Shown here piece after piece: positions 1 through 64,000 of a stretch of DNA of 64,000 nucleotides. The stretch comes from an uncultured Planctomycetaceae bacterium. GTDB lineage: Bacteria > Planctomycetota > Phycisphaerae > SM23-33. The position numbers and the translations under genes are program-made. Where the stretch lies: the NCBI GenBank assembly GCA_964428895.1, contig CAYRZU010000002.1:14595-78594 (forward strand), written 5' to 3'. Each line of letters starts with the position of its first letter. The stretch's first letter is position 1. Under the pieces are notes generated by a model. It saw only the letters and a list, made by a program, of their open reading frames with translations. It was not told where the DNA came from and did no database searches.

Positions 1-503
1 GCGCTAGCCAGATCGAAGCTTTGGGCGAGACCCCGATCGACCACGTCAACTGGTGGGAAGACATGGCCAGCAAGAACGGGCCCTTCGTCAGCCCCGACAT
101 GTTCCGCGAGTTCATCCAGCCGAGCTATCACGACATCATGATGGCCGCCAAGACTCGCGGCGCCTGCATCTCCATGGTCGATTGCGACGGCGACCCGCAC
201 GACATCGTCGCCAACTGGATGGAAGAAGGGGTGAACATCATGTTCCCGCTGGAAGTCGCCGCCGGCGTGGACGCCTACGCCTGGCGCGAAGAGTTCGGCA
301 AGGAGCTGCTCATCCGCGGCGCCGTGGCCAAAGTGCCCCTGGTCGAGGGCGGTTCAGCCATCGACGCCGAAATGGAACGCCTCAAGCCCCTGCTCGACCA
401 GGGCGGGTTCATCCCCCACCTCGATCACCTCGTGCCCCCGGATATTTCCTACGACAACTACCGCTACTACCTCGACGCGAAGCGGAAGTTGATTGGAAAG
501 TAG
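1..503 (+). CDS. Uroporphyrinogen-decarboxylase (URO-D)-like family protein, C-terminal part; 5' end lies outside the window
   Basis: The frame is open from position 3 with no upstream stop and ends at TAG 501-503. The C-terminal region (SPDMFREFIQPSYHDI...GFIPHLDHLVPPDI) resembles URO-D/MtaA-fold proteins. It shares an SP(D/E)M(F/G)ERF..PY motif with ORF 42451-43557. Confidence 0.5.
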   Translation, partial: ASQIEALGETPIDHVNWWEDMASKNGPFVSPDMFREFIQPSYHDIMMAAKTRGACISMVDCDGDPHDIVANWMEEGVNIMFPLEVAAGVDAYAWREEFGKELLIRGAVAKVPLVEGGSAIDAEMERLKPLLDQGGFIPHLDHLVPPDISYDNYRYYLDAKRKLIGK

Positions 504-510
504 GCTTCCG

Positions 511-562
511 TATGAAACGGGAGGGTTGCTAGTACTCGCAACGGTAACCGTCCCGTTTTGCC
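511..562 (+). terminator. Hairpin plus T-run downstream of the URO-D-like gene (putative intrinsic terminator, possibly bidirectional)
   Basis: AAACGGGA (515-522) pairs with TCCCGTTT (551-558). Inner stem GTTGC (525-529) pairs with GCAAC (538-542). TTTTG follows at 556-560. Confidence 0.4.
540..555. repeat. Direct repeat copy 1, AACGGTAACCGTCCCG (the 3' arm of the terminator hairpin)
   Basis: Perfect 16-bp match to 1705-1720. It sits inside a more degenerate ~45-bp duplication (511-555 versus 1672-1720). Confidence 0.8.
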
Positions 563-570
563 CATAAGGC

Positions 571-1635
571 TCATGACGGAGTTGGGGAGTCAGCCTCGAG
601 CGATTGAGACAGGAAGCGATCTCTGTTCATGAGCAGGAATGCCTTGAAGCACGTCTTTGCGATCTTCAGCATGTTCTGGAACTCGATTGAGCCAATCGTT
701 GAGGCATGAGCACGATCAAAGTCATTCTGATCCTCAATATACGGCTTTCTCGATCCCTCGTTCGGAAGCAGTCCCCCCTGATGAGCTAGAGTTGATCGCA
801 AGGTATAGATTTCATCCTTCTTCTTCTTGGGCACCTCAAAGCAATACTTATCGAGAAGGTCTCTGAACTTTCTGCGCACCGCGTACATGGGCTGCCCGCA
901 CGTGGTGCAGTTCTTGCCCTCTCCATCTAGGTGCTCAATGTGGACCAACGCCTCGATCGCCGTGATCATTAGCAGGAAGGATACACTGATCTCTGAGTCC
1001 ATCAGCCCTATCGCCTTCGACAGCACGTCACATGCATTCAGGTAGAGACCTTTCAGATCCGAATCTGGGGCAGTGAGGTAGATCTCAAAGAGCTGAGCCG
1101 TTGGAATGCCGGTTCTGTCCCCTGTCGATTGATCCATCATCTCTAGCGCCACAGGATCTATGAGGTCATAGCCCTCGGAGGGCAGTATTGGGCCTACCTC
1201 CGTCTCATACGCATGATTATACCCCTCCTGACCATATTCCGCCGAGCGACTCAAGTCAGTCAGGCTCGTGAACCACGATTGCCTAACGCCATAAGCCAGG
1301 AAGAACTCCGGAGAAATGGCGTTCAATAGTGCCAACACTTCTCGGGACCTTTCGTATGCAATCCAAAGATTTGCACTCCAATCAGGGACAGGCACAACAA
1401 CGTGTTCGTCGAAGTTTGGCTTCTCAGCCAAGTGATAGCTGAATTCCCTGACCGCCCGGACTCCAGATCGCTCCTCATATGAGATGTCGAGAAACATCGG
1501 GTGGTGGCCAATCTCTGCAGGAGGGAGGGGGAAGTCTAATGGGCAGTTCGCTATGCGGAAGTGCGGCGGGCACTCGAGAAGCACGTCGCGTTTTTCCCGG
1601 GTGAATACTATGTATCGCCTTGTCTTCATCGGCAT
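571..1635 (-). CDS. Hypothetical protein encoded in an AT-rich insert; possible HEPN-type (Abi-like) defence protein
   Basis: The ORF is 571-1737. The preferred start is the internal ATG at 1635 (MPMKTRRY...), preceded by GGAG. The region is visibly AT-richer than its flanks. The C-terminal part has TLRSTLAHQGG (R-x4-H) after the hydrophobic helix FLLMITAIEALVHIEH. No family was recognised. Confidence 0.5.
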   Translation of the reverse strand: MPMKTRRYIVFTREKRDVLLECPPHFRIANCPLDFPLPPAEIGHHPMFLDISYEERSGVRAVREFSYHLAEKPNFDEHVVVPVPDWSANLWIAYERSREVLALLNAISPEFFLAYGVRQSWFTSLTDLSRSAEYGQEGYNHAYETEVGPILPSEGYDLIDPVALEMMDQSTGDRTGIPTAQLFEIYLTAPDSDLKGLYLNACDVLSKAIGLMDSEISVSFLLMITAIEALVHIEHLDGEGKNCTTCGQPMYAVRRKFRDLLDKYCFEVPKKKKDEIYTLRSTLAHQGGLLPNEGSRKPYIEDQNDFDRAHASTIGSIEFQNMLKIAKTCFKAFLLMNRDRFLSQSLEADSPTPS

Positions 1636-1704
1636 GGTCTCCTGGCGGATAATTGCTAACCCGTAGGGAACAAAGCGGAACGGTTGCCTCTTGTGGCTTC
1701 CATG

Positions 1705-1720
1705 AACGGTAACCGTCCCG
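1705..1720. repeat. Direct repeat copy 2, AACGGTAACCGTCCCG
   Basis: Perfect 16-bp match to 540-555. It lies just upstream (promoter side) of the minus-strand AT-rich ORF. Confidence 0.8.
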
Positions 1721-1758
1721 ATTAGCCGCGGCCGCACGATCTGGCCACGGTGCAGTAG

Positions 1759-3009
1759 TTACTCGATCGGTGTTGCTTGCACGTCGCCTGCCTCGACGGC
1801 TTCCAGCAGAGCGCGTTGTGCGGCTGCATAGTGACGAGGGTAGACGCTGTAGACGAACACATCCCCCTTGGGGGTCATCGCGTGTGTCCATTCATACCCA
1901 CGCTCCGTAAGGAAGTCGCAGAGACGAGCGTGCTTGCTACCGAAGTCCTCTTCGTCCATCGCCAGATTCGCAAGTGTCTTGGGCGGCTGGTCGACGATGC
2001 GAGCGATGAACCCGCCTGGCCCAGCGCAGTTCTCCACCTTGACCAGGAGCGTGTTCTCCCCCTTGGTCAGCTCGACGGGCACGAAGTCCCTCTTGTTCGT
2101 GCCATGAATGACGTGCGCACGATGAACGAGCTCGCCATTGAGGTATGCCTTCCCGCTGTCGTCGGTGCCTATCTCCAGGAACGTTCTGCGGCCGGTGGCG
2201 CTTTGGACGGTCGTGTAACCGTACATCACAGCGAAGTGGTAGGGCCACGGCCCGGGCTCACGGTAGGGCGCGCCGAAGACACTCTCGAAGCGGACATCGT
2301 CCGTCGGCGAGGTATGCCTCTGCCACTGGCGGGATGTCCCATCTGAGTACGTGACGGTGGCCCCCTCAGTTGGACGCACCGCGGTCTCCCCCCCGGCGGA
2401 TTCCAGGTAGTCGACCAGGAACCGTCCCCGGAGGCGCTCGACGAAGCGGTAGCCAGTCGCCGCAATCCGTTCGCCTTCCTCTGCGGTTAGCGCTCTGCCA
2501 GGGAACGGTCCGCAGACCAGCCAGTCGCGGATATAGGTGTGTTCCGCCGTATCGTCTTCTTTCAAGGCGCCGCCCTCCTGTTTCGCAAGCTTGATCCCGA
2601 AGCTGTCTTCCCGTTCTCCCCATCCGGGCCCTGGGGCCGGAAGGCCGACCCCGAGGAGAGAATCTTTGCTTTCGGCCTCGAGGCCAAGCCAGATGTCCAT
2701 CGGCCAGCCTTTCCCGGGCAGGCGAAATGCCAGTTTGTTACCACGGAGAGCCAGTGTGACTTCCTGCTGCTTCCCGTCCGTAACGGAACCCGAGACGATG
2801 CCCGTCCAGCGTCCTTCTTGCGGGGCGGAGACCAGAAGGCTCATCGTCATTCTTTCCGTGCCCTCGTTCGGGCGGTCAACGGCAGTGCCCCGCCAGGACC
2901 CAACGAAGTCACTGGGTGATGCCGTGTCGAGCACCTTCAGAGAGGGTACGATGCGCTCGCATCCGGTCACGACGACACACGCGATGAGGATCATTCGTGC
3001 ACGTTTCAT
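1759..3009 (-). CDS. Predicted lipoprotein of unknown function
   Basis: The N-terminus MKRARMILIACVVVTGC has a lipobox-like signal. An AGGAAAGGA RBS precedes the start at 3009. No family recognised. Confidence 0.55.
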   Translation of the reverse strand: MKRARMILIACVVVTGCERIVPSLKVLDTASPSDFVGSWRGTAVDRPNEGTERMTMSLLVSAPQEGRWTGIVSGSVTDGKQQEVTLALRGNKLAFRLPGKGWPMDIWLGLEAESKDSLLGVGLPAPGPGWGEREDSFGIKLAKQEGGALKEDDTAEHTYIRDWLVCGPFPGRALTAEEGERIAATGYRFVERLRGRFLVDYLESAGGETAVRPTEGATVTYSDGTSRQWQRHTSPTDDVRFESVFGAPYREPGPWPYHFAVMYGYTTVQSATGRRTFLEIGTDDSGKAYLNGELVHRAHVIHGTNKRDFVPVELTKGENTLLVKVENCAGPGGFIARIVDQPPKTLANLAMDEEDFGSKHARLCDFLTERGYEWTHAMTPKGDVFVYSVYPRHYAAAQRALLEAVEAGDVQATPIE

Positions 3010-3067
3010 TTCGTTTGTCCTTTCCTGCCAACGAGGCCAGGTTCAGTCCTTCGCGTCACGGCCCGCG

Positions 3068-3742
3068 CTAGAGGGCCGGGACGTAGGCGCGGCGCTTCTT
3101 TCTGTGGATGACGTGCAATATGATCGTGACGATCAGACCTGCCAGGCCTGCCAGACCCAACGCAAAGCCCACAAACACCGTCAGCACACCGACGAGTATC
3201 CCCTTGAGGAAGCCGCCTTTGCTTAGCGCCAGAACGTACGGCTTGGCTGCATCAGCTCCGGGCAGCGGTTCGCCATACAGCTTATATCGACCTGGCTCGT
3301 CGACCGTCACCTTCAACAACGTCACGCCGCTGTAGTGTTCGTCCATGTAGGTCATTGAGTAGGTTGACTTCGTGGCCGTGGGGGAAAGCGACAACTCCCG
3401 GCCCGTCTCGACGTGGACGAGGCGACATGAGACGGCCGACCTGTCGGACAAGGGCGGCGACCGAAACGACCGACCATCGATGTGCGACACGTGGTCATAG
3501 TTGATGACGTAGTGGCCGGCTTCGAGTTCGAACTCGGCCTCGCCCGGCATGAGGGCGCGTTGCTGAGAGGCGCGAGAGACCGTGGCGAGAATGCCCAATA
3601 CGAAGACCACCACGCACAGGCATGCTCCGGCCAGGCCCAGGACCGAGAGCAAATAGCCAAGCCAGAACTTCCGCCGGCGCGGTGCACTCGGTGCTGGCGG
3701 CGGGGTCGCGGGGGTGTCAAAGGCTGGAGTCGTCTCTGCCAT
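3068..3742 (-). CDS. Membrane protein of unknown function (Pro-rich N-terminus, N- and C-terminal TM segments)
   Basis: An AGGAG RBS overlaps the stop of the upstream beta-mannosidase. Hydrophobic segments LLSVLGLAGACLCVVVFVLGILA and ILVGVLTVFVGFALGLAGLAGLIVTIIL. Confidence 0.5.
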   Translation of the reverse strand: MAETTPAFDTPATPPPAPSAPRRRKFWLGYLLSVLGLAGACLCVVVFVLGILATVSRASQQRALMPGEAEFELEAGHYVINYDHVSHIDGRSFRSPPLSDRSAVSCRLVHVETGRELSLSPTATKSTYSMTYMDEHYSGVTLLKVTVDEPGRYKLYGEPLPGADAAKPYVLALSKGGFLKGILVGVLTVFVGFALGLAGLAGLIVTIILHVIHRKKRRAYVPAL

Positions 3743-3751
3743 TGGGAGCTC

Positions 3752-6256
3752 CTAGTGTTCGAGCTGATTTGTACGCTCTTGGTACGTGTCGAAGATACTC
3801 CGGACCTTCAGACGTTTGCGGACCTCGGCCAATGTTGTCTCTTCGCTCGGGGTCAGTTCGATGGTGATCGGTAGACCGGGGCGGACGGATAGGAAGTTGT
3901 CACTGAAGCGGGCGTTGAAGCCCTCCAGTTCCAGCCAGGCCCACAAGGCTGGGCGGGCGGCCGAGAGCGTGACGGTGTAGGCACCCTCACGCTTGCCGCG
4001 GCGGACGGTGGCTCGCAGCTTGGGGTCTTGTAGTTCGATGTGCTTGGGGCGCACCAGCAGCACCAGGTTGCGGCTGACGACCTTGCCCTTGACCAGGAGT
4101 TCCAGCCAGAGCAGGAGGTTGCCGGCGCCGTGTTGGTCCGCGGCATCGCGCAGCTTGAGCGTGGTCACGCGGGTGTTGCCGTTGGCTTTGGCCCTCACCG
4201 GCGAACGGCCGTCCACGACCGTCTTTCCCGCGGCTGTGGTTAGGGTCCATTGCACCTTGCCGGTGGCCGGGGCGGCGGTGGTGTTGCTGACGTGCAGTTC
4301 GACCGTCTTGCGATCCATATCTTCCAGGCCGGTGACCAGCAGGGGCGAGTAGAACGCGCGGGCCATGTAGTGCAAGGCCTTCCAGCGGCCGAAATAGTCG
4401 AGCGACGACCACGTGGGGCCCGGCCAGGTGTCGTTGATCTGCCAGTAGAGGCTGCCCATGCAGCGCGGCATGTGGCGACGCCAGTGTTCGACCGCATACT
4501 TGATGGCCAGGCCTTGCTGGATCTGACTGAGCCAGATCGTATTTTCAAAGCCGACCGGCATGCGGAACCAACTGAGCATGTAGTGGGCAATCAGCGAGTT
4601 GCCGATGCCGCTTCGCTGGTGATGCTCCATCACGCGGCTGGTCAGGTTGCGGTCTTCGGGAACCGTGAACGTTTCGAGGGTGCGCGGCTCGGGGAAGCTC
4701 TGGAACCCGTACTCGCTGCAGAAGCGGTGCAGGCTGGTGCGGTACCACTCGAACGGTTCCTTGAGGTGCCAGACATTCCACACGTGGGCGTCGCCGCAGG
4801 CGGGATTGCTGGAGAATCTGCGGTCGCCGGTGGGCGAGAACTGACTCGACGGGATGTAGTCGATGCCGGGATGGTGCTTCTTGACCACGCCGGCCAGCAT
4901 CGTGTCGAAGAAGGGCTTGTACATTGCCCACGTCATGCGGAACGGGATGTCGTCCTTGACCAGGCCGCACATCTCGACTTCGTTATTGCCGCAGTAGAAG
5001 GCGATACATGGGTGCTGACGCAGCCGCTTGACGTTTTCGACGGCCTCGAGCTTGGCGTTTTCGAAGAAGGCAGGATCGTCCGTCGGATAGGCGGCGCACG
5101 CGTACATGAAGTCCTGCCAAATCATCAGGCCCAGCTCGTCGCAGAGATCGTAGAACGTGTCGTCTTCATAGATGCCGCCGCCCCAGACGCGCAGCATGTT
5201 CATGTTCGCCTCGGCGCAGCTTTGCAGCAGGTCGGCGTAGCGCTCCGGGGTGACGCGATTCTGAAACGCGTCGGCTGGAATCCAGTTGCCGCCTTTGGCG
5301 AAGAACGCCTGGCCGTTGACCTCGAAGTAGAACGACTGGCCCCAGCGATCGTTCTTGCGGATGTTCTTGATGGTCCGCAGGCCGATGCGGTGTTGCCGGC
5401 GGTCGAGCCGCTTTCCGTCGGCGCCAATGAGCTGAACATCGAGCGTATAGAGGTGCTGCGCCCCCATGCCGTTGGGCCACCAGAGCTTGGGGTCCTTGAT
5501 GGTCACCGCCGCTCGGCCGCGCCCCTTGCGCAAGGACACGATCTCCTCCGCGACGATCTTCTTGCCGTCGCGAAGCGTCACCACGGCCGTCAGGGACGAA
5601 CGCTTAACGACGTCCGCGGGAACCGTGATATCCAGGTCTGCGCGATTCTTGGCGTGCCTCTGGCGGATCTCCACGCCCCCCAGACGCGCGGTGTTGAAGG
5701 CGACCAGCCGAATCGACCGCCAGATGCCCGACGTCGCGCACATCGGACCCCAATCCCAGCCGAAGTTGCACTGCTCCTTGCGAAGATGATTGCTCCCCAC
5801 CAGCTTCGTGTCGTCGCCGACCGCCTCAAGCCGCCGCGCCTTGTCCCGGCGGATGCCCTCGACCACGGGCGAGGCGAAGGTGATGCGAAGCTCGTTGACG
5901 CCCGTAGTTAGATGCCGGGCGACGTCGAACTCCCAGGCCCGGAACATATTGTCCGTGCGCCCCACAACTCGCCCGTTGATCTCGATCTTGGCCAGCGTGT
6001 CCAAACCGTCACACTGCAGGAGTACGCAGTCATGGGCGAGCAGGGATCTCGACGCCTTGAAGGTACGGCTGTAAACCCAGTCCGTCTCACCGACCCAGAA
6101 CTGCTTCAGCTCGTTGTCACGGAAGAACGGATCGTCGATCGACCCGGCCGCCATCAGGTCCGTGTGAATACATCCTGGCACGGTCGCCGGAATGCTTTCG
6201 GTCGAGCCTTTCTGTGCGACCGTCCATCGGTCACCGCCCAGATCAAGCATCTGCAT
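3752..6256 (-). CDS. Beta-mannosidase (GH2)
   Basis: 834 aa. GH2 beta-mannosidase hallmarks: NMFRAWEFD N-terminal sugar-binding region, WGGGIYE, FYCGNNEVE (acid/base Glu), QDFMYACA. RBS GAAGGG. Confidence 0.85.
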   Translation of the reverse strand: MQMLDLGGDRWTVAQKGSTESIPATVPGCIHTDLMAAGSIDDPFFRDNELKQFWVGETDWVYSRTFKASRSLLAHDCVLLQCDGLDTLAKIEINGRVVGRTDNMFRAWEFDVARHLTTGVNELRITFASPVVEGIRRDKARRLEAVGDDTKLVGSNHLRKEQCNFGWDWGPMCATSGIWRSIRLVAFNTARLGGVEIRQRHAKNRADLDITVPADVVKRSSLTAVVTLRDGKKIVAEEIVSLRKGRGRAAVTIKDPKLWWPNGMGAQHLYTLDVQLIGADGKRLDRRQHRIGLRTIKNIRKNDRWGQSFYFEVNGQAFFAKGGNWIPADAFQNRVTPERYADLLQSCAEANMNMLRVWGGGIYEDDTFYDLCDELGLMIWQDFMYACAAYPTDDPAFFENAKLEAVENVKRLRQHPCIAFYCGNNEVEMCGLVKDDIPFRMTWAMYKPFFDTMLAGVVKKHHPGIDYIPSSQFSPTGDRRFSSNPACGDAHVWNVWHLKEPFEWYRTSLHRFCSEYGFQSFPEPRTLETFTVPEDRNLTSRVMEHHQRSGIGNSLIAHYMLSWFRMPVGFENTIWLSQIQQGLAIKYAVEHWRRHMPRCMGSLYWQINDTWPGPTWSSLDYFGRWKALHYMARAFYSPLLVTGLEDMDRKTVELHVSNTTAAPATGKVQWTLTTAAGKTVVDGRSPVRAKANGNTRVTTLKLRDAADQHGAGNLLLWLELLVKGKVVSRNLVLLVRPKHIELQDPKLRATVRRGKREGAYTVTLSAARPALWAWLELEGFNARFSDNFLSVRPGLPITIELTPSEETTLAEVRKRLKVRSIFDTYQERTNQLEH

Positions 6257-6411
6257 CGTGAAGTCCCTTCATCAAATCGCCATTTCCTTCGGAGATGTAG
6301 TGATAGGCTCTCAGGGCTCGTCCGTCCACCGGGGAATTGGCGCAATCGCCGGTTGCATGATGGCCTCAAGTTGGGCAGACTCTCCGGTCACCCGTAATGG
6401 AGAGCACAACC

Positions 6412-7449
6412 ATGACCCGATGGTCCATCGAGCAGGCGCAACAATGGTATGCCAAGCAGCCATGGCTGGTCGGCTGTAACTTCCTCCCCAGTTCGGCCGT
6501 CAATCAGTTGGAGATGTTCCAGGCCGATTCTTACGACCCGGCCACCATCGACAAGGAACTCGGCTGGGGGCAGGATCTGGGCTTCAACACCATGCGGGTC
6601 TACCTGCACGATCTGCTGTGGAGTGTCGACCGGGATGGGTTCATCGAACGCCTCGACGACTTCCTGGGCATCGCCGATCGGCACGGCATGAAGATCCTGC
6701 TGACGCTGTTCGACGACTGTCACCGCCCCGACCCCGTGGGCGGTCCGCAGTTGGCGCCGATCCGTGGCGTCCACAATTGCGGCTGGGCGCAAAGCCCGGG
6801 CTACAAGCTGGTCGAACAGTTTCATGACGGCACGATTTCCGAGGCCGAGCGCGAGCGGCTGCGCGAGTTCGTCACCGGCGTGATCACTCGCTTCAAAGAT
6901 GACGAGCGTGTCCTGATGTGGGACCTGTACAACGAGCCGGGCGGCAAGGCCAATCCGCTGCTGACGGCCGCGTGGGAGTGGGCCCGGGGGGTCGGGCCCT
7001 CCCAGCCGCTAACGGCCTGCCTGGAAGGCGCCGGCGGCGAAGACTGCATCGTCACCAATGCGGCCAATTCGGACGTGATCACGTTCCACTGCTACGACGG
7101 CCCGCTGCTGGAGAAGATCATCCTCGCCCACCAAGAGACCTTCGAAGGCCGTCCGATTGTCTGCACCGAGTACATGGCCCGGGAACGCGGGACGACGTTC
7201 CAGCACTCCATGCCGATCCTGAAGAAACACCACGTGGGCGCCATCAACTGGGGCTTCGTGGTTGGCAAGAGCCAAACCCATTTCAACTGGGAGACGGTCC
7301 TGAAGCTGGAGGACCTTCGGGACCAAGGCGCGTTCCTGAAGCCGGGCGAGGCGATTCCCGAGCCGGAACTGTGGTTCCACGACATTCTCCGCATGGACGG
7401 CACGCCGTTCAGCCAGGACGAGGTCGACTTCATCAAGAGCGTCACCTAA
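6412..7449 (+). CDS. Clan GH-A glycoside hydrolase (GH5-like; candidate beta-mannanase given the adjacent GH2 beta-mannosidase)
   Basis: DLYNEPGG matches the NEP acid/base motif of GH5-type TIM-barrel hydrolases. Second ATG (6412) preferred because of a GGAGAG RBS 7 nt upstream. Confidence 0.65.
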   Translation: MTRWSIEQAQQWYAKQPWLVGCNFLPSSAVNQLEMFQADSYDPATIDKELGWGQDLGFNTMRVYLHDLLWSVDRDGFIERLDDFLGIADRHGMKILLTLFDDCHRPDPVGGPQLAPIRGVHNCGWAQSPGYKLVEQFHDGTISEAERERLREFVTGVITRFKDDERVLMWDLYNEPGGKANPLLTAAWEWARGVGPSQPLTACLEGAGGEDCIVTNAANSDVITFHCYDGPLLEKIILAHQETFEGRPIVCTEYMARERGTTFQHSMPILKKHHVGAINWGFVVGKSQTHFNWETVLKLEDLRDQGAFLKPGEAIPEPELWFHDILRMDGTPFSQDEVDFIKSVT

Positions 7450-7476
7450 GGCCGCCTCTGTCGCGACGCCAAATCG

Positions 7477-7484
7477 CCCCCCCC
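7477..7484. repeat. C8 homopolymer in the -35/spacer region of the putative promoter of the glycyl-radical enzyme gene
   Basis: Eight consecutive C at 7477-7484, 18 nt upstream of the TAGAAT -10 element. Confidence 0.8.
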
Positions 7485-7499
7485 AATCGCGGTCGGGCG

Positions 7500-7508
7500 T
7501 GCTAGAAT
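7500..7508 (+). promoter_or_regulatory. Extended -10 promoter element TGCTAGAAT upstream of the GRE gene
   Basis: TG at 7500-7501 and TAGAAT at 7503-7508, about 70 nt before ATG 7580. The same 11-mer CGTGCTAGAAT recurs at 14388-14398. Confidence 0.4.
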
Positions 7509-7579
7509 TAGCAGTAACGGCGGCCCAAGGCCGTTCGATAGCCCGGAGGCCGGCCATCGCATTGGAGTGAACCAACACA

Positions 7580-9748
7580 ATGTCTGACACGATGGAACAT
7601 ACATTGACTGATCCGGCCGCCTTTGAACTGCCGCCGGACCTTCAGCAGCTTCGAGATGAATGTCTCGCCCTGCACAAGCTCCCCAAGGGCGACCTGCCGG
7701 AGCAGACCATCGCCGTGGCGGAGGCCTGGAAGACCCATACCGACGATGAGCCGTGGGCGATCTGGAAGGCGCGTCGATTCGCGGCGCTGCTTGGTGCCAT
7801 GCCCGTTCCGCTCTCGCCCGGCGAGATCGTCATCGGCAAGCCCGGGCTGACCCGCGAGGAACTGCCCGCCGACCTGGCAGCACGCCTGGACGCGGCGCGG
7901 CAAACGTTGGAGTCGATGCCGAACGATCCCGGTGGTGATACGGGTCACCATCATCCGGATTACGCGGTCATGTTCCGCCGCGGTGTGGGCGGCACGTTGG
8001 ACGAAATCCGGCAGCGGCGTAGCGAGACGGACGACCCCGACAAAACCGTCTTCTACGACAGTTGCGAGATCGCCATGCAGGCGTTCTCCGAGTTCATCCT
8101 CAAGCTGTCGGCCGACTGCGAGGCGATGGTCACCGCCGACTCCGAACGCGCCGAGACGTGGACCAAGCTCGCCGAGATTTGTCGCAACATCTCTTCCGAC
8201 GCCCCGGCCACCTTCCACGAAGCCGTCCAACTGATGAACCTGATCATGCTGGCCGGGTGGTTCGCCGAGTACCACACCCAGAACAACTACGGCCGCATGG
8301 ACCAGACGCTGCGCAGTTTCTACGAGGCGGACCTCGCCGCCGGCACGCTCACCCAACGCGGGGCTTTCGAGTTGATCAGTTGCCTGCTGATCCAGCAGAA
8401 CCGCATGCACTGGCCGGGCGGGGCGGTGGGCGTGATCGTTGGCGGCATCGGCCCGGACGGCAAGGATGTCACCTGCGACCTGAGCTACCTGTGCCTGATG
8501 GCGCGGCTGGTCACGCATCTGGTGTACCCCACGGTGGGCGTGGCGTGGCATGAGGGAACGCCCTCTGAGTTGATGGACTTCTCAGTCAAGATGCTGGCCC
8601 ACGGCGTGGGGTGCCCGGCGTTCTTTAACGACCCGGTGATTTCCGAAGGTCTTCGGCAGCACGGCGTCAGCGAAGCCGATTCCCACAACTTCATGAACTC
8701 CACCTGCGTGGAGATCAAAGTGGCCGGGGCCTCCAACATCTGGGTGGCCTGTCCGTACTTCAACTGCACCGAGCCGCTCCTGGAGGCGATGGCCGGCGAA
8801 GCTGACGGCAGCCTCGACCCGGCGGCCGACTTCGATGAATTGCTGGAGCGCGTCAAGACGGGCCTGGCCAAGCGGCCGACCGACGCGGCCGAGTGGTGCA
8901 ACGACGTGTGGGACCAACGAATGCGCACGGGCCTTCAGCCGTTCGCCGACTGCATGATCTCCGACTGCCTGGAGCGCGGGCTGGACATCGACCACGGCGG
9001 CGCCCGCTACCACTGGGTGGAGCACTCGTGGGTGGGTCTGGCCAACCTCGTCGATAGCCTCACCGCGGTGCGGCATCTGGTGTACGAGACCGGCCGAATG
9101 TCGCTGGCGGAGTTCTACGCGGTTCTGCAGGCCAACTGGGAAGGCCACGAACCGCTGAAGCGCGAGATTGAGACCTCGCTACCCAAGTACGGCGTGGACG
9201 ATCCGGGCGTGGACGGCCTGGCCAAGACCATCGCTCACTTCCTGATGGACACCACCGAGACCAACGACATCGGCGGGCATCGCTACGTGCCGGGCTTCTT
9301 CTGCTGGATCATGCACAACGTGCTGGGCACCGACACCATGGCCACCCCGGACGGCCGCCATGCCGGCTGGCCGATGGCCGACGGCGCGGGCCCGGCCCAG
9401 GGCCGCGAGACCAACGGGCCGACGGCGGCGATTCTGTCGGCCACGTGCTGGGAGCACGAACGGGCGCTGGGGGGATTGGTCTTCAACGCCAAGTTCACGC
9501 GCGATTTCATGGCCAACCGCGAGAACCACGTGGCGCTTCGAGCCATGATCGAGACTTACCTGCGCCGCGGCGGATTCGAGATGCAGCTCAACGTCGTGGA
9601 TAACGCCGACCTTCGCGAAGCCCAGAAGCACCCCGACAAGTATCGCGACCTCGTTGTCCGTGTGGCCGGCTATTCGGATTACTTCGTCAACCTGGCCGAG
9701 AACATCCAGGACGAAGTCATCGCCCGCTCCGAATTCAACGTGGTCTAG
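7580..9748 (+). CDS. Glycyl radical enzyme, PFL-like/glycerol-dehydratase (eliminase) class
   Basis: 722 aa. C-terminal glycyl radical motif RVAGYSDYFVNLAENIQDEVIARSEF (compare RVSGYAV..L....Q.E.I.RT). Cys loop NSTCVEIK (C-x-E as in GRE eliminases). N-terminal WKARRFAALLGAMPVPLSPGEIVIGKPG is typical of GREs. RBS GGAGTG. Confidence 0.8.
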   Translation: MSDTMEHTLTDPAAFELPPDLQQLRDECLALHKLPKGDLPEQTIAVAEAWKTHTDDEPWAIWKARRFAALLGAMPVPLSPGEIVIGKPGLTREELPADLAARLDAARQTLESMPNDPGGDTGHHHPDYAVMFRRGVGGTLDEIRQRRSETDDPDKTVFYDSCEIAMQAFSEFILKLSADCEAMVTADSERAETWTKLAEICRNISSDAPATFHEAVQLMNLIMLAGWFAEYHTQNNYGRMDQTLRSFYEADLAAGTLTQRGAFELISCLLIQQNRMHWPGGAVGVIVGGIGPDGKDVTCDLSYLCLMARLVTHLVYPTVGVAWHEGTPSELMDFSVKMLAHGVGCPAFFNDPVISEGLRQHGVSEADSHNFMNSTCVEIKVAGASNIWVACPYFNCTEPLLEAMAGEADGSLDPAADFDELLERVKTGLAKRPTDAAEWCNDVWDQRMRTGLQPFADCMISDCLERGLDIDHGGARYHWVEHSWVGLANLVDSLTAVRHLVYETGRMSLAEFYAVLQANWEGHEPLKREIETSLPKYGVDDPGVDGLAKTIAHFLMDTTETNDIGGHRYVPGFFCWIMHNVLGTDTMATPDGRHAGWPMADGAGPAQGRETNGPTAAILSATCWEHERALGGLVFNAKFTRDFMANRENHVALRAMIETYLRRGGFEMQLNVVDNADLREAQKHPDKYRDLVVRVAGYSDYFVNLAENIQDEVIARSEFNVV

Positions 9749-11223
9749 TCTGCGGGCCGGCTGGCGCTGTCCCGAGCGTTGACGATGGCCTCGGCCTCGA
9801 TCAGGTTGATCGACGGGCAGGTGACGTACTCGACGTCGACGCTCTCGACCACGCCAGTGGCGCTCATCTTGAAGCTGCCGGTCAGCTCCAACCCAAACCT
9901 CGGCTGCGTGACCGTCAGGGCCGGGCCGCCCTCGGGCGGGTAGGTCAGCTCCATACCAATCGGCCCGTGGCCCTCTTCCAAGCGCTGGCGCCACCAGAGC
10001 ATTTCCTGGCGGAGCGTATCGGGCAGCCACTGGGCCTCGCCGAGCGCGGGCAGGTGGAGCTGTTCGGCGGCGGCGGCGGTGGCCCAGAAATCCTCGGCGT
10101 TGTCGAACCGTTGGCTGCGCGCGTGGGCGCGGGCGAGGTAGCTGGTGGCCATGGCGGCCATGGCCTCGTAGAACTTGGCGCCGGTGACGCGCACGTTGGG
10201 CGTGACCTGGGGATTGCCCTCGGCGTCCTTGGCCCACCTGGCCTCGGGCAGAATCATGTTGGCCCGGAACCAGGCCAGGAAGTCATCTTCCAGGGCGATG
10301 ATCTCGTCGGCCAGGGCCCGGGCCTTCTCGCCATTGGCGTTTGTGCTGATCTCATAAACGTACGCTTCGATCAACTTGCGGTGCTTGCCGCCCTCGCCGT
10401 CGTAGAGGTAGTGCAGCACGGACATGCTCTGCATGTAGCAGGCCCAGACCTTGCCCTCAGCCAGCAGTTGGTGCCAGCCGGCCCCGTCGATGTTTAACAG
10501 TTGCTCCAGGGGGATGAAGTTGGGCGATTCCATCACGGCGCTGTGGAGGTAGCTGACGGTCAGCACGCCGTCGACCCAGCCGTCACCGGTCCACATCAAA
10601 TTGAAGAACAGCGACCCGTGTCCTTCGTCCAGCCAGGTCGGCCAATGGCGATTGACGTTGCCGGCCTGGGCAATCTCCACGGCCGCGAACTGATGGAACA
10701 GTTCATGGTACATCAGCGGGCAGGAGACCATGCTGATGGCGCCGAAGTTGGCGTCGGAGGTCTGCATCATGAAGCGGGCGCCGACGCTATCGCCGTGGCC
10801 GCCCATGAACAGGCCCGGCATGGTCGGGTGCCCGCCGGCGGCGACGTAGTCTTCCTTGCTGCCGAACAGGAAGGCGAGCTTGGGGAAGTTGATGGGGAAG
10901 TGCTCGGCCTCGAAGCGGTCGGCGTAGTAGTCGTAGAGCGCTTCAATCCGCACCGCGAAGTCGTAGGTGGTCGCGTGGGCCATCTGGCTGTAGATGGAGA
11001 AGTGCCCGGTGCGGATGCCCGGCAGGCCGAAGACCGGATCGAGTCGTCGCCACCCATACGGCAGGGGCGCCTGGTCGGTCGTGGGTCGGCTGGTGGAGGC
11101 CTGGTCGGTGGTGGGCTGGCTGGCGGCTGGGTCGGTGGGCTGCTTGTCTTGGCAGCCTGGCGGCAGCGCGAACAGGCAAAGGGCCATCATCGGTAGCAGC
11201 TGCATCTTGAGCGATCGAGCCAT
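9745..11223 (-). CDS. Lipoprotein with HExxH motif (putative zinc metallopeptidase)
   Basis: True start ATG at 11223 (MARSLKMQLLPMMALCLFALPPGCQ, lipobox) with a GAGGA RBS. HELFH in MYHELFHQF. The 835-aa ORF call (to 12252) is an artefactual antisense extension. Confidence 0.55.
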   Translation of the reverse strand: MARSLKMQLLPMMALCLFALPPGCQDKQPTDPAASQPTTDQASTSRPTTDQAPLPYGWRRLDPVFGLPGIRTGHFSIYSQMAHATTYDFAVRIEALYDYYADRFEAEHFPINFPKLAFLFGSKEDYVAAGGHPTMPGLFMGGHGDSVGARFMMQTSDANFGAISMVSCPLMYHELFHQFAAVEIAQAGNVNRHWPTWLDEGHGSLFFNLMWTGDGWVDGVLTVSYLHSAVMESPNFIPLEQLLNIDGAGWHQLLAEGKVWACYMQSMSVLHYLYDGEGGKHRKLIEAYVYEISTNANGEKARALADEIIALEDDFLAWFRANMILPEARWAKDAEGNPQVTPNVRVTGAKFYEAMAAMATSYLARAHARSQRFDNAEDFWATAAAAEQLHLPALGEAQWLPDTLRQEMLWWRQRLEEGHGPIGMELTYPPEGGPALTVTQPRFGLELTGSFKMSATGVVESVDVEYVTCPSINLIEAEAIVNARDSASRPAD

Positions 11224-11418
11224 GCTGTGGTCCTCGTAGGATTGTCCCGGCGTGGCGGGTGGCCCCCCGGGTACGGGTAGCCCTGGCCGGCGCGGCGCCG
11301 GATGAGCGGGGCATTGTACCGTTCCCGGCCGGCCGGAGCGAACGTTGACTTCTTTGAGCTGACCCGGGCGCGTAGAATCCAGGGCCAACGCACGGCTGGA
11401 TGAAGCCAGGAGGTCCTT

Positions 11419-13812
11419 GTGCACATTATTGAAACCGACGCACCGATTCTCGAACCCGAAGACGGACTGATCCTGGGCAACGGCGATCTGTCGGTCAGTA
11501 TCTATCAGAAATCCGATTTGCTTATCTGGCGGTTCGGCAAGGTGGACGTGTGGGACCGCCGCCTGGACCTCGACGCCTGTCCCGCGCCCGCCCACATCGA
11601 CGAATTGGCCCGCGGCATCCGTGATGAAGGCTGGGTCAGCCACGAGTTCGTCTACGGCGAAGGCCAAGCCACGCGCGGCAAGCCAAAAGACGAAAAGCGG
11701 ATGAAGGAAATCTGCGACGGCTGGCCCGCTTACGCTCGTCGGCCCTATCCGTGCCCCAAGCCGGTCGGTGAACTGGCGATGCACCTGCCGGTCGACATGT
11801 TGGGCCAGCGGATCCATCAGCGGTTGACGATTGAGAAAGGCACAGCCGAGATCACGATCTCCTTCGATAACGGCGTGTCGATTGAGCTTGAGTGCTTCAT
11901 CGCGCCGTCGCCGAATGTGTTGGTGGTGCGATGGCAGGTGCATAACTGGAACGCCGATACCGCCATGGGCATCCACGGGCCGGTATGGTTTTCGCTCTAT
12001 CGCTGGGCCGACCCGCCGGTGGAGCAGTTGGCGGCCTCGCTTCACACCCGGGCCCGCTATCGCTACTTCTGGGGCTCGATCGAATCGGGCGAATGTACCA
12101 CGCTGCCCGGGCCCGAAATGCGAGAGCTGGACGGGCGACTCGTCATCGAGCAACGGTTCTATCCCGACCTGGAATTCACCGAGGGCTTTCGGACCATCCT
12201 GGCGCCTTACGTAACGAGCCTGGGTATTGAACGGGCCGATATCTACACGCAAGACGCCGTGCTCAATATCTTCGCCAACGAGGATGTGCTAAGTGGCGAG
12301 CTGGCCGTGGCTGTTTCGACCAGCACCGATGACGGCGGGGCCGAAGCGGAGTGTCAGCGGACCCGAGCGCTGCTCGAGCCGGGCCTGTCCGCGGCCACGG
12401 CCCAACTTGAAGACGCCACCGTCGCCTTGGCCGAAGAGTTCTGGGGCCAGTCGTCGGTGCAGATCGACGACCCTGTCCTGGAAGACGCCTGGTACGAGAT
12501 GCTGCACTTCCGCCGCTGCACGTGTCGGGGGGACGTGGTCGCGCCGGGGCTGGCCTTGCCCAGCACGGTTCGGGACTATTCCCTGTGGCACGGCGACTAC
12601 CACATGAACATCAACTACCAGATGGGGTTCTGGGGCGACTACGCGTCCAACCACGTCGACCTCGGCGACGCGTTCTTTCCCGGCATGGCCCACATGGTGG
12701 AGATCGGCCGCAAATTGGCGCGGGACTACTGGGGCTGTCGGGGCACCTTCATTCAGTTGGCGGGCTATCCGTTCCCGGTGGCGGGCGACCCTTACGGAAC
12801 GGGCGCGCTGTGCCGCATGACCTACATGACCGGCTGGGTGGCCGGCTACTACTGGTGGCGCTACCGCTACACCATGGACCGCGACTGGCTGGCCGAGACC
12901 GGCTACCCGGTCATTCGCGACTGCGCCCTGTTCTACGCCGACTTCCTGGAGAAGCGCGACGACGGCCTGTATCACGCCTGGCCCAGCATGCAGGGCGAAT
13001 CGATGTTCACCGGCAAGGTCGAAGACTACACCGATCAGCCGCAAGTGGTCCGCCACGCCCGTTACGGCTTGCAGTGCGCCGTCCGCGCGGCCGAGGCCCT
13101 GGACACGGACCCCGAGTATCGCGACCAGTGGCAGGACATCCTGGATAACCTCGTCACCACCGACGACCTCGACGCCCTCGGCTTCAGCGACGAGAAGAAG
13201 CGCCGCTACGCGCTGATCCAGCCGGCGTTTCTGGGCGCCGACATCGGCGACGGCCGAATTCCCGACAAACTCGACGAGCCGGACTATCTGGCCCCCAGCC
13301 GTAATGGCTGTGGGTTCTTGGCCTGGCCCACCATGATGCACATCCACAACGACGCCTTCGACCCCGAGCGCGACATCCCGACCTTTGCCGAGAACCTGCG
13401 GCGCTGGCGCCGCCCGGGCGGAATGATCCGCGCCTGGAACATGGCCGGGCACAGCTACATCGGCGCCTACGTGGAGAGCCTGGGGATGTTGGCGCCGCTG
13501 CAGGCGTTCCTGCTGCAAAGCTGGGACGAAGTGATTCGCATCTTCCCCCTCTGGAAGGCCGACATCGACGCGGCCTACACCAACCTGCGCGCCGAAGGCG
13601 CGTTCTTGGTCAGCGCATCCTGGAAAGGTGGCGCCCTCCAGTCGGCCACGATTCACGGCGAGCGGGGCGGGCCGTGTCGCCTCGAATGGCCATGGGACAG
13701 CGCGCCGGCCATTACGTGCGACGGCCAATCCGTGGATGTCACCGGCGAGGACCACGGGGTGGTCGCCTTCGACACCGAGGCCGGTCAGACCTACGACCTC
13801 AAGAAGGGGTGA
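11419..13812 (+). CDS. Putative glycoside hydrolase, GH95-like / six-hairpin superfamily
   Basis: 797 aa with a GTG start 5 nt after AGGAGG. N-terminal LILGNGDLSVSIY...W.RRLDL resembles the GH95 N-terminus (GNG.LG...W). Family call is tentative. Confidence 0.45.
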   Translation: MHIIETDAPILEPEDGLILGNGDLSVSIYQKSDLLIWRFGKVDVWDRRLDLDACPAPAHIDELARGIRDEGWVSHEFVYGEGQATRGKPKDEKRMKEICDGWPAYARRPYPCPKPVGELAMHLPVDMLGQRIHQRLTIEKGTAEITISFDNGVSIELECFIAPSPNVLVVRWQVHNWNADTAMGIHGPVWFSLYRWADPPVEQLAASLHTRARYRYFWGSIESGECTTLPGPEMRELDGRLVIEQRFYPDLEFTEGFRTILAPYVTSLGIERADIYTQDAVLNIFANEDVLSGELAVAVSTSTDDGGAEAECQRTRALLEPGLSAATAQLEDATVALAEEFWGQSSVQIDDPVLEDAWYEMLHFRRCTCRGDVVAPGLALPSTVRDYSLWHGDYHMNINYQMGFWGDYASNHVDLGDAFFPGMAHMVEIGRKLARDYWGCRGTFIQLAGYPFPVAGDPYGTGALCRMTYMTGWVAGYYWWRYRYTMDRDWLAETGYPVIRDCALFYADFLEKRDDGLYHAWPSMQGESMFTGKVEDYTDQPQVVRHARYGLQCAVRAAEALDTDPEYRDQWQDILDNLVTTDDLDALGFSDEKKRRYALIQPAFLGADIGDGRIPDKLDEPDYLAPSRNGCGFLAWPTMMHIHNDAFDPERDIPTFAENLRRWRRPGGMIRAWNMAGHSYIGAYVESLGMLAPLQAFLLQSWDEVIRIFPLWKADIDAAYTNLRAEGAFLVSASWKGGALQSATIHGERGGPCRLEWPWDSAPAITCDGQSVDVTGEDHGVVAFDTEAGQTYDLKKG

Positions 13813-13852
13813 TATCCGTAGCGTGCGTAGCAGACCTACGCGTCCTACGAGC

Positions 13853-14167
13853 TCATTCGTAAACAACGAACCCGGGGCCACGCCACTTCACCGTCCTGGG
13901 GTAACCCAATGACGTGGCTCCTTGGATTCCACTCGTCGGGAGATACCTGCCCCCCGAATCGGGTCTCTCTGGTACGCCAAAGCCGCCCTGTGCGGCGCCC
14001 ACGAAGGTCGCGATCGCGCCGGCTATCCCGAGAATGATGCATACAGCGGAGCCTACGTACCAGAGAGCAGTGTCCTTTCCGGGCAAGGTGGGCGGATTGA
14101 CGACCGCGCCGATAATGCCGGCGATCATCATCGCAAAATACCAGATTCCAGCCAGCAGTCTCCGCAT
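13853..14167 (-). CDS. Small two-TM membrane protein (hypothetical)
   Basis: ATG at 14167 with a GGGAGC RBS. Hydrophobic segments IWYFAMMIAGIIGAVV and VGSAVCIILGIAGAIATFVGAA. Confidence 0.4.
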   Translation of the reverse strand: MRRLLAGIWYFAMMIAGIIGAVVNPPTLPGKDTALWYVGSAVCIILGIAGAIATFVGAAQGGFGVPERPDSGGRYLPTSGIQGATSLGYPRTVKWRGPGFVVYE

Positions 14168-14369
14168 GCTGTGCTCCCGGAACCGGATGTGTGTTGCGAC
14201 GGCGACCAAGGTGGCCTCGCACGCAACTCACAAGTCAATATAGACCGCCGGGGCGCAAAATGCCACGGGGAGTGCTGTCCTTCCCGAAACCGGTCTCAGC
14301 CGAGGACCCCAGGCGGGACGGACCTACCAGCTCGTGAAATCCTGACGGCCCGGACCGGGCCTAGCCGCC

Positions 14370-14398
14370 TTGGCGGGAGGGGGTTTCCGTGCTAGAAT
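14370..14398 (+). promoter_or_regulatory. Sigma70-type promoter: -35 TTGGCG, 17-nt spacer, extended -10 TGCTAGAAT
   Basis: TTGGCG at 14370-14375, TG at 14390-14391, TAGAAT at 14393-14398, ATG at 14458. A G7 run lies in the 5'UTR at 14425-14431. Confidence 0.45.
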
Positions 14399-14457
14399 CA
14401 CGGTCTGGACGGAGTTCTGATCGTGGGGGGGCATTTCGAACACAAGGAGTGACTGTC

Positions 14458-16686
14458 ATGAGGCGAATCGTTTTCGCGATGGTGGCGCTATCTTTGGCGT
14501 CAGCGGCGTCGGCCGGTGTGGCGGCGGCGGATGACTATGACCTGACGTGGCTGGGCCTGGGCGGCGCGGACTTTATTAAGGACGACGGCACGGTCTACGC
14601 CGAGAGCTTCCAGATCGCCGACAACGATCTGGTCCTCGGCCGCAACCGCATCTTCTACGGCACGGCCAACAACTACGGCGACGCGTGGTGGGTCTCGGAC
14701 GGCACGACCACCACTCGAGTCGGTCTGTTCGACACCGACCACACCCGCAGCACCGACAATCAACAGAAGACCTACGTACTGGGCTTCTATGGTGGCGGGC
14801 AGTTCGCGGCCGGCGAGTCGGAGAAGTACCGTCCCGACGGCAGCAAGATTTCCAACACGCCCTGGGTGTATGACGGTACGCAGACCATCGCGTTGGGTCT
14901 GACCGGCGCCGTCTATACGGACGCCGGCGGGTACCTCTACCCCAGCCGCTGGGAAGGCGCCGCCAACGGCAACTTCCTGGGGATGAACACCATCTACAAC
15001 GGCGGATCCACCAACATGGGCACCGCCACGTGGGTCTACAACTACGCCACCGACACCCACACCAGCGTGGGATTGACCGGAGCGCAGTACATTCGCGATG
15101 ACGGCTACGTCAAGACCCGCGCCGGGCGCCTCTCTCCCGACGGCAACTACGCCTTCGGGCGGACCTATCTGTACAGCGGCTCAACGGAGAACGGCACGCA
15201 CGGCTGGCGGTATGACGTCAGCACCGACACCACGGTGCAAATCGGCCTGACCGGGGCGGGGTTCGTTCGCGACGACGGCTACATGGAAGTCGAGATCCGC
15301 CGCGGCAACGCGTCCGGTCAGCTCAACGGGCTATCCCGCCGCTACAGCGGCTCGACCGACATGGGCCGCGTGGCCTGGATCTTCGACGGGACCAGCACAA
15401 CCCAGATCAGCCCCACCGGCGCCGAGTTCAGCCGGGCCGATGGCTACCGATACGAAGACGCCTGGTACATCAACGCGTCCGGCCAGGTCGCCGGCGAAGC
15501 CACCACCTACGACGGCGCCGCCACCGGCGGCAAGCGGGCGTGGTTCTACAACGGCACGACCACGCAGGTCCTGGACGGCCTGCAGGGGGGGTACTTCGAG
15601 AAGTCCAACGGGCACAACCAAGCCCTGCCCAACGGCCTCAACGCGGCCGCTCAGATCACCGGCACGAGCTATCGCTACAACGCCTCGGACACCTACATCG
15701 GCCTGCAGGGCTGGTTCTACGACAGCGCCACCGATACCACCGTCGCCTTGGGCCTGACCGATCCCGCCTACACGCGGGTGTCCGACGACAAGCAGTATCA
15801 CTATCCCCACGAACTGAGCGCAACGGGACTCGTGCGCGGCAGCAGCGACCGGTACGACGGCCTGTTCAGCAAGGGCCGTTGGGTCTACGACTGGGACACC
15901 GACATGACCTACGAGTTGGCGTTCTCGACCCGCTCGGACGGTTACTATGACACCCCCAAGTTCGAGTTCACCAACGACGGCGACGGTCTGGTCGGCTACT
16001 ACGAGCTCTTCGATGCCTTTGACGTTTCGCAAGGCTATAGCTTGTTCTACTGGACCATCGACCGGGCCACCGATACCCCCACCTTCGTGGACCTGGAAGA
16101 CCGAACCGCCCTGGCGGCCATGGAAGACCTCTTCGCCCTCTACTACAAAGGCTGCGGCATGAACGCCGGCGCCTTATTCGCCGGCACGGGCACCATGGCC
16201 GACGGGTCGCAGGGCGCGTATCTGCTGACGCCGGTTGAGACGAGCGTCCCGGGCGACTTCGACGGCGACGGCGACGTTGACGCCGACGACGTCGACATCC
16301 TCTGCGCCAACATGGGCGGCGACCTGAATCCCTACGACGTCAACAGCGACGGCGTGGTGGATGAAGACGACATGATCTACCACATCGAGACGTTGGTCGA
16401 GTACGACACCAACGGCGACGGCACGGCCGACGGCAACGGAACGTATCGGGGCGACTTCAACCTCGACGGCGTGGTCAACGCCACCGACCTGCAGATCATG
16501 AAGGGCGGCTTCGGCGCGGTCGGTGGCTATGCCGACGGCAACGCCAACTGCGACACCGTGGTCAACGCCACCGACCTGCAGATTCTCAAGAGCACGTTCG
16601 GCCAGACCGCCTCGGCCGTGCCCGAACCGTTGACGGTCGGCCTGCTGGGCCTGGGCGGCCTGACGCTCTTGAGACGACGGAAGTAG
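14458..16686 (+). CDS. PEP-CTERM-anchored surface protein with about 10 degenerate ~50-aa tandem repeats and C-terminal dockerin-type Ca-binding repeats
   Basis: RBS AAGGAG. Signal peptide MRRIVFAMVALSLASAASAGVAAA. Repeats T..VGLTG..Y.RDDGY. C-terminal DFDGDGDVDADD...DFNLDGVVNATDLQIMKG...NCDTVVNATDLQILK (dockerin type I-like), then VPEPLTVGLLGLGGLTLLRRRK (PEP-CTERM). Confidence 0.8.
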   Translation: MRRIVFAMVALSLASAASAGVAAADDYDLTWLGLGGADFIKDDGTVYAESFQIADNDLVLGRNRIFYGTANNYGDAWWVSDGTTTTRVGLFDTDHTRSTDNQQKTYVLGFYGGGQFAAGESEKYRPDGSKISNTPWVYDGTQTIALGLTGAVYTDAGGYLYPSRWEGAANGNFLGMNTIYNGGSTNMGTATWVYNYATDTHTSVGLTGAQYIRDDGYVKTRAGRLSPDGNYAFGRTYLYSGSTENGTHGWRYDVSTDTTVQIGLTGAGFVRDDGYMEVEIRRGNASGQLNGLSRRYSGSTDMGRVAWIFDGTSTTQISPTGAEFSRADGYRYEDAWYINASGQVAGEATTYDGAATGGKRAWFYNGTTTQVLDGLQGGYFEKSNGHNQALPNGLNAAAQITGTSYRYNASDTYIGLQGWFYDSATDTTVALGLTDPAYTRVSDDKQYHYPHELSATGLVRGSSDRYDGLFSKGRWVYDWDTDMTYELAFSTRSDGYYDTPKFEFTNDGDGLVGYYELFDAFDVSQGYSLFYWTIDRATDTPTFVDLEDRTALAAMEDLFALYYKGCGMNAGALFAGTGTMADGSQGAYLLTPVETSVPGDFDGDGDVDADDVDILCANMGGDLNPYDVNSDGVVDEDDMIYHIETLVEYDTNGDGTADGNGTYRGDFNLDGVVNATDLQIMKGGFGAVGGYADGNANCDTVVNATDLQILKSTFGQTASAVPEPLTVGLLGLGGLTLLRRRK
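16254..16686 (+). repeat. Shared dockerin-like/PEP-CTERM C-terminal module, copy 1 (coding repeat family)
   Basis: Nucleotide- and protein-level similarity to 21516-21959, 22811-23249 and 24940-25272. Confidence 0.7.
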
Positions 16687-16708
16687 TCTCCGCCCTCAGC
16701 GCATCGAA

Positions 16709-16740
16709 GCGGGCATCCTTCATGGATGCCCGCCTTCTGG
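16709..16740 (+). terminator. Perfect 10-bp stem hairpin after the PEP-CTERM gene (putative terminator)
   Basis: GCGGGCATCC (16709-16718), loop TTCAT, GGATGCCCGC (16724-16733), then CTTCT. Confidence 0.45.
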
Positions 16741-16787
16741 GGCCGCGTCTGGTACACTCCCAGCCTACCCACATCAGGATCGACGAT

Positions 16788-18188
16788 ATGCCCAAGCCGA
16801 ATCTGTTGTACATCATGACCGACCAGTGTCGCGCCGACGCCCTGGGTTGCAGCGGCGGATGGGTGCGGACGCCGAACTTGGATCGCATCGCGGCTGAGGG
16901 TGTGCGATTCACCAACGCGGTGACCAACTGTCCGATCTGCATCCCCGCGCGGGTGTCGCTGGCGACCGGCCGATATCCGCACAACACCGGCGTGTGGGAC
17001 AACTTCGAGTACGACATGCCGGCCGAATGGCCCACCTGGATGCAGGCCGTCCGCGAGGCCGGCTATCGCACCAGCCTGTTCGGCAAGACCCACCTCCACC
17101 ACCACAGCGGCGATCTGCGCGACCGCGAGCATCTGATCCGCGCCTACGGTATCGACGACATCGACGAAATCACCGGCCCGCGCGCCAGCACAGACTGCAC
17201 CTGCGCGATGACGGCGAACTGGGAGGCCAAAGGGCTCCTGAAGCCCTACCAGGCCGACTACGCCGAACGCTTCGCCAACAAGCCATGGGTCGTGCGCCCC
17301 TCCGTCCTGCCGCTGGAGCACTACGCCGACGTCTACGTCGGTCAGCAGGCCAAGCGCTATCTCGAAAGCTACCGCCGCGATCAGCCGTGGTGCTGTTGGG
17401 TGAGTTTCGGCGGCCCACATGAACCGTGGGACACCCCCGAGCCCTATGCCAGCATGTATCGGCCGGAGGATATGCCTCCGCCGGTCGGCTCGCGCGACGC
17501 GCTGATCGACGGCGCCGCCAAGGGCCACCTCGGCCGCGTGATGGCGCACTACGCCCCCGAGGCCCTCTCGGCCGACGACATCGCCGCGATGCGGGCCAAC
17601 TACGCCGGGAACGTTACGCTGATTGACGACCAGATCGGCGAGATTCTCGCCGCCATCGAGGCCCGGGGGGAACTGGACAACACCGTGATCGTCTTCTCTT
17701 CCGACCACGGCGAAATGAACGGCGATCACGGGCTGATCTACAAGATGCAGTTCCTCAACGGGGCCGTCCGCGTGCCGCTGCTGGTCCGCACCCCGGCCAC
17801 CGCCGCCGCGGGAGGCGGCGCGGTCTCCAACTCACCGGCGGAGTGGTTCGACATCGGGCCGACGCTGGTGGAACTGGCCGGCGGCGAACTGAAGCACCAA
17901 CAGTTCGCCCGTTCGCTGCTGCCGACGGTCAACGATCCGTATCGCCAGCACCGGCCGTTGGCGGTCTCCGAGTACGCGCGGGAAGTCATGATCATGGACG
18001 AACAATGGAAGCTTGCGGTCAACCGTGACGGCGAGCCGTACCTACTGTTCGACCAGGTCAACGATTCCGAAGAACTCATCAACCGCGTTGCCGACGCAGC
18101 CGTTGCCAACGTGATCGACCAGATGCGGGCCGAACTCCTCAGCCACCTACTGCAAACGCAGATTGACCGAGCCGGGCCCGGCGTGTAG
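16788..18188 (+). CDS. Formylglycine-dependent sulfatase (Cys-type)
   Basis: MPKPNLLYIMTDQCRADALG. CPICIPAR (C-x-P-x-R). GKTHLHH. Start ATG 16788 after AGGAT. Confidence 0.9.
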   Translation: MPKPNLLYIMTDQCRADALGCSGGWVRTPNLDRIAAEGVRFTNAVTNCPICIPARVSLATGRYPHNTGVWDNFEYDMPAEWPTWMQAVREAGYRTSLFGKTHLHHHSGDLRDREHLIRAYGIDDIDEITGPRASTDCTCAMTANWEAKGLLKPYQADYAERFANKPWVVRPSVLPLEHYADVYVGQQAKRYLESYRRDQPWCCWVSFGGPHEPWDTPEPYASMYRPEDMPPPVGSRDALIDGAAKGHLGRVMAHYAPEALSADDIAAMRANYAGNVTLIDDQIGEILAAIEARGELDNTVIVFSSDHGEMNGDHGLIYKMQFLNGAVRVPLLVRTPATAAAGGGAVSNSPAEWFDIGPTLVELAGGELKHQQFARSLLPTVNDPYRQHRPLAVSEYAREVMIMDEQWKLAVNRDGEPYLLFDQVNDSEELINRVADAAVANVIDQMRAELLSHLLQTQIDRAGPGV

Positions 18189-18229
18189 ATGATGGCCATC
18201 AGGATGAAGCAACCGAGGAAGGACGACGT

Positions 18230-19015
18230 ATGAGTTCGGACAGTATCCAGAAGGTGCAGGTGGGGGGCTGCGGGCTGGAGCTGTGTCGGGTCGGCATCGG
18301 CTCGGGGACGGTGGGGGGCGGTAAGGAGTCCAACCAGACGCGGCTGGGCGATGACGTCTTCAATGATCTCCTGCGATACGCCTACGACCGCGGCATTCGG
18401 TATTTTGATACGGCTGACGACTACGGCAGCCATCGGCACATGGCCCAGGCCCTGGCCGACAAACCCCGCGACAGCTACCAGCTTGTCAGCAAGTTCGCGC
18501 CCGTCGGCTCGCAGCCGGGAGCAGACCTGCTCAGCCCGGACCTGCCCATCGAGCGGTTCCTGGCTGAATTGGCCGCCGACGTCATCGACCTGCTGCAGAT
18601 CCACTGCGTGGCCGACGCGGATTGGACCGACCAGCATCGAGCCCAGATGGATGCGATGGCTGAGTTGAAGGCTCGCGGCGTCATTGGCGCTCACGGCGTG
18701 TCCTGTCATACGCTCGTGTCACTGGAGACTGCCGCCGACGAGCCATGGGTCGACGTGATCCACGCGCGGATCAATCCGGTCGGCACGAACATGGACGCCG
18801 AACCGGCCAAGGTCGTCCCCGCGCTCCGACGCGCCAAAGCCAACGGCAAGGGCGTCATCGGCATGAAGCTGTTCGGCCAGGGGGAGTTCAGCGCCGCCCA
18901 GCGCGCCGAGAGCATCGACTGGGTGATCGGCCTGGACTGCGTGGACGTGCTGTTGGTGGCGTTCGAGTCGACGGCGGAAGTCGATGAGTTCCTGGCCGTT
19001 GCCGGGCTCGGTTAG
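18230..19015 (+). CDS. Aldo/keto reductase family oxidoreductase
   Basis: GIRYFDTADDYG, LLQIH, AKR-like length and layout. Its stop overlaps the RBS of the next sulfatase. Confidence 0.75.
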   Translation: MSSDSIQKVQVGGCGLELCRVGIGSGTVGGGKESNQTRLGDDVFNDLLRYAYDRGIRYFDTADDYGSHRHMAQALADKPRDSYQLVSKFAPVGSQPGADLLSPDLPIERFLAELAADVIDLLQIHCVADADWTDQHRAQMDAMAELKARGVIGAHGVSCHTLVSLETAADEPWVDVIHARINPVGTNMDAEPAKVVPALRRAKANGKGVIGMKLFGQGEFSAAQRAESIDWVIGLDCVDVLLVAFESTAEVDEFLAVAGLG

Positions 19016-19024
19016 GAGACCCCC

Positions 19025-20350
19025 TTGGATCGGCCGAACATTCTCACCATCCTGGCCGACGACCTGGGCTGGGGCGACCTGGGCCTACACGGCTCAGACA
19101 TCCGCACGCCCGTCATCGACGCACTCGCCCAAGGCGGCGTGGAGCTCACCCAGCACTATGTGTGTCCCATGTGCACGCCTACGCGGGTGAGCCTGCTGAC
19201 CGGTCGGCACCCCGGCCGATTCGGGCCGCACGCGACGGTTCCTTCCAACGCGCCGGTCCTGCCGGATGGGTACTCCACGTTGGCCACGGTTCTGCGCGAC
19301 GCCGGTTACGACACCGGCCTGTTCGGCAAGTGGCATCTCGGGTCGGACCCACGGTACGGGCCCAACCAGTTCGGGTTCAACACCGGCTACGGCAGCCTCG
19401 CCGGCGGAGTCGACCCGTTCAACCACCGCTACAAGCGCGGCGAGTTCTCGGTGACATGGCACCGTAACGGCCAGTTGGTCGAGGAGCCCGGCCACGTGAC
19501 GGACTTGATCGTCCGCGAGGCCCGTCAGTGGATTGAAAGCCGCGATCGATCGTGGTTTGCCTACGTGCCCTTCACGGCTGTCCACGTTCCGGTCAAGCCG
19601 ACCGACGCATGGTTGGCCCAATACGAGGATGACACGTTCGACGACGATCCGCTCAGGGATCAGTCCTTCAAGAAATACGCCGCCTACACCAGCCACATGG
19701 ATCACGGCATTGGCCAACTGCTCGAATCGCTCGAACGGACGGGCCAGCGGGATAACACGTTCATCGTGTTCGCCTCCGACAACGGCGCCATTAACGATTG
19801 CGCCCTCCACAGCACGGACCAATACCCCGGCCACCAGGAGGCCTACCCGCGACTGGGCTCGAACGCGCCGTTCCGGGGTGTCAAAGCCCAGCTCTACGAA
19901 GGCGGCGTCCGCACGCCGACGGTCGTCAACTGGCGCGGGCGATTGTCGGCAGGGCAGATCGACCGGCCGGTGCAGGTGGTCGACTGGATGCCCACCCTCA
20001 CGGCGCTAACCGGGGCCCAGCCGGCCACCGATCCCCAATGGGACGGCCAGGACATTTGGCCGTTGATCGCCGGGGACGCGCCCGAGCCATCCGAGCGCAG
20101 CCTGTTCTGGAACTTCCACGGCGGCGACGCGCTGGGCATGCGCCACGGCGATTGGAAGCTGATCGTTCGCACCGTCGACGGCGCCGAGCATCGCGAGCTG
20201 TTCAACATTGCCGACGACCCCACCGAACAGCACGACCGCGTGTCCGACTGCCCGGCCATCGTCAACGATCTGGCTGACAGGATCGCCGAGCAGCGCACTC
20301 GCGACGGCACGAGCGCCCGGGGCGACGTCGATTCGCCCATGGTCTCCTAG
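19025..20350 (+). CDS. Formylglycine-dependent sulfatase (Cys-type)
   Basis: TTG start 7 nt after AGGAGA. NILTILADDLGWGDLG. CPMCTPTR. GKWHLG. Confidence 0.9.
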   Translation: MDRPNILTILADDLGWGDLGLHGSDIRTPVIDALAQGGVELTQHYVCPMCTPTRVSLLTGRHPGRFGPHATVPSNAPVLPDGYSTLATVLRDAGYDTGLFGKWHLGSDPRYGPNQFGFNTGYGSLAGGVDPFNHRYKRGEFSVTWHRNGQLVEEPGHVTDLIVREARQWIESRDRSWFAYVPFTAVHVPVKPTDAWLAQYEDDTFDDDPLRDQSFKKYAAYTSHMDHGIGQLLESLERTGQRDNTFIVFASDNGAINDCALHSTDQYPGHQEAYPRLGSNAPFRGVKAQLYEGGVRTPTVVNWRGRLSAGQIDRPVQVVDWMPTLTALTGAQPATDPQWDGQDIWPLIAGDAPEPSERSLFWNFHGGDALGMRHGDWKLIVRTVDGAEHRELFNIADDPTEQHDRVSDCPAIVNDLADRIAEQRTRDGTSARGDVDSPMVS

Positions 20351-20375
20351 TCCGGGGACGCCGCTGCGGCGAGCG

Positions 20376-20404
20376 CTTGTGTGTTCGCGATGGCGTGTTA
20401 TAAT
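20376..20404 (+). promoter_or_regulatory. Promoter with consensus extended -10 TGTTATAAT upstream of the FGE-domain PEP-CTERM gene
   Basis: TG at 20396-20397 and TATAAT at 20399-20404, with a weak -35 (TTGTGT). ATG at 20466 after AAGGAGAG. Confidence 0.45.
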
Positions 20405-20465
20405 GCGTTTCGCAGGATCCAAGTCTCTTGCGAGGGCGGGGACACCAACAGCAAGGAGAGAGACG

Positions 20466-21959
20466 ATGAAACGGTTACTGACTGTAATTGCAGTGCTTAC
20501 CGTGTGCGCCGGCGCCGCGAGCGCCGGGACGCGGGCGGACCTGTCAGGCGATTTCGTGGCCGATTTCAGCACGGCCATGGATATGCCTTTCTTGAACGTG
20601 GGCAATCTGGGCAACCTCGACAACACCTACGACGGCGGCAAGGGCGCCGTGGCCTACGCCTACGACGTCGGCAAGTTCGAGGTCACCACCGGCCAATACA
20701 CCGAGTTCCTCAACGCCGTCGGGGCCACGGACACCTACGCGCTGTTCAACGACCGGATGGCCGACCCCGTACACGACGACGCGCACCCAGATGATCTCCC
20801 CTTCGGCGGGTGTAACATCCAGCGCGCCGGCACAGCCGGCAGCTATACGTACTCCATCGCCGCCGGTTGGGAAGACCGTCCCGTCAACTACGTCAGTTGG
20901 GGCGACGTGTGCCGATACGCCAACTGGATGAGCAACGGCATGCCCACCGGCGCCCAGGACCTGACCACCACCGAAGACGGCGCCTACTTCCTCAACGGCG
21001 TCACGGACAGCACCGGCCTCAAGGCGGCCGTCGCCGCACGGAACTCCCCCGGGGCCGGCGAGCGGTTCTTCTATCTGCCCACCGAGGACGAATGGGTCAA
21101 GGCCGCCTTCCACGCCAACGACGGTGACACCGGCAACTACTTCGACTACGCCACCAGTTCCGACACGCTGCCGGGGTACATCGCCGACGGCGGATCGGTC
21201 ACCGATCCGGACCCCGGCAATATCGCCACCTACGACGGCGACGGCGGTGTCGATGGCATCGGTGCTCCTTACTACCGCACCGAAGTCGGCGAGCACGAGA
21301 ACACCGATAGCCCGTACGGTGCATTCGATATGAACGGCAACGTGGGCGAGTGGACGGGCGGCCTGGGCTTCGGGTCGTTCGCCATCGTTCGCAACGGCGA
21401 GTACGCCTACGGGCCCGACAACCTGCACGCCGATTACCGCCGCATCCGAAGCCTCACCCGCGAAAGCGGCGACATCGGCTTCCGCCTGACCAGCGTGGCC
21501 GCGAGCCTCCCGGGCGATTTCGATGGCGACGGCGAGGTCGGCGCTCCGGATATCGACGAGCTGTGTGCGAACGTCGGAACGATCGATCCGGTGCTGATCG
21601 AGAAGTACGACATGGATCTGGACGGGGACGTTGATGAAGACGACATGATCTACCTGGTGGAGAACCTGGTGGAATACGACACGGACGGCGATGGGGAATC
21701 CGACGGCGCCGGCACCTACGTAGGTGACTTCGACCTCAACGGCGTGGTCAACGCGACCGACCTGCAGATCATGAAGGGCGGTTTCGGCGGCGTGGGCGGC
21801 TACGCTGACGGCAACGCCAACTGCGACATCGTGGTCAACGCGACCGACCTGCAGATCATGAAAGCCAACTTCGGCCTGTCCGCCTCAGCTGTCCCGGAAC
21901 CGCTGACGATTGGCCTGCTGAGCCTGGGCGGCCTGGCGCTGCTTCGGCGCCGCCGGTAG
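20466..21959 (+). CDS. FGE-sulfatase/SUMF1-domain protein fused to dockerin-like repeats and a PEP-CTERM anchor
   Basis: Signal peptide MKRLLTVIAVLTVCAGAASA. PVNYVSWGDVCRYANWM, LPTEDEWVKAAF, YGAFDMNGNVGEWTGG (SUMF1 signature). C-terminus has GFRL where FGEs have GFRC (recalled). Then dockerin-type repeats and VPEPLTIGLLSLGGLALLRRRR. Confidence 0.75.
   Translation: MKRLLTVIAVLTVCAGAASAGTRADLSGDFVADFSTAMDMPFLNVGNLGNLDNTYDGGKGAVAYAYDVGKFEVTTGQYTEFLNAVGATDTYALFNDRMADPVHDDAHPDDLPFGGCNIQRAGTAGSYTYSIAAGWEDRPVNYVSWGDVCRYANWMSNGMPTGAQDLTTTEDGAYFLNGVTDSTGLKAAVAARNSPGAGERFFYLPTEDEWVKAAFHANDGDTGNYFDYATSSDTLPGYIADGGSVTDPDPGNIATYDGDGGVDGIGAPYYRTEVGEHENTDSPYGAFDMNGNVGEWTGGLGFGSFAIVRNGEYAYGPDNLHADYRRIRSLTRESGDIGFRLTSVAASLPGDFDGDGEVGAPDIDELCANVGTIDPVLIEKYDMDLDGDVDEDDMIYLVENLVEYDTDGDGESDGAGTYVGDFDLNGVVNATDLQIMKGGFGGVGGYADGNANCDIVVNATDLQIMKANFGLSASAVPEPLTIGLLSLGGLALLRRRR
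21516..21959 (+). repeat. Shared dockerin-like/PEP-CTERM C-terminal module, copy 2
   Basis: PGDFDGDGEVGAPDIDELCANVG...DFDLNGVVNATDLQIMKGGFGGVGGYADGNANCDIVVNATDLQIMK...VPEPLT. Confidence 0.7.
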
Positions 21960-21983
21960 AGGACACGAACAAAGGAGATGTGC

Positions 21984-23249
21984 ATGACTGGAAGCACGAT
22001 CACGAAGCTGGTCATCGGGCTGTTCACCGCCGTTGTCGCTGTTTCGTCGGCCGAGGCGGCCCTGCAGGTGTACGATTACCGTGACAACATTCTCGCCCCC
22101 CGGGTCGAGTACTTTGCCTACGATCAGACTATGATCGCGCTGAACGTCAAGACCGGTGACTTCCAATACGTCTACGAGGTCGGGCATATCGCCGACGGCG
22201 TCAATGAAGTGGAGCGCTACAATCAGGACGGGTTCGTCGACAACAATCTGATCCCCGAGGCCGAGCTCACCGACGACATGGTCTGGTTCGCCCATCGGGA
22301 CGTGAAGGTCCCCGGCGCGGCCACCGGCGATGCGGTGCTCTTCGAGACCCCGACCGGCGGCGCTGGCGGGCAACTTGACGCCGACGGCGCGATCTACAAC
22401 CCCGCTCGGGTGCCGGGCTCGAATCCGAACACGTGGGTGGCCCACGATTGGTACTGGGCCGATCAGGACCTCCCGGGCGGAACCGCGGCGCTTCCTTACC
22501 CGACCGACGGTGCGTCGGCCGGGACCGTTGACGGCACGTTGAGCTACAATAATGACTCGGCGACCGGTTATACCGGCGCCCTCACCAGTGGATTCGGCGG
22601 CTGGGGCCACGCCAATGGATGGCCGTTCGGCGTCTCGCCTTCAACGGCTACGGTCGCCTTCCAACTGGAAGAGGCCGACGGCACGCACTACGGGTGGGTG
22701 GCCTTTCGCCACAACGGCGACCGCGTCCACCAGTGGATTCACGGCTGGGCGTACCAGACCACGCCCTTCGTGGCGGCAGAGCTGACTTGGGATTCCAGCA
22801 GCGAACCGGGCGATTTCGACGGTGACGGCGACGTGGACGCCGACGACATCGACATTCTCTGCGCCAACATGGGCGGCGACCTGGACCCCTACGATCTCGA
22901 CGGCGACAGCGACGTCGATGAAGACGACATGGTCTTCCTGGTGGAGACCCTCGTGGAGTACGACTCCGACGGCGACGGGACTGCCGACGGGACCGGAACG
23001 TATCAGGGCGACTTCAACCTCGACGGCGTGGTCAACGCCACCGACCTGCAGATCATGAAGGGCGGCTTCGGCGCCACCGGCGGCTATGCCGACGGCAACG
23101 CCAATTGCGACACCGTGGTCAACGCCACCGATCTGCAGATCCTCAAGACCCATTTCGGCCTAACGGCTGCGGCCGTGCCCGAACCGCTGACGGTGGGCCT
23201 GTTAGGCCTGGGTACGCTCGGTCTGCTGCGTCGAAGGGCCGAGGCCTAG
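21984..23249 (+). CDS. PEP-CTERM surface protein (unknown N-terminal passenger domain, dockerin-like module)
   Basis: Second ATG chosen (6 nt after AAAGGAG), giving a signal-like N-terminus. C-terminal module as in paralogs, ending VPEPLTVGLLGLGTLGLLRRRAEA. Only 25 nt downstream of the previous gene. Confidence 0.7.
   Translation: MTGSTITKLVIGLFTAVVAVSSAEAALQVYDYRDNILAPRVEYFAYDQTMIALNVKTGDFQYVYEVGHIADGVNEVERYNQDGFVDNNLIPEAELTDDMVWFAHRDVKVPGAATGDAVLFETPTGGAGGQLDADGAIYNPARVPGSNPNTWVAHDWYWADQDLPGGTAALPYPTDGASAGTVDGTLSYNNDSATGYTGALTSGFGGWGHANGWPFGVSPSTATVAFQLEEADGTHYGWVAFRHNGDRVHQWIHGWAYQTTPFVAAELTWDSSSEPGDFDGDGDVDADDIDILCANMGGDLDPYDLDGDSDVDEDDMVFLVETLVEYDSDGDGTADGTGTYQGDFNLDGVVNATDLQIMKGGFGATGGYADGNANCDTVVNATDLQILKTHFGLTAAAVPEPLTVGLLGLGTLGLLRRRAEA
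22811..23249 (+). repeat. Shared dockerin-like/PEP-CTERM C-terminal module, copy 3
   Basis: PGDFDGDGDVDADDIDILCANMGGDLDPYDLDGDSDVDEDDMVFLVETLVEYD...DFNLDGVVNATDLQIMKGGFGATGGYADGNANCDTVVNATDLQILK. Confidence 0.7.
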
Positions 23250-23367
23250 ACGTCCAAGGCGAAGGGCGGCGACGTGGGCCGCCCGCTGTTGTGTCCGGCC
23301 GGGGCGTGGTCGAACGCCGGTCGGCAAAGGGAGAGACGCTGCGCGGTCTCAATAAGGGAGCGACGTC

Positions 23368-25272
23368 ATGATCGAGCGAATTGTGGTGGTGCTGACGGTG
23401 GTTGGGGTATGCGCGGGGACGGGCTACGCGGGCTTGACCGCTACCGGGGACGTCACCCCGGCCGATCCGGCGACCTGGACGGACGCCACCTCCGTCTACG
23501 TGGGGCAGACCGGCACGGGGGCGGTGGACATCACCGCCGGGGACACCACCGATGCCTACGCCGCCCACGTGGGGGATGAATCAGGCGCCTCCGGAGAGGT
23601 CACGGTCGACGGCGCGGGGTCGAGCTGGGATATCGTCTACCCACTCCGGGTCGGCGATGAGGGCGACGGTCTCCTGACCATCACCAACGGCGGCACGGTC
23701 AGCAGCGGCAGCATGAACTACGTCGGGCGTATGGCCGGGTCGACGGGCGAGGTCAACATCGACGGGGCCGGCTCGTCGTGGACACACGACGGCCATATCT
23801 GGATCGGCGAATCTGGCCAGGGGGAAGTGAACGTCACCAACGGTGGGTCGTTCGTCAGCTACCATAGCGATGCCGGCACGATGGTCATGTTCGGTCTCTA
23901 TGCTGATTCAGTTGGCTCGATCACGGTTGACGGCCCCGGCTCGACCTGGACGGGGGACGCCGGGACCGGGCTCAGCGTCGGCGTATGGGGAAGCGGCACA
24001 TTGAGCATCACCAACGGCGGCAGCGTAGCCTTGGGCGGCCTGTCGAGTTCTATCGGCCTCTACGCCGGGTCGACGAACGTGGCGACCGTGGATGGCACGG
24101 GGTCTCTGCTGGACCTACAGGGCTCGCTGTCTGTCGGTAGTGGCACGCTGAACGTCACCGACGGCGGCCAGGTCGACGTAGGACGTTCGTTGATCACGAG
24201 GCTGGGCGCGGCCAGCGAGATTCACTTCGACAATGGGTCGGTCGAGGCCGGGGCGCTGTACGCGGCTCCGGGGCAACTGACCGGCGCGGGGATCGTCAAC
24301 GCCCACGGCCTCGCCAGCGACCTCGACCTGGTCTTCGACAGCGTCGACGACCTCACGCAGACCTTCATCTGGGACGACCTGCCCGGGCAGGATGTTACCG
24401 TGAACCTGGACGTGGACGGCCAGGGCGGCCTGGGTGCCGGACACGACGGCGTCGGGTCCATGACGATTGCATCCGGCATGGACGTCACGTCGGTGGAAGG
24501 CATCATCGGCTACAACGCCGGCTCGAACGGCGCGGTCACGGTCGACGGGTCCGGCTCGGCCTGGCGGAACGACGTGGAACTGACCGTCGGCTGGGAGGGC
24601 GCCGCGACGCTGACGATCTCCGACGACGCGCTCGTCACCGTTGGATCGTGGGGCTTGACCATCGACGAGAACAGCGACGGCGACAGCTTCGTCAACATGC
24701 GCGACGGCGGCATGTTGGCGCTGCGCGGGAACGCCGACGACTCGCTGGAGGATTTTCTGGACCTGATCGAAGGCACCGACGCCATCCGTTACTGGGACGG
24801 CGCCGCCGAAGACTGGGCCCCTCTTATCGGCGCGACCTACGGGGAGGACTACACCCTCGAATACATGACCGAAGGAGAACTACAGTATTTCACCGTGCTG
24901 ACCGTTTCGGCCTCTGATGACCCGGGGATCACGGACGGCGACCTGGACGATGACGGTGACGCGGACGCCGACGACATCGACCTCCTCTGCGCCAACATGG
25001 GCGGGGACCTGGACCCGTACGACCTCAACGAAGACGGTGTGGTGGACGAAGACGACATGATCTTCCACATCGAGATGCTTGTGGAGTGGGACAACGGGGT
25101 CGACAGCGGCGTCGGCACGTATCAGGGCGACTTCAACCTCGACGGCGTGGTCAACGCCACCGACCTGCAGATCCTCAAGGGCAACTTCGGGCAGGTCGCG
25201 GCGGCTGTTCCCGAACCGCTGACGATGGGCTTGCTGAGCCTGGGCGGGTTGGCCCTTCTGCGGCGCCGGTAG
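23368..25272 (+). CDS. PEP-CTERM surface protein with autotransporter-like beta-strand repeats (GxGxLxITNGGxV) and a partial dockerin module
   Basis: RBS AGGGAG. Signal peptide MIERIVVVLTVVGVCAGTGYA. Repeated TVDG.GS.W...L.VG..G.G.L.ITNGG.V units. C-terminus DADADDIDLLCANMGGDLDPYDLNEDGVVDEDDMIFHIEMLVEWD...DFNLDGVVNATDLQILKGNFG...VPEPLTMGLLSLGGLALLRRR. Confidence 0.7.
   Translation: MIERIVVVLTVVGVCAGTGYAGLTATGDVTPADPATWTDATSVYVGQTGTGAVDITAGDTTDAYAAHVGDESGASGEVTVDGAGSSWDIVYPLRVGDEGDGLLTITNGGTVSSGSMNYVGRMAGSTGEVNIDGAGSSWTHDGHIWIGESGQGEVNVTNGGSFVSYHSDAGTMVMFGLYADSVGSITVDGPGSTWTGDAGTGLSVGVWGSGTLSITNGGSVALGGLSSSIGLYAGSTNVATVDGTGSLLDLQGSLSVGSGTLNVTDGGQVDVGRSLITRLGAASEIHFDNGSVEAGALYAAPGQLTGAGIVNAHGLASDLDLVFDSVDDLTQTFIWDDLPGQDVTVNLDVDGQGGLGAGHDGVGSMTIASGMDVTSVEGIIGYNAGSNGAVTVDGSGSAWRNDVELTVGWEGAATLTISDDALVTVGSWGLTIDENSDGDSFVNMRDGGMLALRGNADDSLEDFLDLIEGTDAIRYWDGAAEDWAPLIGATYGEDYTLEYMTEGELQYFTVLTVSASDDPGITDGDLDDDGDADADDIDLLCANMGGDLDPYDLNEDGVVDEDDMIFHIEMLVEWDNGVDSGVGTYQGDFNLDGVVNATDLQILKGNFGQVAAAVPEPLTMGLLSLGGLALLRRR
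24940..25272 (+). repeat. Shared dockerin-like/PEP-CTERM C-terminal module, copy 4 (shorter; second dockerin repeat absent)
   Basis: See paralogous modules. Confidence 0.6.
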
Positions 25273-25277
25273 GAGTG

Positions 25278-26174
25278 TCAGTCCAGCAGGACCGGATTGG
25301 TCCACGCCTTGCCGCCGGCGCGGTCGGTGACGACCGCCCGTACGAACGGCCAGTGTGGCCGGGGGATGGTGTGTCCGCTGATTCCTCTGCCTTTCGCGGG
25401 CCCCCGGCGCACGGCCTTTTTGGCGCCCGGGCCGAGCAGGGAGATGGTCGCGCAGGACGAGCAGCGAAGTTCAACCGTCTCGGCCGTGACGCGGAAATCC
25501 TTGATCTCCGGACCGGTCGACGCGTAGCAGGCGCCGGCCCGGATCGCCGATAGGACCGAGCGCGTCGACAGCGACTTCATCTTCAGCCACGTCCATGCGG
25601 TCGCCACGTCCGCTTCGGTGTGCGCGTCGTCGGTCGCGATGGCGGGCAAGTAGATACCCGCGTTCAGCCCCGCCGCCCATTCACGCTCGCGGTCGCCGCC
25701 ACCGGTCCCCTGTTGATGCGAGGCCCACAGCTCGAACGCCGCCAAAGCGGGTGTATCCGCCAGAAGCTGTGGCCTGACGTTCACGCCGGGCGGATGCGCC
25801 AGGATCGCGATGCCCCCGAGGTCCTCGATCTGCTGGATGCACGCCCGAACATCCTTCTGGGCCGCACGCGACACGGGGTACCCGTGCGGAACGCCCAAGC
25901 CCACGATGTGATGATTCCGGCACCGGTGGCCCGGATACAGCGGGTGTAGCTCAATGCCGTTGATGACCAGAAATCCCCGGCCGCCCAATCCCCGGACATC
26001 GTTCGACCGCTCGTGATCGGTCAAGGCCAGAACATCGTAGCCCTTCTTCCGATAGAGCTCGGCGGCGGCCTCCACCGACCACGCGCCGTCCGATGAACGG
26101 GTATGCGTGTGCAGGGAGGCCCGATACCACTTGCCCGGTAACTCGAACGGATTGGTCAATGGTCTGCTGGTCAT
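25278..26174 (-). CDS. PHP-domain metal-dependent phosphoesterase-like protein
   Basis: True start ATG 26174 (MTSRPLTNPFELPGKWYRASLHTHTRSSDG) after GGGAGTGAAA. H-x-H...SDG PHP signature. The 886-aa ORF call is an antisense artefact. Confidence 0.65.
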   Translation of the reverse strand: MTSRPLTNPFELPGKWYRASLHTHTRSSDGAWSVEAAAELYRKKGYDVLALTDHERSNDVRGLGGRGFLVINGIELHPLYPGHRCRNHHIVGLGVPHGYPVSRAAQKDVRACIQQIEDLGGIAILAHPPGVNVRPQLLADTPALAAFELWASHQQGTGGGDREREWAAGLNAGIYLPAIATDDAHTEADVATAWTWLKMKSLSTRSVLSAIRAGACYASTGPEIKDFRVTAETVELRCSSCATISLLGPGAKKAVRRGPAKGRGISGHTIPRPHWPFVRAVVTDRAGGKAWTNPVLLD

Positions 26175-26324
26175 CGTTGTTTCACTCCCGCGGCAATCTG
26201 ACCGGAGAGGCCTCGCCGGGCAAGGAAAAACCGAAACGCCCAGGCCCGAGCGCCCGCTCGGTTGACATCGGGCGGGGCGGCGCAGTAGAAGCTCTTTCGG
26301 TGACGACCACGCGGAAGGGCCCCA

Positions 26325-27242
26325 ATGAAACCGACTTTCACAAATCCGTTCGAATTGCCCGGCAAGTGGTACAAGGGCAACTTCCATTGTCATACCCGGA
26401 CCTCCGACGGCGGCGTGTGGGTCGAAGACGCCGTCCGGATGTACCGCGAGCATGGGTACAACGTGCTGGCTGTCACCGACCACATCAACACCAACGATAT
26501 CAGCGGGCTGTCCGACAAGAAGATGCTGGTGCTCAACGGGGCTGAGTTGCATCCGCCGTTCCATAAGCGCGTGAACCCAATCGTGGAGTACCACATCTGC
26601 GCGATCGGTCTCAAGCACGGCCATCCGTTCACGCGGAAGATGTGGGGGAACGTGCAGGATTGCCTGGACCACATTCACGCGTTCGGCGCGGTAGCCATCA
26701 TCGCCCATCCCAAGGACGTCAGCTTGGACCCCGTTACGGAAATGGTGGGCCTCAAGCACGTGGCCGCCGTGGAAGTCTGGACCAGCCTCTCCGAGATCGA
26801 CATGGACCACGGCGAGGCCGAGGATGACTGGGCCGAGTGCATGGAGCATGGGATGTTCCTGGCGGCCACCGGGTCCGACGACGCCCACTGGGCCCCGCGG
26901 CACGGCTGGTCGGAGGCCTTCGGCGCGTGGACCATGCTCAAGATGCCGTCGCTGACCGAAGCCAACGTCCTGCAGGCCCTGAGGACCGGTGCGTGCTACG
27001 CCTCCGGCGGGCCGACCGTGACGGACTTCCGGGTCGTCGACGGCCAGGCGATCATCAAGTGCTCGCCCGTCACGCGAATCCACTTCAAGTTCGGTCGGCA
27101 CGAACGGAAGAACCGTTGGGCCAAGCTGGATAAGACCATCCGAGGCTTCACGGCGGACGTGTCCGACTGGGAGTGGGTGCGGGCGGTGGTCGTCGACGCC
27201 GACAACCGCAAGGCCTGGACCAATCCGATTCCGATCCGGTAG
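26325..27242 (+). CDS. PHP-domain metal-dependent phosphoesterase-like protein (paralog of 25278-26174, divergently transcribed)
   Basis: MKPTFTNPFELPGKWYKGNFHCHTRTSDGG. About half identical to the minus-strand neighbour by eye. Conserved C-terminal ...KAWTNPI. Confidence 0.7.
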   Translation: MKPTFTNPFELPGKWYKGNFHCHTRTSDGGVWVEDAVRMYREHGYNVLAVTDHINTNDISGLSDKKMLVLNGAELHPPFHKRVNPIVEYHICAIGLKHGHPFTRKMWGNVQDCLDHIHAFGAVAIIAHPKDVSLDPVTEMVGLKHVAAVEVWTSLSEIDMDHGEAEDDWAECMEHGMFLAATGSDDAHWAPRHGWSEAFGAWTMLKMPSLTEANVLQALRTGACYASGGPTVTDFRVVDGQAIIKCSPVTRIHFKFGRHERKNRWAKLDKTIRGFTADVSDWEWVRAVVVDADNRKAWTNPIPIR

Positions 27243-27269
27243 GGCCGCCTGGTTACAGGAAGCTAGACC

Positions 27270-28280
27270 ATGAGTTGTCTCTTCACACCTACCACCATCG
27301 GCCCGGTGACGGTCAAGAACCGCTTTGTCCGCAGCGCCACCGGCGAGTGGATGTCGCGAAAGGACGGCAAGATTCAGGATCGGCTGGTTCCGATGTACGA
27401 GGGTCTGTCGGCCGGCGGGGTCGGGCTGTTCATCACCGGGCATATGTTCGTGCACGAGGACTGGCCCTGCCATCCGCGCCAAACCGGCATCTACAGCGAC
27501 GATCATCTGGCGGGCTTGCGGCGAATGGCGGAGGCGTCCACGTACAACGACACCCGCGCCGTGGCGCAGATCAACTACGTCGGCCGCAAGCCGCACGAGA
27601 TGACGCCGGCTGAAATCGAAGAGGCCCGTGACGCCTTCGTCGCCGCTGCCCAGCGCGCGGTTGACGCCGGTTTCGACGGCGTGCAAATCCACGCCTCGCA
27701 CGGGTATCTGATTAGTTGCTTCCTGACCCCGTCGGAGAACCAGCGGGACGACGCGTACGGCGCCGGCCCCGACGGCCGGCGCAAGCTGCTGCTGGACGTG
27801 GCCGAGCGGGTCAGAGACCAAATCGGGCCCGAAAGCGTCCTCTGCTGCAAGCTGGGCTCCGTCGACGGGCGTGACAACAGCCTGCCGCTTGAAGAGACCG
27901 TCGAGACGGCCAGGCAACTGGAGGCGTTGGGCCTGCACGCGCTGGAGCTATCGACGACACTACGGGGCGACCATCTGCACCCGATCATGGAGGGCGTCGA
28001 CTCGGTCGAAAAGGAAGCCTACCTGATGCGGGAGACCGTAGCCGTCAAGGAGGCGGTCGGCATTCCAGTGATGCAGGTGGGGGGGCTAAGGACGCTGTCC
28101 CGCATGGAGCAGATGGTTTCCGAGGGCACGTGCGACATGGTCAGCCTATGCCGGCCGTTCCTCCGCGAGCCCGACGTCGTCAACAAGTTCCGGGAGGGTG
28201 CGGCCACGCGCTCAGCCTGCATCTCCTGCAACAAGTGCCTCAACCGCCGCGGTAGCAAGTGCATCTTCGACGAGGCGTGA
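27270..28280 (+). CDS. Old Yellow Enzyme family NAD(P)H:flavin oxidoreductase
   Basis: FTPTTIGPVTVKNRFVRSA...GGVGLFITG matches the OYE N-terminus. C-terminal CISCNKC...C Fe-S-like Cys motif, as in the DCR/TMADH subgroup. Confidence 0.75.
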   Translation: MSCLFTPTTIGPVTVKNRFVRSATGEWMSRKDGKIQDRLVPMYEGLSAGGVGLFITGHMFVHEDWPCHPRQTGIYSDDHLAGLRRMAEASTYNDTRAVAQINYVGRKPHEMTPAEIEEARDAFVAAAQRAVDAGFDGVQIHASHGYLISCFLTPSENQRDDAYGAGPDGRRKLLLDVAERVRDQIGPESVLCCKLGSVDGRDNSLPLEETVETARQLEALGLHALELSTTLRGDHLHPIMEGVDSVEKEAYLMRETVAVKEAVGIPVMQVGGLRTLSRMEQMVSEGTCDMVSLCRPFLREPDVVNKFREGAATRSACISCNKCLNRRGSKCIFDEA

Positions 28281-28303
28281 GCCTCTGCCCCGAGCGGCGA
28301 CGC

Positions 28304-29563
28304 CTACCGGCGTTGCCGCCTTCTCAACAACGCTCCCGCACCCAGCGCCAGGAACGCCGCGGAGGCGGGCTCGGGGACCTCGCCGACAAAGGCGTCCCAC
28401 TGACCTGCGTTGGGGCCGGCGAGGTCGCCTTCCGTATAGCCCGTGAAGAAAACGCCGTCCGAACCGTCGGCCGAGACGCCAAACCCCCTGTCGTCATCGC
28501 TGGTTCCCGACTGATACGTCCACACGACATTGCCGTTGGCATCGTACTTGCGCACAAAGACGTCATCGCCGCCGGCGTTGGCCGGTCCCAGGCTGCCCTC
28601 GGTCGTCCCCGACACGTAGACCCCTCCGGCGCCGTCGGCTGCGACGCCGTAGCTCCGTTCGTCGCCGCTGGTGCCGAATTGCCGCGTCCACACCGCATTG
28701 CCGTCGGCATCGTACTTCCGCACGTAGGCGTCCATCCCGCCGGCATTGGGCCTTTCCAGGTCGCCGCCGGTCCAACCGGACACATAGACGTTCCCCATGC
28801 CGTCGGCCGAGACGCCATAGCCCGCGGCCGACCCGTATGACCTGTACCAGACCTCATTGCCGTTGGCATCGTACCTGGCGACCCATGCTTGGCTGATACC
28901 TACGTGGTTGCCGCCTGCGTATCCGGACGCGTAGACGCCCCCTTGCCCGTCCGGGGCGATGCCGCCGTAGCTGGTCTCGCCGACCGGCATCGCCGTCCAA
29001 ACCAGGTTGCCGCCGGCGTCGTACTTGCTAAGGAAAGCCTCGTCGGTGGTCGCATTCCAACCGGACGTATAGACGTTACCCAAGCCGTCGGCCGTGACCC
29101 CGCTACCCCAATAGGACGCCGTCCCCGCTTGCGTGGTCCAGACGTGATTGCCGCCGGCGTCGTACTTGCTCACGAATGCGCCGCCGCTCCCGGTGGCGCC
29201 CGGCAGGGCGCCGCCTGCCTTGCCGGCGAGGTAGACGTTGCCGGAACCATCGGCGTAGACGCCGCCCCCGCCGCCGGTATCGTACCCGGCCGAACCGAAC
29301 TGACGGGTCCATATGAGTTGGCCGCTGGTGCTGTATTTGCTGATGAAGGCGTCCTTGTCTCCGGCGTTGGGCCCGGCCAGGCTGCCTTCAGTCCAGCCGG
29401 TGGTGTAGACGCTGCCCGCCCCGTCGGACGAAACGGCGTAGCTCCAGTCGTTGCTGCTCGTGCCGAATTGCTGCATCCACGCGACACCTTGAGCCCCGGC
29501 CGACCCGGCGCAAACCAGCACCATCACGGTAATTACGAAAACGCTCCAGAGGATACGGCACAT
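28304..29563 (-). CDS. PEP-CTERM-anchored beta-propeller (SBBP-type repeat) protein
   Basis: RBS GGAGAG. Repeated Y(D/A)..GN.VWT.Q.G units. C-terminal VPEPASAAFLALGAGALLRRRQRR. Confidence 0.75.
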   Translation of the reverse strand: MCRILWSVFVITVMVLVCAGSAGAQGVAWMQQFGTSSNDWSYAVSSDGAGSVYTTGWTEGSLAGPNAGDKDAFISKYSTSGQLIWTRQFGSAGYDTGGGGGVYADGSGNVYLAGKAGGALPGATGSGGAFVSKYDAGGNHVWTTQAGTASYWGSGVTADGLGNVYTSGWNATTDEAFLSKYDAGGNLVWTAMPVGETSYGGIAPDGQGGVYASGYAGGNHVGISQAWVARYDANGNEVWYRSYGSAAGYGVSADGMGNVYVSGWTGGDLERPNAGGMDAYVRKYDADGNAVWTRQFGTSGDERSYGVAADGAGGVYVSGTTEGSLGPANAGGDDVFVRKYDANGNVVWTYQSGTSDDDRGFGVSADGSDGVFFTGYTEGDLAGPNAGQWDAFVGEVPEPASAAFLALGAGALLRRRQRR

Positions 29564-29679
29564 GATCTCCCACTCTCCTCTCCGTTGGCCACTCGGCGGC
29601 TCGGGCCGCCTGTCCCTTTTCCACCAACCTGCTCATGTTACCACAGTTGGGGCGTTCTTCAAGCCCGATCCCCCGACGG

Positions 29680-29778
29680 TCAGACCGCCGGCAGCGCGCC
29701 CGGGCGGCGCAACTCGTCTTGGCCCTTGCCGACGTCGACGGCGTTGACCGGCACGCCTTGTTTGACCGCCTCGGCGGC
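29680..29778 (-). pseudogene. Remnant: 3'-terminal ~32 codons of an FAD-dependent oxidoreductase paralog
   Basis: The minus strand encodes AAEAVKQGVPVNAVDVGKGQDELRRPGALPAV*. Compare the C-terminus of 35190-36587 (AAEAVKQAVPVNAVDVGSVQAELRRQDVLLEA*). Nucleotide similarity to 35190-35290. Confidence 0.6.
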
Positions 29779-29976
29779 CAGGCGATCATCAACTGCTCGC
29801 CCGTCGAGCGAATCCACTTCAAGTTCGGCCGACACGAACGGTTGAACCGCTGGGCCAAACTGGATAAGACCATTGGCGGCTTGACCGCGGACGTCTCAGG
29901 CTGGGACGGGCCCGGGCGGTCGAAAGTCGACGCCGCCAACCGCAAGGCCTGGGCCAATCCGATTCCCGTCGCCTGA
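29776..29976 (+). pseudogene. Remnant: 3'-terminal ~66 codons of a PHP-domain paralog
   Basis: GQAIINCSPVERIHFKFGRHERLNRWAKLDKTIGGLTADVSGWDG...NRKAWANPIPVA* versus the C-terminus of 26325-27242 (GQAIIKCSPVTRIHFKFGRHERKNRWAKLDKTIRGFTADVSDWEW...NRKAWTNPIPIR*). About 200 bp of nucleotide-level similarity to 27040-27242. Confidence 0.7.
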
Positions 29977-30002
29977 GGCGACTCAGTTGAAAGGGCCTTC
30001 CA

Positions 30003-31231
30003 ATGAAGTCACTGACGTGCTTGCTCGCCGTGTGCGTCATGGCAGGGAGTATCTCGATGCCCGACCACGAGTCCACCTGGCAGGCCGGGGCGGCTGAGAC
30101 CGTCATCACGGACGTCAAAGACAAGCCCGAGGTCTACATGGAGCTCTACGCCCGCGCCCTGGTATTGGGTAGCGGCCAGCAGCGGCTGGCGATCGTGACG
30201 CTCGACATCGGGACGGTCAGTGACCCCTACGCCGCCGCGTGCCGGAAGGCGATTGAGGAGGCCGCGGGCATCCCGGTGGCCAACATTCTGATCTGTCCGT
30301 CTCAAACCCACAGCGCCCCGGGGGTCGACGGGCGACATATGTCCACGGAGTCCAGTCAGTGGTTGACTGAGGCCCTGGCCGAACTGGTCAAGAGCGCGGC
30401 CGCCGACCTTCAGCCGGCCACGCTGCGGGCCAGCCGGGCGCCGGCGCAGATCGGCTACAACCGTCGCCTGATGGAGAACGGCCGAATCGTCATGAAGCCC
30501 AACCCCGACGGCGCCGTGGTGCCCTGGGTGGATGTGCTGGCCGCTTACGACGCCGACGGCAAGCGAATCGGCGTGTTGTTCTCCCACGCGGCCCATCCGG
30601 TGATCGTCCACTGGTCCAGCGAGGCCATCGGCCCGGACTTCCCCGGCTACGCCGTCATGCACCTGCGGCGGCTGCTGACGGCCAAGGATCAACCCGAGGG
30701 CGTGTTCATGTTTGCCCAGGGCTCGTGCGGCAATATCAACGGCTATCCGTTGCAGGGGGGGGCGCGGCGTGCAGTGCGGCCGGGCTGTCGCTGGCGTTTT
30801 CGGTGACCCAGGCGCTGGCCGACGAGCAGGCCGTCACGCCGGGGCCGATCACATCGCGCTCGCTGACGCTGTCCTTGCCGCGCCGGCCCGACGCCAACGG
30901 CAAGCAGAGCTTCCTGCGGTTCCCGATGCAGGCGGTCGCCATCGGCGGGGACGTGTGCATCCTGACCGTTACCGGCGAGATGTTCGCCGAATACCAATTG
31001 TTCATCGACGAGGCCTCCCCCTTCAAACACACCTTCCTGTTCAACCACGTCAACGGGCTGTCCAGCTACATTGCCACCCAGGCCGACTACGACCTCGGCC
31101 CGGCCGGCGGGTACGAGGCGTATGACGGCCCGACCCGCGGCGGCGGACAGCCCTTGGACCCGTCGGTGGAACAAATCGTCCGCGACGGCATGGTGAAGCT
31201 CCTCACCGAGCTGAAGGTGGCTTCGGAGTAG
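30003..31231 (+). pseudogene. Neutral/alkaline ceramidase N-terminal-domain-like protein, split by a frameshift at a G8 tract (30755-30762)
   Basis: ORF 30003-30806 (...LAIVTLDIG...ICPSQTHSAPG, a ceramidase-like pattern) and ORF 30725-31231 in a different frame overlap at the poly-G run. The joined product would be about 410 aa. Confidence 0.55.
30755..30762. repeat. G8 homopolymer at the frameshift site inside the ceramidase-like gene
   Basis: tgcaGGGGGGGGcgcgg. Confidence 0.85.
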
Positions 31232-31289
31232 TGACACTGCGGCGGCGATGGCATACCATTCGAGACGTCAGGCCTTGGAGGTCCGTTCT

Positions 31290-33758
31290 ATGAGATCCGT
31301 TTGGGCGTTATGGGTTCTCTCGTTCGCCGCGGCTCTGGCGGTGTGTCCTCAGCCCGCGGCGGCGCAAACTGCGACCATGCTGGCCGGTCAGTTCCCTCGC
31401 ATCGAGCCGCCCAAGAAGTTTCCCCCACACCCGCGGTTGTTCCTGAACGCCAAAGAGATCAAGGAACTTCGGGCCTGGATCCTTCGCGACAAGAAGCTCT
31501 ACAGGCATCTCGACGCCTTCATCGGCAGGATGCGCCAGGTCGCGGCCAAGCCCCCACTGCCCGACGGGAACCGCAACCGCAACATCGGCATCGCTCGTCA
31601 GGCCAACGAGTTGGCCCTGGCCTATACGCTGAGCGGAAACATTAAGCTGGCCAAGGCGGCTGCGAGAATCCTCAAAGGCTACGTCCGCATCTTCCCCAGC
31701 TACGAGGTCACCAACACCAAGGGCAAGGCCACCGATTCGACCTTGGCGGAGGTGCAATGGGCCGCCTACGCCTGCGCCGCCTACGACCTGATCTACGATT
31801 CGGGCGTGCTGACCGATGCCGACAAGACCGCCATCGAGCAGCAGGTGTTCAAGCCGTCCGCCGAGGCGATGCTGGCCTGCAACCACGCTCACCGCAGCAA
31901 CTGGCGGATCGCGGGAACCAGCGGCGCCGGGGTGATCGGCTTTTGCATCGGGGATCGGGACCTGATCGACCGGGCCCTCAACGGCGGGCGGGACGGCGCG
32001 GGGCAACTGGCCTACGACGGGTTCGTCAGCCAGATGGGCTGGTCGATGTTGGCCGACGGCATCTACTACGAGCGGGCGCTCGGCTATACCGACATCTGCA
32101 TGCTGTTTTACACCTGGATGCTGGAGGCCGCCCGGCACAGTGACGTTGATCTCTGGCACACCAAGTTCGACGGTCACGAACTCGACCTCGGCTGCGACCA
32201 CGACAAGCAGTTTGACCGCAAGGGGGCCAAGACCTTCCAAAACTACTTCGAGGCCATGTGCTATCGCACCTTCGGCGACGGATCGGTGGCCAAGGTCGGC
32301 AACGACGGCGCGGGCCGCCTGAAGCGGTCTCACTACTGGGCGGCCGCCTGGCGGGCCTACCGCGACCCCAAGTACGCGTGGGCCTTTCGCAATGGGCTGG
32401 GCGGTGCGGCCTTGGGCGAGCCGCTGGAGCTGATGTTCATCTCGCCGGAGATGCCAGCCGGCGAGTTCGACCTGTCCAAAGACACCACGATCGCCCAGAC
32501 CGGCCAGCACCGAAACAACTGCACCCTCCTACCCAACGGTGGATTCGCCATCTTGCGCGACAGCGCCGAAAAAGGGGCCGTTGCGGTGGCCGCCACCTAC
32601 GGTGAGTTCGCCAACGCCCATTCGCATCCGGACCAGTTGAGCATCTCGCTCTACGCGGGCGGCCACGTGATTGCCCCGGACATGAAGGACTACGGGTACG
32701 GCCACGAGGGGCACCTGGGCTGGGCCAAGCAGACCATCGCCCACAATACCGTCACCGTCGACGAGGTCTCACAGCTCCCCCAGGAAGCTCACCGGGATGT
32801 CTGGATCGGCAAGAATGAATTGAGACCCGTATTCGGGCGATTGGCCCTGTTCGAGCCGGGCAAGCGCCTCAAGGCCTTCCGCGCCACCACGGATACGGCC
32901 TACCCCGGCGTGACGCTGGACCGGACGATCGTGCTGGTCGACTCGGTGGTGGTCGACTTCTTCCGTTGCCGATCGGCGACCGAACACCAATACGACTTAG
33001 CCCTGCATGTTGACGGTAAGGCTGCCAAGGCCGACGTCGACTTCAAGCCCCTGGCCGGCGGAAAGCTGTCGGACCGGCTCGGGTATCAGGCGCTGGTCGA
33101 GGTCCACCGGGCCGACCTGCCCGCCGAGCCGACGGCGTTGACGTATCGATCCGGCAAGTCCGGCCCCACCATGCGCGTGACGCTCCTGCCGGACGCCCCG
33201 GCGGAGCTGTTCGCCGCGATGGGCTATCCCAACCAGGACGGCCGCCGCCGCAGCGCGCTGATTACGCGCCGCAAAGGGACCAACGTCGATTTCATCACCG
33301 TGATGAGCTTCGACGGCGCCGGCGACGTGCGGGATGTTCAACCCTTGACTGATCTGCCGCCAGGACTGCTGGGCGTGCGGATCAACCGCAAGGGCGGAAC
33401 CGATCTCATTGTCAGCGCCGAACAGGCCGGGACCTACACCGTTGCCGGCCAGACCTTCACCGGGCAAGTCGGCCTCCTCGTCCCCGGGGCCAACACAGGC
33501 GCCGCGCCCGCCGGGCCCGATGACGCCGCCGAGGGTGATGCCGCGGACGATGACACCCCGGCTGGGACTCCTCCGACGCCCAAGCCGGACGCCCCGTCCG
33601 ACGAGGACCGCGCCGCCAGCTTGCTGCAAATGGCCAAGACGTATCACAACCGCGACATGACGAAGCTGGCCATCACCAAACTCGAGACCTGTATCAAGAA
33701 GTACCCCGATACCGAAGCCGCCAAGGAGGCCCAGGCCTTGCTCGGTCAATGGCAGTAG
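31290..33758 (+). CDS. Heparinase II/III-like polysaccharide lyase (alginate-lyase-like N-terminal domain)
   Basis: ATG 31290 after GGAGG. Signal peptide. NHAHRSNWR (alginate-lyase superfamily motif). NAHSHPDQLSISLYAGG (compare GH.H.D.LSF of the heparinase II/III C-terminal domain). Confidence 0.75.
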   Translation: MRSVWALWVLSFAAALAVCPQPAAAQTATMLAGQFPRIEPPKKFPPHPRLFLNAKEIKELRAWILRDKKLYRHLDAFIGRMRQVAAKPPLPDGNRNRNIGIARQANELALAYTLSGNIKLAKAAARILKGYVRIFPSYEVTNTKGKATDSTLAEVQWAAYACAAYDLIYDSGVLTDADKTAIEQQVFKPSAEAMLACNHAHRSNWRIAGTSGAGVIGFCIGDRDLIDRALNGGRDGAGQLAYDGFVSQMGWSMLADGIYYERALGYTDICMLFYTWMLEAARHSDVDLWHTKFDGHELDLGCDHDKQFDRKGAKTFQNYFEAMCYRTFGDGSVAKVGNDGAGRLKRSHYWAAAWRAYRDPKYAWAFRNGLGGAALGEPLELMFISPEMPAGEFDLSKDTTIAQTGQHRNNCTLLPNGGFAILRDSAEKGAVAVAATYGEFANAHSHPDQLSISLYAGGHVIAPDMKDYGYGHEGHLGWAKQTIAHNTVTVDEVSQLPQEAHRDVWIGKNELRPVFGRLALFEPGKRLKAFRATTDTAYPGVTLDRTIVLVDSVVVDFFRCRSATEHQYDLALHVDGKAAKADVDFKPLAGGKLSDRLGYQALVEVHRADLPAEPTALTYRSGKSGPTMRVTLLPDAPAELFAAMGYPNQDGRRRSALITRRKGTNVDFITVMSFDGAGDVRDVQPLTDLPPGLLGVRINRKGGTDLIVSAEQAGTYTVAGQTFTGQVGLLVPGANTGAAPAGPDDAAEGDAADDDTPAGTPPTPKPDAPSDEDRAASLLQMAKTYHNRDMTKLAITKLETCIKKYPDTEAAKEAQALLGQWQ

Positions 33759-33803
33759 GGCCGCGGCGCGGATCGATCTGTGTGTTTAACAGGGAGTAGC
33801 GAC

Positions 33804-35180
33804 ATGCCGCAGGAATCCATCATTCCCATCCGAGCCGTTCATCTTGATCTGAAGGGCGTTCCCCCCACGCCGTCACGCCTGGCGGAACTGCCGCGGGTCG
33901 TTGCCGGTCTCGGCTTCAACGCGTTGCTGGTGGAATGGGAGGACACGTTCCCCTGGCGCGTCAACGAGGCTCTCAGGAACGAGACCGCCTATACGCTGGA
34001 TGAAGTGGACGCCTTCCACGCCGAGGCCGCCGAACACGGCGTGCAGGTCATTCCGCTCGTTCAGTGTCTGGGCCACATGGAGTTCGCGCTGAAGCACCCC
34101 GAGTACGCGGGCTTGCGCGAAGTGCCCGACAAGATCGACGTGTTGAACCCCCTGGCCGACGGCGCCCGCCAACTCGTCGCGGAGCTGGTCAGGGACGTCA
34201 TCAGCGCCACCCCCGGGCTGACACATTTCCATCTCGGCGGCGATGAGGCCTGGGCCTTTGGTAGCCATCCGGACACCAAGGCCTGGGTCGAGGCCAAAGG
34301 CAAAGGGGATCTGTATCTGCACCACGTTGAGCCGATCCTCGACGAACTCAACGCCGCCGGCATCCGCCCCATGCTGTGGCACGACATGATGACGGACTGG
34401 GACGGGGAGGCGCTGTCCCGCCTGGCCGAAAAGGCCGATCTGGTCCTGTGGTGGTACCAGGGGGATCCCAGGGCCGAGGGCGGCGACCACCTCAACGAGG
34501 CGATCATCCGCCGGTTCGCCGATCACGGCATGCGGATGTGGGGTGGGTCGGCCTACAAGGGCGCCGACGGCCCGAACGTGGACCTGCCCGACTACGCCCA
34601 GCGCGAGCGCAACGCGCTAGCCTGGGCCGACATCGCCCGCACCCACAACCTGCAGGGCGTGATCACCACCGCCTGGAGTCGCTACAGCCATTGCGGCTTC
34701 CAATGCGAACCGATCGACGCAGCCCTGGACAGCCTGGCCAACCACGGCGTCATCTTCAACAGCGGCCAGACTCCCCCCGGCGGCCGAGAGGACTGCCTGG
34801 CGGCGCTGGCGAAACTCGGCGAGCGGGCCCGCTTCGACGAGTGCTATGCGGTGATGAAGGGCTTGGCCGACTTCCGGGCCGAAGCATGGCCGATGGTTCG
34901 CAACATTCTTGAGATCATGCACACCCACGATTCCGACCACACCCGATGGTTCGGAAGCGTAACCTACGCCGAAGGACAGGCCATTCGGTTCAGGGAGAAC
35001 GCCGACGCCCTCACCGCCCGCATGCACGACGTGTTTGACCCGTTGATTCGGCCGGTGTGGATCGACCGCTATCTCGCCGAGCGCCTGGCCCCTCTGCGCA
35101 ACCAGGCGGCGCTAATGGACAGCGAAGCCGCGCGGATGCGAAGGGCCGCCGCCGATCGGCCCAGCGACCTGGCGTGTTGA
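33804..35180 (+). CDS. GH20 family beta-N-acetylhexosaminidase-like protein
   Basis: RBS AGGGAG. VHLDLKG. HLGGDEA (GH20 catalytic D-E motif). Confidence 0.75.
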   Translation: MPQESIIPIRAVHLDLKGVPPTPSRLAELPRVVAGLGFNALLVEWEDTFPWRVNEALRNETAYTLDEVDAFHAEAAEHGVQVIPLVQCLGHMEFALKHPEYAGLREVPDKIDVLNPLADGARQLVAELVRDVISATPGLTHFHLGGDEAWAFGSHPDTKAWVEAKGKGDLYLHHVEPILDELNAAGIRPMLWHDMMTDWDGEALSRLAEKADLVLWWYQGDPRAEGGDHLNEAIIRRFADHGMRMWGGSAYKGADGPNVDLPDYAQRERNALAWADIARTHNLQGVITTAWSRYSHCGFQCEPIDAALDSLANHGVIFNSGQTPPGGREDCLAALAKLGERARFDECYAVMKGLADFRAEAWPMVRNILEIMHTHDSDHTRWFGSVTYAEGQAIRFRENADALTARMHDVFDPLIRPVWIDRYLAERLAPLRNQAALMDSEAARMRRAAADRPSDLAC

Positions 35181-35189
35181 GTCGGCCCG

Positions 35190-36587
35190 TCATGCCTCCA
35201 GCAGCACATCCTGCCGGCGCAGTTCGGCCTGGACCGAGCCGACGTCGACCGCGTTGACCGGAACGGCTTGCTTGACCGCTTCGGCGGCGGCGACTCCCGC
35301 GGCGTGCCCGACGACCAGGCAGCCGGACTGGCCCCGAACCATGCCCGGACGCTCAACGCAGGGATTCTTGGCCGACCCGACAATAACGTTCGGGGTTTCG
35401 TGACCGATCAGAATGCCCAGCGGAATGTTGCCGGCCTCCCGGAGCAGGCCAAACGGCTTGGTGCGCCGGTCGACTTCAGTGACCAGGCCGACGACGTCCG
35501 GAAAGCGTTTGCCGTCTTCGAAATCGTCGGCGCTCAGTCTGCTCTTGCCGATGAAGGTCCGGGAAATCCGGTGCCCGATTTCCGAGGCCGTTTCCACCAG
35601 GTAGGCGTCCTCGAAACCCGGGAAATGCTTGATAAGGAACTCGGCCTGCATTTCGGCCAGCAGTCGGCCTTCCTCCTCGCGCTCGCTCTCGGCAATGACA
35701 TCGTAGCCGTCGCCATAGAACCAATTGGAGTTGATCAACACCGTGCCTCGGTTGCATCGCGCCGAGAACAGCCCAAAACAGGCCATGGTCTCGGCGTGCT
35801 TACCGAATCGTTCTTGGTAACCGCCGGATGCCAGCGCGTGGGCCACCACACGGAGGGTCTTGCCGCCGCCGTGGGGAAGATGGAACACGCCGTATTCCCG
35901 CCAGTTCCGAACGGTATCTTCCAGGCTCGTGGGCACGTCGACCTGGGGGGAGTAGCTGTCGGGGTCCTGCTCGATCCAGTCGATGATCTTATCGATGTCG
36001 ACGTTGGCCATTCGGTTCAGCAACGTCGAGCCGTCGTCGACCTGATCATACCGCCCGCCGGCTGGGCCGATGATGCTCAGATCGCCGGAGGCGTCGACGA
36101 ACTGGCGGGCCGTGACCGCAAAGAGCTGGTCGCGCGCGTGAAAGAGGCCGGCCTGAACGCGCTCGCCGTCGGTGAGCACGTCGCACATGACGGACCCGTA
36201 GAGGCATCGGACATTGGCCTCGCGAAGCATCTTGATCATGACGCGCTTGACCACTTCCGGGTCGTTGGGGATTTGCGGCTGCGTGGGCCTGCGGTAGTGG
36301 GGCTGTGTCCCGCCCTCAGCCACGAGGCGATCTATGAACTCCACCGGCAGGCCGGTGGTGATCTCCCGGCCGTCACGGGTCACGAAGTAGTTGCCGATGC
36401 TGCACATCAGCCCGCTGGTCGCCACGCCGCCGGGAAAGTGGTTCCGCTCGACGAGGACGGTGTCGACGCCTGCTCGGGCGGCCGACACCGCCGCGGCAAA
36501 GCCACTCATCCCGGTGCCGAGAACGAGAACGTCACAGTCAAGCAGGACGGGAACGTCCCGTGGAGGCGCCGTTAGTGTCTTGCTCAT
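35190..36587 (-). CDS. FAD-dependent oxidoreductase (PVC/Bacteroidota 'FAD dependent oxidoreductase' family)
   Basis: Preferred start ATG 36587 (MSKTL...DCDVLVLGTGMSGFAAAVSAARAG, a GxGxxG dinucleotide fold). C-terminus paralogous to the remnant at 29680-29778. Confidence 0.7.
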   Translation of the reverse strand: MSKTLTAPPRDVPVLLDCDVLVLGTGMSGFAAAVSAARAGVDTVLVERNHFPGGVATSGLMCSIGNYFVTRDGREITTGLPVEFIDRLVAEGGTQPHYRRPTQPQIPNDPEVVKRVMIKMLREANVRCLYGSVMCDVLTDGERVQAGLFHARDQLFAVTARQFVDASGDLSIIGPAGGRYDQVDDGSTLLNRMANVDIDKIIDWIEQDPDSYSPQVDVPTSLEDTVRNWREYGVFHLPHGGGKTLRVVAHALASGGYQERFGKHAETMACFGLFSARCNRGTVLINSNWFYGDGYDVIAESEREEEGRLLAEMQAEFLIKHFPGFEDAYLVETASEIGHRISRTFIGKSRLSADDFEDGKRFPDVVGLVTEVDRRTKPFGLLREAGNIPLGILIGHETPNVIVGSAKNPCVERPGMVRGQSGCLVVGHAAGVAAAEAVKQAVPVNAVDVGSVQAELRRQDVLLEA

Positions 36588-36612
36588 GAGATGTGTCCAT
36601 GTCGTGTCGCGG

Positions 36613-37896
36613 CTAATAGAGCGTGAAGTTTGCGCCGGTTCCCAAGGGGATGGGGCGGTCGGGCTTGGCGCCCATTTCATTCTGGAAGACACAGACCTCC
36701 GACGCGGGATCGCAGGAGAAGATCAGGTCGGGAACGCCGTTGCCGGTCATATCGCCCGTGGCGACCATCCCGATCTCCGCCGGCGGAACGTCGAAGATGC
36801 CGACCTTCTCCCCGCGGCCGTTGAACATCGCCGCAGCCGTGCCCATGACAATCGAATCGAGGCCTTCGCCGAACCAGTCGATCAACTTATGGTGACGGCT
36901 ACCGTCGGTGATAATCTGGCCGAGCAGGTTGCCGTGATCGTCCAACACCCAGTGAGGGCTGACACCGGGCTCGCGATGATCGATATCAACCACGACCTGT
37001 TTGCCGGGCACATCTGCGCAGACCTTGCCGACGTCGATGGACTCAAAATGATGGCCGGTGACGGACCAAATCGGCCCGCCGGCGCCGTCGATCATGGCCA
37101 CGCAGTAGCCCGTGCATAACGTCAGAGCCAGGCGGGACACCGCGGGGGCCTTGCCCATTTCAAAGACGCGGACGCAATCCAGATGGCCGGGCTCGTCCGA
37201 CAGGTCGTTGACGGGCAGGTCCCAGCGGCTCGTGCCGTTGGGGTTCAGGAGGGCGTAGCCGGCCATGATCTCGTCTCGGCCGTCGCCGTCGATGTCCATG
37301 GGGTGAGGCTGATGGGCGGTGCCGTAGCCGGCGGGCTCTACGACGGTCCACAGCAGCTCGCCTTCGCGATTGAAGGCCCAGATCTGTCCGTAACGGGTCG
37401 TAAGCAAGACCTCGCCCGCCCACTTGCCGCCGGAGAGATTCACGAAAACCATGCAGTCGGCTGAATCAGGCGGAATCGCGAACCGATGCTTTTCCTTACC
37501 GGTCGCGCCATCGAGTCCGATGATGGCGTCCTTGGTGGCAACGACCACCTCATTCCGCCCGTCGCCGTCCCAATCGTGGATTTGACAGGCCACGTCGTGG
37601 TGCAACGTGTTGCGCCCTTCGGCGGGGTCGCCCCATCGCCAGAGCACACTGCCGTCCAGCCGATGGACGACGACCGAGCTGGTGTAGTGAATATCGTTGG
37701 CGTCGAAGTTCTTGGCGCTGACGATCTCGACCTGTCCGTCGCCATCGACATCGCCGGCGATGATCCAGCTTCCGGCGTAGTCCGGGTCGAGGGTGACACG
37801 CTTCCACGGCCGGATCAGGGGAAGGCCGTCATTGGGGATGTCGTTGGCTCGCACGTCGAACAGGCTGGGTGTCATGGCCGTGCCGTCTTTACGCAT
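36613..37896 (-). CDS. FG-GAP/VCBS-like repeat beta-propeller protein
   Basis: Repeated D.DGDG Ca-binding-like motifs (GDVDGDGQVEIV, DWDGDGRNEVVV, DIDGDGRDEIMAG). Overlaps the upstream epimerase gene by 8 bp. Confidence 0.6.
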   Translation of the reverse strand: MRKDGTAMTPSLFDVRANDIPNDGLPLIRPWKRVTLDPDYAGSWIIAGDVDGDGQVEIVSAKNFDANDIHYTSSVVVHRLDGSVLWRWGDPAEGRNTLHHDVACQIHDWDGDGRNEVVVATKDAIIGLDGATGKEKHRFAIPPDSADCMVFVNLSGGKWAGEVLLTTRYGQIWAFNREGELLWTVVEPAGYGTAHQPHPMDIDGDGRDEIMAGYALLNPNGTSRWDLPVNDLSDEPGHLDCVRVFEMGKAPAVSRLALTLCTGYCVAMIDGAGGPIWSVTGHHFESIDVGKVCADVPGKQVVVDIDHREPGVSPHWVLDDHGNLLGQIITDGSRHHKLIDWFGEGLDSIVMGTAAAMFNGRGEKVGIFDVPPAEIGMVATGDMTGNGVPDLIFSCDPASEVCVFQNEMGAKPDRPIPLGTGANFTLY

Positions 37897-38800
37897 CGGA
37901 TCCCCCCGTCAAGGCGGCGTGGGCTTGTTCGAAATTGAAGGCCGGCTCCCAGTTCAGGATGCGCTTGGCCTTGGTGATGTCGTAGGCCGGGCCGATCCAT
38001 TCGCCACTGTAGCCGTTAGCGAGCAGCCAGTCGTAGTGGTCGGGCCAGCAGTGTTGGGCAATGCGGCCGCCGTCGCCGTCCGCTTCGCGACACATCTCGC
38101 CCGTGTAGGGCAGGCGGTTGACGGTGTTGAATGCCTCGAAGAAGCCGACCGGGCCGCCGGGCTCTTGCAGGCCGCACAGCACACGGACGGCTGCGACGTG
38201 GGCGGTGGCGATATCATCGACCACGGCGAACGAGCCGATCATGGACAGGCACGTGTCCAACTCGGACCTCGGCATGAAGGCGGGCGGCCGCATGGCGAAG
38301 GTGCGGACCTCCTCGGCGTCGGCTCGGAGGCGGGCAATCGTCTCCTGGGTGTACTTGGTATAACTGTAGATGTCGCTGAGCGGGAACAGGCAGTCCTCCG
38401 AGACCGGCCAGGTATCCATGGGGATGTTGCCGTAGCCGATCGCGGCGATGCTGCTGGTCAGCACGATTCGACCGATGCCCATCTCGGCCGCCAACGCATA
38501 CAGCGTCCAGGTGCCTTTGACGTTGGCGTCGAGGTATTGGTCATCGGTGTAGGGCTTCCACGGATGCAGCGAGGCGGTGTGGACGACGGCGTCCACGCCT
38601 TCCAGTAACTTGCGGAGGACGTCTCGATCCGAAAGATCAGCTTGCGTGAAGGCGCATTCGCTGGGCAGGGGCGATTCCGGCGGCGCCATGTCCAGGCCAC
38701 GCACATCGAAGCCGTCGGCTATGAGCATGGGCACGACATGGCTTCCAAGATGGCCGGATGCGCCGGTTACGAGAACGGTGGTTGCGTTGGGGTCGCTCAT
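37889..38800 (-). CDS. NAD-dependent epimerase/dehydratase (extended SDR)
   Basis: VLVTGASGHLG Rossmann motif. YSYTK (YxxxK). Confidence 0.75.
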   Translation of the reverse strand: MSDPNATTVLVTGASGHLGSHVVPMLIADGFDVRGLDMAPPESPLPSECAFTQADLSDRDVLRKLLEGVDAVVHTASLHPWKPYTDDQYLDANVKGTWTLYALAAEMGIGRIVLTSSIAAIGYGNIPMDTWPVSEDCLFPLSDIYSYTKYTQETIARLRADAEEVRTFAMRPPAFMPRSELDTCLSMIGSFAVVDDIATAHVAAVRVLCGLQEPGGPVGFFEAFNTVNRLPYTGEMCREADGDGGRIAQHCWPDHYDWLLANGYSGEWIGPAYDITKAKRILNWEPAFNFEQAHAALTGGSDA

Positions 38801-38807
38801 AGTTGTC

Positions 38808-39536
38808 CTACCAAGGGGCTTGGGCCATCGGAATCACAACGACATCGAAGACGTTCACGTCCGGCGGGGCGGTCGCGACGTGCAGCACGGATCGGGCGAT
38901 GTGCTCGACGGTCAACCAGCCGGTGGCGTCCTTGCGTTCGGGGTTGGTCAGCGTGGTATCGACCACGCCGGGGCAGACCAGGCTGACGGCGATTTGCGAG
39001 CCCGAGCCGTGGAGCTGACGGGCGACCGACTCGGTCATGTGCCGAATGGCGGCCTTGGAGGCGTTGTAGGCGCCGCCGTCGCCGAACTCGGTCCAGTGCG
39101 ACCGCACCGAGCCGATGTTGATGATCTTGCCGGTATCGTTGACGACCTTCATCAGCCGCACCGCGTGACTCATGCAGTTGAAGGCCGCAACCACGTTGAT
39201 CTCCAGACACCGGCGAACGTCCTCAACCGCCAACGACTCCACCGGCCCGAACGGCGCGATGCCCGCGTTGTTGACCAGCACGTCCAGGCGGCCGAGGTGT
39301 GTCTGCACGTGGGCGAACAGGTCGTCCACGAACTGTTCGTCGGTGATATCGCCCGGCAGGGGCATGACTGTCCCCGGCGCGTCGGCCATGTGGGCCGCCA
39401 GATCGTCCAGTTCAGCCGCCGTCCGACTCGTGGCGACAACGGTAGCCCCTTCGGCGGCGAACAGCTCGGCCACGGCCCGGCCGATGCCGCGTCCCGCGCC
39501 CGTTACCAATGCGATCTTGTCAGTCAGTTGTTCCAT
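38808..39536 (-). CDS. Short-chain dehydrogenase/reductase (classical SDR)
   Basis: Start ATG 39536 (MEQLTDKIALVTGAGRGIG) after GGAG. NNAG. YNASK. Confidence 0.8.
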   Translation of the reverse strand: MEQLTDKIALVTGAGRGIGRAVAELFAAEGATVVATSRTAAELDDLAAHMADAPGTVMPLPGDITDEQFVDDLFAHVQTHLGRLDVLVNNAGIAPFGPVESLAVEDVRRCLEINVVAAFNCMSHAVRLMKVVNDTGKIINIGSVRSHWTEFGDGGAYNASKAAIRHMTESVARQLHGSGSQIAVSLVCPGVVDTTLTNPERKDATGWLTVEHIARSVLHVATAPPDVNVFDVVVIPMAQAPW

Positions 39537-39756
39537 GAAGAACTCCGGTAAGCTGTCGGTGTGGATGGAGTATGCCACTGGCGCCGGCGGAACTCAATGC
39601 ACATGACGGCCTGATTAGCCTGTGGCGTGGCCTTGGGTCCAAGAGGACGGAGATGACGGCAAGGGGGGAATGGCCAAACACGGAAGCCCTGTGTGTGGGT
39701 TCCGCGGGAATACCAGATCCTGCCACGGCTGGAAGAGGGATTGGTGCCCCCCCGGG

Positions 39757-39782
39757 GGCGTTGCCCCCGTAGGGGCAACGCC
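39757..39782. promoter_or_regulatory. Perfect 11-bp inverted repeat (GGCGTTGCCCC cgta GGGGCAACGCC) in the divergent SDR/LuxR intergenic region: candidate operator or structured element
   Basis: Read directly from the sequence. It lies in the ~510-bp intergenic region between the divergently transcribed starts at 39536 and 40048. Confidence 0.45.
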
Positions 39783-39814
39783 GTCAACTGCCGCCCCATC
39801 CGTGGCTTGCGCCG

Positions 39815-39823
39815 CCCCCCCCC
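39815..39823. repeat. C9 homopolymer in the divergent intergenic region
   Basis: gccgCCCCCCCCCggtg. A C7 run follows at about 39849-39856. Confidence 0.8.
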
Positions 39824-40047
39824 GGTGAGGCTATCTGCGTAAGTGACGACCCCCCTCAGGCCGTCACCACGATAACTACCAGAGGATGCCAGCAACGACA
39901 TCCGCAATAGGCAGAAGGTCCCTCTGCCCTTGTCCGAGGACTAGCAGGCTACCCGGCAGGGGGGGCCGCGCATAGCCCACTTTTGTGGGGTCTTCCGGGG
40001 CTAATTCATGGTTTAATAAGGCGCTGCCAATTAGGTGGGCAATTGGG

Positions 40048-40809
40048 ATGACCGAACCGAAGCTATCCGAATCAGACGTCAGGGCCATCACACAACTGCT
40101 TGGCGAGGTGGCGATCCTTGAAGGCGATCTGGTCGCCAAGCGGCGTTTTCTGGCGGAGGGGCTTGCGGCGCTGATCTCTGCCGACGGATGGATTTGGGGC
40201 AGGGGCGCTTGGGATCCAGAGACCTCAAATCCCACCGTGCTGGACGTGCTGTTCGGTGGGTTGGACGAGCGACAGGTCGCCGCGTGGTTCGAGGCGTGCA
40301 CCGTCGCGCTGCCGGTGAACGACCCGATCACCCAACGGCTGGCCGAGGGGAGGCAACTCACCTGCACACAGCAGGAGCTCGTCGACGACGAGACTTGGCA
40401 GACCAACCCCACCGTTCGCCAGTATGTCCTGTCCAACAACATGGCCCAGACGTTGTATGCCCTGACGCCGCTGGGCGAGCGGGAGTGGGTCGGCATCGTG
40501 TTCTATCGATCGGAGGGTCAAGAGCCCTTCTCGCAGGACGAGCGACGGATCGCCCATATCGTGACCACCGAGGTCCGTTGGCTTCGCGAGGACGTTGCCC
40601 TCGGTCCGGTCAGCGCCAGAGCGCTGCAATTGCCTCAGCGCCTGCGCCCGGTCCTCACGCTTCTGCTGGACGGGTATGCGTGCGATGAAATCGCCGACCT
40701 CATCAGCCTCAGTCCGCACACGGTCAAGGGCTACATGAAGACGATCTACAAGCACTTCGACGTGCGAAGTCACACCAAGCTCATCCAGGCGTTCCGCCAC
40801 CAGAACTAG
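40048..40809 (+). CDS. LuxR-family transcriptional regulator (C-terminal HTH)
   Basis: C-terminal LPQRLRPVLTLLLDGYACDEIADLISLSPHTVKGYMKTIYKHFDV is a LuxR/GerE HTH. The N-terminal ~190 aa has no recognised sensor domain. Start is uncertain (ATG 40048 or GTG 39985). Confidence 0.65.
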   Translation: MTEPKLSESDVRAITQLLGEVAILEGDLVAKRRFLAEGLAALISADGWIWGRGAWDPETSNPTVLDVLFGGLDERQVAAWFEACTVALPVNDPITQRLAEGRQLTCTQQELVDDETWQTNPTVRQYVLSNNMAQTLYALTPLGEREWVGIVFYRSEGQEPFSQDERRIAHIVTTEVRWLREDVALGPVSARALQLPQRLRPVLTLLLDGYACDEIADLISLSPHTVKGYMKTIYKHFDVRSHTKLIQAFRHQN

Positions 40810-41047
40810 GGGCCTGGCCTATTGTTCCACCTTCCACAGTGAGGCGATGGCGTTTTTGATGATGATCTCGGCGCCGACTTCCCGTGGGCCGAACCATTCG
40901 CTTAGCGCGCCGCACGCCCACCAGAGCGGCAGCTTGCGACCGCCGCGGATGTAAGGCATGATTCTATAACAAACAGAGCGACCCCAACCACATTTCCCCC
41001 AAGGCTCTTTCTCTTCGGCGGCGCGTTGGCGTACAGTAGCGGCCGAC

Positions 41048-42433
41048 ATGAGCGGGCCGACGAACATCCTGCTGATCCATTCCGACCAGCACCGCTACGA
41101 CTGCCTCGGCGCCAACGGCCATCCGTTCCTCCAAACGCCCAACCTGGATCGCCTCGCCGCCGAGGGGATGAATTTCACTCACGCCTTCACGCCGATTGCG
41201 CTGTGCACACCGGCGCGCAATTGCCTCCTGCACGGCCAGTGGTCGTTCCAGCACGGCTGCATCATGAACTGCGATTCGGAGGCCCCGGCCGAGCCGCCTG
41301 CGGATCTGCCCAGCTTCAGCCAACAGCTTCGCGATCAGAACTACCGCCTCGCCTACGTCGGCAAGTGGCACGTCTCCAACACCCGCGGGCCGGCCCATTA
41401 CGGCTTTGGCAAGTTCCCGGGGCACGACGCCTACGACCAATGGCTTCAGGCCCAGGGCTGCCCGCCGGCCGATTACGCCAATGGGTGGTTCGGCGAGACC
41501 CTCCACGGCCGAACGCCGGAGCAGACGCATCTGGCGTGGTGCGCCGACCGCACCATCGACTACCTGCGAACCGCCGCCGCCGGTGAGGACGGCTTCTTCA
41601 TCCGCTGGGATCCCCCCGAGCCGCACCTGCCCAACCTCGTGCCCGAGCCCTACGCCAGCATGTACCCACCGGAGACGATTCCCCCCTGGCCGAGCTTCGG
41701 CGATCCGCTCGATGGCAAGCCCATCGTCCAGCGGCAGCAACTGTTCACGTGGAAGATCAATGACTGGACCTGGGATGACTGGGCCCCGATCGTGGGCCGA
41801 TACCTCGGCGAAATCTCCCTGATGGACGCCCAGATCGGTCGCGTGCTGGCGGCGCTGGAGGAGCTGGGCCTGGCCGAGAGCACGCTCGTGATCTACACCA
41901 CCGACCACGGCGACATGTGCGGCGGGCACGGTATGATCGACAAGCACTTCGTGATGTACGACGACATCGTGCGCGTGCCCTTCATCGCCCGTTGGCCGGG
42001 CCGAATCGCGCCGGGCTCGCAGTGCGACAGCTTCGTCTCTCACGAGATCGATCTGGCCACCACCTTCTGCGACGTTGCCGGCGCCCCCGTGCCGGAGACG
42101 TTTCAGGGCCAGAGCCTTGTCCCGCTCTTTGACGGCGGCGGCAACGATCGGCCCGACATCCTCAGCGCCTACCACGGCAATCAATTCGGGTCCTTCAGCC
42201 AGCGGATGGTCCGCGACCGCCGCTGGAAATACGTGTGGAACCCCACCGCCGAGGATGAGCTCTACGACTTGGTCAACGACCCCCACGAGCTGACCAACCG
42301 GGCCGGCGACGCATCCTGCGCCGGCGAACTCGCGCGGCTGCGCGGCCGCCTGATCGACTGGATGCAACAAACGCACGATCCGCTCGGCAACGAATGGACA
42401 CGGACCCAACTGCGCGAAGGGCTCAGCCTGTAG
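41048..42433 (+). CDS. Formylglycine-dependent sulfatase (Cys-type)
   Basis: NILLIHSDQHRYDCLG. ALCTPAR. GKWHV. The 481-aa minus-strand ORF over it is antisense noise. Confidence 0.9.
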   Translation: MSGPTNILLIHSDQHRYDCLGANGHPFLQTPNLDRLAAEGMNFTHAFTPIALCTPARNCLLHGQWSFQHGCIMNCDSEAPAEPPADLPSFSQQLRDQNYRLAYVGKWHVSNTRGPAHYGFGKFPGHDAYDQWLQAQGCPPADYANGWFGETLHGRTPEQTHLAWCADRTIDYLRTAAAGEDGFFIRWDPPEPHLPNLVPEPYASMYPPETIPPWPSFGDPLDGKPIVQRQQLFTWKINDWTWDDWAPIVGRYLGEISLMDAQIGRVLAALEELGLAESTLVIYTTDHGDMCGGHGMIDKHFVMYDDIVRVPFIARWPGRIAPGSQCDSFVSHEIDLATTFCDVAGAPVPETFQGQSLVPLFDGGGNDRPDILSAYHGNQFGSFSQRMVRDRRWKYVWNPTAEDELYDLVNDPHELTNRAGDASCAGELARLRGRLIDWMQQTHDPLGNEWTRTQLREGLSL

Positions 42434-42450
42434 AGAGGTCCAACGCCAAG

Positions 42451-43557
42451 ATGGAGGCCCCCATGAGCGATGGATGGCAGACGCGACTGGCCAGGCAGGA
42501 CAGGTACTTCAAGGAAGGGGCGGGGCACTTCCTGATCATGGGCACCTACGCCGAGGGCGGGCCCGAGCGTGCGGCCGAACACCCTATCGAGGGCCAGACC
42601 AACACCCTGTCCGAGGAGTTCCTGGCCAAGCACGCCTACGACCTGGGCATCCAGACCGCCCTGTGGGCGGCGCAGGAATTGGCTTGGAACGAACGGCTGG
42701 ACGACGATTCGCTCCCCGGCCACGCCATCGACGTGGGCGTCGGCTCGACGGCCTCGCTGTTTACCGGCGGGAAGGTGCTCTTCCACGAGCACACCAGCTA
42801 CTCGCTCGATACCTTCGTGAAGACCTGGGACGACGTCGACCGCCTCAAGTTCGACCCCGACAATCGGTGGGTCCAATACGACCTTCAGACCTGGCGCGGC
42901 ATTTCGTCGGCCTACCCGCCGGGGCTCGTGGTCAGCCCGCATTTCTTCCGGAGTCCGCTGGACCTGGCCAACGATCTGCGCGGCAACCAGATCTTCGTCG
43001 ACATGTACGATGAGCCCGAGCAAGTCGAGCGATTGCTGACGGTCTGCACGGACATGATTATCGAGGCGGCTGCTTTCCTCCGGCAGGAGATTCCTCTGTT
43101 GCGCGAGTCGCCGTCCGGCATCTGGGGCATGGCCAGCAGTTCGCCCGACGTCGTCGTCATTAACGGCGACCAGGTCGACATGATCTCGCCGGAAATGGGC
43201 GAGCGGTTCAATCATCCGTACATCGAACGCATCTGCCGCGAGGCCGGGCCGGTGTTCTTCCATCACCACACGCTGGGTGTCTCGCGGGTTACGAGCGTGG
43301 CGAAGATGAAGGGCATTTTCGTGCAGAATTTCATCTACGATCAGAAGTGCCCGAAGATTCTCGACATCGTGGACGATGAATGGATCGCGGCATCCAACCG
43401 TGTGCCGATCGACGTCTGTCAGCCGCTCAACGAAGCCTACAATCTCGACGACGTGCTGGAAATAATGGCGCCGGGCCGCTTCATCGTGCACTGTCACGGC
43501 CAGACGGCCGACGAATGCAACGACATGATCGCCCGCATCCGGAGCTACGACACGTGA
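42451..43557 (+). CDS. URO-D-like family protein (paralogous motif to 1-503), function unknown
   Basis: RBS GAGAGG. ISPEMGERFNHPYIERICREAG parallels VSPDMFREFIQPSYHDIMMAA of the first ORF. Its stop overlaps the GTG start of the next gene (GTGA). Confidence 0.45.
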   Translation: MEAPMSDGWQTRLARQDRYFKEGAGHFLIMGTYAEGGPERAAEHPIEGQTNTLSEEFLAKHAYDLGIQTALWAAQELAWNERLDDDSLPGHAIDVGVGSTASLFTGGKVLFHEHTSYSLDTFVKTWDDVDRLKFDPDNRWVQYDLQTWRGISSAYPPGLVVSPHFFRSPLDLANDLRGNQIFVDMYDEPEQVERLLTVCTDMIIEAAAFLRQEIPLLRESPSGIWGMASSSPDVVVINGDQVDMISPEMGERFNHPYIERICREAGPVFFHHHTLGVSRVTSVAKMKGIFVQNFIYDQKCPKILDIVDDEWIAASNRVPIDVCQPLNEAYNLDDVLEIMAPGRFIVHCHGQTADECNDMIARIRSYDT

Positions 43558-44764
43558 TCAAACACAAAGGCGACACCTGGAATGAGTCGAGCGTTCACGC
43601 CGACATCGAAACCGGGCGGGCCGTGCGGCGACTGACCGCAGCGGGGCTGTGGAACGAAAAGCCCACCTACCACACCAACACCGCCTTCACCGCCGATGGC
43701 GAATCGCTGATCTTCGCTCGCGCCCACGAGGGGCGCACGGCGATGTTCAAGTGTCATGTTCCCACCGGCGAGCTGACGCAACTGACCGAACCGGCGGGCG
43801 GCGTGGGCAGCCCGTGGGGCGTCCACAAGATCGGTGGAGAAAGCGAGTATTTCGACGGGCGCGGCATCAGCGGCATCATGGCCTGCATCGCGCCGAGAAG
43901 CCGACGGGTTGTGTTCGGCGTTGGCAGAAGCGTTCGAATCGTTCATCTGGACACATTCGAAGAGAGGGTGCTGCTCGAGGATTTCGGCCCGGAATGGGTC
44001 GACGGTGCGATGAGCATTGGGCCGGCCGAGACGCACGCGCTACTGCCCCTCATGCCGGGCCACCCGGAGGTGCTCGCCGGGAAGGAGCCCACCAAGAGCT
44101 ACGTCGACAGCTTCGCCGAAGGCGGCATGGTGACGCGTTATGTCGAGATCCCGCTCGATGGCGGCGAAAGCCGAATCGCCTTCGAAGACGATGGGTACGG
44201 TGCGCCCATTGCCCGCACAGCCCGACCGACGACGATCTGATCCTGATCGACCGGGACCGCGCCCCGATCTTCTGGGGAGGCGGCGACCACGGGGCCAGCA
44301 CGCGATGCTGGACGTTGCGCCTGTCAACGGGCGAGCTGACCGAACTACGCCCCCGTAACAATCAGCGCTTCCAGGTGCATGCGGCCTGGACGTGGGATGG
44401 CCAGTGTGTGGTCTATCACGGCTTCATGCGCGAGGGAGGGTACTACATCGGCATCATCGACAAGTCCGGCCAGGTCGTCCGGGAGTATGCGCTGCCCGAG
44501 GCTGGGGCCTACGGCCACGTGTCGGCTGTACCGGATCGGCCAGCCATCTTGCTCGACGGCAACGTGACCGAAGACAAGCTGACGTGGCTGTACTACAACC
44601 AGGACGAGCCGCGCTTCGAGACCATCGCTACCCACGGCACGGAATGGCGCGGCATTCCAGGCCAGTACTCGGACCCCCACCCACAGACCGACCCCACCGG
44701 CCGATGGATTGCCTATCACGTTGCTAAAGACGGCAGGACCGACATCTGCGCCGTGACGGTGTGA
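43554..44764 (+). pseudogene. Oligogalacturonate lyase (PL22)-like protein with an apparent frameshift near 44200-44235
   Basis: The N-terminal part (43554-44240: RRLTAAGLWNEKPTYHTNTAFTADGESLIFA...TGELTQLTEPAG) and the C-terminal part (reading frame of ORF 43649-44764: ...DPHPQTDPTGRWIAYH) both resemble Ogl (recalled: LTPPDV.CHRNYFYQK.FT.DG..LLF...LTEG ... HPHPSFTP), but in different frames. Confidence 0.5.
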
Positions 44765-44786
44765 GGCGGATTCCAAGGGAAACACA

Positions 44787-46199
44787 ATGGCCAACTCCGA
44801 GCCGCGCCGCGAACGCTATCGACCTCAGTATCACTTCTCTATGAAGAAAGGCTGGATCAACGACCCCAACGGCCTGGTCTACTGTGACGGCTTGTACCAT
44901 CTGTTCTGCCAACACTATCCCGACGACATCTGTTGGGGCCCCATGCACTGGTCGCACGCCGTCAGCGACGATCTGGTCCACTGGAAAGAGCAACTGATTG
45001 CTCTGTTCCCGGACGAATTGGGCACGTGCTTCTCCGGTTCGGCGGCGGTGGACTGGCACAACACCAGCGACCTGGGCGACGACGGTCGACCGCCGTTGCT
45101 GGCGTTCTACACGGCCGCGGGGGATTGCGTTGATCCGCCCCAGCCGACCACGCAGGCCTTGGCGTTTTCGACCGACGGTGGCAAGACGTGGAAGAAGTTC
45201 GGCGGCAATCCCGTTCTGGGTCACGTCATCGGCGGCAACCGCGACCCCAAGGTCTTTTGGCATGAGCCAACTGGCCGATGGATCATGGTTCTCTATCTGG
45301 ACGTCAACACGTTCGGCCTGTTCGCCTCGCCCGACGCGAAGACCTGGGAAGAGCTCAGCCGCTTCGACGTCCCCGGCAACTGCGAATGCCCCGACCTGTT
45401 CGAGATGCCCGTCGTCGGCGACGCCGATCGCCGCAAGTGGATCTTCCTGTCCGGGGCCGGCCGATGGGGCGACGGCGACTGCGCGCGATATGTGGTCGGA
45501 TCGTTCGACGGCGTTGCCTTCACGGCCGAGTCCGATCCCATCCCCATCGAAGACGGCGGCTGGAACTATTCCACCCAGACCTTCTCCGACGCACCCGACG
45601 GCCGACGCATCTTCATTGGCTGGTCATCCACGCCGTTCGGCGGCGAGGGCGCCTTGCCCGGTAATCCATTCAACGGCCAATACCACGTGCCCTGGGAATT
45701 GAGCTTGGTCGATACCGAGGAAGGCCTGCGCCTTGCGCGGGGGCCGGTCGACGAAGTGGCGTCGCTGCGCCAAACCCCGGTGCAATGGCCCGCCGGGGAG
45801 CTCGCGCCCGGCCGTCACGCGGTCGGCGGCCTGGACAGCCGCAGTGTCGATATCGAGTGCGTGATCGAGCCCGGCCAGGCGACGGGCATTGGCTTCCGGG
45901 CCGAAGGCGTGGACATCGTTCACTATGACGTCGCGTCGCAAAGGATGCGGGTCCTCGACCGCGAACACGCTTGGCCCTTGGAGGCCGATGGTACGCTGAC
46001 GCTCCGTGTGCTGTTCGACGTCAACTGCGTGGAGGTCTTTGGCCGCAACGGCCTGAAGGTGATGACCAGCGTCTACTCGCCGAAGACGCTCGAGTGCCTA
46101 GATGAGGCCCAGCCGCCTCTGAGTGTGGCGGTCACGGGCGGCCCGGCAGGCGTGGATCGCATGGCCGTCTACCCGATGCGAAGCATTTGGGAAGCATAG
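44787..46199 (+). CDS. GH32 family beta-fructofuranosidase/fructan hydrolase
   Basis: RPQYHFSMKKGWINDPNGL (NDPNG), RDPKVFW (RDP), NCECPDLF (EC): the three GH32 signature motifs. RBS AAGGGA. Confidence 0.85.
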   Translation: MANSEPRRERYRPQYHFSMKKGWINDPNGLVYCDGLYHLFCQHYPDDICWGPMHWSHAVSDDLVHWKEQLIALFPDELGTCFSGSAAVDWHNTSDLGDDGRPPLLAFYTAAGDCVDPPQPTTQALAFSTDGGKTWKKFGGNPVLGHVIGGNRDPKVFWHEPTGRWIMVLYLDVNTFGLFASPDAKTWEELSRFDVPGNCECPDLFEMPVVGDADRRKWIFLSGAGRWGDGDCARYVVGSFDGVAFTAESDPIPIEDGGWNYSTQTFSDAPDGRRIFIGWSSTPFGGEGALPGNPFNGQYHVPWELSLVDTEEGLRLARGPVDEVASLRQTPVQWPAGELAPGRHAVGGLDSRSVDIECVIEPGQATGIGFRAEGVDIVHYDVASQRMRVLDREHAWPLEADGTLTLRVLFDVNCVEVFGRNGLKVMTSVYSPKTLECLDEAQPPLSVAVTGGPAGVDRMAVYPMRSIWEA

Positions 46200-46208
46200 G
46201 CCGGTAGG

Positions 46209-47168
46209 CTACGGCCGGCCGGACGCAACGGCCAGCCCCGTCTGCCACTCATTGCCCCGTCGCCCGGCGTAGATCATGGTGTAGGTCCGGCCGGTCTGGA
46301 TGACCTGGGGCGTCAGCACACCGTCGCAATCCCAGGCGCTCGTGTCGGTCGAGGGGACGAACACCGGGTTGAGCGGGCTGGGCTCGAAGGTGCGGAAGTC
46401 TCGCGTCCGCACGTGGCCGATGCGGCAGACCTCGCCGTCACAGCCGCCGTAGAGCATGTGGATGTACTCCGGGCCGACGAACAACTCCGCCTCGCGCACG
46501 CCGAAGCTGTCCCACCATTGGCCCGTGCCGGTGAAGACGGGGTTGGCCGGATTCTTGGTTACGTTGGCCGGGTCGCTGATCGGGGCGGTGGCGTGGCAGA
46601 TGGTGCAGTCGGCCTCGCACGAGCCGGTCGGCCTGCCGGTGTAGACGATGTGAATGGTCTCGCCCACCACCGCCACGGATGGATGCGTAGCGCCCCATTT
46701 CTCGTGCTCGGTGTCGGCCAGGATGACGGGCCCGGTCCCAACGCGCCGCCACTGGCCGAGATCGCCGTCGCTGACCAGCAGGCCCGTTTGTTCAGGCGAG
46801 CCATGACCTTCGCCGCGGTAGTACATGTAGGTCTTCCCGTCCGCCGGATTGCGGAAGGGGAAGGGGTACTCGACGGACTTGTTGTCCCAGGCGGCCGCGG
46901 CCGGGGTGAAGATGGGGTTGCGTGGATCGTGCTCGACCTGCCAGGGCTTGTCGGCGGGAGCGGCGCTGTGCATCAGCACCCACCGGTCGTCCCGGTTCCA
47001 ACCCCAAATATAATGAACCGTCTCGTCGACCACGATGCCGTGAGCGGCGGCCGCCCACTGAGGCGGCGGACAGGCGAGGATGGGGTTGCCCTCGGCGATC
47101 CGCTCGAAACTCGCGAAGAGCTCGAACGGAAGGGCGTGGATTCCCGTTGAGTCTGTGGCGTCGCTCAT
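46209..47168 (-). CDS. Five-bladed beta-propeller glycoside hydrolase-like protein (GH43/GH130-like)
   Basis: NPIL/NPIF/NPVF motifs and W..DP-type blades. Its ATG overlaps the TGA of the upstream gene (ATGA). Family call is tentative. Confidence 0.45.
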   Translation of the reverse strand: MSDATDSTGIHALPFELFASFERIAEGNPILACPPPQWAAAAHGIVVDETVHYIWGWNRDDRWVLMHSAAPADKPWQVEHDPRNPIFTPAAAAWDNKSVEYPFPFRNPADGKTYMYYRGEGHGSPEQTGLLVSDGDLGQWRRVGTGPVILADTEHEKWGATHPSVAVVGETIHIVYTGRPTGSCEADCTICHATAPISDPANVTKNPANPVFTGTGQWWDSFGVREAELFVGPEYIHMLYGGCDGEVCRIGHVRTRDFRTFEPSPLNPVFVPSTDTSAWDCDGVLTPQVIQTGRTYTMIYAGRRGNEWQTGLAVASGRP

Positions 47169-48775
47169 ACGTTCCCCTGTCCGATGGTGTCTGTCGGCCC
47201 GGCCAATCCAGGGCCGCCGGCGGCGACGTAGCCGTGGCTGGGGCCGGAGGCGTCGGGGCTAACCCAGAAAGCGTAGAGCTTGCCGCGGGTCAGGTAAAAG
47301 CGGAATCGCACGGTTTGTCCGGCGAGTGTCGCCAAGTCAGCTCCATTCCAGGTTACCGGTGTGCAGGTTGTGTCGGCGGAGACGGCGTTGCAGTTGGCCG
47401 GTGTGAACGGTTCGATCGGCGCGCCGTCTTCAGCCAGCACGTCCACTCTCAACTCGCCGGTGGGGCAGTCGACGTTGACGTGGAGTATCGCGCCGGTGAA
47501 GGTCACCGGGCGGGTGGTTAGTATTCCGCCTTGAGCGTCGGCGTCCATGGACGCGAAGCCGTCCCGGCGCAGGATCGCCAGCCCCGTGCTGGCGCGGCCG
47601 TGCAGGCCGGTAGCGTCCTTGGCCCGGGCGGACACGTAGACGTAGAGCTTCTCGCCGACGATCAGACACCCTCCGCCGGCCGACTGAATGTTGCCGTAGT
47701 TGAACAGGCCCTCGTCCCAACTGGCCGCAATAAATCGCTGGCGGCTGGGCCGGTCCCAATGGAAGCCGTCACGGCTGAAGGCGACCAGAACGTCGCAGCG
47801 TTTTTGAAGGCCTCGCTCGGCCACGGCGTGGTTTTCCGGGCCGGTCCAGATGGTGAACAGGCCGAGCATGAGGCTTTCGTAGGCGGCGGCGTCGAGGTTG
47901 TACAGCTCGGGCTTGATCTGGCCGAACTCGCCGACGGGGTTGGGCGGATCGAGATCGTCGGCGTTGGCCCAGTAGACCGAGTCACCCACGACCGTCATCC
48001 GTTCGTTAGGAGGAATCTTCTCGACCAGCCGTTTGGGGTCGGCGTCTTCCAGGTAGGCCCGCGCGCGGCCGATGACCGGGCCGTGAATGCGCTGGCTGAG
48101 GCACCAGACCTTTCGGAACGGGTTGTAGAAGGTGGTCGTGCGGTCGCCCCACATCGGCGTGGCGGCGATCGGCTCGGACCAACGGACGCCGTCAGCGCTG
48201 GCCCGATACGTGTAGTGCCATCCTTCGCGTTTCTCCGTGGCGAAGTACTTGAAGCGCTCGGACGGGTCGGCGGCGGGGTCGAGCCAGACCGTGGTCGAGT
48301 CGGTGTGGCCGACGTCCAGGACCACGTTGGACCCGTCCAGGGCTTTGCTTCGTAGCTCGATGCCGTCGAGCGCGGGCTTGCGCCAGGTCACGCCGTCGGC
48401 GCTGGTCGCGTAGGATAGCCAGCGGTTGATCCAACCTTCGTTCCCGGCGGAATACCACATCTTGAAGAGCTTGTCGGCCGGGTCGTACCACACGCCTCCG
48501 CTGTAGGGACAGGCCGCGTTGCTGTCACCGGCGGGCTCCCAGGGCTGATCGGGCGCGAGGACCGGATTGACGGCGTGGTATTCAGCGGCGTGGAACGTCC
48601 GGGTCAGCGTGGTGCGCTCGATCAGGAAATCGTCGACAAAGAGCTGACGGCCGAGGTCGATGGGGACGACCGCCGGGCGATCCTGCAGGTATGGAACCGG
48701 CATGGGCTCGCGGGTAAGGCCGTCGCGTTTCGGCGGCCATGGGACGGGCAGCTCGATGCCGTTGTAGAGGGTCAT
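47165..48775 (-). CDS. Beta-propeller/beta-sandwich glycoside hydrolase-like protein (GH43/GH32-superfamily-like), function unknown
   Basis: WYDPADKLFKMWYSAG-type blade motifs. Start chosen at ATG 48775 (MTLYNGIELPVPW). Confidence 0.4.
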   Translation of the reverse strand: MTLYNGIELPVPWPPKRDGLTREPMPVPYLQDRPAVVPIDLGRQLFVDDFLIERTTLTRTFHAAEYHAVNPVLAPDQPWEPAGDSNAACPYSGGVWYDPADKLFKMWYSAGNEGWINRWLSYATSADGVTWRKPALDGIELRSKALDGSNVVLDVGHTDSTTVWLDPAADPSERFKYFATEKREGWHYTYRASADGVRWSEPIAATPMWGDRTTTFYNPFRKVWCLSQRIHGPVIGRARAYLEDADPKRLVEKIPPNERMTVVGDSVYWANADDLDPPNPVGEFGQIKPELYNLDAAAYESLMLGLFTIWTGPENHAVAERGLQKRCDVLVAFSRDGFHWDRPSRQRFIAASWDEGLFNYGNIQSAGGGCLIVGEKLYVYVSARAKDATGLHGRASTGLAILRRDGFASMDADAQGGILTTRPVTFTGAILHVNVDCPTGELRVDVLAEDGAPIEPFTPANCNAVSADTTCTPVTWNGADLATLAGQTVRFRFYLTRGKLYAFWVSPDASGPSHGYVAAGGPGLAGPTDTIGQGNV

Positions 48776-48794
48776 GATCGGTTCGGGCGGCGCA

Positions 48795-50189
48795 TTACCA
48801 GGCCGTGATGCCGTCGCCCCATTCGAGGGGGGCGCTGCCATCGGGCATGGCGGGGTAGTCGGGCGCGCCGATGTCCGGGACCAGGTCGGCGATGTTGACG
48901 GGAACGCCTTCCAGAATGCTCTTACCCGCGGCCACGCCGGTCAGGATGGAATATGCGCCCGACCGCTGATCGGCGGCACGCTTCCACTTGTCCGGCTCGA
49001 CGGTGTCGGGGGCGAAGATCTCCTGCAGCATCACGGGGTCGGCCCCGTTGTGGCCGCCCGTGCCGGTCCAAAACTCGACGGAGTAAGGCGCCTTGAAGTG
49101 CGGGAAGACGGTGGTGTACGAGCCATCCTCGATGAACTCGTGGGGGACCGAGCCGTCTCCGCTGATGTAGGAGCTTTCCTTGACCTTGTGCTGCAGTCGG
49201 CCGCGCGTGCCGTTAAAGGAAATCGAGTAGCCCTCCCACGGCAGGTAGGCTGCCAGGGAGTAGTTCATCTGCGGCCCGCCGGCGTACTGGACGTTGACGT
49301 TCATGGTGTCCCAGATGTCGACGCCGGGGGTCATCGTGTCGCCGGCTTCGGGGGCGAAGATGCACTTGTCCCGCCAGTAGCCGTCGAAGCTCTCGCAGTC
49401 CTGGTAGAGGCCCTTGAGTTCTTCAGATGAGCCGATGTCGAGATAGAACTTGCAGACGCCTGCCTCCGGGCAGCCCGTGCAGCGCGGGCCGCGATTGGTC
49501 AGGCCGAGCCGGTCGGCGATCTCGGGCGTGTAGTACTTGCGGGCGCCGGTGGCGTAGACCGTTCGCGGCACGTCGGAGAGCCACCAGTGAGCCAGGTCAA
49601 AGTGGTGCGTGGCCTTGTGGACCAACAGGCTGCCGGAGTTGGCCCGGTTGCGGTGCCATCGCCGGAAGTAGTCGGCCCCGTGGTTGGTATCGAGCATCCA
49701 CTGGAAATCGACGGACAGGATCTCGCCCACCACGCCGTCCATCAGCAGGTCCTTGACCTGCGTGCGGATCGGGGCGTAGCGATAGTTGAAGGTCACCGTG
49801 ACCCGCTTGCCGGTGCGCCGTTGGGCATCCAGGATGGCCTGACACTTGACCTCGTCGGTGGTCAGGGGCTTTTCGATGATGACATCACAGCCGAGCTCCA
49901 TGGCGCGGACGATGTAGGTGTCATGATCGCAGTCCTTGGTGGCAATGACGACGCAATCGGGTGTGGTCTCGGCCACCATCTTGTCGAAGTCCGGTGCGTT
50001 GAAGCAGGGGACGTCCGCGCCCGCTTTGGCTGCGATAGCGGCGGTACGCTTGAGGCGGCCCTCATTGAGGTCGCACAGCCCGACCAACTCACAACGGTCT
50101 GCGTAGGTGTCGGTGATGGCCTCAACGTACATGCCCGACCGTAGGCCGACGCCCACGATGGCGTAGCGCTTCTTGGTTACAGCTTGCAC
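48795..50189 (-). CDS. Gfo/Idh/MocA family NAD(P)-dependent oxidoreductase
   Basis: KRYAIVGVGLRSG Rossmann N-terminus. EKP motif (IIEKPLT). C-terminal alpha/beta dimerisation region. Confidence 0.75.
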   Translation of the reverse strand: MQAVTKKRYAIVGVGLRSGMYVEAITDTYADRCELVGLCDLNEGRLKRTAAIAAKAGADVPCFNAPDFDKMVAETTPDCVVIATKDCDHDTYIVRAMELGCDVIIEKPLTTDEVKCQAILDAQRRTGKRVTVTFNYRYAPIRTQVKDLLMDGVVGEILSVDFQWMLDTNHGADYFRRWHRNRANSGSLLVHKATHHFDLAHWWLSDVPRTVYATGARKYYTPEIADRLGLTNRGPRCTGCPEAGVCKFYLDIGSSEELKGLYQDCESFDGYWRDKCIFAPEAGDTMTPGVDIWDTMNVNVQYAGGPQMNYSLAAYLPWEGYSISFNGTRGRLQHKVKESSYISGDGSVPHEFIEDGSYTTVFPHFKAPYSVEFWTGTGGHNGADPVMLQEIFAPDTVEPDKWKRAADQRSGAYSILTGVAAGKSILEGVPVNIADLVPDIGAPDYPAMPDGSAPLEWGDGITAW

Positions 50190-52702
50190 GTCAGGCTCCT
50201 TCCGGCAGTCAGCTTGCGCCCACGGCCGAGCGTGACCGCGCCCTTGCCCGTCAGCTCGAAGGACTTCAGTTCGAGTTGGCCGTGAAGCACCTTCAGTTCC
50301 ACCCGCGTACCGGTCTTGGCCGGCTTCTGCGTGACGGTGCCCCAGGCGTAACCGTTCGACCAGAAGAAGGTGGACGCTTTGTCCGTGGCGGCAAAGGCCA
50401 TGCGCTTGGTGACGCCCGAATACTCAAAGCCGGTCAACGCTGTTACCGCCGCCCAGCTTGCCATGGCTCGGCCGTAATGGTGGCCGCACTCGGCCTCGTT
50501 GAAGGGGCTTCGTCGGCGACCGTCGTAGCGGTCGCGGATGTCCTTGATGCAGGTCAGGCCCTTGGCGAGCTGACCTTCCTGCAGCATGTGGACGGCCGCG
50601 GTGTATTCAAAGCCCGTCATGACATCGCCCTGACCGGGCACGGGGATCCTCGGCCGTCCACCCTTGGGGTAGGCCGCGATCAGCAGGGCCGATTCTTCGT
50701 TCAGGACGAACGAGTTGCGGTAGTTGACGTGGCCGAACATGTTCTCGCGGCGGTTGTACTTGAAGATGCTCCGCAGCGTCTTGCGGATGTTGGCGGGCCT
50801 GAGCAGGTAGCCCAGTCCGCACACGTGCGCCATGAACTGACCGGCCAGTTGGTCGACCAGGCACCCCGGACCGAGCTGGAACGGGGGGTCCTTCAAATCG
50901 ATGTCGGCATTGGCGAGCAAGCCCTTGGCCACGTTGGAGGCCTTGCCGGGCGGGATGATCTGCTGCTCGTAGTATTCGCCGTTGAAGAGATTCTCGTCGG
51001 TCCACTCTCGGCCGCGCTGGAACAGGTCGCGACATTTCTCGGCGAAATCATCCTCGCCCAGGTAGCGGGCCATTTCCTCGCTCGCCCGCAGTGCGCCGAG
51101 GTACCAGGTCTGGCACAGCGGGTTGGGGCCGAAATACTCGGTGTCGAGCGTGTGGTGCTGGGCGCCTTCCATGACGCCGTCCTGGTCGCCGTCCCAGCCC
51201 TTGGGGATCCAGCAGAACTCCATCGCTCGCTTGGCGGCGGGCCAATAGCGCTGCAGCACCGCATCGTCGCCGGCGAGTTGCCAGTCTCGGTAAAGCTTCA
51301 TGATGCAGCCGAGCTGCCCGTCAGTGGCGGCCCAGTTGTAGCAGCCGGGCTCGGCCAGCAGGTGGCCCGGGCGGAAGTCCATGTGCCCGTCTTTGCGGGT
51401 GGCGTCGATGAACTCGACCTCTCGCATGGTCAGCGCCAGGTCGCCGAACAGGTAGCTGGTGGCCTGCTCGTAATTCCACACGTGGGTGCACGAGCCGTTG
51501 CAGCACCCGGCGGTGTCGAAACAGCCCTCCCACGCGTAGAGCTTGCCGTCCGAGAGGCGGAAGCACGTTTGGGTCCGCAGCGTGGAGGCGTTGTAGAGGG
51601 CGGCCTCCTTGACCACGTCGGGCAGGTCGCTGTCGCAGAAGCTGCGAACGAAGCTGAGCGTCCGGGCCTCCAGCTTCGACAGCTCGGGCAGCGTCTTGGC
51701 GGCGACGTCCCAGGCGTTGCGGTACTGCATGGTGTAGTAGTTGCCGATCTGATCGTTCGGCGGATCGCAACAGGTGTGCTTGGGTCCGTATGGATCGCCC
51801 GGCCAGGCGATGCGGTTGGGGAAGTGCCACGTCAGCAGGAAGGTGAAGGTCTTCTCGCCGCGGGCGGGGATCGTCTGCTTAACCGCCAGCGAGCCGCGCG
51901 GCCCGGAGACGTTGCGATCGCGCTTGCGAGGGGTGAGCTTGCCGTCGGCGCCGAAGTCGTCGAAGAAGTCCAATACCGTGTGGCCCCACCAGCGGTGGAC
52001 CCAGGCCGTCCGGTGCGTGACGCCGGCCTTGGCGGTGGTGGCCAGGGCCATCGTGCCGAAGCACTCGGAGTGGTCGGGCACTTCGCGTGAGGTCATGTAG
52101 ATGCCGCGAAGACCATTGGCGTCCTTGAAGGTGTTGACGTTCTCGCCCACCTTGCCGTTCGTGCCGTCCGTGCCGATGGTGTTCTGCACCGTGCCGGCGA
52201 CCGAGGCCTGCACGGGACGATTGGTCTTGTTGCGGACCACGAACCGCATGACGGCCATCGGAATGCTGCTGGCGTCGGTGTCGCCGGGGATGAAGGGGTT
52301 GAACGCTTCGATGCGCACGTCGACCGGCACGTCCGGATCGCTCAGTAGCACCTGGCCGAACGGATAGGCCGCGTGGAACTCGGCGTTGCGGAAGCGGGGC
52401 AGGTAATGGTTGCGCGCTTGGCTGCCGAGGAAGCCCTCGTACTCATGGTGTTCGAGCAGGCCTTCCAGGCCGTAGGTCACCGGCGCCTTGCCAGCTTCCT
52501 TCGCGAACAGGGCGAAGAAGGTATCCCGCGGGGCGTAGCCCTTGGCCGGGCGGTTCAGGATTTCCCAGTCGCGCAGGTCGCCGCGGCCGCCCAGGGACAC
52601 GGTGCCCGTGCCGATGCCGCCCAGCGGCAGGGCGATGCGGGTGAGGTGATCGTGGTCGTAGCTGGTCAGGACGGGCCAATCGGGGTTCAATCGTTTGCTC
52701 AT
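50177..52702 (-). CDS. GH116-family (GBA2-type) beta-glycosidase
   Basis: Start ATG 52702 (MSKRLNPDW...) after GAGGA. LPLGGIGTGTVSLGGRGDLRDWEI N-terminal GH116 motif. A Cys-rich WEGCFDTAGCCNGSCTHVWNYEQA segment in the catalytic domain. About 840 aa. Confidence 0.7.
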   Translation of the reverse strand: MSKRLNPDWPVLTSYDHDHLTRIALPLGGIGTGTVSLGGRGDLRDWEILNRPAKGYAPRDTFFALFAKEAGKAPVTYGLEGLLEHHEYEGFLGSQARNHYLPRFRNAEFHAAYPFGQVLLSDPDVPVDVRIEAFNPFIPGDTDASSIPMAVMRFVVRNKTNRPVQASVAGTVQNTIGTDGTNGKVGENVNTFKDANGLRGIYMTSREVPDHSECFGTMALATTAKAGVTHRTAWVHRWWGHTVLDFFDDFGADGKLTPRKRDRNVSGPRGSLAVKQTIPARGEKTFTFLLTWHFPNRIAWPGDPYGPKHTCCDPPNDQIGNYYTMQYRNAWDVAAKTLPELSKLEARTLSFVRSFCDSDLPDVVKEAALYNASTLRTQTCFRLSDGKLYAWEGCFDTAGCCNGSCTHVWNYEQATSYLFGDLALTMREVEFIDATRKDGHMDFRPGHLLAEPGCYNWAATDGQLGCIMKLYRDWQLAGDDAVLQRYWPAAKRAMEFCWIPKGWDGDQDGVMEGAQHHTLDTEYFGPNPLCQTWYLGALRASEEMARYLGEDDFAEKCRDLFQRGREWTDENLFNGEYYEQQIIPPGKASNVAKGLLANADIDLKDPPFQLGPGCLVDQLAGQFMAHVCGLGYLLRPANIRKTLRSIFKYNRRENMFGHVNYRNSFVLNEESALLIAAYPKGGRPRIPVPGQGDVMTGFEYTAAVHMLQEGQLAKGLTCIKDIRDRYDGRRRSPFNEAECGHHYGRAMASWAAVTALTGFEYSGVTKRMAFAATDKASTFFWSNGYAWGTVTQKPAKTGTRVELKVLHGQLELKSFELTGKGAVTLGRGRKLTAGRSLTCKL

Positions 52703-52715
52703 GGGTGTCCTCAGT

Positions 52716-54104
52716 CTAGGTCCAGGGGTCGGACCATCGGTTGACGCAGGTGTCGTTGGCTTCGTAGTAGTGGCCCAGGCCGTCCCGGGCAAGGTAGGCC
52801 TCGCCGCGGAGGAACTCATCGCCCAGGGCGTCGAGCCGTTCCTGCAGCCGGCGCTCCAAGTCGGCTTGGCGCGCCGCGTGTTCGGGTTGGCCTATAAGGT
52901 TGTTCATTTGGTACGGGTCGGCCTCGTTGTCGTACAGTAGCCATGGGCCGCTGGTATTTCGGACGTAGGTATACCGGATTGTCCGCAGGCCGCGATACGG
53001 TTTCATGCCCATTAAGCGAAGTTCATGGAAAGCGGCGGGCATGAGCAGCAGGGCGGCGTCATCGGGGTCGGGCGTGCGATCCCCTCGAAGGGTCGGCGAG
53101 AAGTCGTGGCCTTCGACGGTTTCGGGAATCGGCAGATCGCACAGGCCCAGCAAGGTGGGCATGATGTCCGGCGCATCCAACGGCAGGGGCAGTTCGGCGC
53201 CTTGGGCTAGTCCGGGGCCGCGGAGCAGGAACGGCACGCGGATGGATTCATCCCACGGGAACAGCTTGGTGTTTAGCGCGTGGGACTGTCGCATGTCGCC
53301 GTGGTCGGAGGTGAAGACCACGATGGTGTCGTCGGCGAGGCCCGCGGCGTCGATGGCGTCCAGCACGATCTTCATGCAATCGTCGAGCGCGGCGATGTGG
53401 GCGTAGTAGCCCCGAAGCTCGGCCGCTGCCTGCTCTCGCAATTCCGGCGGCACGTTGGGGCGGAGCTCGATCTCGCGCTCGGCATAACGGTCCTGGTATT
53501 CGGCCGGCGCCGAGTCCAACGGGAAGTGCGGCGGGCCCCACGACAGCATCATTAGGAACGGTGTGTCGGCGCCGGCTTCGGCGTGATCCTTTATATAGGC
53601 GGCGGCGTCGCGACTTTGGGCGAATGCGTCGTAGTCCCCCCAGGGGCGGGGTGTGGGGTCATCGTTGAAGAAGTAGTGGGAGTCGTTGTAGTCGTGGGTG
53701 CACTCGAACCCCTTCCAGTAGTCGAATCCCAACTGGTCGTCGCGCGGGACGAACGCACTGCGGCGGCCGTACTGGCCGTCCGGACTGCCGTAGACGTGCC
53801 ACTTGCCGATATAGGCGGTGTCGTAGCCGCCGGCTTGGAAGGCCCGGGCGATGGAGTGGCAGCCGGGATCAAGCTCCACGTCGTTGATGTAGACCCCGTG
53901 GGTCAGCGGGTATTGGCCCGTTAGCAGGCTGGCCCGGTACGGGCAGCACACCGGTGCGCCGGCGACGGCGTGGGTGATGTTGACGCTCTGGGCGGCCAGC
54001 CGATCCAGCACGGGGGTCTCGCAATTAGGGTCGCCATTGAAGCCCGTGGCCTGCATCCGCCACTCGTCACCAAAGACAAACACCACGTTCGGTTTCCGCG
54101 ACAC
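52716..54104 (-). CDS. Formylglycine-dependent sulfatase (Cys-type)
   Basis: GTG start 54104 after GAGGAGGA. VCCPYRASLLTG (C-x-P-x-R). GKWH. Confidence 0.85.
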   Translation of the reverse strand: MSRKPNVVFVFGDEWRMQATGFNGDPNCETPVLDRLAAQSVNITHAVAGAPVCCPYRASLLTGQYPLTHGVYINDVELDPGCHSIARAFQAGGYDTAYIGKWHVYGSPDGQYGRRSAFVPRDDQLGFDYWKGFECTHDYNDSHYFFNDDPTPRPWGDYDAFAQSRDAAAYIKDHAEAGADTPFLMMLSWGPPHFPLDSAPAEYQDRYAEREIELRPNVPPELREQAAAELRGYYAHIAALDDCMKIVLDAIDAAGLADDTIVVFTSDHGDMRQSHALNTKLFPWDESIRVPFLLRGPGLAQGAELPLPLDAPDIMPTLLGLCDLPIPETVEGHDFSPTLRGDRTPDPDDAALLLMPAAFHELRLMGMKPYRGLRTIRYTYVRNTSGPWLLYDNEADPYQMNNLIGQPEHAARQADLERRLQERLDALGDEFLRGEAYLARDGLGHYYEANDTCVNRWSDPWT

Positions 54105-54118
54105 CGATCAAATCCTCC

Positions 54119-55591
54119 TCACGGCTGGGCCAGCCAGCGTTCGATTGTCTCCTCGTCGCGCTGATCGTAGCCCGTGAAGCAATTGTCCATGATCCGCCAG
54201 TAGTCGTTGCTGGGATGGTCCGCCAGGGCGTAGTGGTTGTCGACATAGAGGCCGCGCCGGGCTAGCCGGCGCCATTGGCGGAAGGCGGCCTTGTTGTAGG
54301 TCGTTACGTCGCGGTGGGTCCGCTCATAATCCACCATGGCCCGCAACTCAGCGTCAAGTTGACGGGCGACGTCCGGCTGTTGCGAACGGAGATCGTTCAG
54401 TTCCTGCGGGTCGGAGTCCATGTCGAACAGTTGGGCCGGGTAGCCGACGTAGACCACGTACTTCCATTGGCCCTTGCGGATCATGTAGCCGGAGGTGTTG
54501 AGGCTCGTGCCCATGAAGCACGCGTAGGCGGTGTTGCGGCTGTCGGCGGTTTGGCCGGTCGCCAGGGGCAGTAGCGATTCACCGTCCAGCCCTTCGCGCG
54601 GCGGCAAGCCGGTTATCTCAAGGAAGGTGGGGCACAGGTCGATCAGGGAGACCAGGTCCGTGCGGCGTTGACCGGCCGGGATGTCCGGGCCCGCCATGAC
54701 CAACGGCACGCGGACCGAGCCCTCGTAGAACGACATCTTGTACCAGTCTTGGTGTTCCAACGCGAGTTCGCCATGGTCGCTGGAGAAGACGAAGGTAGTC
54801 TCGTCGGCCAGCCCCAGGCGTTCCATGGCGTCGTAGACGCTGCCCACCATGGCGTCGGCCTCGGCGCACATGGCGAAGTAGATGCGCCGCACCTGGCGGA
54901 CGGTGTCGTCATCGAAACCGTATCGCCAGGCCTTGGTCATGCGCTGGTGCAAGCGGCAGGGGTGGTCGCTCGGATCGACCGGCGGGATGTCGACGGCGTC
55001 GGGGGGAATCTTGTTCAGCCAGTAGCGGTTGGTGTTGAACGATGCGTGGACCAGGTTGGTGCTGACGTAGAGGAAGAAGGGCTTGTCGGCGTCCCGCTCG
55101 GTTTCCAGGAACTCGATGGCGTTGTCGACATGCTGCCAGTCGGCCTCATGGCAACGGGGGTTGTCGTCGTCGGCCATGGTGAAGCACTGCGAGGTATCCT
55201 TGTCGTAGACGGGCCGACTGACACCCGCCGCGCCCAGCCAGGCGCTCAGCCGCGCCAATTGCGTGTGCCCGCCGGAGAGATAATCGAGCTTGCCGAAGGT
55301 CCGGACCGTGTGCGTGGTCGGCAACTCAGTTAGCAGCGACCACATCCCCGGCTCGAGGCCTTTATGGTTGTTCCAGCTCTCGCAATGGTGGGTGTATCGG
55401 CCCGACCACATGTTGGCCCGCGAGGGACAGCAAATTGGGTGCGAGCAGTAGGCGTTCTCGAAGATCGCGCCGTCGTCTGCGATCCGATCGATGTTGGGCG
55501 TGGCGTGCCGGCCGGCCGCATGGCCCAGTGCGCCAAGCACGCGCCCGTCCCAACTCTCGGCGTGAAAGAAGATGACGTTGCGACGCTTCAT
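54119..55591 (-). CDS. Formylglycine-dependent sulfatase (Cys-type)
   Basis: ICCPSRANMWSG. VIFFHAESWDG. Sulfatase-like length. Confidence 0.85.
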   Translation of the reverse strand: MKRRNVIFFHAESWDGRVLGALGHAAGRHATPNIDRIADDGAIFENAYCSHPICCPSRANMWSGRYTHHCESWNNHKGLEPGMWSLLTELPTTHTVRTFGKLDYLSGGHTQLARLSAWLGAAGVSRPVYDKDTSQCFTMADDDNPRCHEADWQHVDNAIEFLETERDADKPFFLYVSTNLVHASFNTNRYWLNKIPPDAVDIPPVDPSDHPCRLHQRMTKAWRYGFDDDTVRQVRRIYFAMCAEADAMVGSVYDAMERLGLADETTFVFSSDHGELALEHQDWYKMSFYEGSVRVPLVMAGPDIPAGQRRTDLVSLIDLCPTFLEITGLPPREGLDGESLLPLATGQTADSRNTAYACFMGTSLNTSGYMIRKGQWKYVVYVGYPAQLFDMDSDPQELNDLRSQQPDVARQLDAELRAMVDYERTHRDVTTYNKAAFRQWRRLARRGLYVDNHYALADHPSNDYWRIMDNCFTGYDQRDEETIERWLAQP

Positions 55592-55597
55592 GCGGCC

Positions 55598-56638
55598 CTA
55601 GATCCGATCCACCATCGTGATGCCGACGCCGGTGAAGCTGTTCATGTCCATCAGGGCGGGGATGGCTTCGGCCAGCGTGATCCGGTTGCCGATGAGCTTG
55701 TCGGGCTCGAGTTGGCCTTGCTCGATCATGCGAAGCATATCTCCGTAGGCGTGGGCCTGCATGCCGTGGCTGCCGAGAATTTCCAGTTCCTTGGCGATGA
55801 TGCGGTCCATAGGCACGGGCGAATGGTTGGCTCCGCCCAGCATGAGCCCGACCTGCACGTGCCGTCCGCGCGGCCGCAGGCAGGAGATGGAGTTGAAGCA
55901 GGTCTCGGGGCTGCCCAGGGCGTCGATCGACACGTGCGCCCCGCCCGCGGTAAGGTCCCGGACGGCCTCGACGACGTCGTCGTAGGCGTTGGCGTTGAGG
56001 ATAACATCGGCGCCGATGGAGCGGGCGAATTGGAGCTTCTCGTCGGCGATGTCGACGGCGACCACACCGGCGCCGATCGCGTGGGCGATCATGACGGCCG
56101 AGAGGCCCACCCCGCCGCAGCCGTGAACGGCCACCCATTCGCCGCCGGCGACACGCCCCTGGGCGACCAACGCCCGGAAGCTGGTGGCGAACCGGCAGCC
56201 CAAGCTCGCCGCGGTCACGAAGTCGATCGACTCGGGGAGGGCGACCACATTGGTGTCGGCGTAATCGATGGCCACGTACTCGGCGAAGGATCCCCAATTC
56301 GTGAAGCCGGGCTGGAACTGGTCCGGGCAGACCTGGTGGTTGCCTGACGCGCATTCGGGGCAATGGCCGCAGCCGGCAACGAACGGTAGCGCGACCCGAT
56401 CGCCCGCGTTGAACCGTGTAACGGCCTTGCCGGTTGCTTCGATCACGCCGGCCAGTTCATGGCCCGGCACGTGCGGCAGGGAGATGTCCGAATCGTGACC
56501 CATCCAGCCGTGCCAGTCGGACCGGCACAGGCCGGTCGCCTCGACTTTGATAACCACGCCGCCCTTTGTGGGCGTGGGGTCCGGCACGGTTTGAATCGCC
56601 GGCGCCGCCTGGAATGCCTCGTAAACCACCGCCTTCAT
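55598..56638 (-). CDS. Zinc-dependent alcohol dehydrogenase (MDR family)
   Basis: Start ATG 56638 (MKAVVYEAF). [15 protein letters not shown]. Structural-zinc [22 protein letters not shown] cofactor motif. Confidence 0.8.
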
Positions 56639-56744
56639 CGCGTTGCTCCCTTCATGCGAGCGGCCCAAATGGTACTCTCCCTTTTCCGAGAGTGAAAGAC
56701 CGGTACAATGCTGCCCGGCAAGACCGCCTCCTGGGAGTCCGTCC

Positions 56745-57437
56745 GTGACGTTTCACCGCAAACTAGTGTTGGTCATTCTGGCGATCGTGTTCGTGCTGAT
56801 CGGGCCCTACCTGCTCTGGCACGAGCCGATGGACGCCTACTTCGGGTCCGAGGAGTATCAGGAATGGCTGACGTCGATTCGGCCTTACGCGTGGCTGGTT
56901 GCTATCGGCCTGATCGTTAGCGACTTGTTCCTGCCGATTCCGGCCGTTCCGATTATGGCGGCGATGGGGGCGCTGTATGGGGCCGCCTGGGGTGGGGTGA
57001 TCGCCACAGCCGGGTCCATGCTGGCCGGACTGGTCGCTTACGGGCTGGCGCGTCTGCTGGGAATCAAGGGGGCTCGACTCCTGGCCAGTGACGCCGAACT
57101 TGCCGACCTACAGCGGTTCTTCGATTCCTGGGGCGCCGCCGGCATCATTGCCAGCCGAGCTTTGCCCGTGGTGCCGGAAGTCATGACGATCCTGGCCGGC
57201 CTGGCCAAGATGCACATCGGCCGATTCCTGCTGGCCTTGGCGCTGGGATCGGCGCCGGTGGGGTTCATCTTCGCGTGGCTGGGCGACACGGCCGAGATAT
57301 CCTCCTCGCTGCTACTGATCCTGACGCTTATCCCGGCCGGCGCCTGGTGCATCTATGTGGTGCTGGCCACGCGACGGCGGCGGGCCGTGGCCGCTCGCCT
57401 GGCCGAGGAGCCGGGATCCCCCGGGCCGCCGCGCTGA
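56745..57437 (+). CDS. DedA/TVP38-family membrane protein
   Basis: GTG start 56745 after GGGAG. Multiple TM segments. Motif region [18 protein letters not shown] is typical of the DedA/SNARE-associated family. Confidence 0.65.
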
Positions 57438-57502
57438 GCCGGTATTCCTGCCTTCCGTTTCGGCGACCGGTGTGTATACTTCTCGCTTTGCTAGCGAGAG
57501 GA

Positions 57503-57510
57503 CCCCCCCC
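57503..57510. repeat. C8 homopolymer occupying the RBS-to-ATG spacer of the GH127 gene
   Basis: gagaggaCCCCCCCCatg. Confidence 0.85.
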
Positions 57511-59418
57511 ATGAGCGAACTGAAATTGAACGCCCCCGCCTTCAGGCCCTTGCCGCTCGGCAGCGTTAAGCCCGAAGGCTGGCTGAAACGGCAACTGCAG
57601 ATCCAGGCCGATGGCATCAGCGGCAAGCTGGATGAGTTCTGGCCGGACGTGAAGGACAGCATGTGGTTCGGCGGCTCGGCCGAGGCATGGGAACGCGCCC
57701 CCTATTGGCTGGACGGCGTCCTGCCGTTGGCGTTCCTGCTGGACGATGAGGCCTTCCGGACAAGGATCGTCGGCTACATGGAGTACATCCTGGAGCATCA
57801 GCAAGAGGACGGCTGGCTGGGCCCGCGCGACATGAAAGCCAGCGCCGGCGAGCAGGCCCACTCCAACTACGACGTGTGGGGCCAGGAATTGGCCACCAAG
57901 GTTCTGGCGCTCTACCACGAGGTCGTCGACGACGACCGCGTGCTGGTCGCGTTGGAGAAGAACCTTCGCAAGCTCGAAAGCCACATCGACACGCAGCCCC
58001 TGTGGAACTGGGGTCAGTTCCGCTGGTTCGAAACGCTGCTGGCGATCTACCTGCTGCACGAAGAAACCGACGAGCAGTGGTTGCTCGACCTGGCGGTGAC
58101 CATTCACGCCCAGGGCTTCAATTGGCCCGCGTTCTTCAATCGCTTCCACGAGACCCAACCCACTCGCGAGGGTCGCTGGAACTACATGGGCCACGTCGTC
58201 AACTGCGCCATGGCCGTCAAGGGCTCGGGCCTGTGGTGGCGGGTCAGCGGCGAAGACGCCGACCGGGCAGCCGTCTACGACATCATCGAGAAGCTCGACC
58301 GTTATCACGGCACGATCACCGGCGTCTTTACCGGTGATGAATGCGTGGCCGGCCTGAGCCCGTCGCAGGGAACGGAGTTGTGCGCGGTGGTGGAATACCA
58401 GTTCTCGCTGGAAGTGTTGCTGTCGGTAATGGGCGACCCGGCCTTCGGCGATCGCCTGGAGAAGATCACCTTCAACGCGCTGCCGGCCACATTCTCGCCG
58501 GACATGTGGAGCCACCAATACGACCAGCAGGTCAACCAGGTCGAGTGCAGCGTGGTCGCCAACCGTCGATGGAACACCAACAACGACGACGCCAATTGCT
58601 TCGGCGTGGAACCCAATTACGGCTGCTGCACCGCCAACCTCAGCCAGGGCTGGCCTAAGTTCGCCATGAACCTGTGGATGACCACGCCTGACGACGGCCT
58701 GGCCGCCGTGGCCTACGCGCCCAGTCGCGTCAGCACCGAGCTGGCCGGTACGCCGGTGACGGTCGTCTGCGACACCGAGTATCCGTTCCGGGACACGCTG
58801 CGGTTTGCGGTGACGGCTGAGACCGCAGCGACCTTCCCGCTGCTGCTTCGCATTCCGGCCTGGGCCCAGGGCGCCACCGTGCAAGTGGAGGGCGGCGCTA
58901 CCGAAGCCGCTGCGCCCGGCACGTTCCATCGCATCGAACGGGAATGGGACGGGGCGACCGACGTCGTGCTGACTCTCCCCATGAGGGCCAAGCTGACCCA
59001 CCGCCCCAACGACGCCGTGGCCATTGAACGCGGCCCGTTGGTCTACAGCCTGAAGGTGGGCGAGGACTGGAAGCGCATCAACGAGGACAAGCCCTACCGC
59101 GAATTGCCCCACGCCGATTGGGAAATCCACCCCACCACGCCGTGGAACTACGCCCTGCAGGTTGGCGAAGGCACCATCGCCACGGATGTGGTCTTCGCCG
59201 AAGCTCCGGTCGGCGATATGCCGTTCTCGCCCGAGCAGGCTCCCATGACCGCGACCGTCAAGGGTCGCCGCGTGCCGAGTTGGGAAATGGAGAACGGCTC
59301 GGCCCAGGACGTGCCGGTCGGCCCGGTGGAGATCGCCGACGACGTCGAGCAGCTCACGCTGATCCCGTTCGGCTGCACCAATCTCCGAGTGACGGAATTC
59401 CCGGTCGCTAAGGGATAA
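57511..59418 (+). CDS. GH127 (DUF1680) beta-L-arabinofuranosidase-like glycoside hydrolase
   Basis: RBS GAGAGGA. EPNYGCCTANLSQGWPKF (Cys-rich Zn-site motif of GH127/HypBA1-type enzymes). About 635 aa. Confidence 0.75.
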   Translation: MSELKLNAPAFRPLPLGSVKPEGWLKRQLQIQADGISGKLDEFWPDVKDSMWFGGSAEAWERAPYWLDGVLPLAFLLDDEAFRTRIVGYMEYILEHQQEDGWLGPRDMKASAGEQAHSNYDVWGQELATKVLALYHEVVDDDRVLVALEKNLRKLESHIDTQPLWNWGQFRWFETLLAIYLLHEETDEQWLLDLAVTIHAQGFNWPAFFNRFHETQPTREGRWNYMGHVVNCAMAVKGSGLWWRVSGEDADRAAVYDIIEKLDRYHGTITGVFTGDECVAGLSPSQGTELCAVVEYQFSLEVLLSVMGDPAFGDRLEKITFNALPATFSPDMWSHQYDQQVNQVECSVVANRRWNTNNDDANCFGVEPNYGCCTANLSQGWPKFAMNLWMTTPDDGLAAVAYAPSRVSTELAGTPVTVVCDTEYPFRDTLRFAVTAETAATFPLLLRIPAWAQGATVQVEGGATEAAAPGTFHRIEREWDGATDVVLTLPMRAKLTHRPNDAVAIERGPLVYSLKVGEDWKRINEDKPYRELPHADWEIHPTTPWNYALQVGEGTIATDVVFAEAPVGDMPFSPEQAPMTATVKGRRVPSWEMENGSAQDVPVGPVEIADDVEQLTLIPFGCTNLRVTEFPVAKG

Positions 59419-59456
59419 GCGCGGCGCCGATCCCGCGGTCGCTGCCGGCGCCCGAA

Positions 59457-60188
59457 CTAGGGACGGTCTTCTCGGTAGGGCCGACGGCCAAGGTACCTGT
59501 TGGCGGCGGCGCGCAGCAGGTCGTTTCGAACTTCTCGGCGAGAGTCTGCCCGCCGGAAGCGCCATCGATGGGGATGGATCACAAGGTGGAAGTTGGGCGC
59601 CGTCTTCGCCTCGTCCAGTGTCTTCCAGAGGCCTCGGTAGCTGCGGATGGTGTCGCCCGCCCTCAGGGCAAAGTACTGTCTTACGGGAATGCCGTCGCCG
59701 ACCAGGTTCCCCTCCTTGAGCAACTCGGGTCTGCGTTTGATGAGTTCGAAGTTGTGTGCGTGCGCCTTCTTTCGCAGCCCCAGCTCGCCGTGTGGGTGAA
59801 TGGTGCGAACGTCAACGCCGGCTTCGCGGAAGCGAGTCACCTCTTGGAGCAGCAGTCGTCCCGCGGCGTCGAAATCGCCTCTGCAACGGTCAAGGCACTC
59901 ATAGTGCAACCCCACTTCATGGCCCATGCTCTGGACTGCCCGCATCACGCCGGGGTCGCAAAGATCATGCCGAGCGCGGAAGTAGAATGTGGCCACCCCG
60001 TCAATGGTCTTGAGCAGGGCGGCGAAGAACAGAGCGTGCGTGGGATCCTGGTCGACATCGCAACGCAGGAGCATGAAGGGCTCCTCCGGCAACCGGTCGG
60101 TTCGCTGGAGGAGATCTGAAATACGCAGACAGACCTTGTTCTGCATCAGCACGCGCAATGAATCCAGCAGACGTCGAAGTCCGTACAT
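59457..60188 (-). CDS. Polysaccharide deacetylase (CE4/NodB-homology) family protein
   Basis: True start ATG 60188 (MYGLRRLL...). LLRCDVDQD (motif 1 D-D) and GHEVGLHY (CE4 motif 2 H-x-x-x-x-H). The upstream part of the 487-aa ORF call is an antisense artefact. Confidence 0.55.
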   Translation of the reverse strand: MYGLRRLLDSLRVLMQNKVCLRISDLLQRTDRLPEEPFMLLRCDVDQDPTHALFFAALLKTIDGVATFYFRARHDLCDPGVMRAVQSMGHEVGLHYECLDRCRGDFDAAGRLLLQEVTRFREAGVDVRTIHPHGELGLRKKAHAHNFELIKRRPELLKEGNLVGDGIPVRQYFALRAGDTIRSYRGLWKTLDEAKTAPNFHLVIHPHRWRFRRADSRREVRNDLLRAAANRYLGRRPYREDRP

Positions 60189-60309
60189 TCGCTTCTTCTT
60201 TCCCCCTGACAGACGGGGGGTCGTGCCTACAGGCCTATTAACGGGGGCCCCTCCGTGATCTACAGGTAGGACGATAGTGTCGTCCGGTCGCACGGTCAAC
60301 GGGAAGGTT

Positions 60310-60318
60310 GGGGGGGGG
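60310..60318. repeat. G9 homopolymer in the divergent CE4/FG-GAP intergenic region
   Basis: ggaaggttGGGGGGGGGccgcc. Confidence 0.85.
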
Positions 60319-60446
60319 CCGCCCGTTGGGCCTTGCCGCCGCGAGGGGGTTGCCAAACGGCCGGGCAGGAGGTAGCGTGGGGGGTTCAGCAACGCCCACT
60401 GCGGTGCGGCCGCAGGAGCAATATGATTTCGTAAGGAGGCATCGTT

Positions 60447-61508
60447 ATGCCGCTGCACTTTAGGAAGCAGTTCATCTCGGAAGAGCGTTACGAATCCGCC
60501 GGCGTGTTCGACGTCGACGGCGACGGGCATCTGGATATCGTCAGCGGCGCCTACTGGTACCCCGGGCCCGATTTCCGGACCAAATGCCCCGTCGGCGAGG
60601 TCATGGCTGCCGGCGACTATTACGACGATTTCTCGACTATCCCCATGGATATCACCGGCAACGGCCTGCCGGACTTCGTCACGGGCGGATTCTTCGGGGC
60701 GGCCCTGCAATGGCGAGAGAACCCCGGCAGCCGCGAGAAGCCTTGGGAACTCCACGAGATCGAAAAGTGCGGCAACATCGAGACTACCCGCGCCTGGGAC
60801 ATCGACGGCGATGGCCAGCTCGAAATCATCCCCAACCTGCCCGGTGGCCCGTTGGTGGCCTACAAGCTCGTGGACGGTGAGTTCAAGAAGTACACGCTGT
60901 GGGAAGGCGAGCAAGGTCACGGCCTAGGTTGTGGCGATATCGCCGGCAACGGCCGAATGGATATTGTACTGCGGGGCGGCTGGGCGGAGTGTCCCGAGCG
61001 GCCGTTGGAAGAGCCCTGGACCTTCCACGAAGCGTTCGACCTCGGCAGCGCCTCCGTGCCCATCATCGTCGCCGACGTCAACGGCGACGGGCTGGCAGAC
61101 ATCATCGTCGGCCAAGCCCACGACTACGGCCTGCACTGGTGGGAGCAACTGAAAGAGGGTGGCAATCGCAAGTGGGTCCGCCGGGCGATCGACCCCTTCG
61201 TCAGCCAGTACCACGACATGCAGTGGGTCGACATCGACGGCGACGGCGAATGCGAACTCGTCACCGGCAAGCGCTACCGAGCCCATTGCGGCAATGACCC
61301 CGGCGCGTTGGACCCCGTCGGCATCTACTACTTCAAGTGGACGGGCGAGAGCTTCTCCAAGCAGGTGATCGACCACGGCCCTCCGGGCAGCGCCACCGGC
61401 TGTGGGATTCACTTCGCCATCGCCGACCTGACCGGCGACGGCCGACTCGATATCATCGCCCCGGGCAAGGACGGTCTGTGGGTGTTCTTTAACGAAGGAC
61501 AGTACTAG
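60447..61508 (+). CDS. FG-GAP/VCBS repeat protein
   Basis: FDVDGDGHLDIVSG, WDIDGDGQLEII, ADVNGDGLADIIVG, VDIDGDGECELVTG, DLTGDGRLDIIAPG. RBS AAGGAGG. Confidence 0.7.
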   Translation: MPLHFRKQFISEERYESAGVFDVDGDGHLDIVSGAYWYPGPDFRTKCPVGEVMAAGDYYDDFSTIPMDITGNGLPDFVTGGFFGAALQWRENPGSREKPWELHEIEKCGNIETTRAWDIDGDGQLEIIPNLPGGPLVAYKLVDGEFKKYTLWEGEQGHGLGCGDIAGNGRMDIVLRGGWAECPERPLEEPWTFHEAFDLGSASVPIIVADVNGDGLADIIVGQAHDYGLHWWEQLKEGGNRKWVRRAIDPFVSQYHDMQWVDIDGDGECELVTGKRYRAHCGNDPGALDPVGIYYFKWTGESFSKQVIDHGPPGSATGCGIHFAIADLTGDGRLDIIAPGKDGLWVFFNEGQY

Positions 61509-61562
61509 TCTGCTACCCAGTAGCCAGTGGGGTTGGAATCCAATAGTGGAGTTGAATAGCGG

Positions 61563-61919
61563 ATGTTGCGAAAAGTATTGCGAGCAAAGATTCATCGGGC
61601 CACCGTCACGCAGGCGGACGCCGACTATATTGGGTCAATCACCATCGACCGCGATCTGCTGGATGCGGTGGACCTCGCCCCCGGCGAGTGCGTGTTAGTC
61701 GCCGACATCGATAACAGCAATCGATTCGAGACCTACGTATTCGAAGGCGAGCGCGGCAGTGGCGTGATCTGCCTAAACGGCGCCGCGGCCGGCCTGGTCT
61801 CCGTGGGCGACAAGATCATCATCATCGCGTTCGGCTATGTCGAAGATGAAGACGTCGCCAAGGTAACGCCGCGCGTAATTCTGGTCGACGACGAAAACCG
61901 CGTCTGCCGAACGTTGTAG
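61563..61919 (+). CDS. panD: Aspartate 1-decarboxylase (pyruvoyl-dependent)
   Basis: 118 aa. MLRKVLRAKIHRATVTQADADYIGSITID (PanD N-terminus with the G-S self-cleavage site in YIGS). NGAAAGLVSVGDKIIIIAFG. Confidence 0.85.
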   Translation: MLRKVLRAKIHRATVTQADADYIGSITIDRDLLDAVDLAPGECVLVADIDNSNRFETYVFEGERGSGVICLNGAAAGLVSVGDKIIIIAFGYVEDEDVAKVTPRVILVDDENRVCRTL

Positions 61920-61933
61920 AACCCCTGGGCGCT

Positions 61934-63361
61934 ATGGCCAACCAGCCCAACGTCATTCTGATTACGTCCGACCAGCACCGCTGGGACAGCCTCGGCTGTG
62001 CCGATCATCCGTGCGTGCGGACCCCGCACTTAGATCAGCTCGCCTTCGAGGGCGTGCGGTTCGCCAACGCGTATTCGGACTGCCCCGTCTGCATCCCGGC
62101 CCGTACAACGCTGATCACGGGCGTGAAATCCTCCACCTACGGCTGTCCTTACTATGGCGACCAGTTCCGCCTCGAGCGCGACCGGTCGCAGTTCCTCGGT
62201 AGCCTGATGACGGCCGCCGGTTACCAGACCGCACTGGTCGGCAAGCGCCACTGGCACACGGCTGAGGAGTTCCGGGCGGGCTTCGAGACCGTCATTCCCA
62301 CCGAGCGCTGCAACCGGCAGCAGCTCTTGCACCTCGGCCGCGACGGTTGGCCCTTCGGCACGGGCGCCAACGAGCTGTCGCCCACGCTCTCGCCGCTGCC
62401 GCCGGAACTGCACAATACGGACTGGATCGTCGACCGTTGCATCGAGCTGATCCGCGAGCGCGAAACCGATCAGCCCTTCTTCCTATGGTGTTCGATGGAC
62501 GACCCGCATCCGCCGCTGGCCGTCCACGAGCCGTACTACAGCATGTACGACAATAGCCCCATCCCCGACGCCGCCATCGGCACCTGGGAAGATAGCTCCG
62601 ATTGCCCATCCCAGCAGTTCGGCCATCGCACCGCCTACAACTCCAAGCCCATGGGGGCCGACGAACTCCGCAAGGCCCGCGCCGTCTATTACGGCATGAT
62701 CACCAACATCGATCACCAGCTCGGCCGCCTGTTCGGCTACCTGATGAACCAAGGCCTCTGGGACGACGTGTGGATCATCTACACCACCGACCACGGCGAG
62801 CACCTGGGCGACCACTACGACATCGCCAAGAGCAGCTTCTACAACTCCGCCGCCCGTCTGCCCTTCATCGTTCGCCCGCCGCGCTCGCTGCAGAGCGAAG
62901 ATGGCGGCTGGGTCTCTGATGCTCTGGTCGAATTGGCCGACCTTCTGCCGACCTTCTGCAAGCTCGCCGGCACGGACGTTCCGGACGATGTGGAGGGGGT
63001 GGACCTGTCGGCATTGATCGCCGGCGACATCCCAGCCGTGCGCGAACAACTCTTCGGCGCCATCGACGACCAGCACATGGTCCACGACGGGGCCTACAAG
63101 TACCTCTACTTCACTGCCGACGGCCAAGAGCAACTGTTCGACCACAACGCCGATCCCAACGACCTGACCAACATCGCCGCCAACAAGCCGGAAATCGTCG
63201 CGGGTCTCCGCCAAGCCCTCATCGACCGTCTCCAAGCCATCGGCAGTTCGGATGTGGTCAAGGGAGAACTCCGCAACGACGGCCACACCGACAAGAACGC
63301 CCGCCAGCTCCGCCGCTACAACCCCCTAGGCTGGGGAGGCATGGGGCAAACGCTGGAGTAG
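61934..63361 (+). CDS. Formylglycine-dependent sulfatase (Cys-type)
   Basis: NVILITSDQHRWDSLG. CPVCIPAR. GKRHWH. Confidence 0.9.
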   Translation: MANQPNVILITSDQHRWDSLGCADHPCVRTPHLDQLAFEGVRFANAYSDCPVCIPARTTLITGVKSSTYGCPYYGDQFRLERDRSQFLGSLMTAAGYQTALVGKRHWHTAEEFRAGFETVIPTERCNRQQLLHLGRDGWPFGTGANELSPTLSPLPPELHNTDWIVDRCIELIRERETDQPFFLWCSMDDPHPPLAVHEPYYSMYDNSPIPDAAIGTWEDSSDCPSQQFGHRTAYNSKPMGADELRKARAVYYGMITNIDHQLGRLFGYLMNQGLWDDVWIIYTTDHGEHLGDHYDIAKSSFYNSAARLPFIVRPPRSLQSEDGGWVSDALVELADLLPTFCKLAGTDVPDDVEGVDLSALIAGDIPAVREQLFGAIDDQHMVHDGAYKYLYFTADGQEQLFDHNADPNDLTNIAANKPEIVAGLRQALIDRLQAIGSSDVVKGELRNDGHTDKNARQLRRYNPLGWGGMGQTLE

Positions 63362-63382
63362 AGTTCCCCTCGACCCTCACGC

Positions 63383-64000
63383 TCAGATTAGCGGCTCGCC
63401 CCGCAGTTTCATCACACGCTCGATGAGTTGGTCTTCCCAGCCGCCTGCGGGGGATGATGGGATTCGGTCCTCGGCTTTCATGGCGGCGTAGACTTGTGCG
63501 ATGCCTTCGGCCAGAGAGATGACCGGGGCGAACTCCGGGACGTCGGCTAGGAGGGCGTTGGGGCTGTAGTAGACGTTGTGCTGGAAGATGTCGCGACAGA
63601 TCTCGTGGCCGGGGACTTCGAGGGCTTCAAGGTCGGCGCAACTGACGCCGATCATCTCGACGGACTGGCCGAGAACGTCCATGGCTGTCCGGTGATAGTC
63701 GGCCCAGGTTGTGTAGCCCTGGCGGACCAAGTTGTAGGTGCGGCCGAAACAAACAACTCGGCCCAGCATGTGGGCGAAGGCTAGCGCCGCGTCATCGACG
63801 TGCAGGAACTGGTGGATCGCGAGGCCGTCGCCGCAGATCAGGATCGGCCGGCCCTCCAACACGCGGCTGATCCAACTGAACTCCCAGGCGACCTGTCGTA
63901 GCAGGCCCATCTTGGGTCCGTAGGTGGTGGAGGGCTTGACGATGGTCACGGGGAAGCCGTCGCGGCGGTGGGCGTCGAGAAAAGCATCATCCGCGGCGAC
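63383..64000 (-). CDS. NAD-dependent epimerase/dehydratase-like protein, C-terminal part (5' end beyond the window edge)
   Basis: The minus-strand ORF is open to the window edge. Content is like the C-terminal half of an extended SDR. Confidence 0.45.
   Translation of the reverse strand, partial: VAADDAFLDAHRRDGFPVTIVKPSTTYGPKMGLLRQVAWEFSWISRVLEGRPILICGDGLAIHQFLHVDDAALAFAHMLGRVVCFGRTYNLVRQGYTTWADYHRTAMDVLGQSVEMIGVSCADLEALEVPGHEICRDIFQHNVYYSPNALLADVPEFAPVISLAEGIAQVYAAMKAEDRIPSSPAGGWEDQLIERVMKLRGEPLI

Follow-up and report, generated by a model that had tools for sequence, protein, structure and literature searches.

An Exported FGE-Fold Protein with Dockerin-like Modules and a PEP-CTERM Tail: A Probable Fixed Offshoot of a Retroelement-Diversified Receptor Family in Planctomycetota

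Introduction

Human formylglycine-generating enzyme (FGE, SUMF1) carries its active-site pair at Cys336 and Cys341, and the cysteine of its LGFRC motif, Cys365, forms a structural disulfide with Cys218 (PMC4505483). [quoted passage not shown] TvpA and the other "category b" FGE-sulfatase/CLec1 targets (Wu et al. 2018, PMC5758913) are surface proteins, as is predicted for the protein described here, and like it are devoid of the FGE catalytic cysteines. In the literature searched we found no joint treatment of "PEP-CTERM" and "diversity-generating retroelement", and a review of the Planctomycetota (PMC12078418) holds nothing on dockerin, FGE or anSME.

Here we describe a gene at 20466-21959 (+) of a 64-kb stretch of DNA from an uncultured Phycisphaerae bacterium, the whole of which is called the window below. 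Judged from its sequence, its product is probably (at a probability of about 0.65) a non-enzymatic cell-surface ligand-binding protein and an offshoot, now fixed, of a DGR target family. Our best guess for the ligand is a carbohydrate, or a particle-surface or exopolymer component bound for attachment, rather than a sulfatase polypeptide.

Results and Discussion

The open reading frame is real and encodes a product of 497 aa. The ATG at 20466 was preferred over a longer TTG-initiated frame from 20208 because of the placement of a Shine-Dalgarno sequence upstream of it. The same gene is called on three independent public contigs, with 0 nt differences across the three assemblies, and public contigs bearing it reach 122,905 bp. 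Its features are as follows.

20453-20458 (+): Shine-Dalgarno AAGGAG, 7 nt 5′ of the ATG, read from the sequence
20466-21959 (+): whole gene, comprising signal peptide, FGE-type CLec head, two dockerin-like modules and PEP-CTERM tail
20466-20525 (+): putative signal peptide MKRLLTVIAVLTVCAGAASA with a cleavage-type site ASA/G, read from the sequence
20532-20591 (+): N-terminal family-specific motif RADLSGDFVADFSTAMDMPF, resembling half a dockerin Ca-binding loop
20592-21494 (+): FGE-subtype C-type-lectin-fold domain, aa 43-343 (Pfam PF03781, AF2 model, Foldseek)
21315-21356 (+): YGAFDMNGNVGEWT, counterpart of the human FGE Ca2+-site-2 segment GLYNIVGNAWEW (alignment)
21381-21488 (+): former variable region AIVRNGEYAYGPDNLHADYRRIRSLTRESGDIGFRL, aa 306-341, homologous to the DGR variable region and spanning the Cys336/Cys341 columns
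21513-21671 (+): dockerin-like module 1, aa 350-402 (PDB dockerin matches, Pfam Dockerin_1)
21723-21875 (+): dockerin-like module 2, aa 420-470 (Pfam Dockerin_1, best stretch aa 420-468)
21891-21956 (+): PEP-CTERM sorting signal VPEPLTIGLLSLGGLALLRRRR, aa 476-497 (TIGR02595, Pfam PF07589)

The basic n-region, hydrophobic core and A-x-A motif of the signal peptide are conserved across the family alignment, and cleavage would fall at ASA/G. Motif RADLSGDFVADFSTAMDMPF is present in most members of that alignment and missing from the cis-DGR targets of two family loci discussed below (L088 and L070). The head matches Pfam FGE-sulfatase (PF03781, E 1.7e-18) over profile positions 35-190 of 255, the match stopping there because the C-terminal third is too divergent; the "full FGE-sulfatase signature" of the original prediction was in this respect overstated, and the peptides that it quoted (PVNYVSWGDVCRYANWM, LPTEDEWVKAAF and YGAFDMNGNVGEWT) as well as the GFRL ending are all found in the sequence. 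Module 1 matches PDB dockerins (5lxv_B, E 5e-4, then 2y3n_B and 2vn5_B, the range being E 5e-4 to 0.01), Pfam Dockerin_1 scores 24.2 bits (cut-off 22.9), and the duplicated Ca2+-binding loop-helix segment of type I dockerins is present. No Cohesin family occurs among the Pfam matches of the window ORFs, several of which have no Pfam match at all. VPEPLTIGLLSLGGLALLRRRR passes TIGR02595 (19.6 bits, cut-off 16) and scores slightly below the cut-off of Pfam PF07589 (19.6 versus 20.7 bits), and its VPEP motif, hydrophobic helix and basic, Arg-rich tail form the extreme C-terminus of the 497-aa protein. With a signal peptide at one end and a PEP signal at the other, the protein has the layout of a PEP-CTERM/exosortase substrate, in agreement with the earlier description of an exported domain fused to dockerin-like repeats and a PEP-CTERM anchor. 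Following Sec export, an exosortase would recognize the PEP-CTERM tail and anchor the protein to the cell surface or in the exopolysaccharide layer, where the dockerin-like modules may provide a Ca2+-stabilized stalk or docking piece and the former variable surface (aa 306-341) would bind one fixed ligand.

A phmmer search of the PDB with the protein returned dockerin matches and otherwise only insignificant FGE-fold matches, and a family profile was used instead. Because this profile aligned true FGEs over aa 123-153 only, the catalytic columns were scored by placing a PDB-verified fragment of human SUMF1 in the family alignment. In human FGE, Cys336 and Cys341 sit in GGSYMC-HRSYC-YRYR, a sequence verified in PDB 1y1e and others; in the window protein the Cys336 column is occupied by Tyr315 and the Cys341 column falls in a deletion, while Ser333, His337 and Tyr340 of the human enzyme are missing from the aligned segment as well. 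None of 34 family members has a cysteine in either column. Independently of any alignment, the cysteines of the 497-aa protein are residues 14, 116, 149, 367 and 453, with none within 150-366. The original prediction had deduced loss of the catalytic cysteine from GFRL standing in place of GFRC. That argument fails, the GFRC cysteine being the structural Cys365, but its conclusion holds at the proper positions. As absence of the pair is normal in this family, to speak of an interesting unknown function on that ground was to claim too much. Within YGAFDMNGNVGEWT, Asp288, Gly291, Val293 and Glu295, putative counterparts of the Ca2+ ligands in the human FGE structure, align with human Asn293, Gly296, Ala298 and Glu300, and D288, G291, N292 and E295 are invariant in the 34 members.

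An AF2 domain model of the head (mean pLDDT 93, pTM 0.93) was compared with the PDB using Foldseek, which placed TvpA (2y3c) first (E 1.6e-10), followed by FGEs, CarF, EgtB, pFGE, PvdO and PorK. TvpA is the top PDB match in both structure searches, although Foldseek does not separate it from true FGEs (E 1.6e-10 vs 3.6e-10, TM about 0.5-0.6). The original prediction had named two findings that would speak against it: an alignment with both cysteines present, which is not what we obtained, and a firm grouping with a characterized non-FGE clade, to which the data come close, the clade being that of the FGE-type CLec1 DGR variable proteins, e.g., TvpA.

The family of the window protein numbers more than 3500 relatives, mostly from Phycisphaerae and with several copies per genome. 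Automated annotation has labelled relatives "formylglycine-generating enzyme" or "SUMF1/EgtB/PvdO family nonheme iron enzyme". Two family loci, L088 and L093, hold intact DGRs comprising, in this order, a target (FGE-sulfatase + PEP-CTERM), an RVT_1 reverse transcriptase (motifs IGNLTSQ and YMDD), and a template repeat. The window protein is 41% identical to the L088 target (E 5e-70) and 49% identical to the target of a third locus, L070 (E 3e-82). At L070, variable region and template differ at 20 positions, all 20 of them adenines in the template (non-adenine differences, 0/87), and all 19 internal differences in the L088 variable region are A-to-T or A-to-G. The Asn-rich template repeat encodes GGSFNNNDNNLHASNRNNN(N)PTNENNNIGFRV, the variable columns of the family fall on the Asn codons of the template, and adenine-mutagenized cDNA made from the template overwrites the variable region, which in other members is formed by the last ~36 residues before GFRV and corresponds to residues 306-341 of the window protein. 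In a first blastn screen for template/variable-region pairs, L070 gave the sole genuine template repeat, most other hits being due to paralogue and dockerin/PEP-CTERM cassette similarity. The L070 template repeat is out of register, and because the locus has no YxDD ORF and tblastn recovered the 3′ stump of a reverse transcriptase alone, we regard it as a degraded rather than an intact DGR.

In the window protein, aa 306-341, the presumed ligand-binding surface, still contain the scaffold residues LHA..R..T.E...IGFR. Compared to the generic family template, however, 27/75 non-adenine positions are mismatched, against 0-5 in footprinted paralogues. Entropy within a 19-member subclade is 0.57 bits in aa 306-341 versus 0.52 in the core, whereas among 98 more distant relatives the values are 2.60 in the variable region and 1.03 in the core, and YRRIRSLTRESGDIGFR is nearly invariant in the window lineage. 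Neither a second copy of 21288-21503 (blastn), nor an Asn-rich template-like ORF (six-frame search), nor a DGR reverse transcriptase (tblastn with the L093 enzyme) was found in the 64-kb window, and RVT_1 does not occur in Pfam scans of the large window ORFs scanned; a DGR within the window is rejected on these grounds. The most probable ancestor of the window lineage is a DGR target that later acquired a fixed binding site, the direction being taken from an unbootstrapped, midpoint-rooted NJ tree and the retained scaffold residues; alternatively, DGRs could have captured a pre-existing non-variable family. The idea that the Arg-rich RRIRSLTR in the former variable region forms a sulfate-binding patch was discarded, since its charge is offset by acidic residues elsewhere among the former variable positions. 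Conservation is high in the N-terminal two-thirds of the head (e.g., TTEDGSY, DPDPGN, YYRTEVGE), which could constitute a second functional site. The suggestion, made originally, of a binding or lectin-like module rather than a sulfatase maturase is supported by the absence of the Cys pair, by export, and by the presence of DGR targets in the family.

The features neighboring the gene are as follows.

7580-9748: glycyl-radical enzyme (PFL-like + Gly_radical)
14389-16686 (+): neighbor with an unrelated head and a dockerin/PEP-CTERM cassette, cassette 74% identical (Pfam Dockerin_1, PEP-CTERM)
16722-18188, 19025-20350, 41048-42433, 52716-54104 (-), 54119-55591 (-) and 61934-63361: six sulfatase genes, all C-x-P-x-R
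21978-23249 (+): next gene, 19 nt 3′, with an unrelated head and the same type of cassette, 74% identical
23264-23284: terminator-like hairpin
23368-25272 (+): third cassette neighbor, half of dockerin module 2 missing, cassette 67% identical (Pfam)

The gene at 21978-23249 is probably co-transcribed with 20466-21959, and a terminator-like hairpin is encountered only beyond it. The heads of all three cassette neighbors match nothing in Pfam and no sequence in the PDB; 21978-23249 has a weak PepA-like match. Other PEP-CTERM genes are also the recurrent neighbors of orthologues. All six sulfatases are Cys-type (C-x-P-x-R in 6/6), as originally stated. None has a signal peptide, each starting directly with the sulfatase fold, and they are therefore matured in the cytoplasm, with desulfation taking place intracellularly. 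The glycyl-radical enzyme noted earlier is indeed encoded in the window and suggests an anaerobic host. A six-frame search for the radical-SAM motif CxxxCxxC (anSME or glycyl-radical-enzyme activase) revealed no plausible ORF of >=150 aa in the window, its single match being a chance occurrence in a GH130-like ORF, which upholds the claim that no anSME-type maturase is encoded there; the window sulfatases are presumably matured by such an enzyme from elsewhere in the genome.

A narrower version of the preferred reading has the protein as a locus-dedicated, SGBP-like surface glycan-binding protein that captures the sulfated polysaccharide degraded by the neighboring sulfatases and GHs. Together with two sulfatases and an aldo-keto reductase, the gene indeed forms a run of genes in one direction, flanked by GH95 and heparinase/alginate-lyase-like genes, and a sulfatase likewise stands two genes upstream in its closest genome orthologue (HyVt-337, L004/L009). 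When an HMM built on the window's six sulfatases was run over the ORFs of the family loci (1.14 Mb), however, a sulfatase lay within 10 kb in only 5/79 loci, and among the close orthologues examined the window and one other alone have one near the gene. Sulfatase co-localization is on this count rejected as a family trait, and the functional tie to the sulfatase cluster implied in the original prediction is weak. Other close relatives adjoin PEP-CTERM or envelope-polysaccharide biosynthesis genes, with neither sulfatase nor CAZyme nearby except for a CBM6/35 gene near P0012, and the intracellular location of desulfation also argues against capture at the surface for these sulfatases. We consider such a dedicated role unlikely.

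The protein might instead be a different enzyme built on the FGE fold, for instance an extracellular oxidase or modifier of another substrate working through a site distinct from the Cys pair, given that the fold hosts FGE as well as the substrate-binding half of EgtB, OvoA and OvsA, and that polar residues E72, D89, R138, N153, E170, R192, E209, K212, H216, D288 and E295 are invariant. The Cys pair is absent, however, and so is the DinB-like iron-binding domain needed by the sulfoxide synthases, Pfam returning FGE-sulfatase, Dockerin and PEP-CTERM only. Catalysis at the FGE site is hard to reconcile with homologues of the same core being DGR targets, because these randomize the FGE active-site region, and the apparently anaerobic host is a poor fit for an O2-dependent oxidase. 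An enzymatic role is in our view improbable, and the "oxidase of another substrate" put forward originally finds no support.

Diversification in trans, with the protein an active target of a retroelement elsewhere in the genome, would have precedent, remote DGR targets being documented (PMC5758913). In the present family, members at L067, L021, L025, L020, L015 and L073 keep the adenine footprint (<=5/75 non-adenine mismatches) without a nearby template repeat, and trans or recent targeting therefore occurs. The window protein does not fit this pattern. Its 27 mismatches include drift of the otherwise invariant scaffold (RGLRGGSF to AIVRNGEY), its aa 306-341 are conserved like the core among 19 relatives, the three independent assemblies are identical, and template repeat and reverse transcriptase are absent from the window; the proposal is largely refuted and highly improbable. 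Least credible is a genuine FGE maturing the neighboring Cys-type sulfatases, which the Pfam FGE-sulfatase match, the two adjoining Cys-type sulfatases and the automatic names of relatives would favor, but which is refuted at the defining residues by Tyr315 and a gap in the Cys336/Cys341 columns (residue roles, PMC4505483) and contradicted by surface sorting of the protein when all six sulfatases lack a signal peptide, by an O2 requirement in an organism with a glycyl-radical enzyme, and by sulfatases not being usual neighbors of the family.

We thus return to the fixed ligand-binding offshoot of a DGR target family, and put forward a broader proposal more tentatively, as one that may well prove too wide: that Planctomycetota, and Phycisphaerae especially, possess a large, apparently undescribed class of PEP-CTERM receptors with an FGE-type lectin fold diversified by DGRs, in which the window gene would be a later, locked-in step, held by purifying selection across several orders and set on a dockerin-like stalk common to other surface proteins. 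If so, the family forms a series in which an active DGR target gives way to a decaying DGR (L070) and then to a fixed, dedicated receptor, and such a gradient would lend itself to studying how specificities made by DGRs become permanent receptors. The family joins exosortase/PEP-CTERM surface sorting with DGR hypermutation. The FGE and nonheme-iron names mislead for thousands of planctomycete proteins, and could inflate the aerobic sulfatase-maturation capacity inferred for anaerobic sediment bacteria.

Comparison with Known Systems

PorK/GldK (T9SS ring), PvdO, CarF, CalU17 and ToxD share the fold (Foldseek E 1e-7 to 1e-9, profile E 1e-5 to 1e-3) and lack FGE activity, several of them being periplasmic or surface proteins; none is nearer to the window protein than pFGE or TvpA, and they show no specific sequence kinship and occupy other gene contexts. 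With PEP-CTERM/exosortase proteins (TIGR02595; flocculation protein PepA, NF033554) the window protein has in common the signal peptide, the VPEP/helix/Arg-rich tail and the clustering of PEP-CTERM genes, but no exosortase occurs among the Pfam matches of the window ORFs scanned. It resembles FGE (SUMF1; PDB 1y1e, 2q17, 6muj, 5nxl) in fold, in the RPVxxVSW and LPTExEW motifs and in the Ca2+-site-2 segment, and differs from it in lacking Cys336/Cys341 and in its predicted extracellular location, outside the compartment of unfolded sulfatases.

Human pFGE/SUMF2 (PDB 1y4j), the non-catalytic FGE paralogue, is the best sequence-profile match in the PDB (E 1.2e-7). Fold, DxxGNVWEW segment, GFRx ending and absence of the catalytic Cys pair are shared, whereas pFGE is a soluble metazoan ER protein that keeps the GFRC cysteine, carries neither a dockerin nor a PEP-CTERM module and has no relation to DGRs. 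TvpA is lipoprotein-anchored, unlike the window protein with its PEP-CTERM tail and dockerin-like modules, and structure-based sequence identity between the two is only about 19%. The window gene further departs from the TvpA class in having no template repeat, reverse transcriptase or adenine footprint and in the conservation of its former variable region. It resembles this class in that its family includes bona fide DGR targets, whose variable region forms the C-terminal part of the fold and terminates in an invariant GFRV.

The gene and its protein

A gene for a protein of 497 aa lies at 20466-21959 (+); it has AAGGAG at 20453-20458 upstream of its ATG and is called identically, with 0 nucleotide differences, in three public metagenome contigs. 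Its product is laid out as follows.

aa 1-20: signal peptide
aa 23-42: family-specific motif RADLSGDFVADF...
aa 43-343: FGE-type head (C-type-lectin fold)
aa 350-402 and 420-470: two dockerin-like modules
aa 476-497: VPEP, hydrophobic helix and RRRR

Pfam searches return FGE-sulfatase (PF03781) at E 1.7e-18 over aa 64-298, covering profile positions 35-190 of 255, and Dockerin_1 at 24.2 bits (cut-off 22.9), with PDB dockerins matching aa 344-400; the PEP-CTERM match (19.6 bits) lies slightly below the Pfam cut-off and over that of TIGR02595. Within 20466-20591, Cys14, possibly a lipidation site, falls in the hydrophobic core of the signal peptide, where most of the family has a Cys; an A-x-A site comes next, then a conserved motif, RADLSGDxVVDF, resembling half of a dockerin Ca2+ loop.

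The original prediction, of an FGE-domain protein lacking the catalytic cysteine, was argued from GFRL in place of GFRC. That motif was mis-assigned: in human FGE, the Cys of LGFRC is Cys365, which pairs with Cys218 in a structural disulfide, and the active-site pair is Cys336/Cys341 (PMC4505483). The human SUMF1 C-terminal sequence was checked against PDB 1y1e, 2aii and others, and the fragment was then added to the family alignment. Neither catalytic Cys is present in the studied protein, the Cys336 column being Tyr315 and the Cys341 column a deletion, and 0 of 34 family members have a Cys at either column. Since the cysteines of the protein lie, independently of any alignment, at residues 14, 116, 149, 367 and 453, the conclusion that it has no catalytic cysteines holds on corrected grounds. 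The protein can effectively be ruled out as a true FGE. The conserved DxxGNVxEW segment aligns with human Asn293, Gly296, Ala298 and Glu300, the residues that form Ca2+ site 2.

A family containing DGR targets

Our key finding is that the head family contains targets of diversity-generating retroelements (DGRs). Over 3500 head relatives were retrieved from the protein collection at E <= 1e-3, those with names being nearly all Planctomycetota MAGs, mostly Phycisphaerae and many from marine sediment. A typical relative of ~350 aa comprises signal peptide, head, and PEP-CTERM directly after GFRVAEVPEP, the dockerin insertion being found in Phycisphaerae-type relatives of the window protein. The family is multi-copy, with at least six loci in HyVt-337, one of them holding tandem copies, and five copies in a row on one Phycisphaerae chromosome. 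The C-terminal variable segment differs per copy in two tandem arrays, one of five paralogues (L053, OY776568.1, 9908-16152) and one of three (L013, HyVt-337, 9965-14218).

Alignment A1 shows good conservation of the core but not of the RGGSF-to-GFRV stretch. At locus L070, from a Planctomycetaceae MAG, a family gene is followed, some 330 bp further downstream, by a repeat encoding GSYRGLRGGSFNNNDNNLHASNRNNNPTNENNNIGFRVSE; over a 123-nt core, 20/20 differences between the repeat and the C-terminal region of the gene fall on repeat adenines, and 0/87 non-adenine positions differ, which is the signature of DGR mutagenesis. This element (CAYRVX010000073.1, 4058-5560: family target gene, reverse transcriptase (RT) remnant and template repeat) is a decaying DGR. 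Its RT is reduced to the final ~114 codons, which are 86% identical to those of L093; the template repeat has one codon fewer than the variable region, and the two are one codon out of register. An Asn-codon pattern scan of metagenome contigs gave 12 contigs, several with a full DGR cassette of family target, RVT_1 RT (IGNLTSQ, YMDD) and template repeat, in that order. Two intact examples are:

L088, 790-3571 (-): FGE-sulfatase + PEP-CTERM target, RVT_1 RT, template repeat
L093, 2-2587 (+): FGE-sulfatase + PEP-CTERM target, RVT_1 RT, template repeat

In the L088 variable region 19/19 differences are A-to-T or A-to-G. The window protein aligns over its whole head with the targets of L088 (41% identity, E 5e-70) and L070 (49%, E 3e-82). 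Further intact cassettes occur in metagenome contigs L089, L092 and L097; in intact cassettes the template repeat overlaps the RT 3' end, and the middle Asn block of the template varies among elements (3, 4 or 5 codons).

Each family gene was compared with a generic template at 75 non-adenine positions. Six genes (L067, L021, L025, L020, L015 and L073) show 1-5/75 mismatches, so that their differences fall almost wholly on adenines, yet none has a template repeat within 10 kb; judging from these footprints, they are probably targeted by a remote DGR or were so recently. L015 resides in HyVt-337, the same MAG as the closest genome orthologue of the window gene.

A fixed variable region

The copy in the window is not undergoing diversification. 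Neither a template repeat nor an RT homologue was found in the 64-kb window, and mismatches to the generic template number 27/75 for the window gene and 21-31/75 for its orthologues L009-L012. Entropy in the variable-region columns is 2.60 bits among 98 distant relatives, versus 1.03 for the core; it is 0.57 versus 0.52 within the subclade of 19 members to which the window protein belongs, and YRRIRSLTRESGDIGFR is almost invariant among relatives of only 66-92% core identity. The old variable region retains the scaffold residues LHA, R, T.E and IGFR, and residues normally enforced by the template show the drift to be expected when retrohoming ends (RGLRGGSF to AIVRNGEY). Active trans-diversification of the gene is very unlikely. 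In a neighbor-joining tree with the variable region masked, the window subclade sits on a long branch between basal cis-DGR targets (L088, L093) and a crown holding scattered footprinted members; being unbootstrapped and midpoint-rooted, this tree makes it likely, without proving it, that the subclade descends from a DGR target.

Genomic context

The gene is part of a co-directional run (14389-25272) of cassette protein, sulfatase, aldo-keto reductase, sulfatase, studied gene and two cassette proteins. The four exported cassette proteins are:

14389-16686
20466-21959 (studied gene)
21978-23249
23368-25272

They share a tail of ~150 aa (two dockerin-like modules and PEP-CTERM, 67-80% identical) and have mutually unrelated heads. 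The other three heads have no match in Pfam or PDB sequences, on which basis they are predicted to be uncharacterised surface domains. The 21978-23249 gene begins 19 nt past the end of the studied gene, and a terminator-like hairpin is present only after it.

All six sulfatases are Cys-type, as originally predicted, with the motifs CIPAR (twice), CTPTR, CTPAR, CCPYR and CCPSR.

16722-18188
19025-20350
41048-42433
52716-54104 (-)
54119-55591 (-)
61934-63361

None of the six has a signal peptide, even in the longest possible ORF, the sulfatase fold starting directly; desulfation and sulfatase maturation thus appear, by sequence, to be cytoplasmic in the source organism. The glycyl-radical enzyme noted earlier was recovered at 7580-9748 (PFL-like + Gly_radical), and the reported lack of a radical-SAM maturase was borne out, no credible CxxxCxxC occurring among window ORFs >=150 aa; the whole window likewise yielded no activating radical-SAM gene for the glycyl-radical enzyme. 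Between that enzyme and a GH95 gene, ~1.7 kb (9748-11419) contains only ORFs without a Pfam match. Glycan-degrading genes abound (GH2, GH95, GH20, GH32, GH116, GH127, GH130-like), and a heparinase II/III/alginate-lyase-like protein is also encoded. A URO-D-family gene directly follows a sulfatase at 41048-43557, and at the orthologous HyVt-337 locus (L004, 5089-12796) two such genes flank sulfatase, PEP-CTERM and FGE-like genes in a block with an IS200-like Y1 transposase gene on either side; the sulfatase + URO-D pairing may be recurring.

Proposed function and relation to known systems

The analysis shows a protein predicted to be exported, of FGE-type lectin fold, with a sorting tail and without catalytic cysteines, homologous to DGR variable proteins and with its former variable region fixed. 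It would be exported by Sec, processed by exosortase and anchored at the surface or in exopolymer, the dockerin-like modules serving as a Ca2+-stabilised stalk or to dock the protein into a surface assembly shared with others, and aa 306-341 would bind one fixed ligand. We favor attachment as the role of the head, its predicted ligand being a carbohydrate or a particle surface. Dedicated capture of the local sulfatases' substrate is unlikely: two sulfatases share its run, but family context gives no support, sulfatase neighbors being rare (5/79 loci). Among close orthologues only that of HyVt-337 has a sulfatase nearby and the remainder adjoin other PEP-CTERM proteins or envelope-polysaccharide biosynthesis genes, so that the PEP-CTERM surface proteome, and not a sulfatase, is the recurrent partner.

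Lack of the Cys pair is common among FGE-like domains, and good descriptions of FGE-type DGR targets already exist, so the bare observation is ordinary. No paper joining PEP-CTERM with DGRs was found in the literature searched. Two things appear undescribed: a DGR target class formed by a planctomycete family with PEP-CTERM anchors, and a fixed, dockerin-bearing offshoot of a DGR target family. FGE-sulfatase/CLec1 proteins form the largest DGR target class, with TvpA, a Treponema DGR variable protein without FGE activity, as structural example (PMC5758913). In sequence-profile and fold searches the head is about equidistant from pFGE, CarF, CalU17, PorK, ToxD, TvpA, PvdO and true FGEs; its predicted domain model (pLDDT 93) matches TvpA best, with FGEs narrowly behind.
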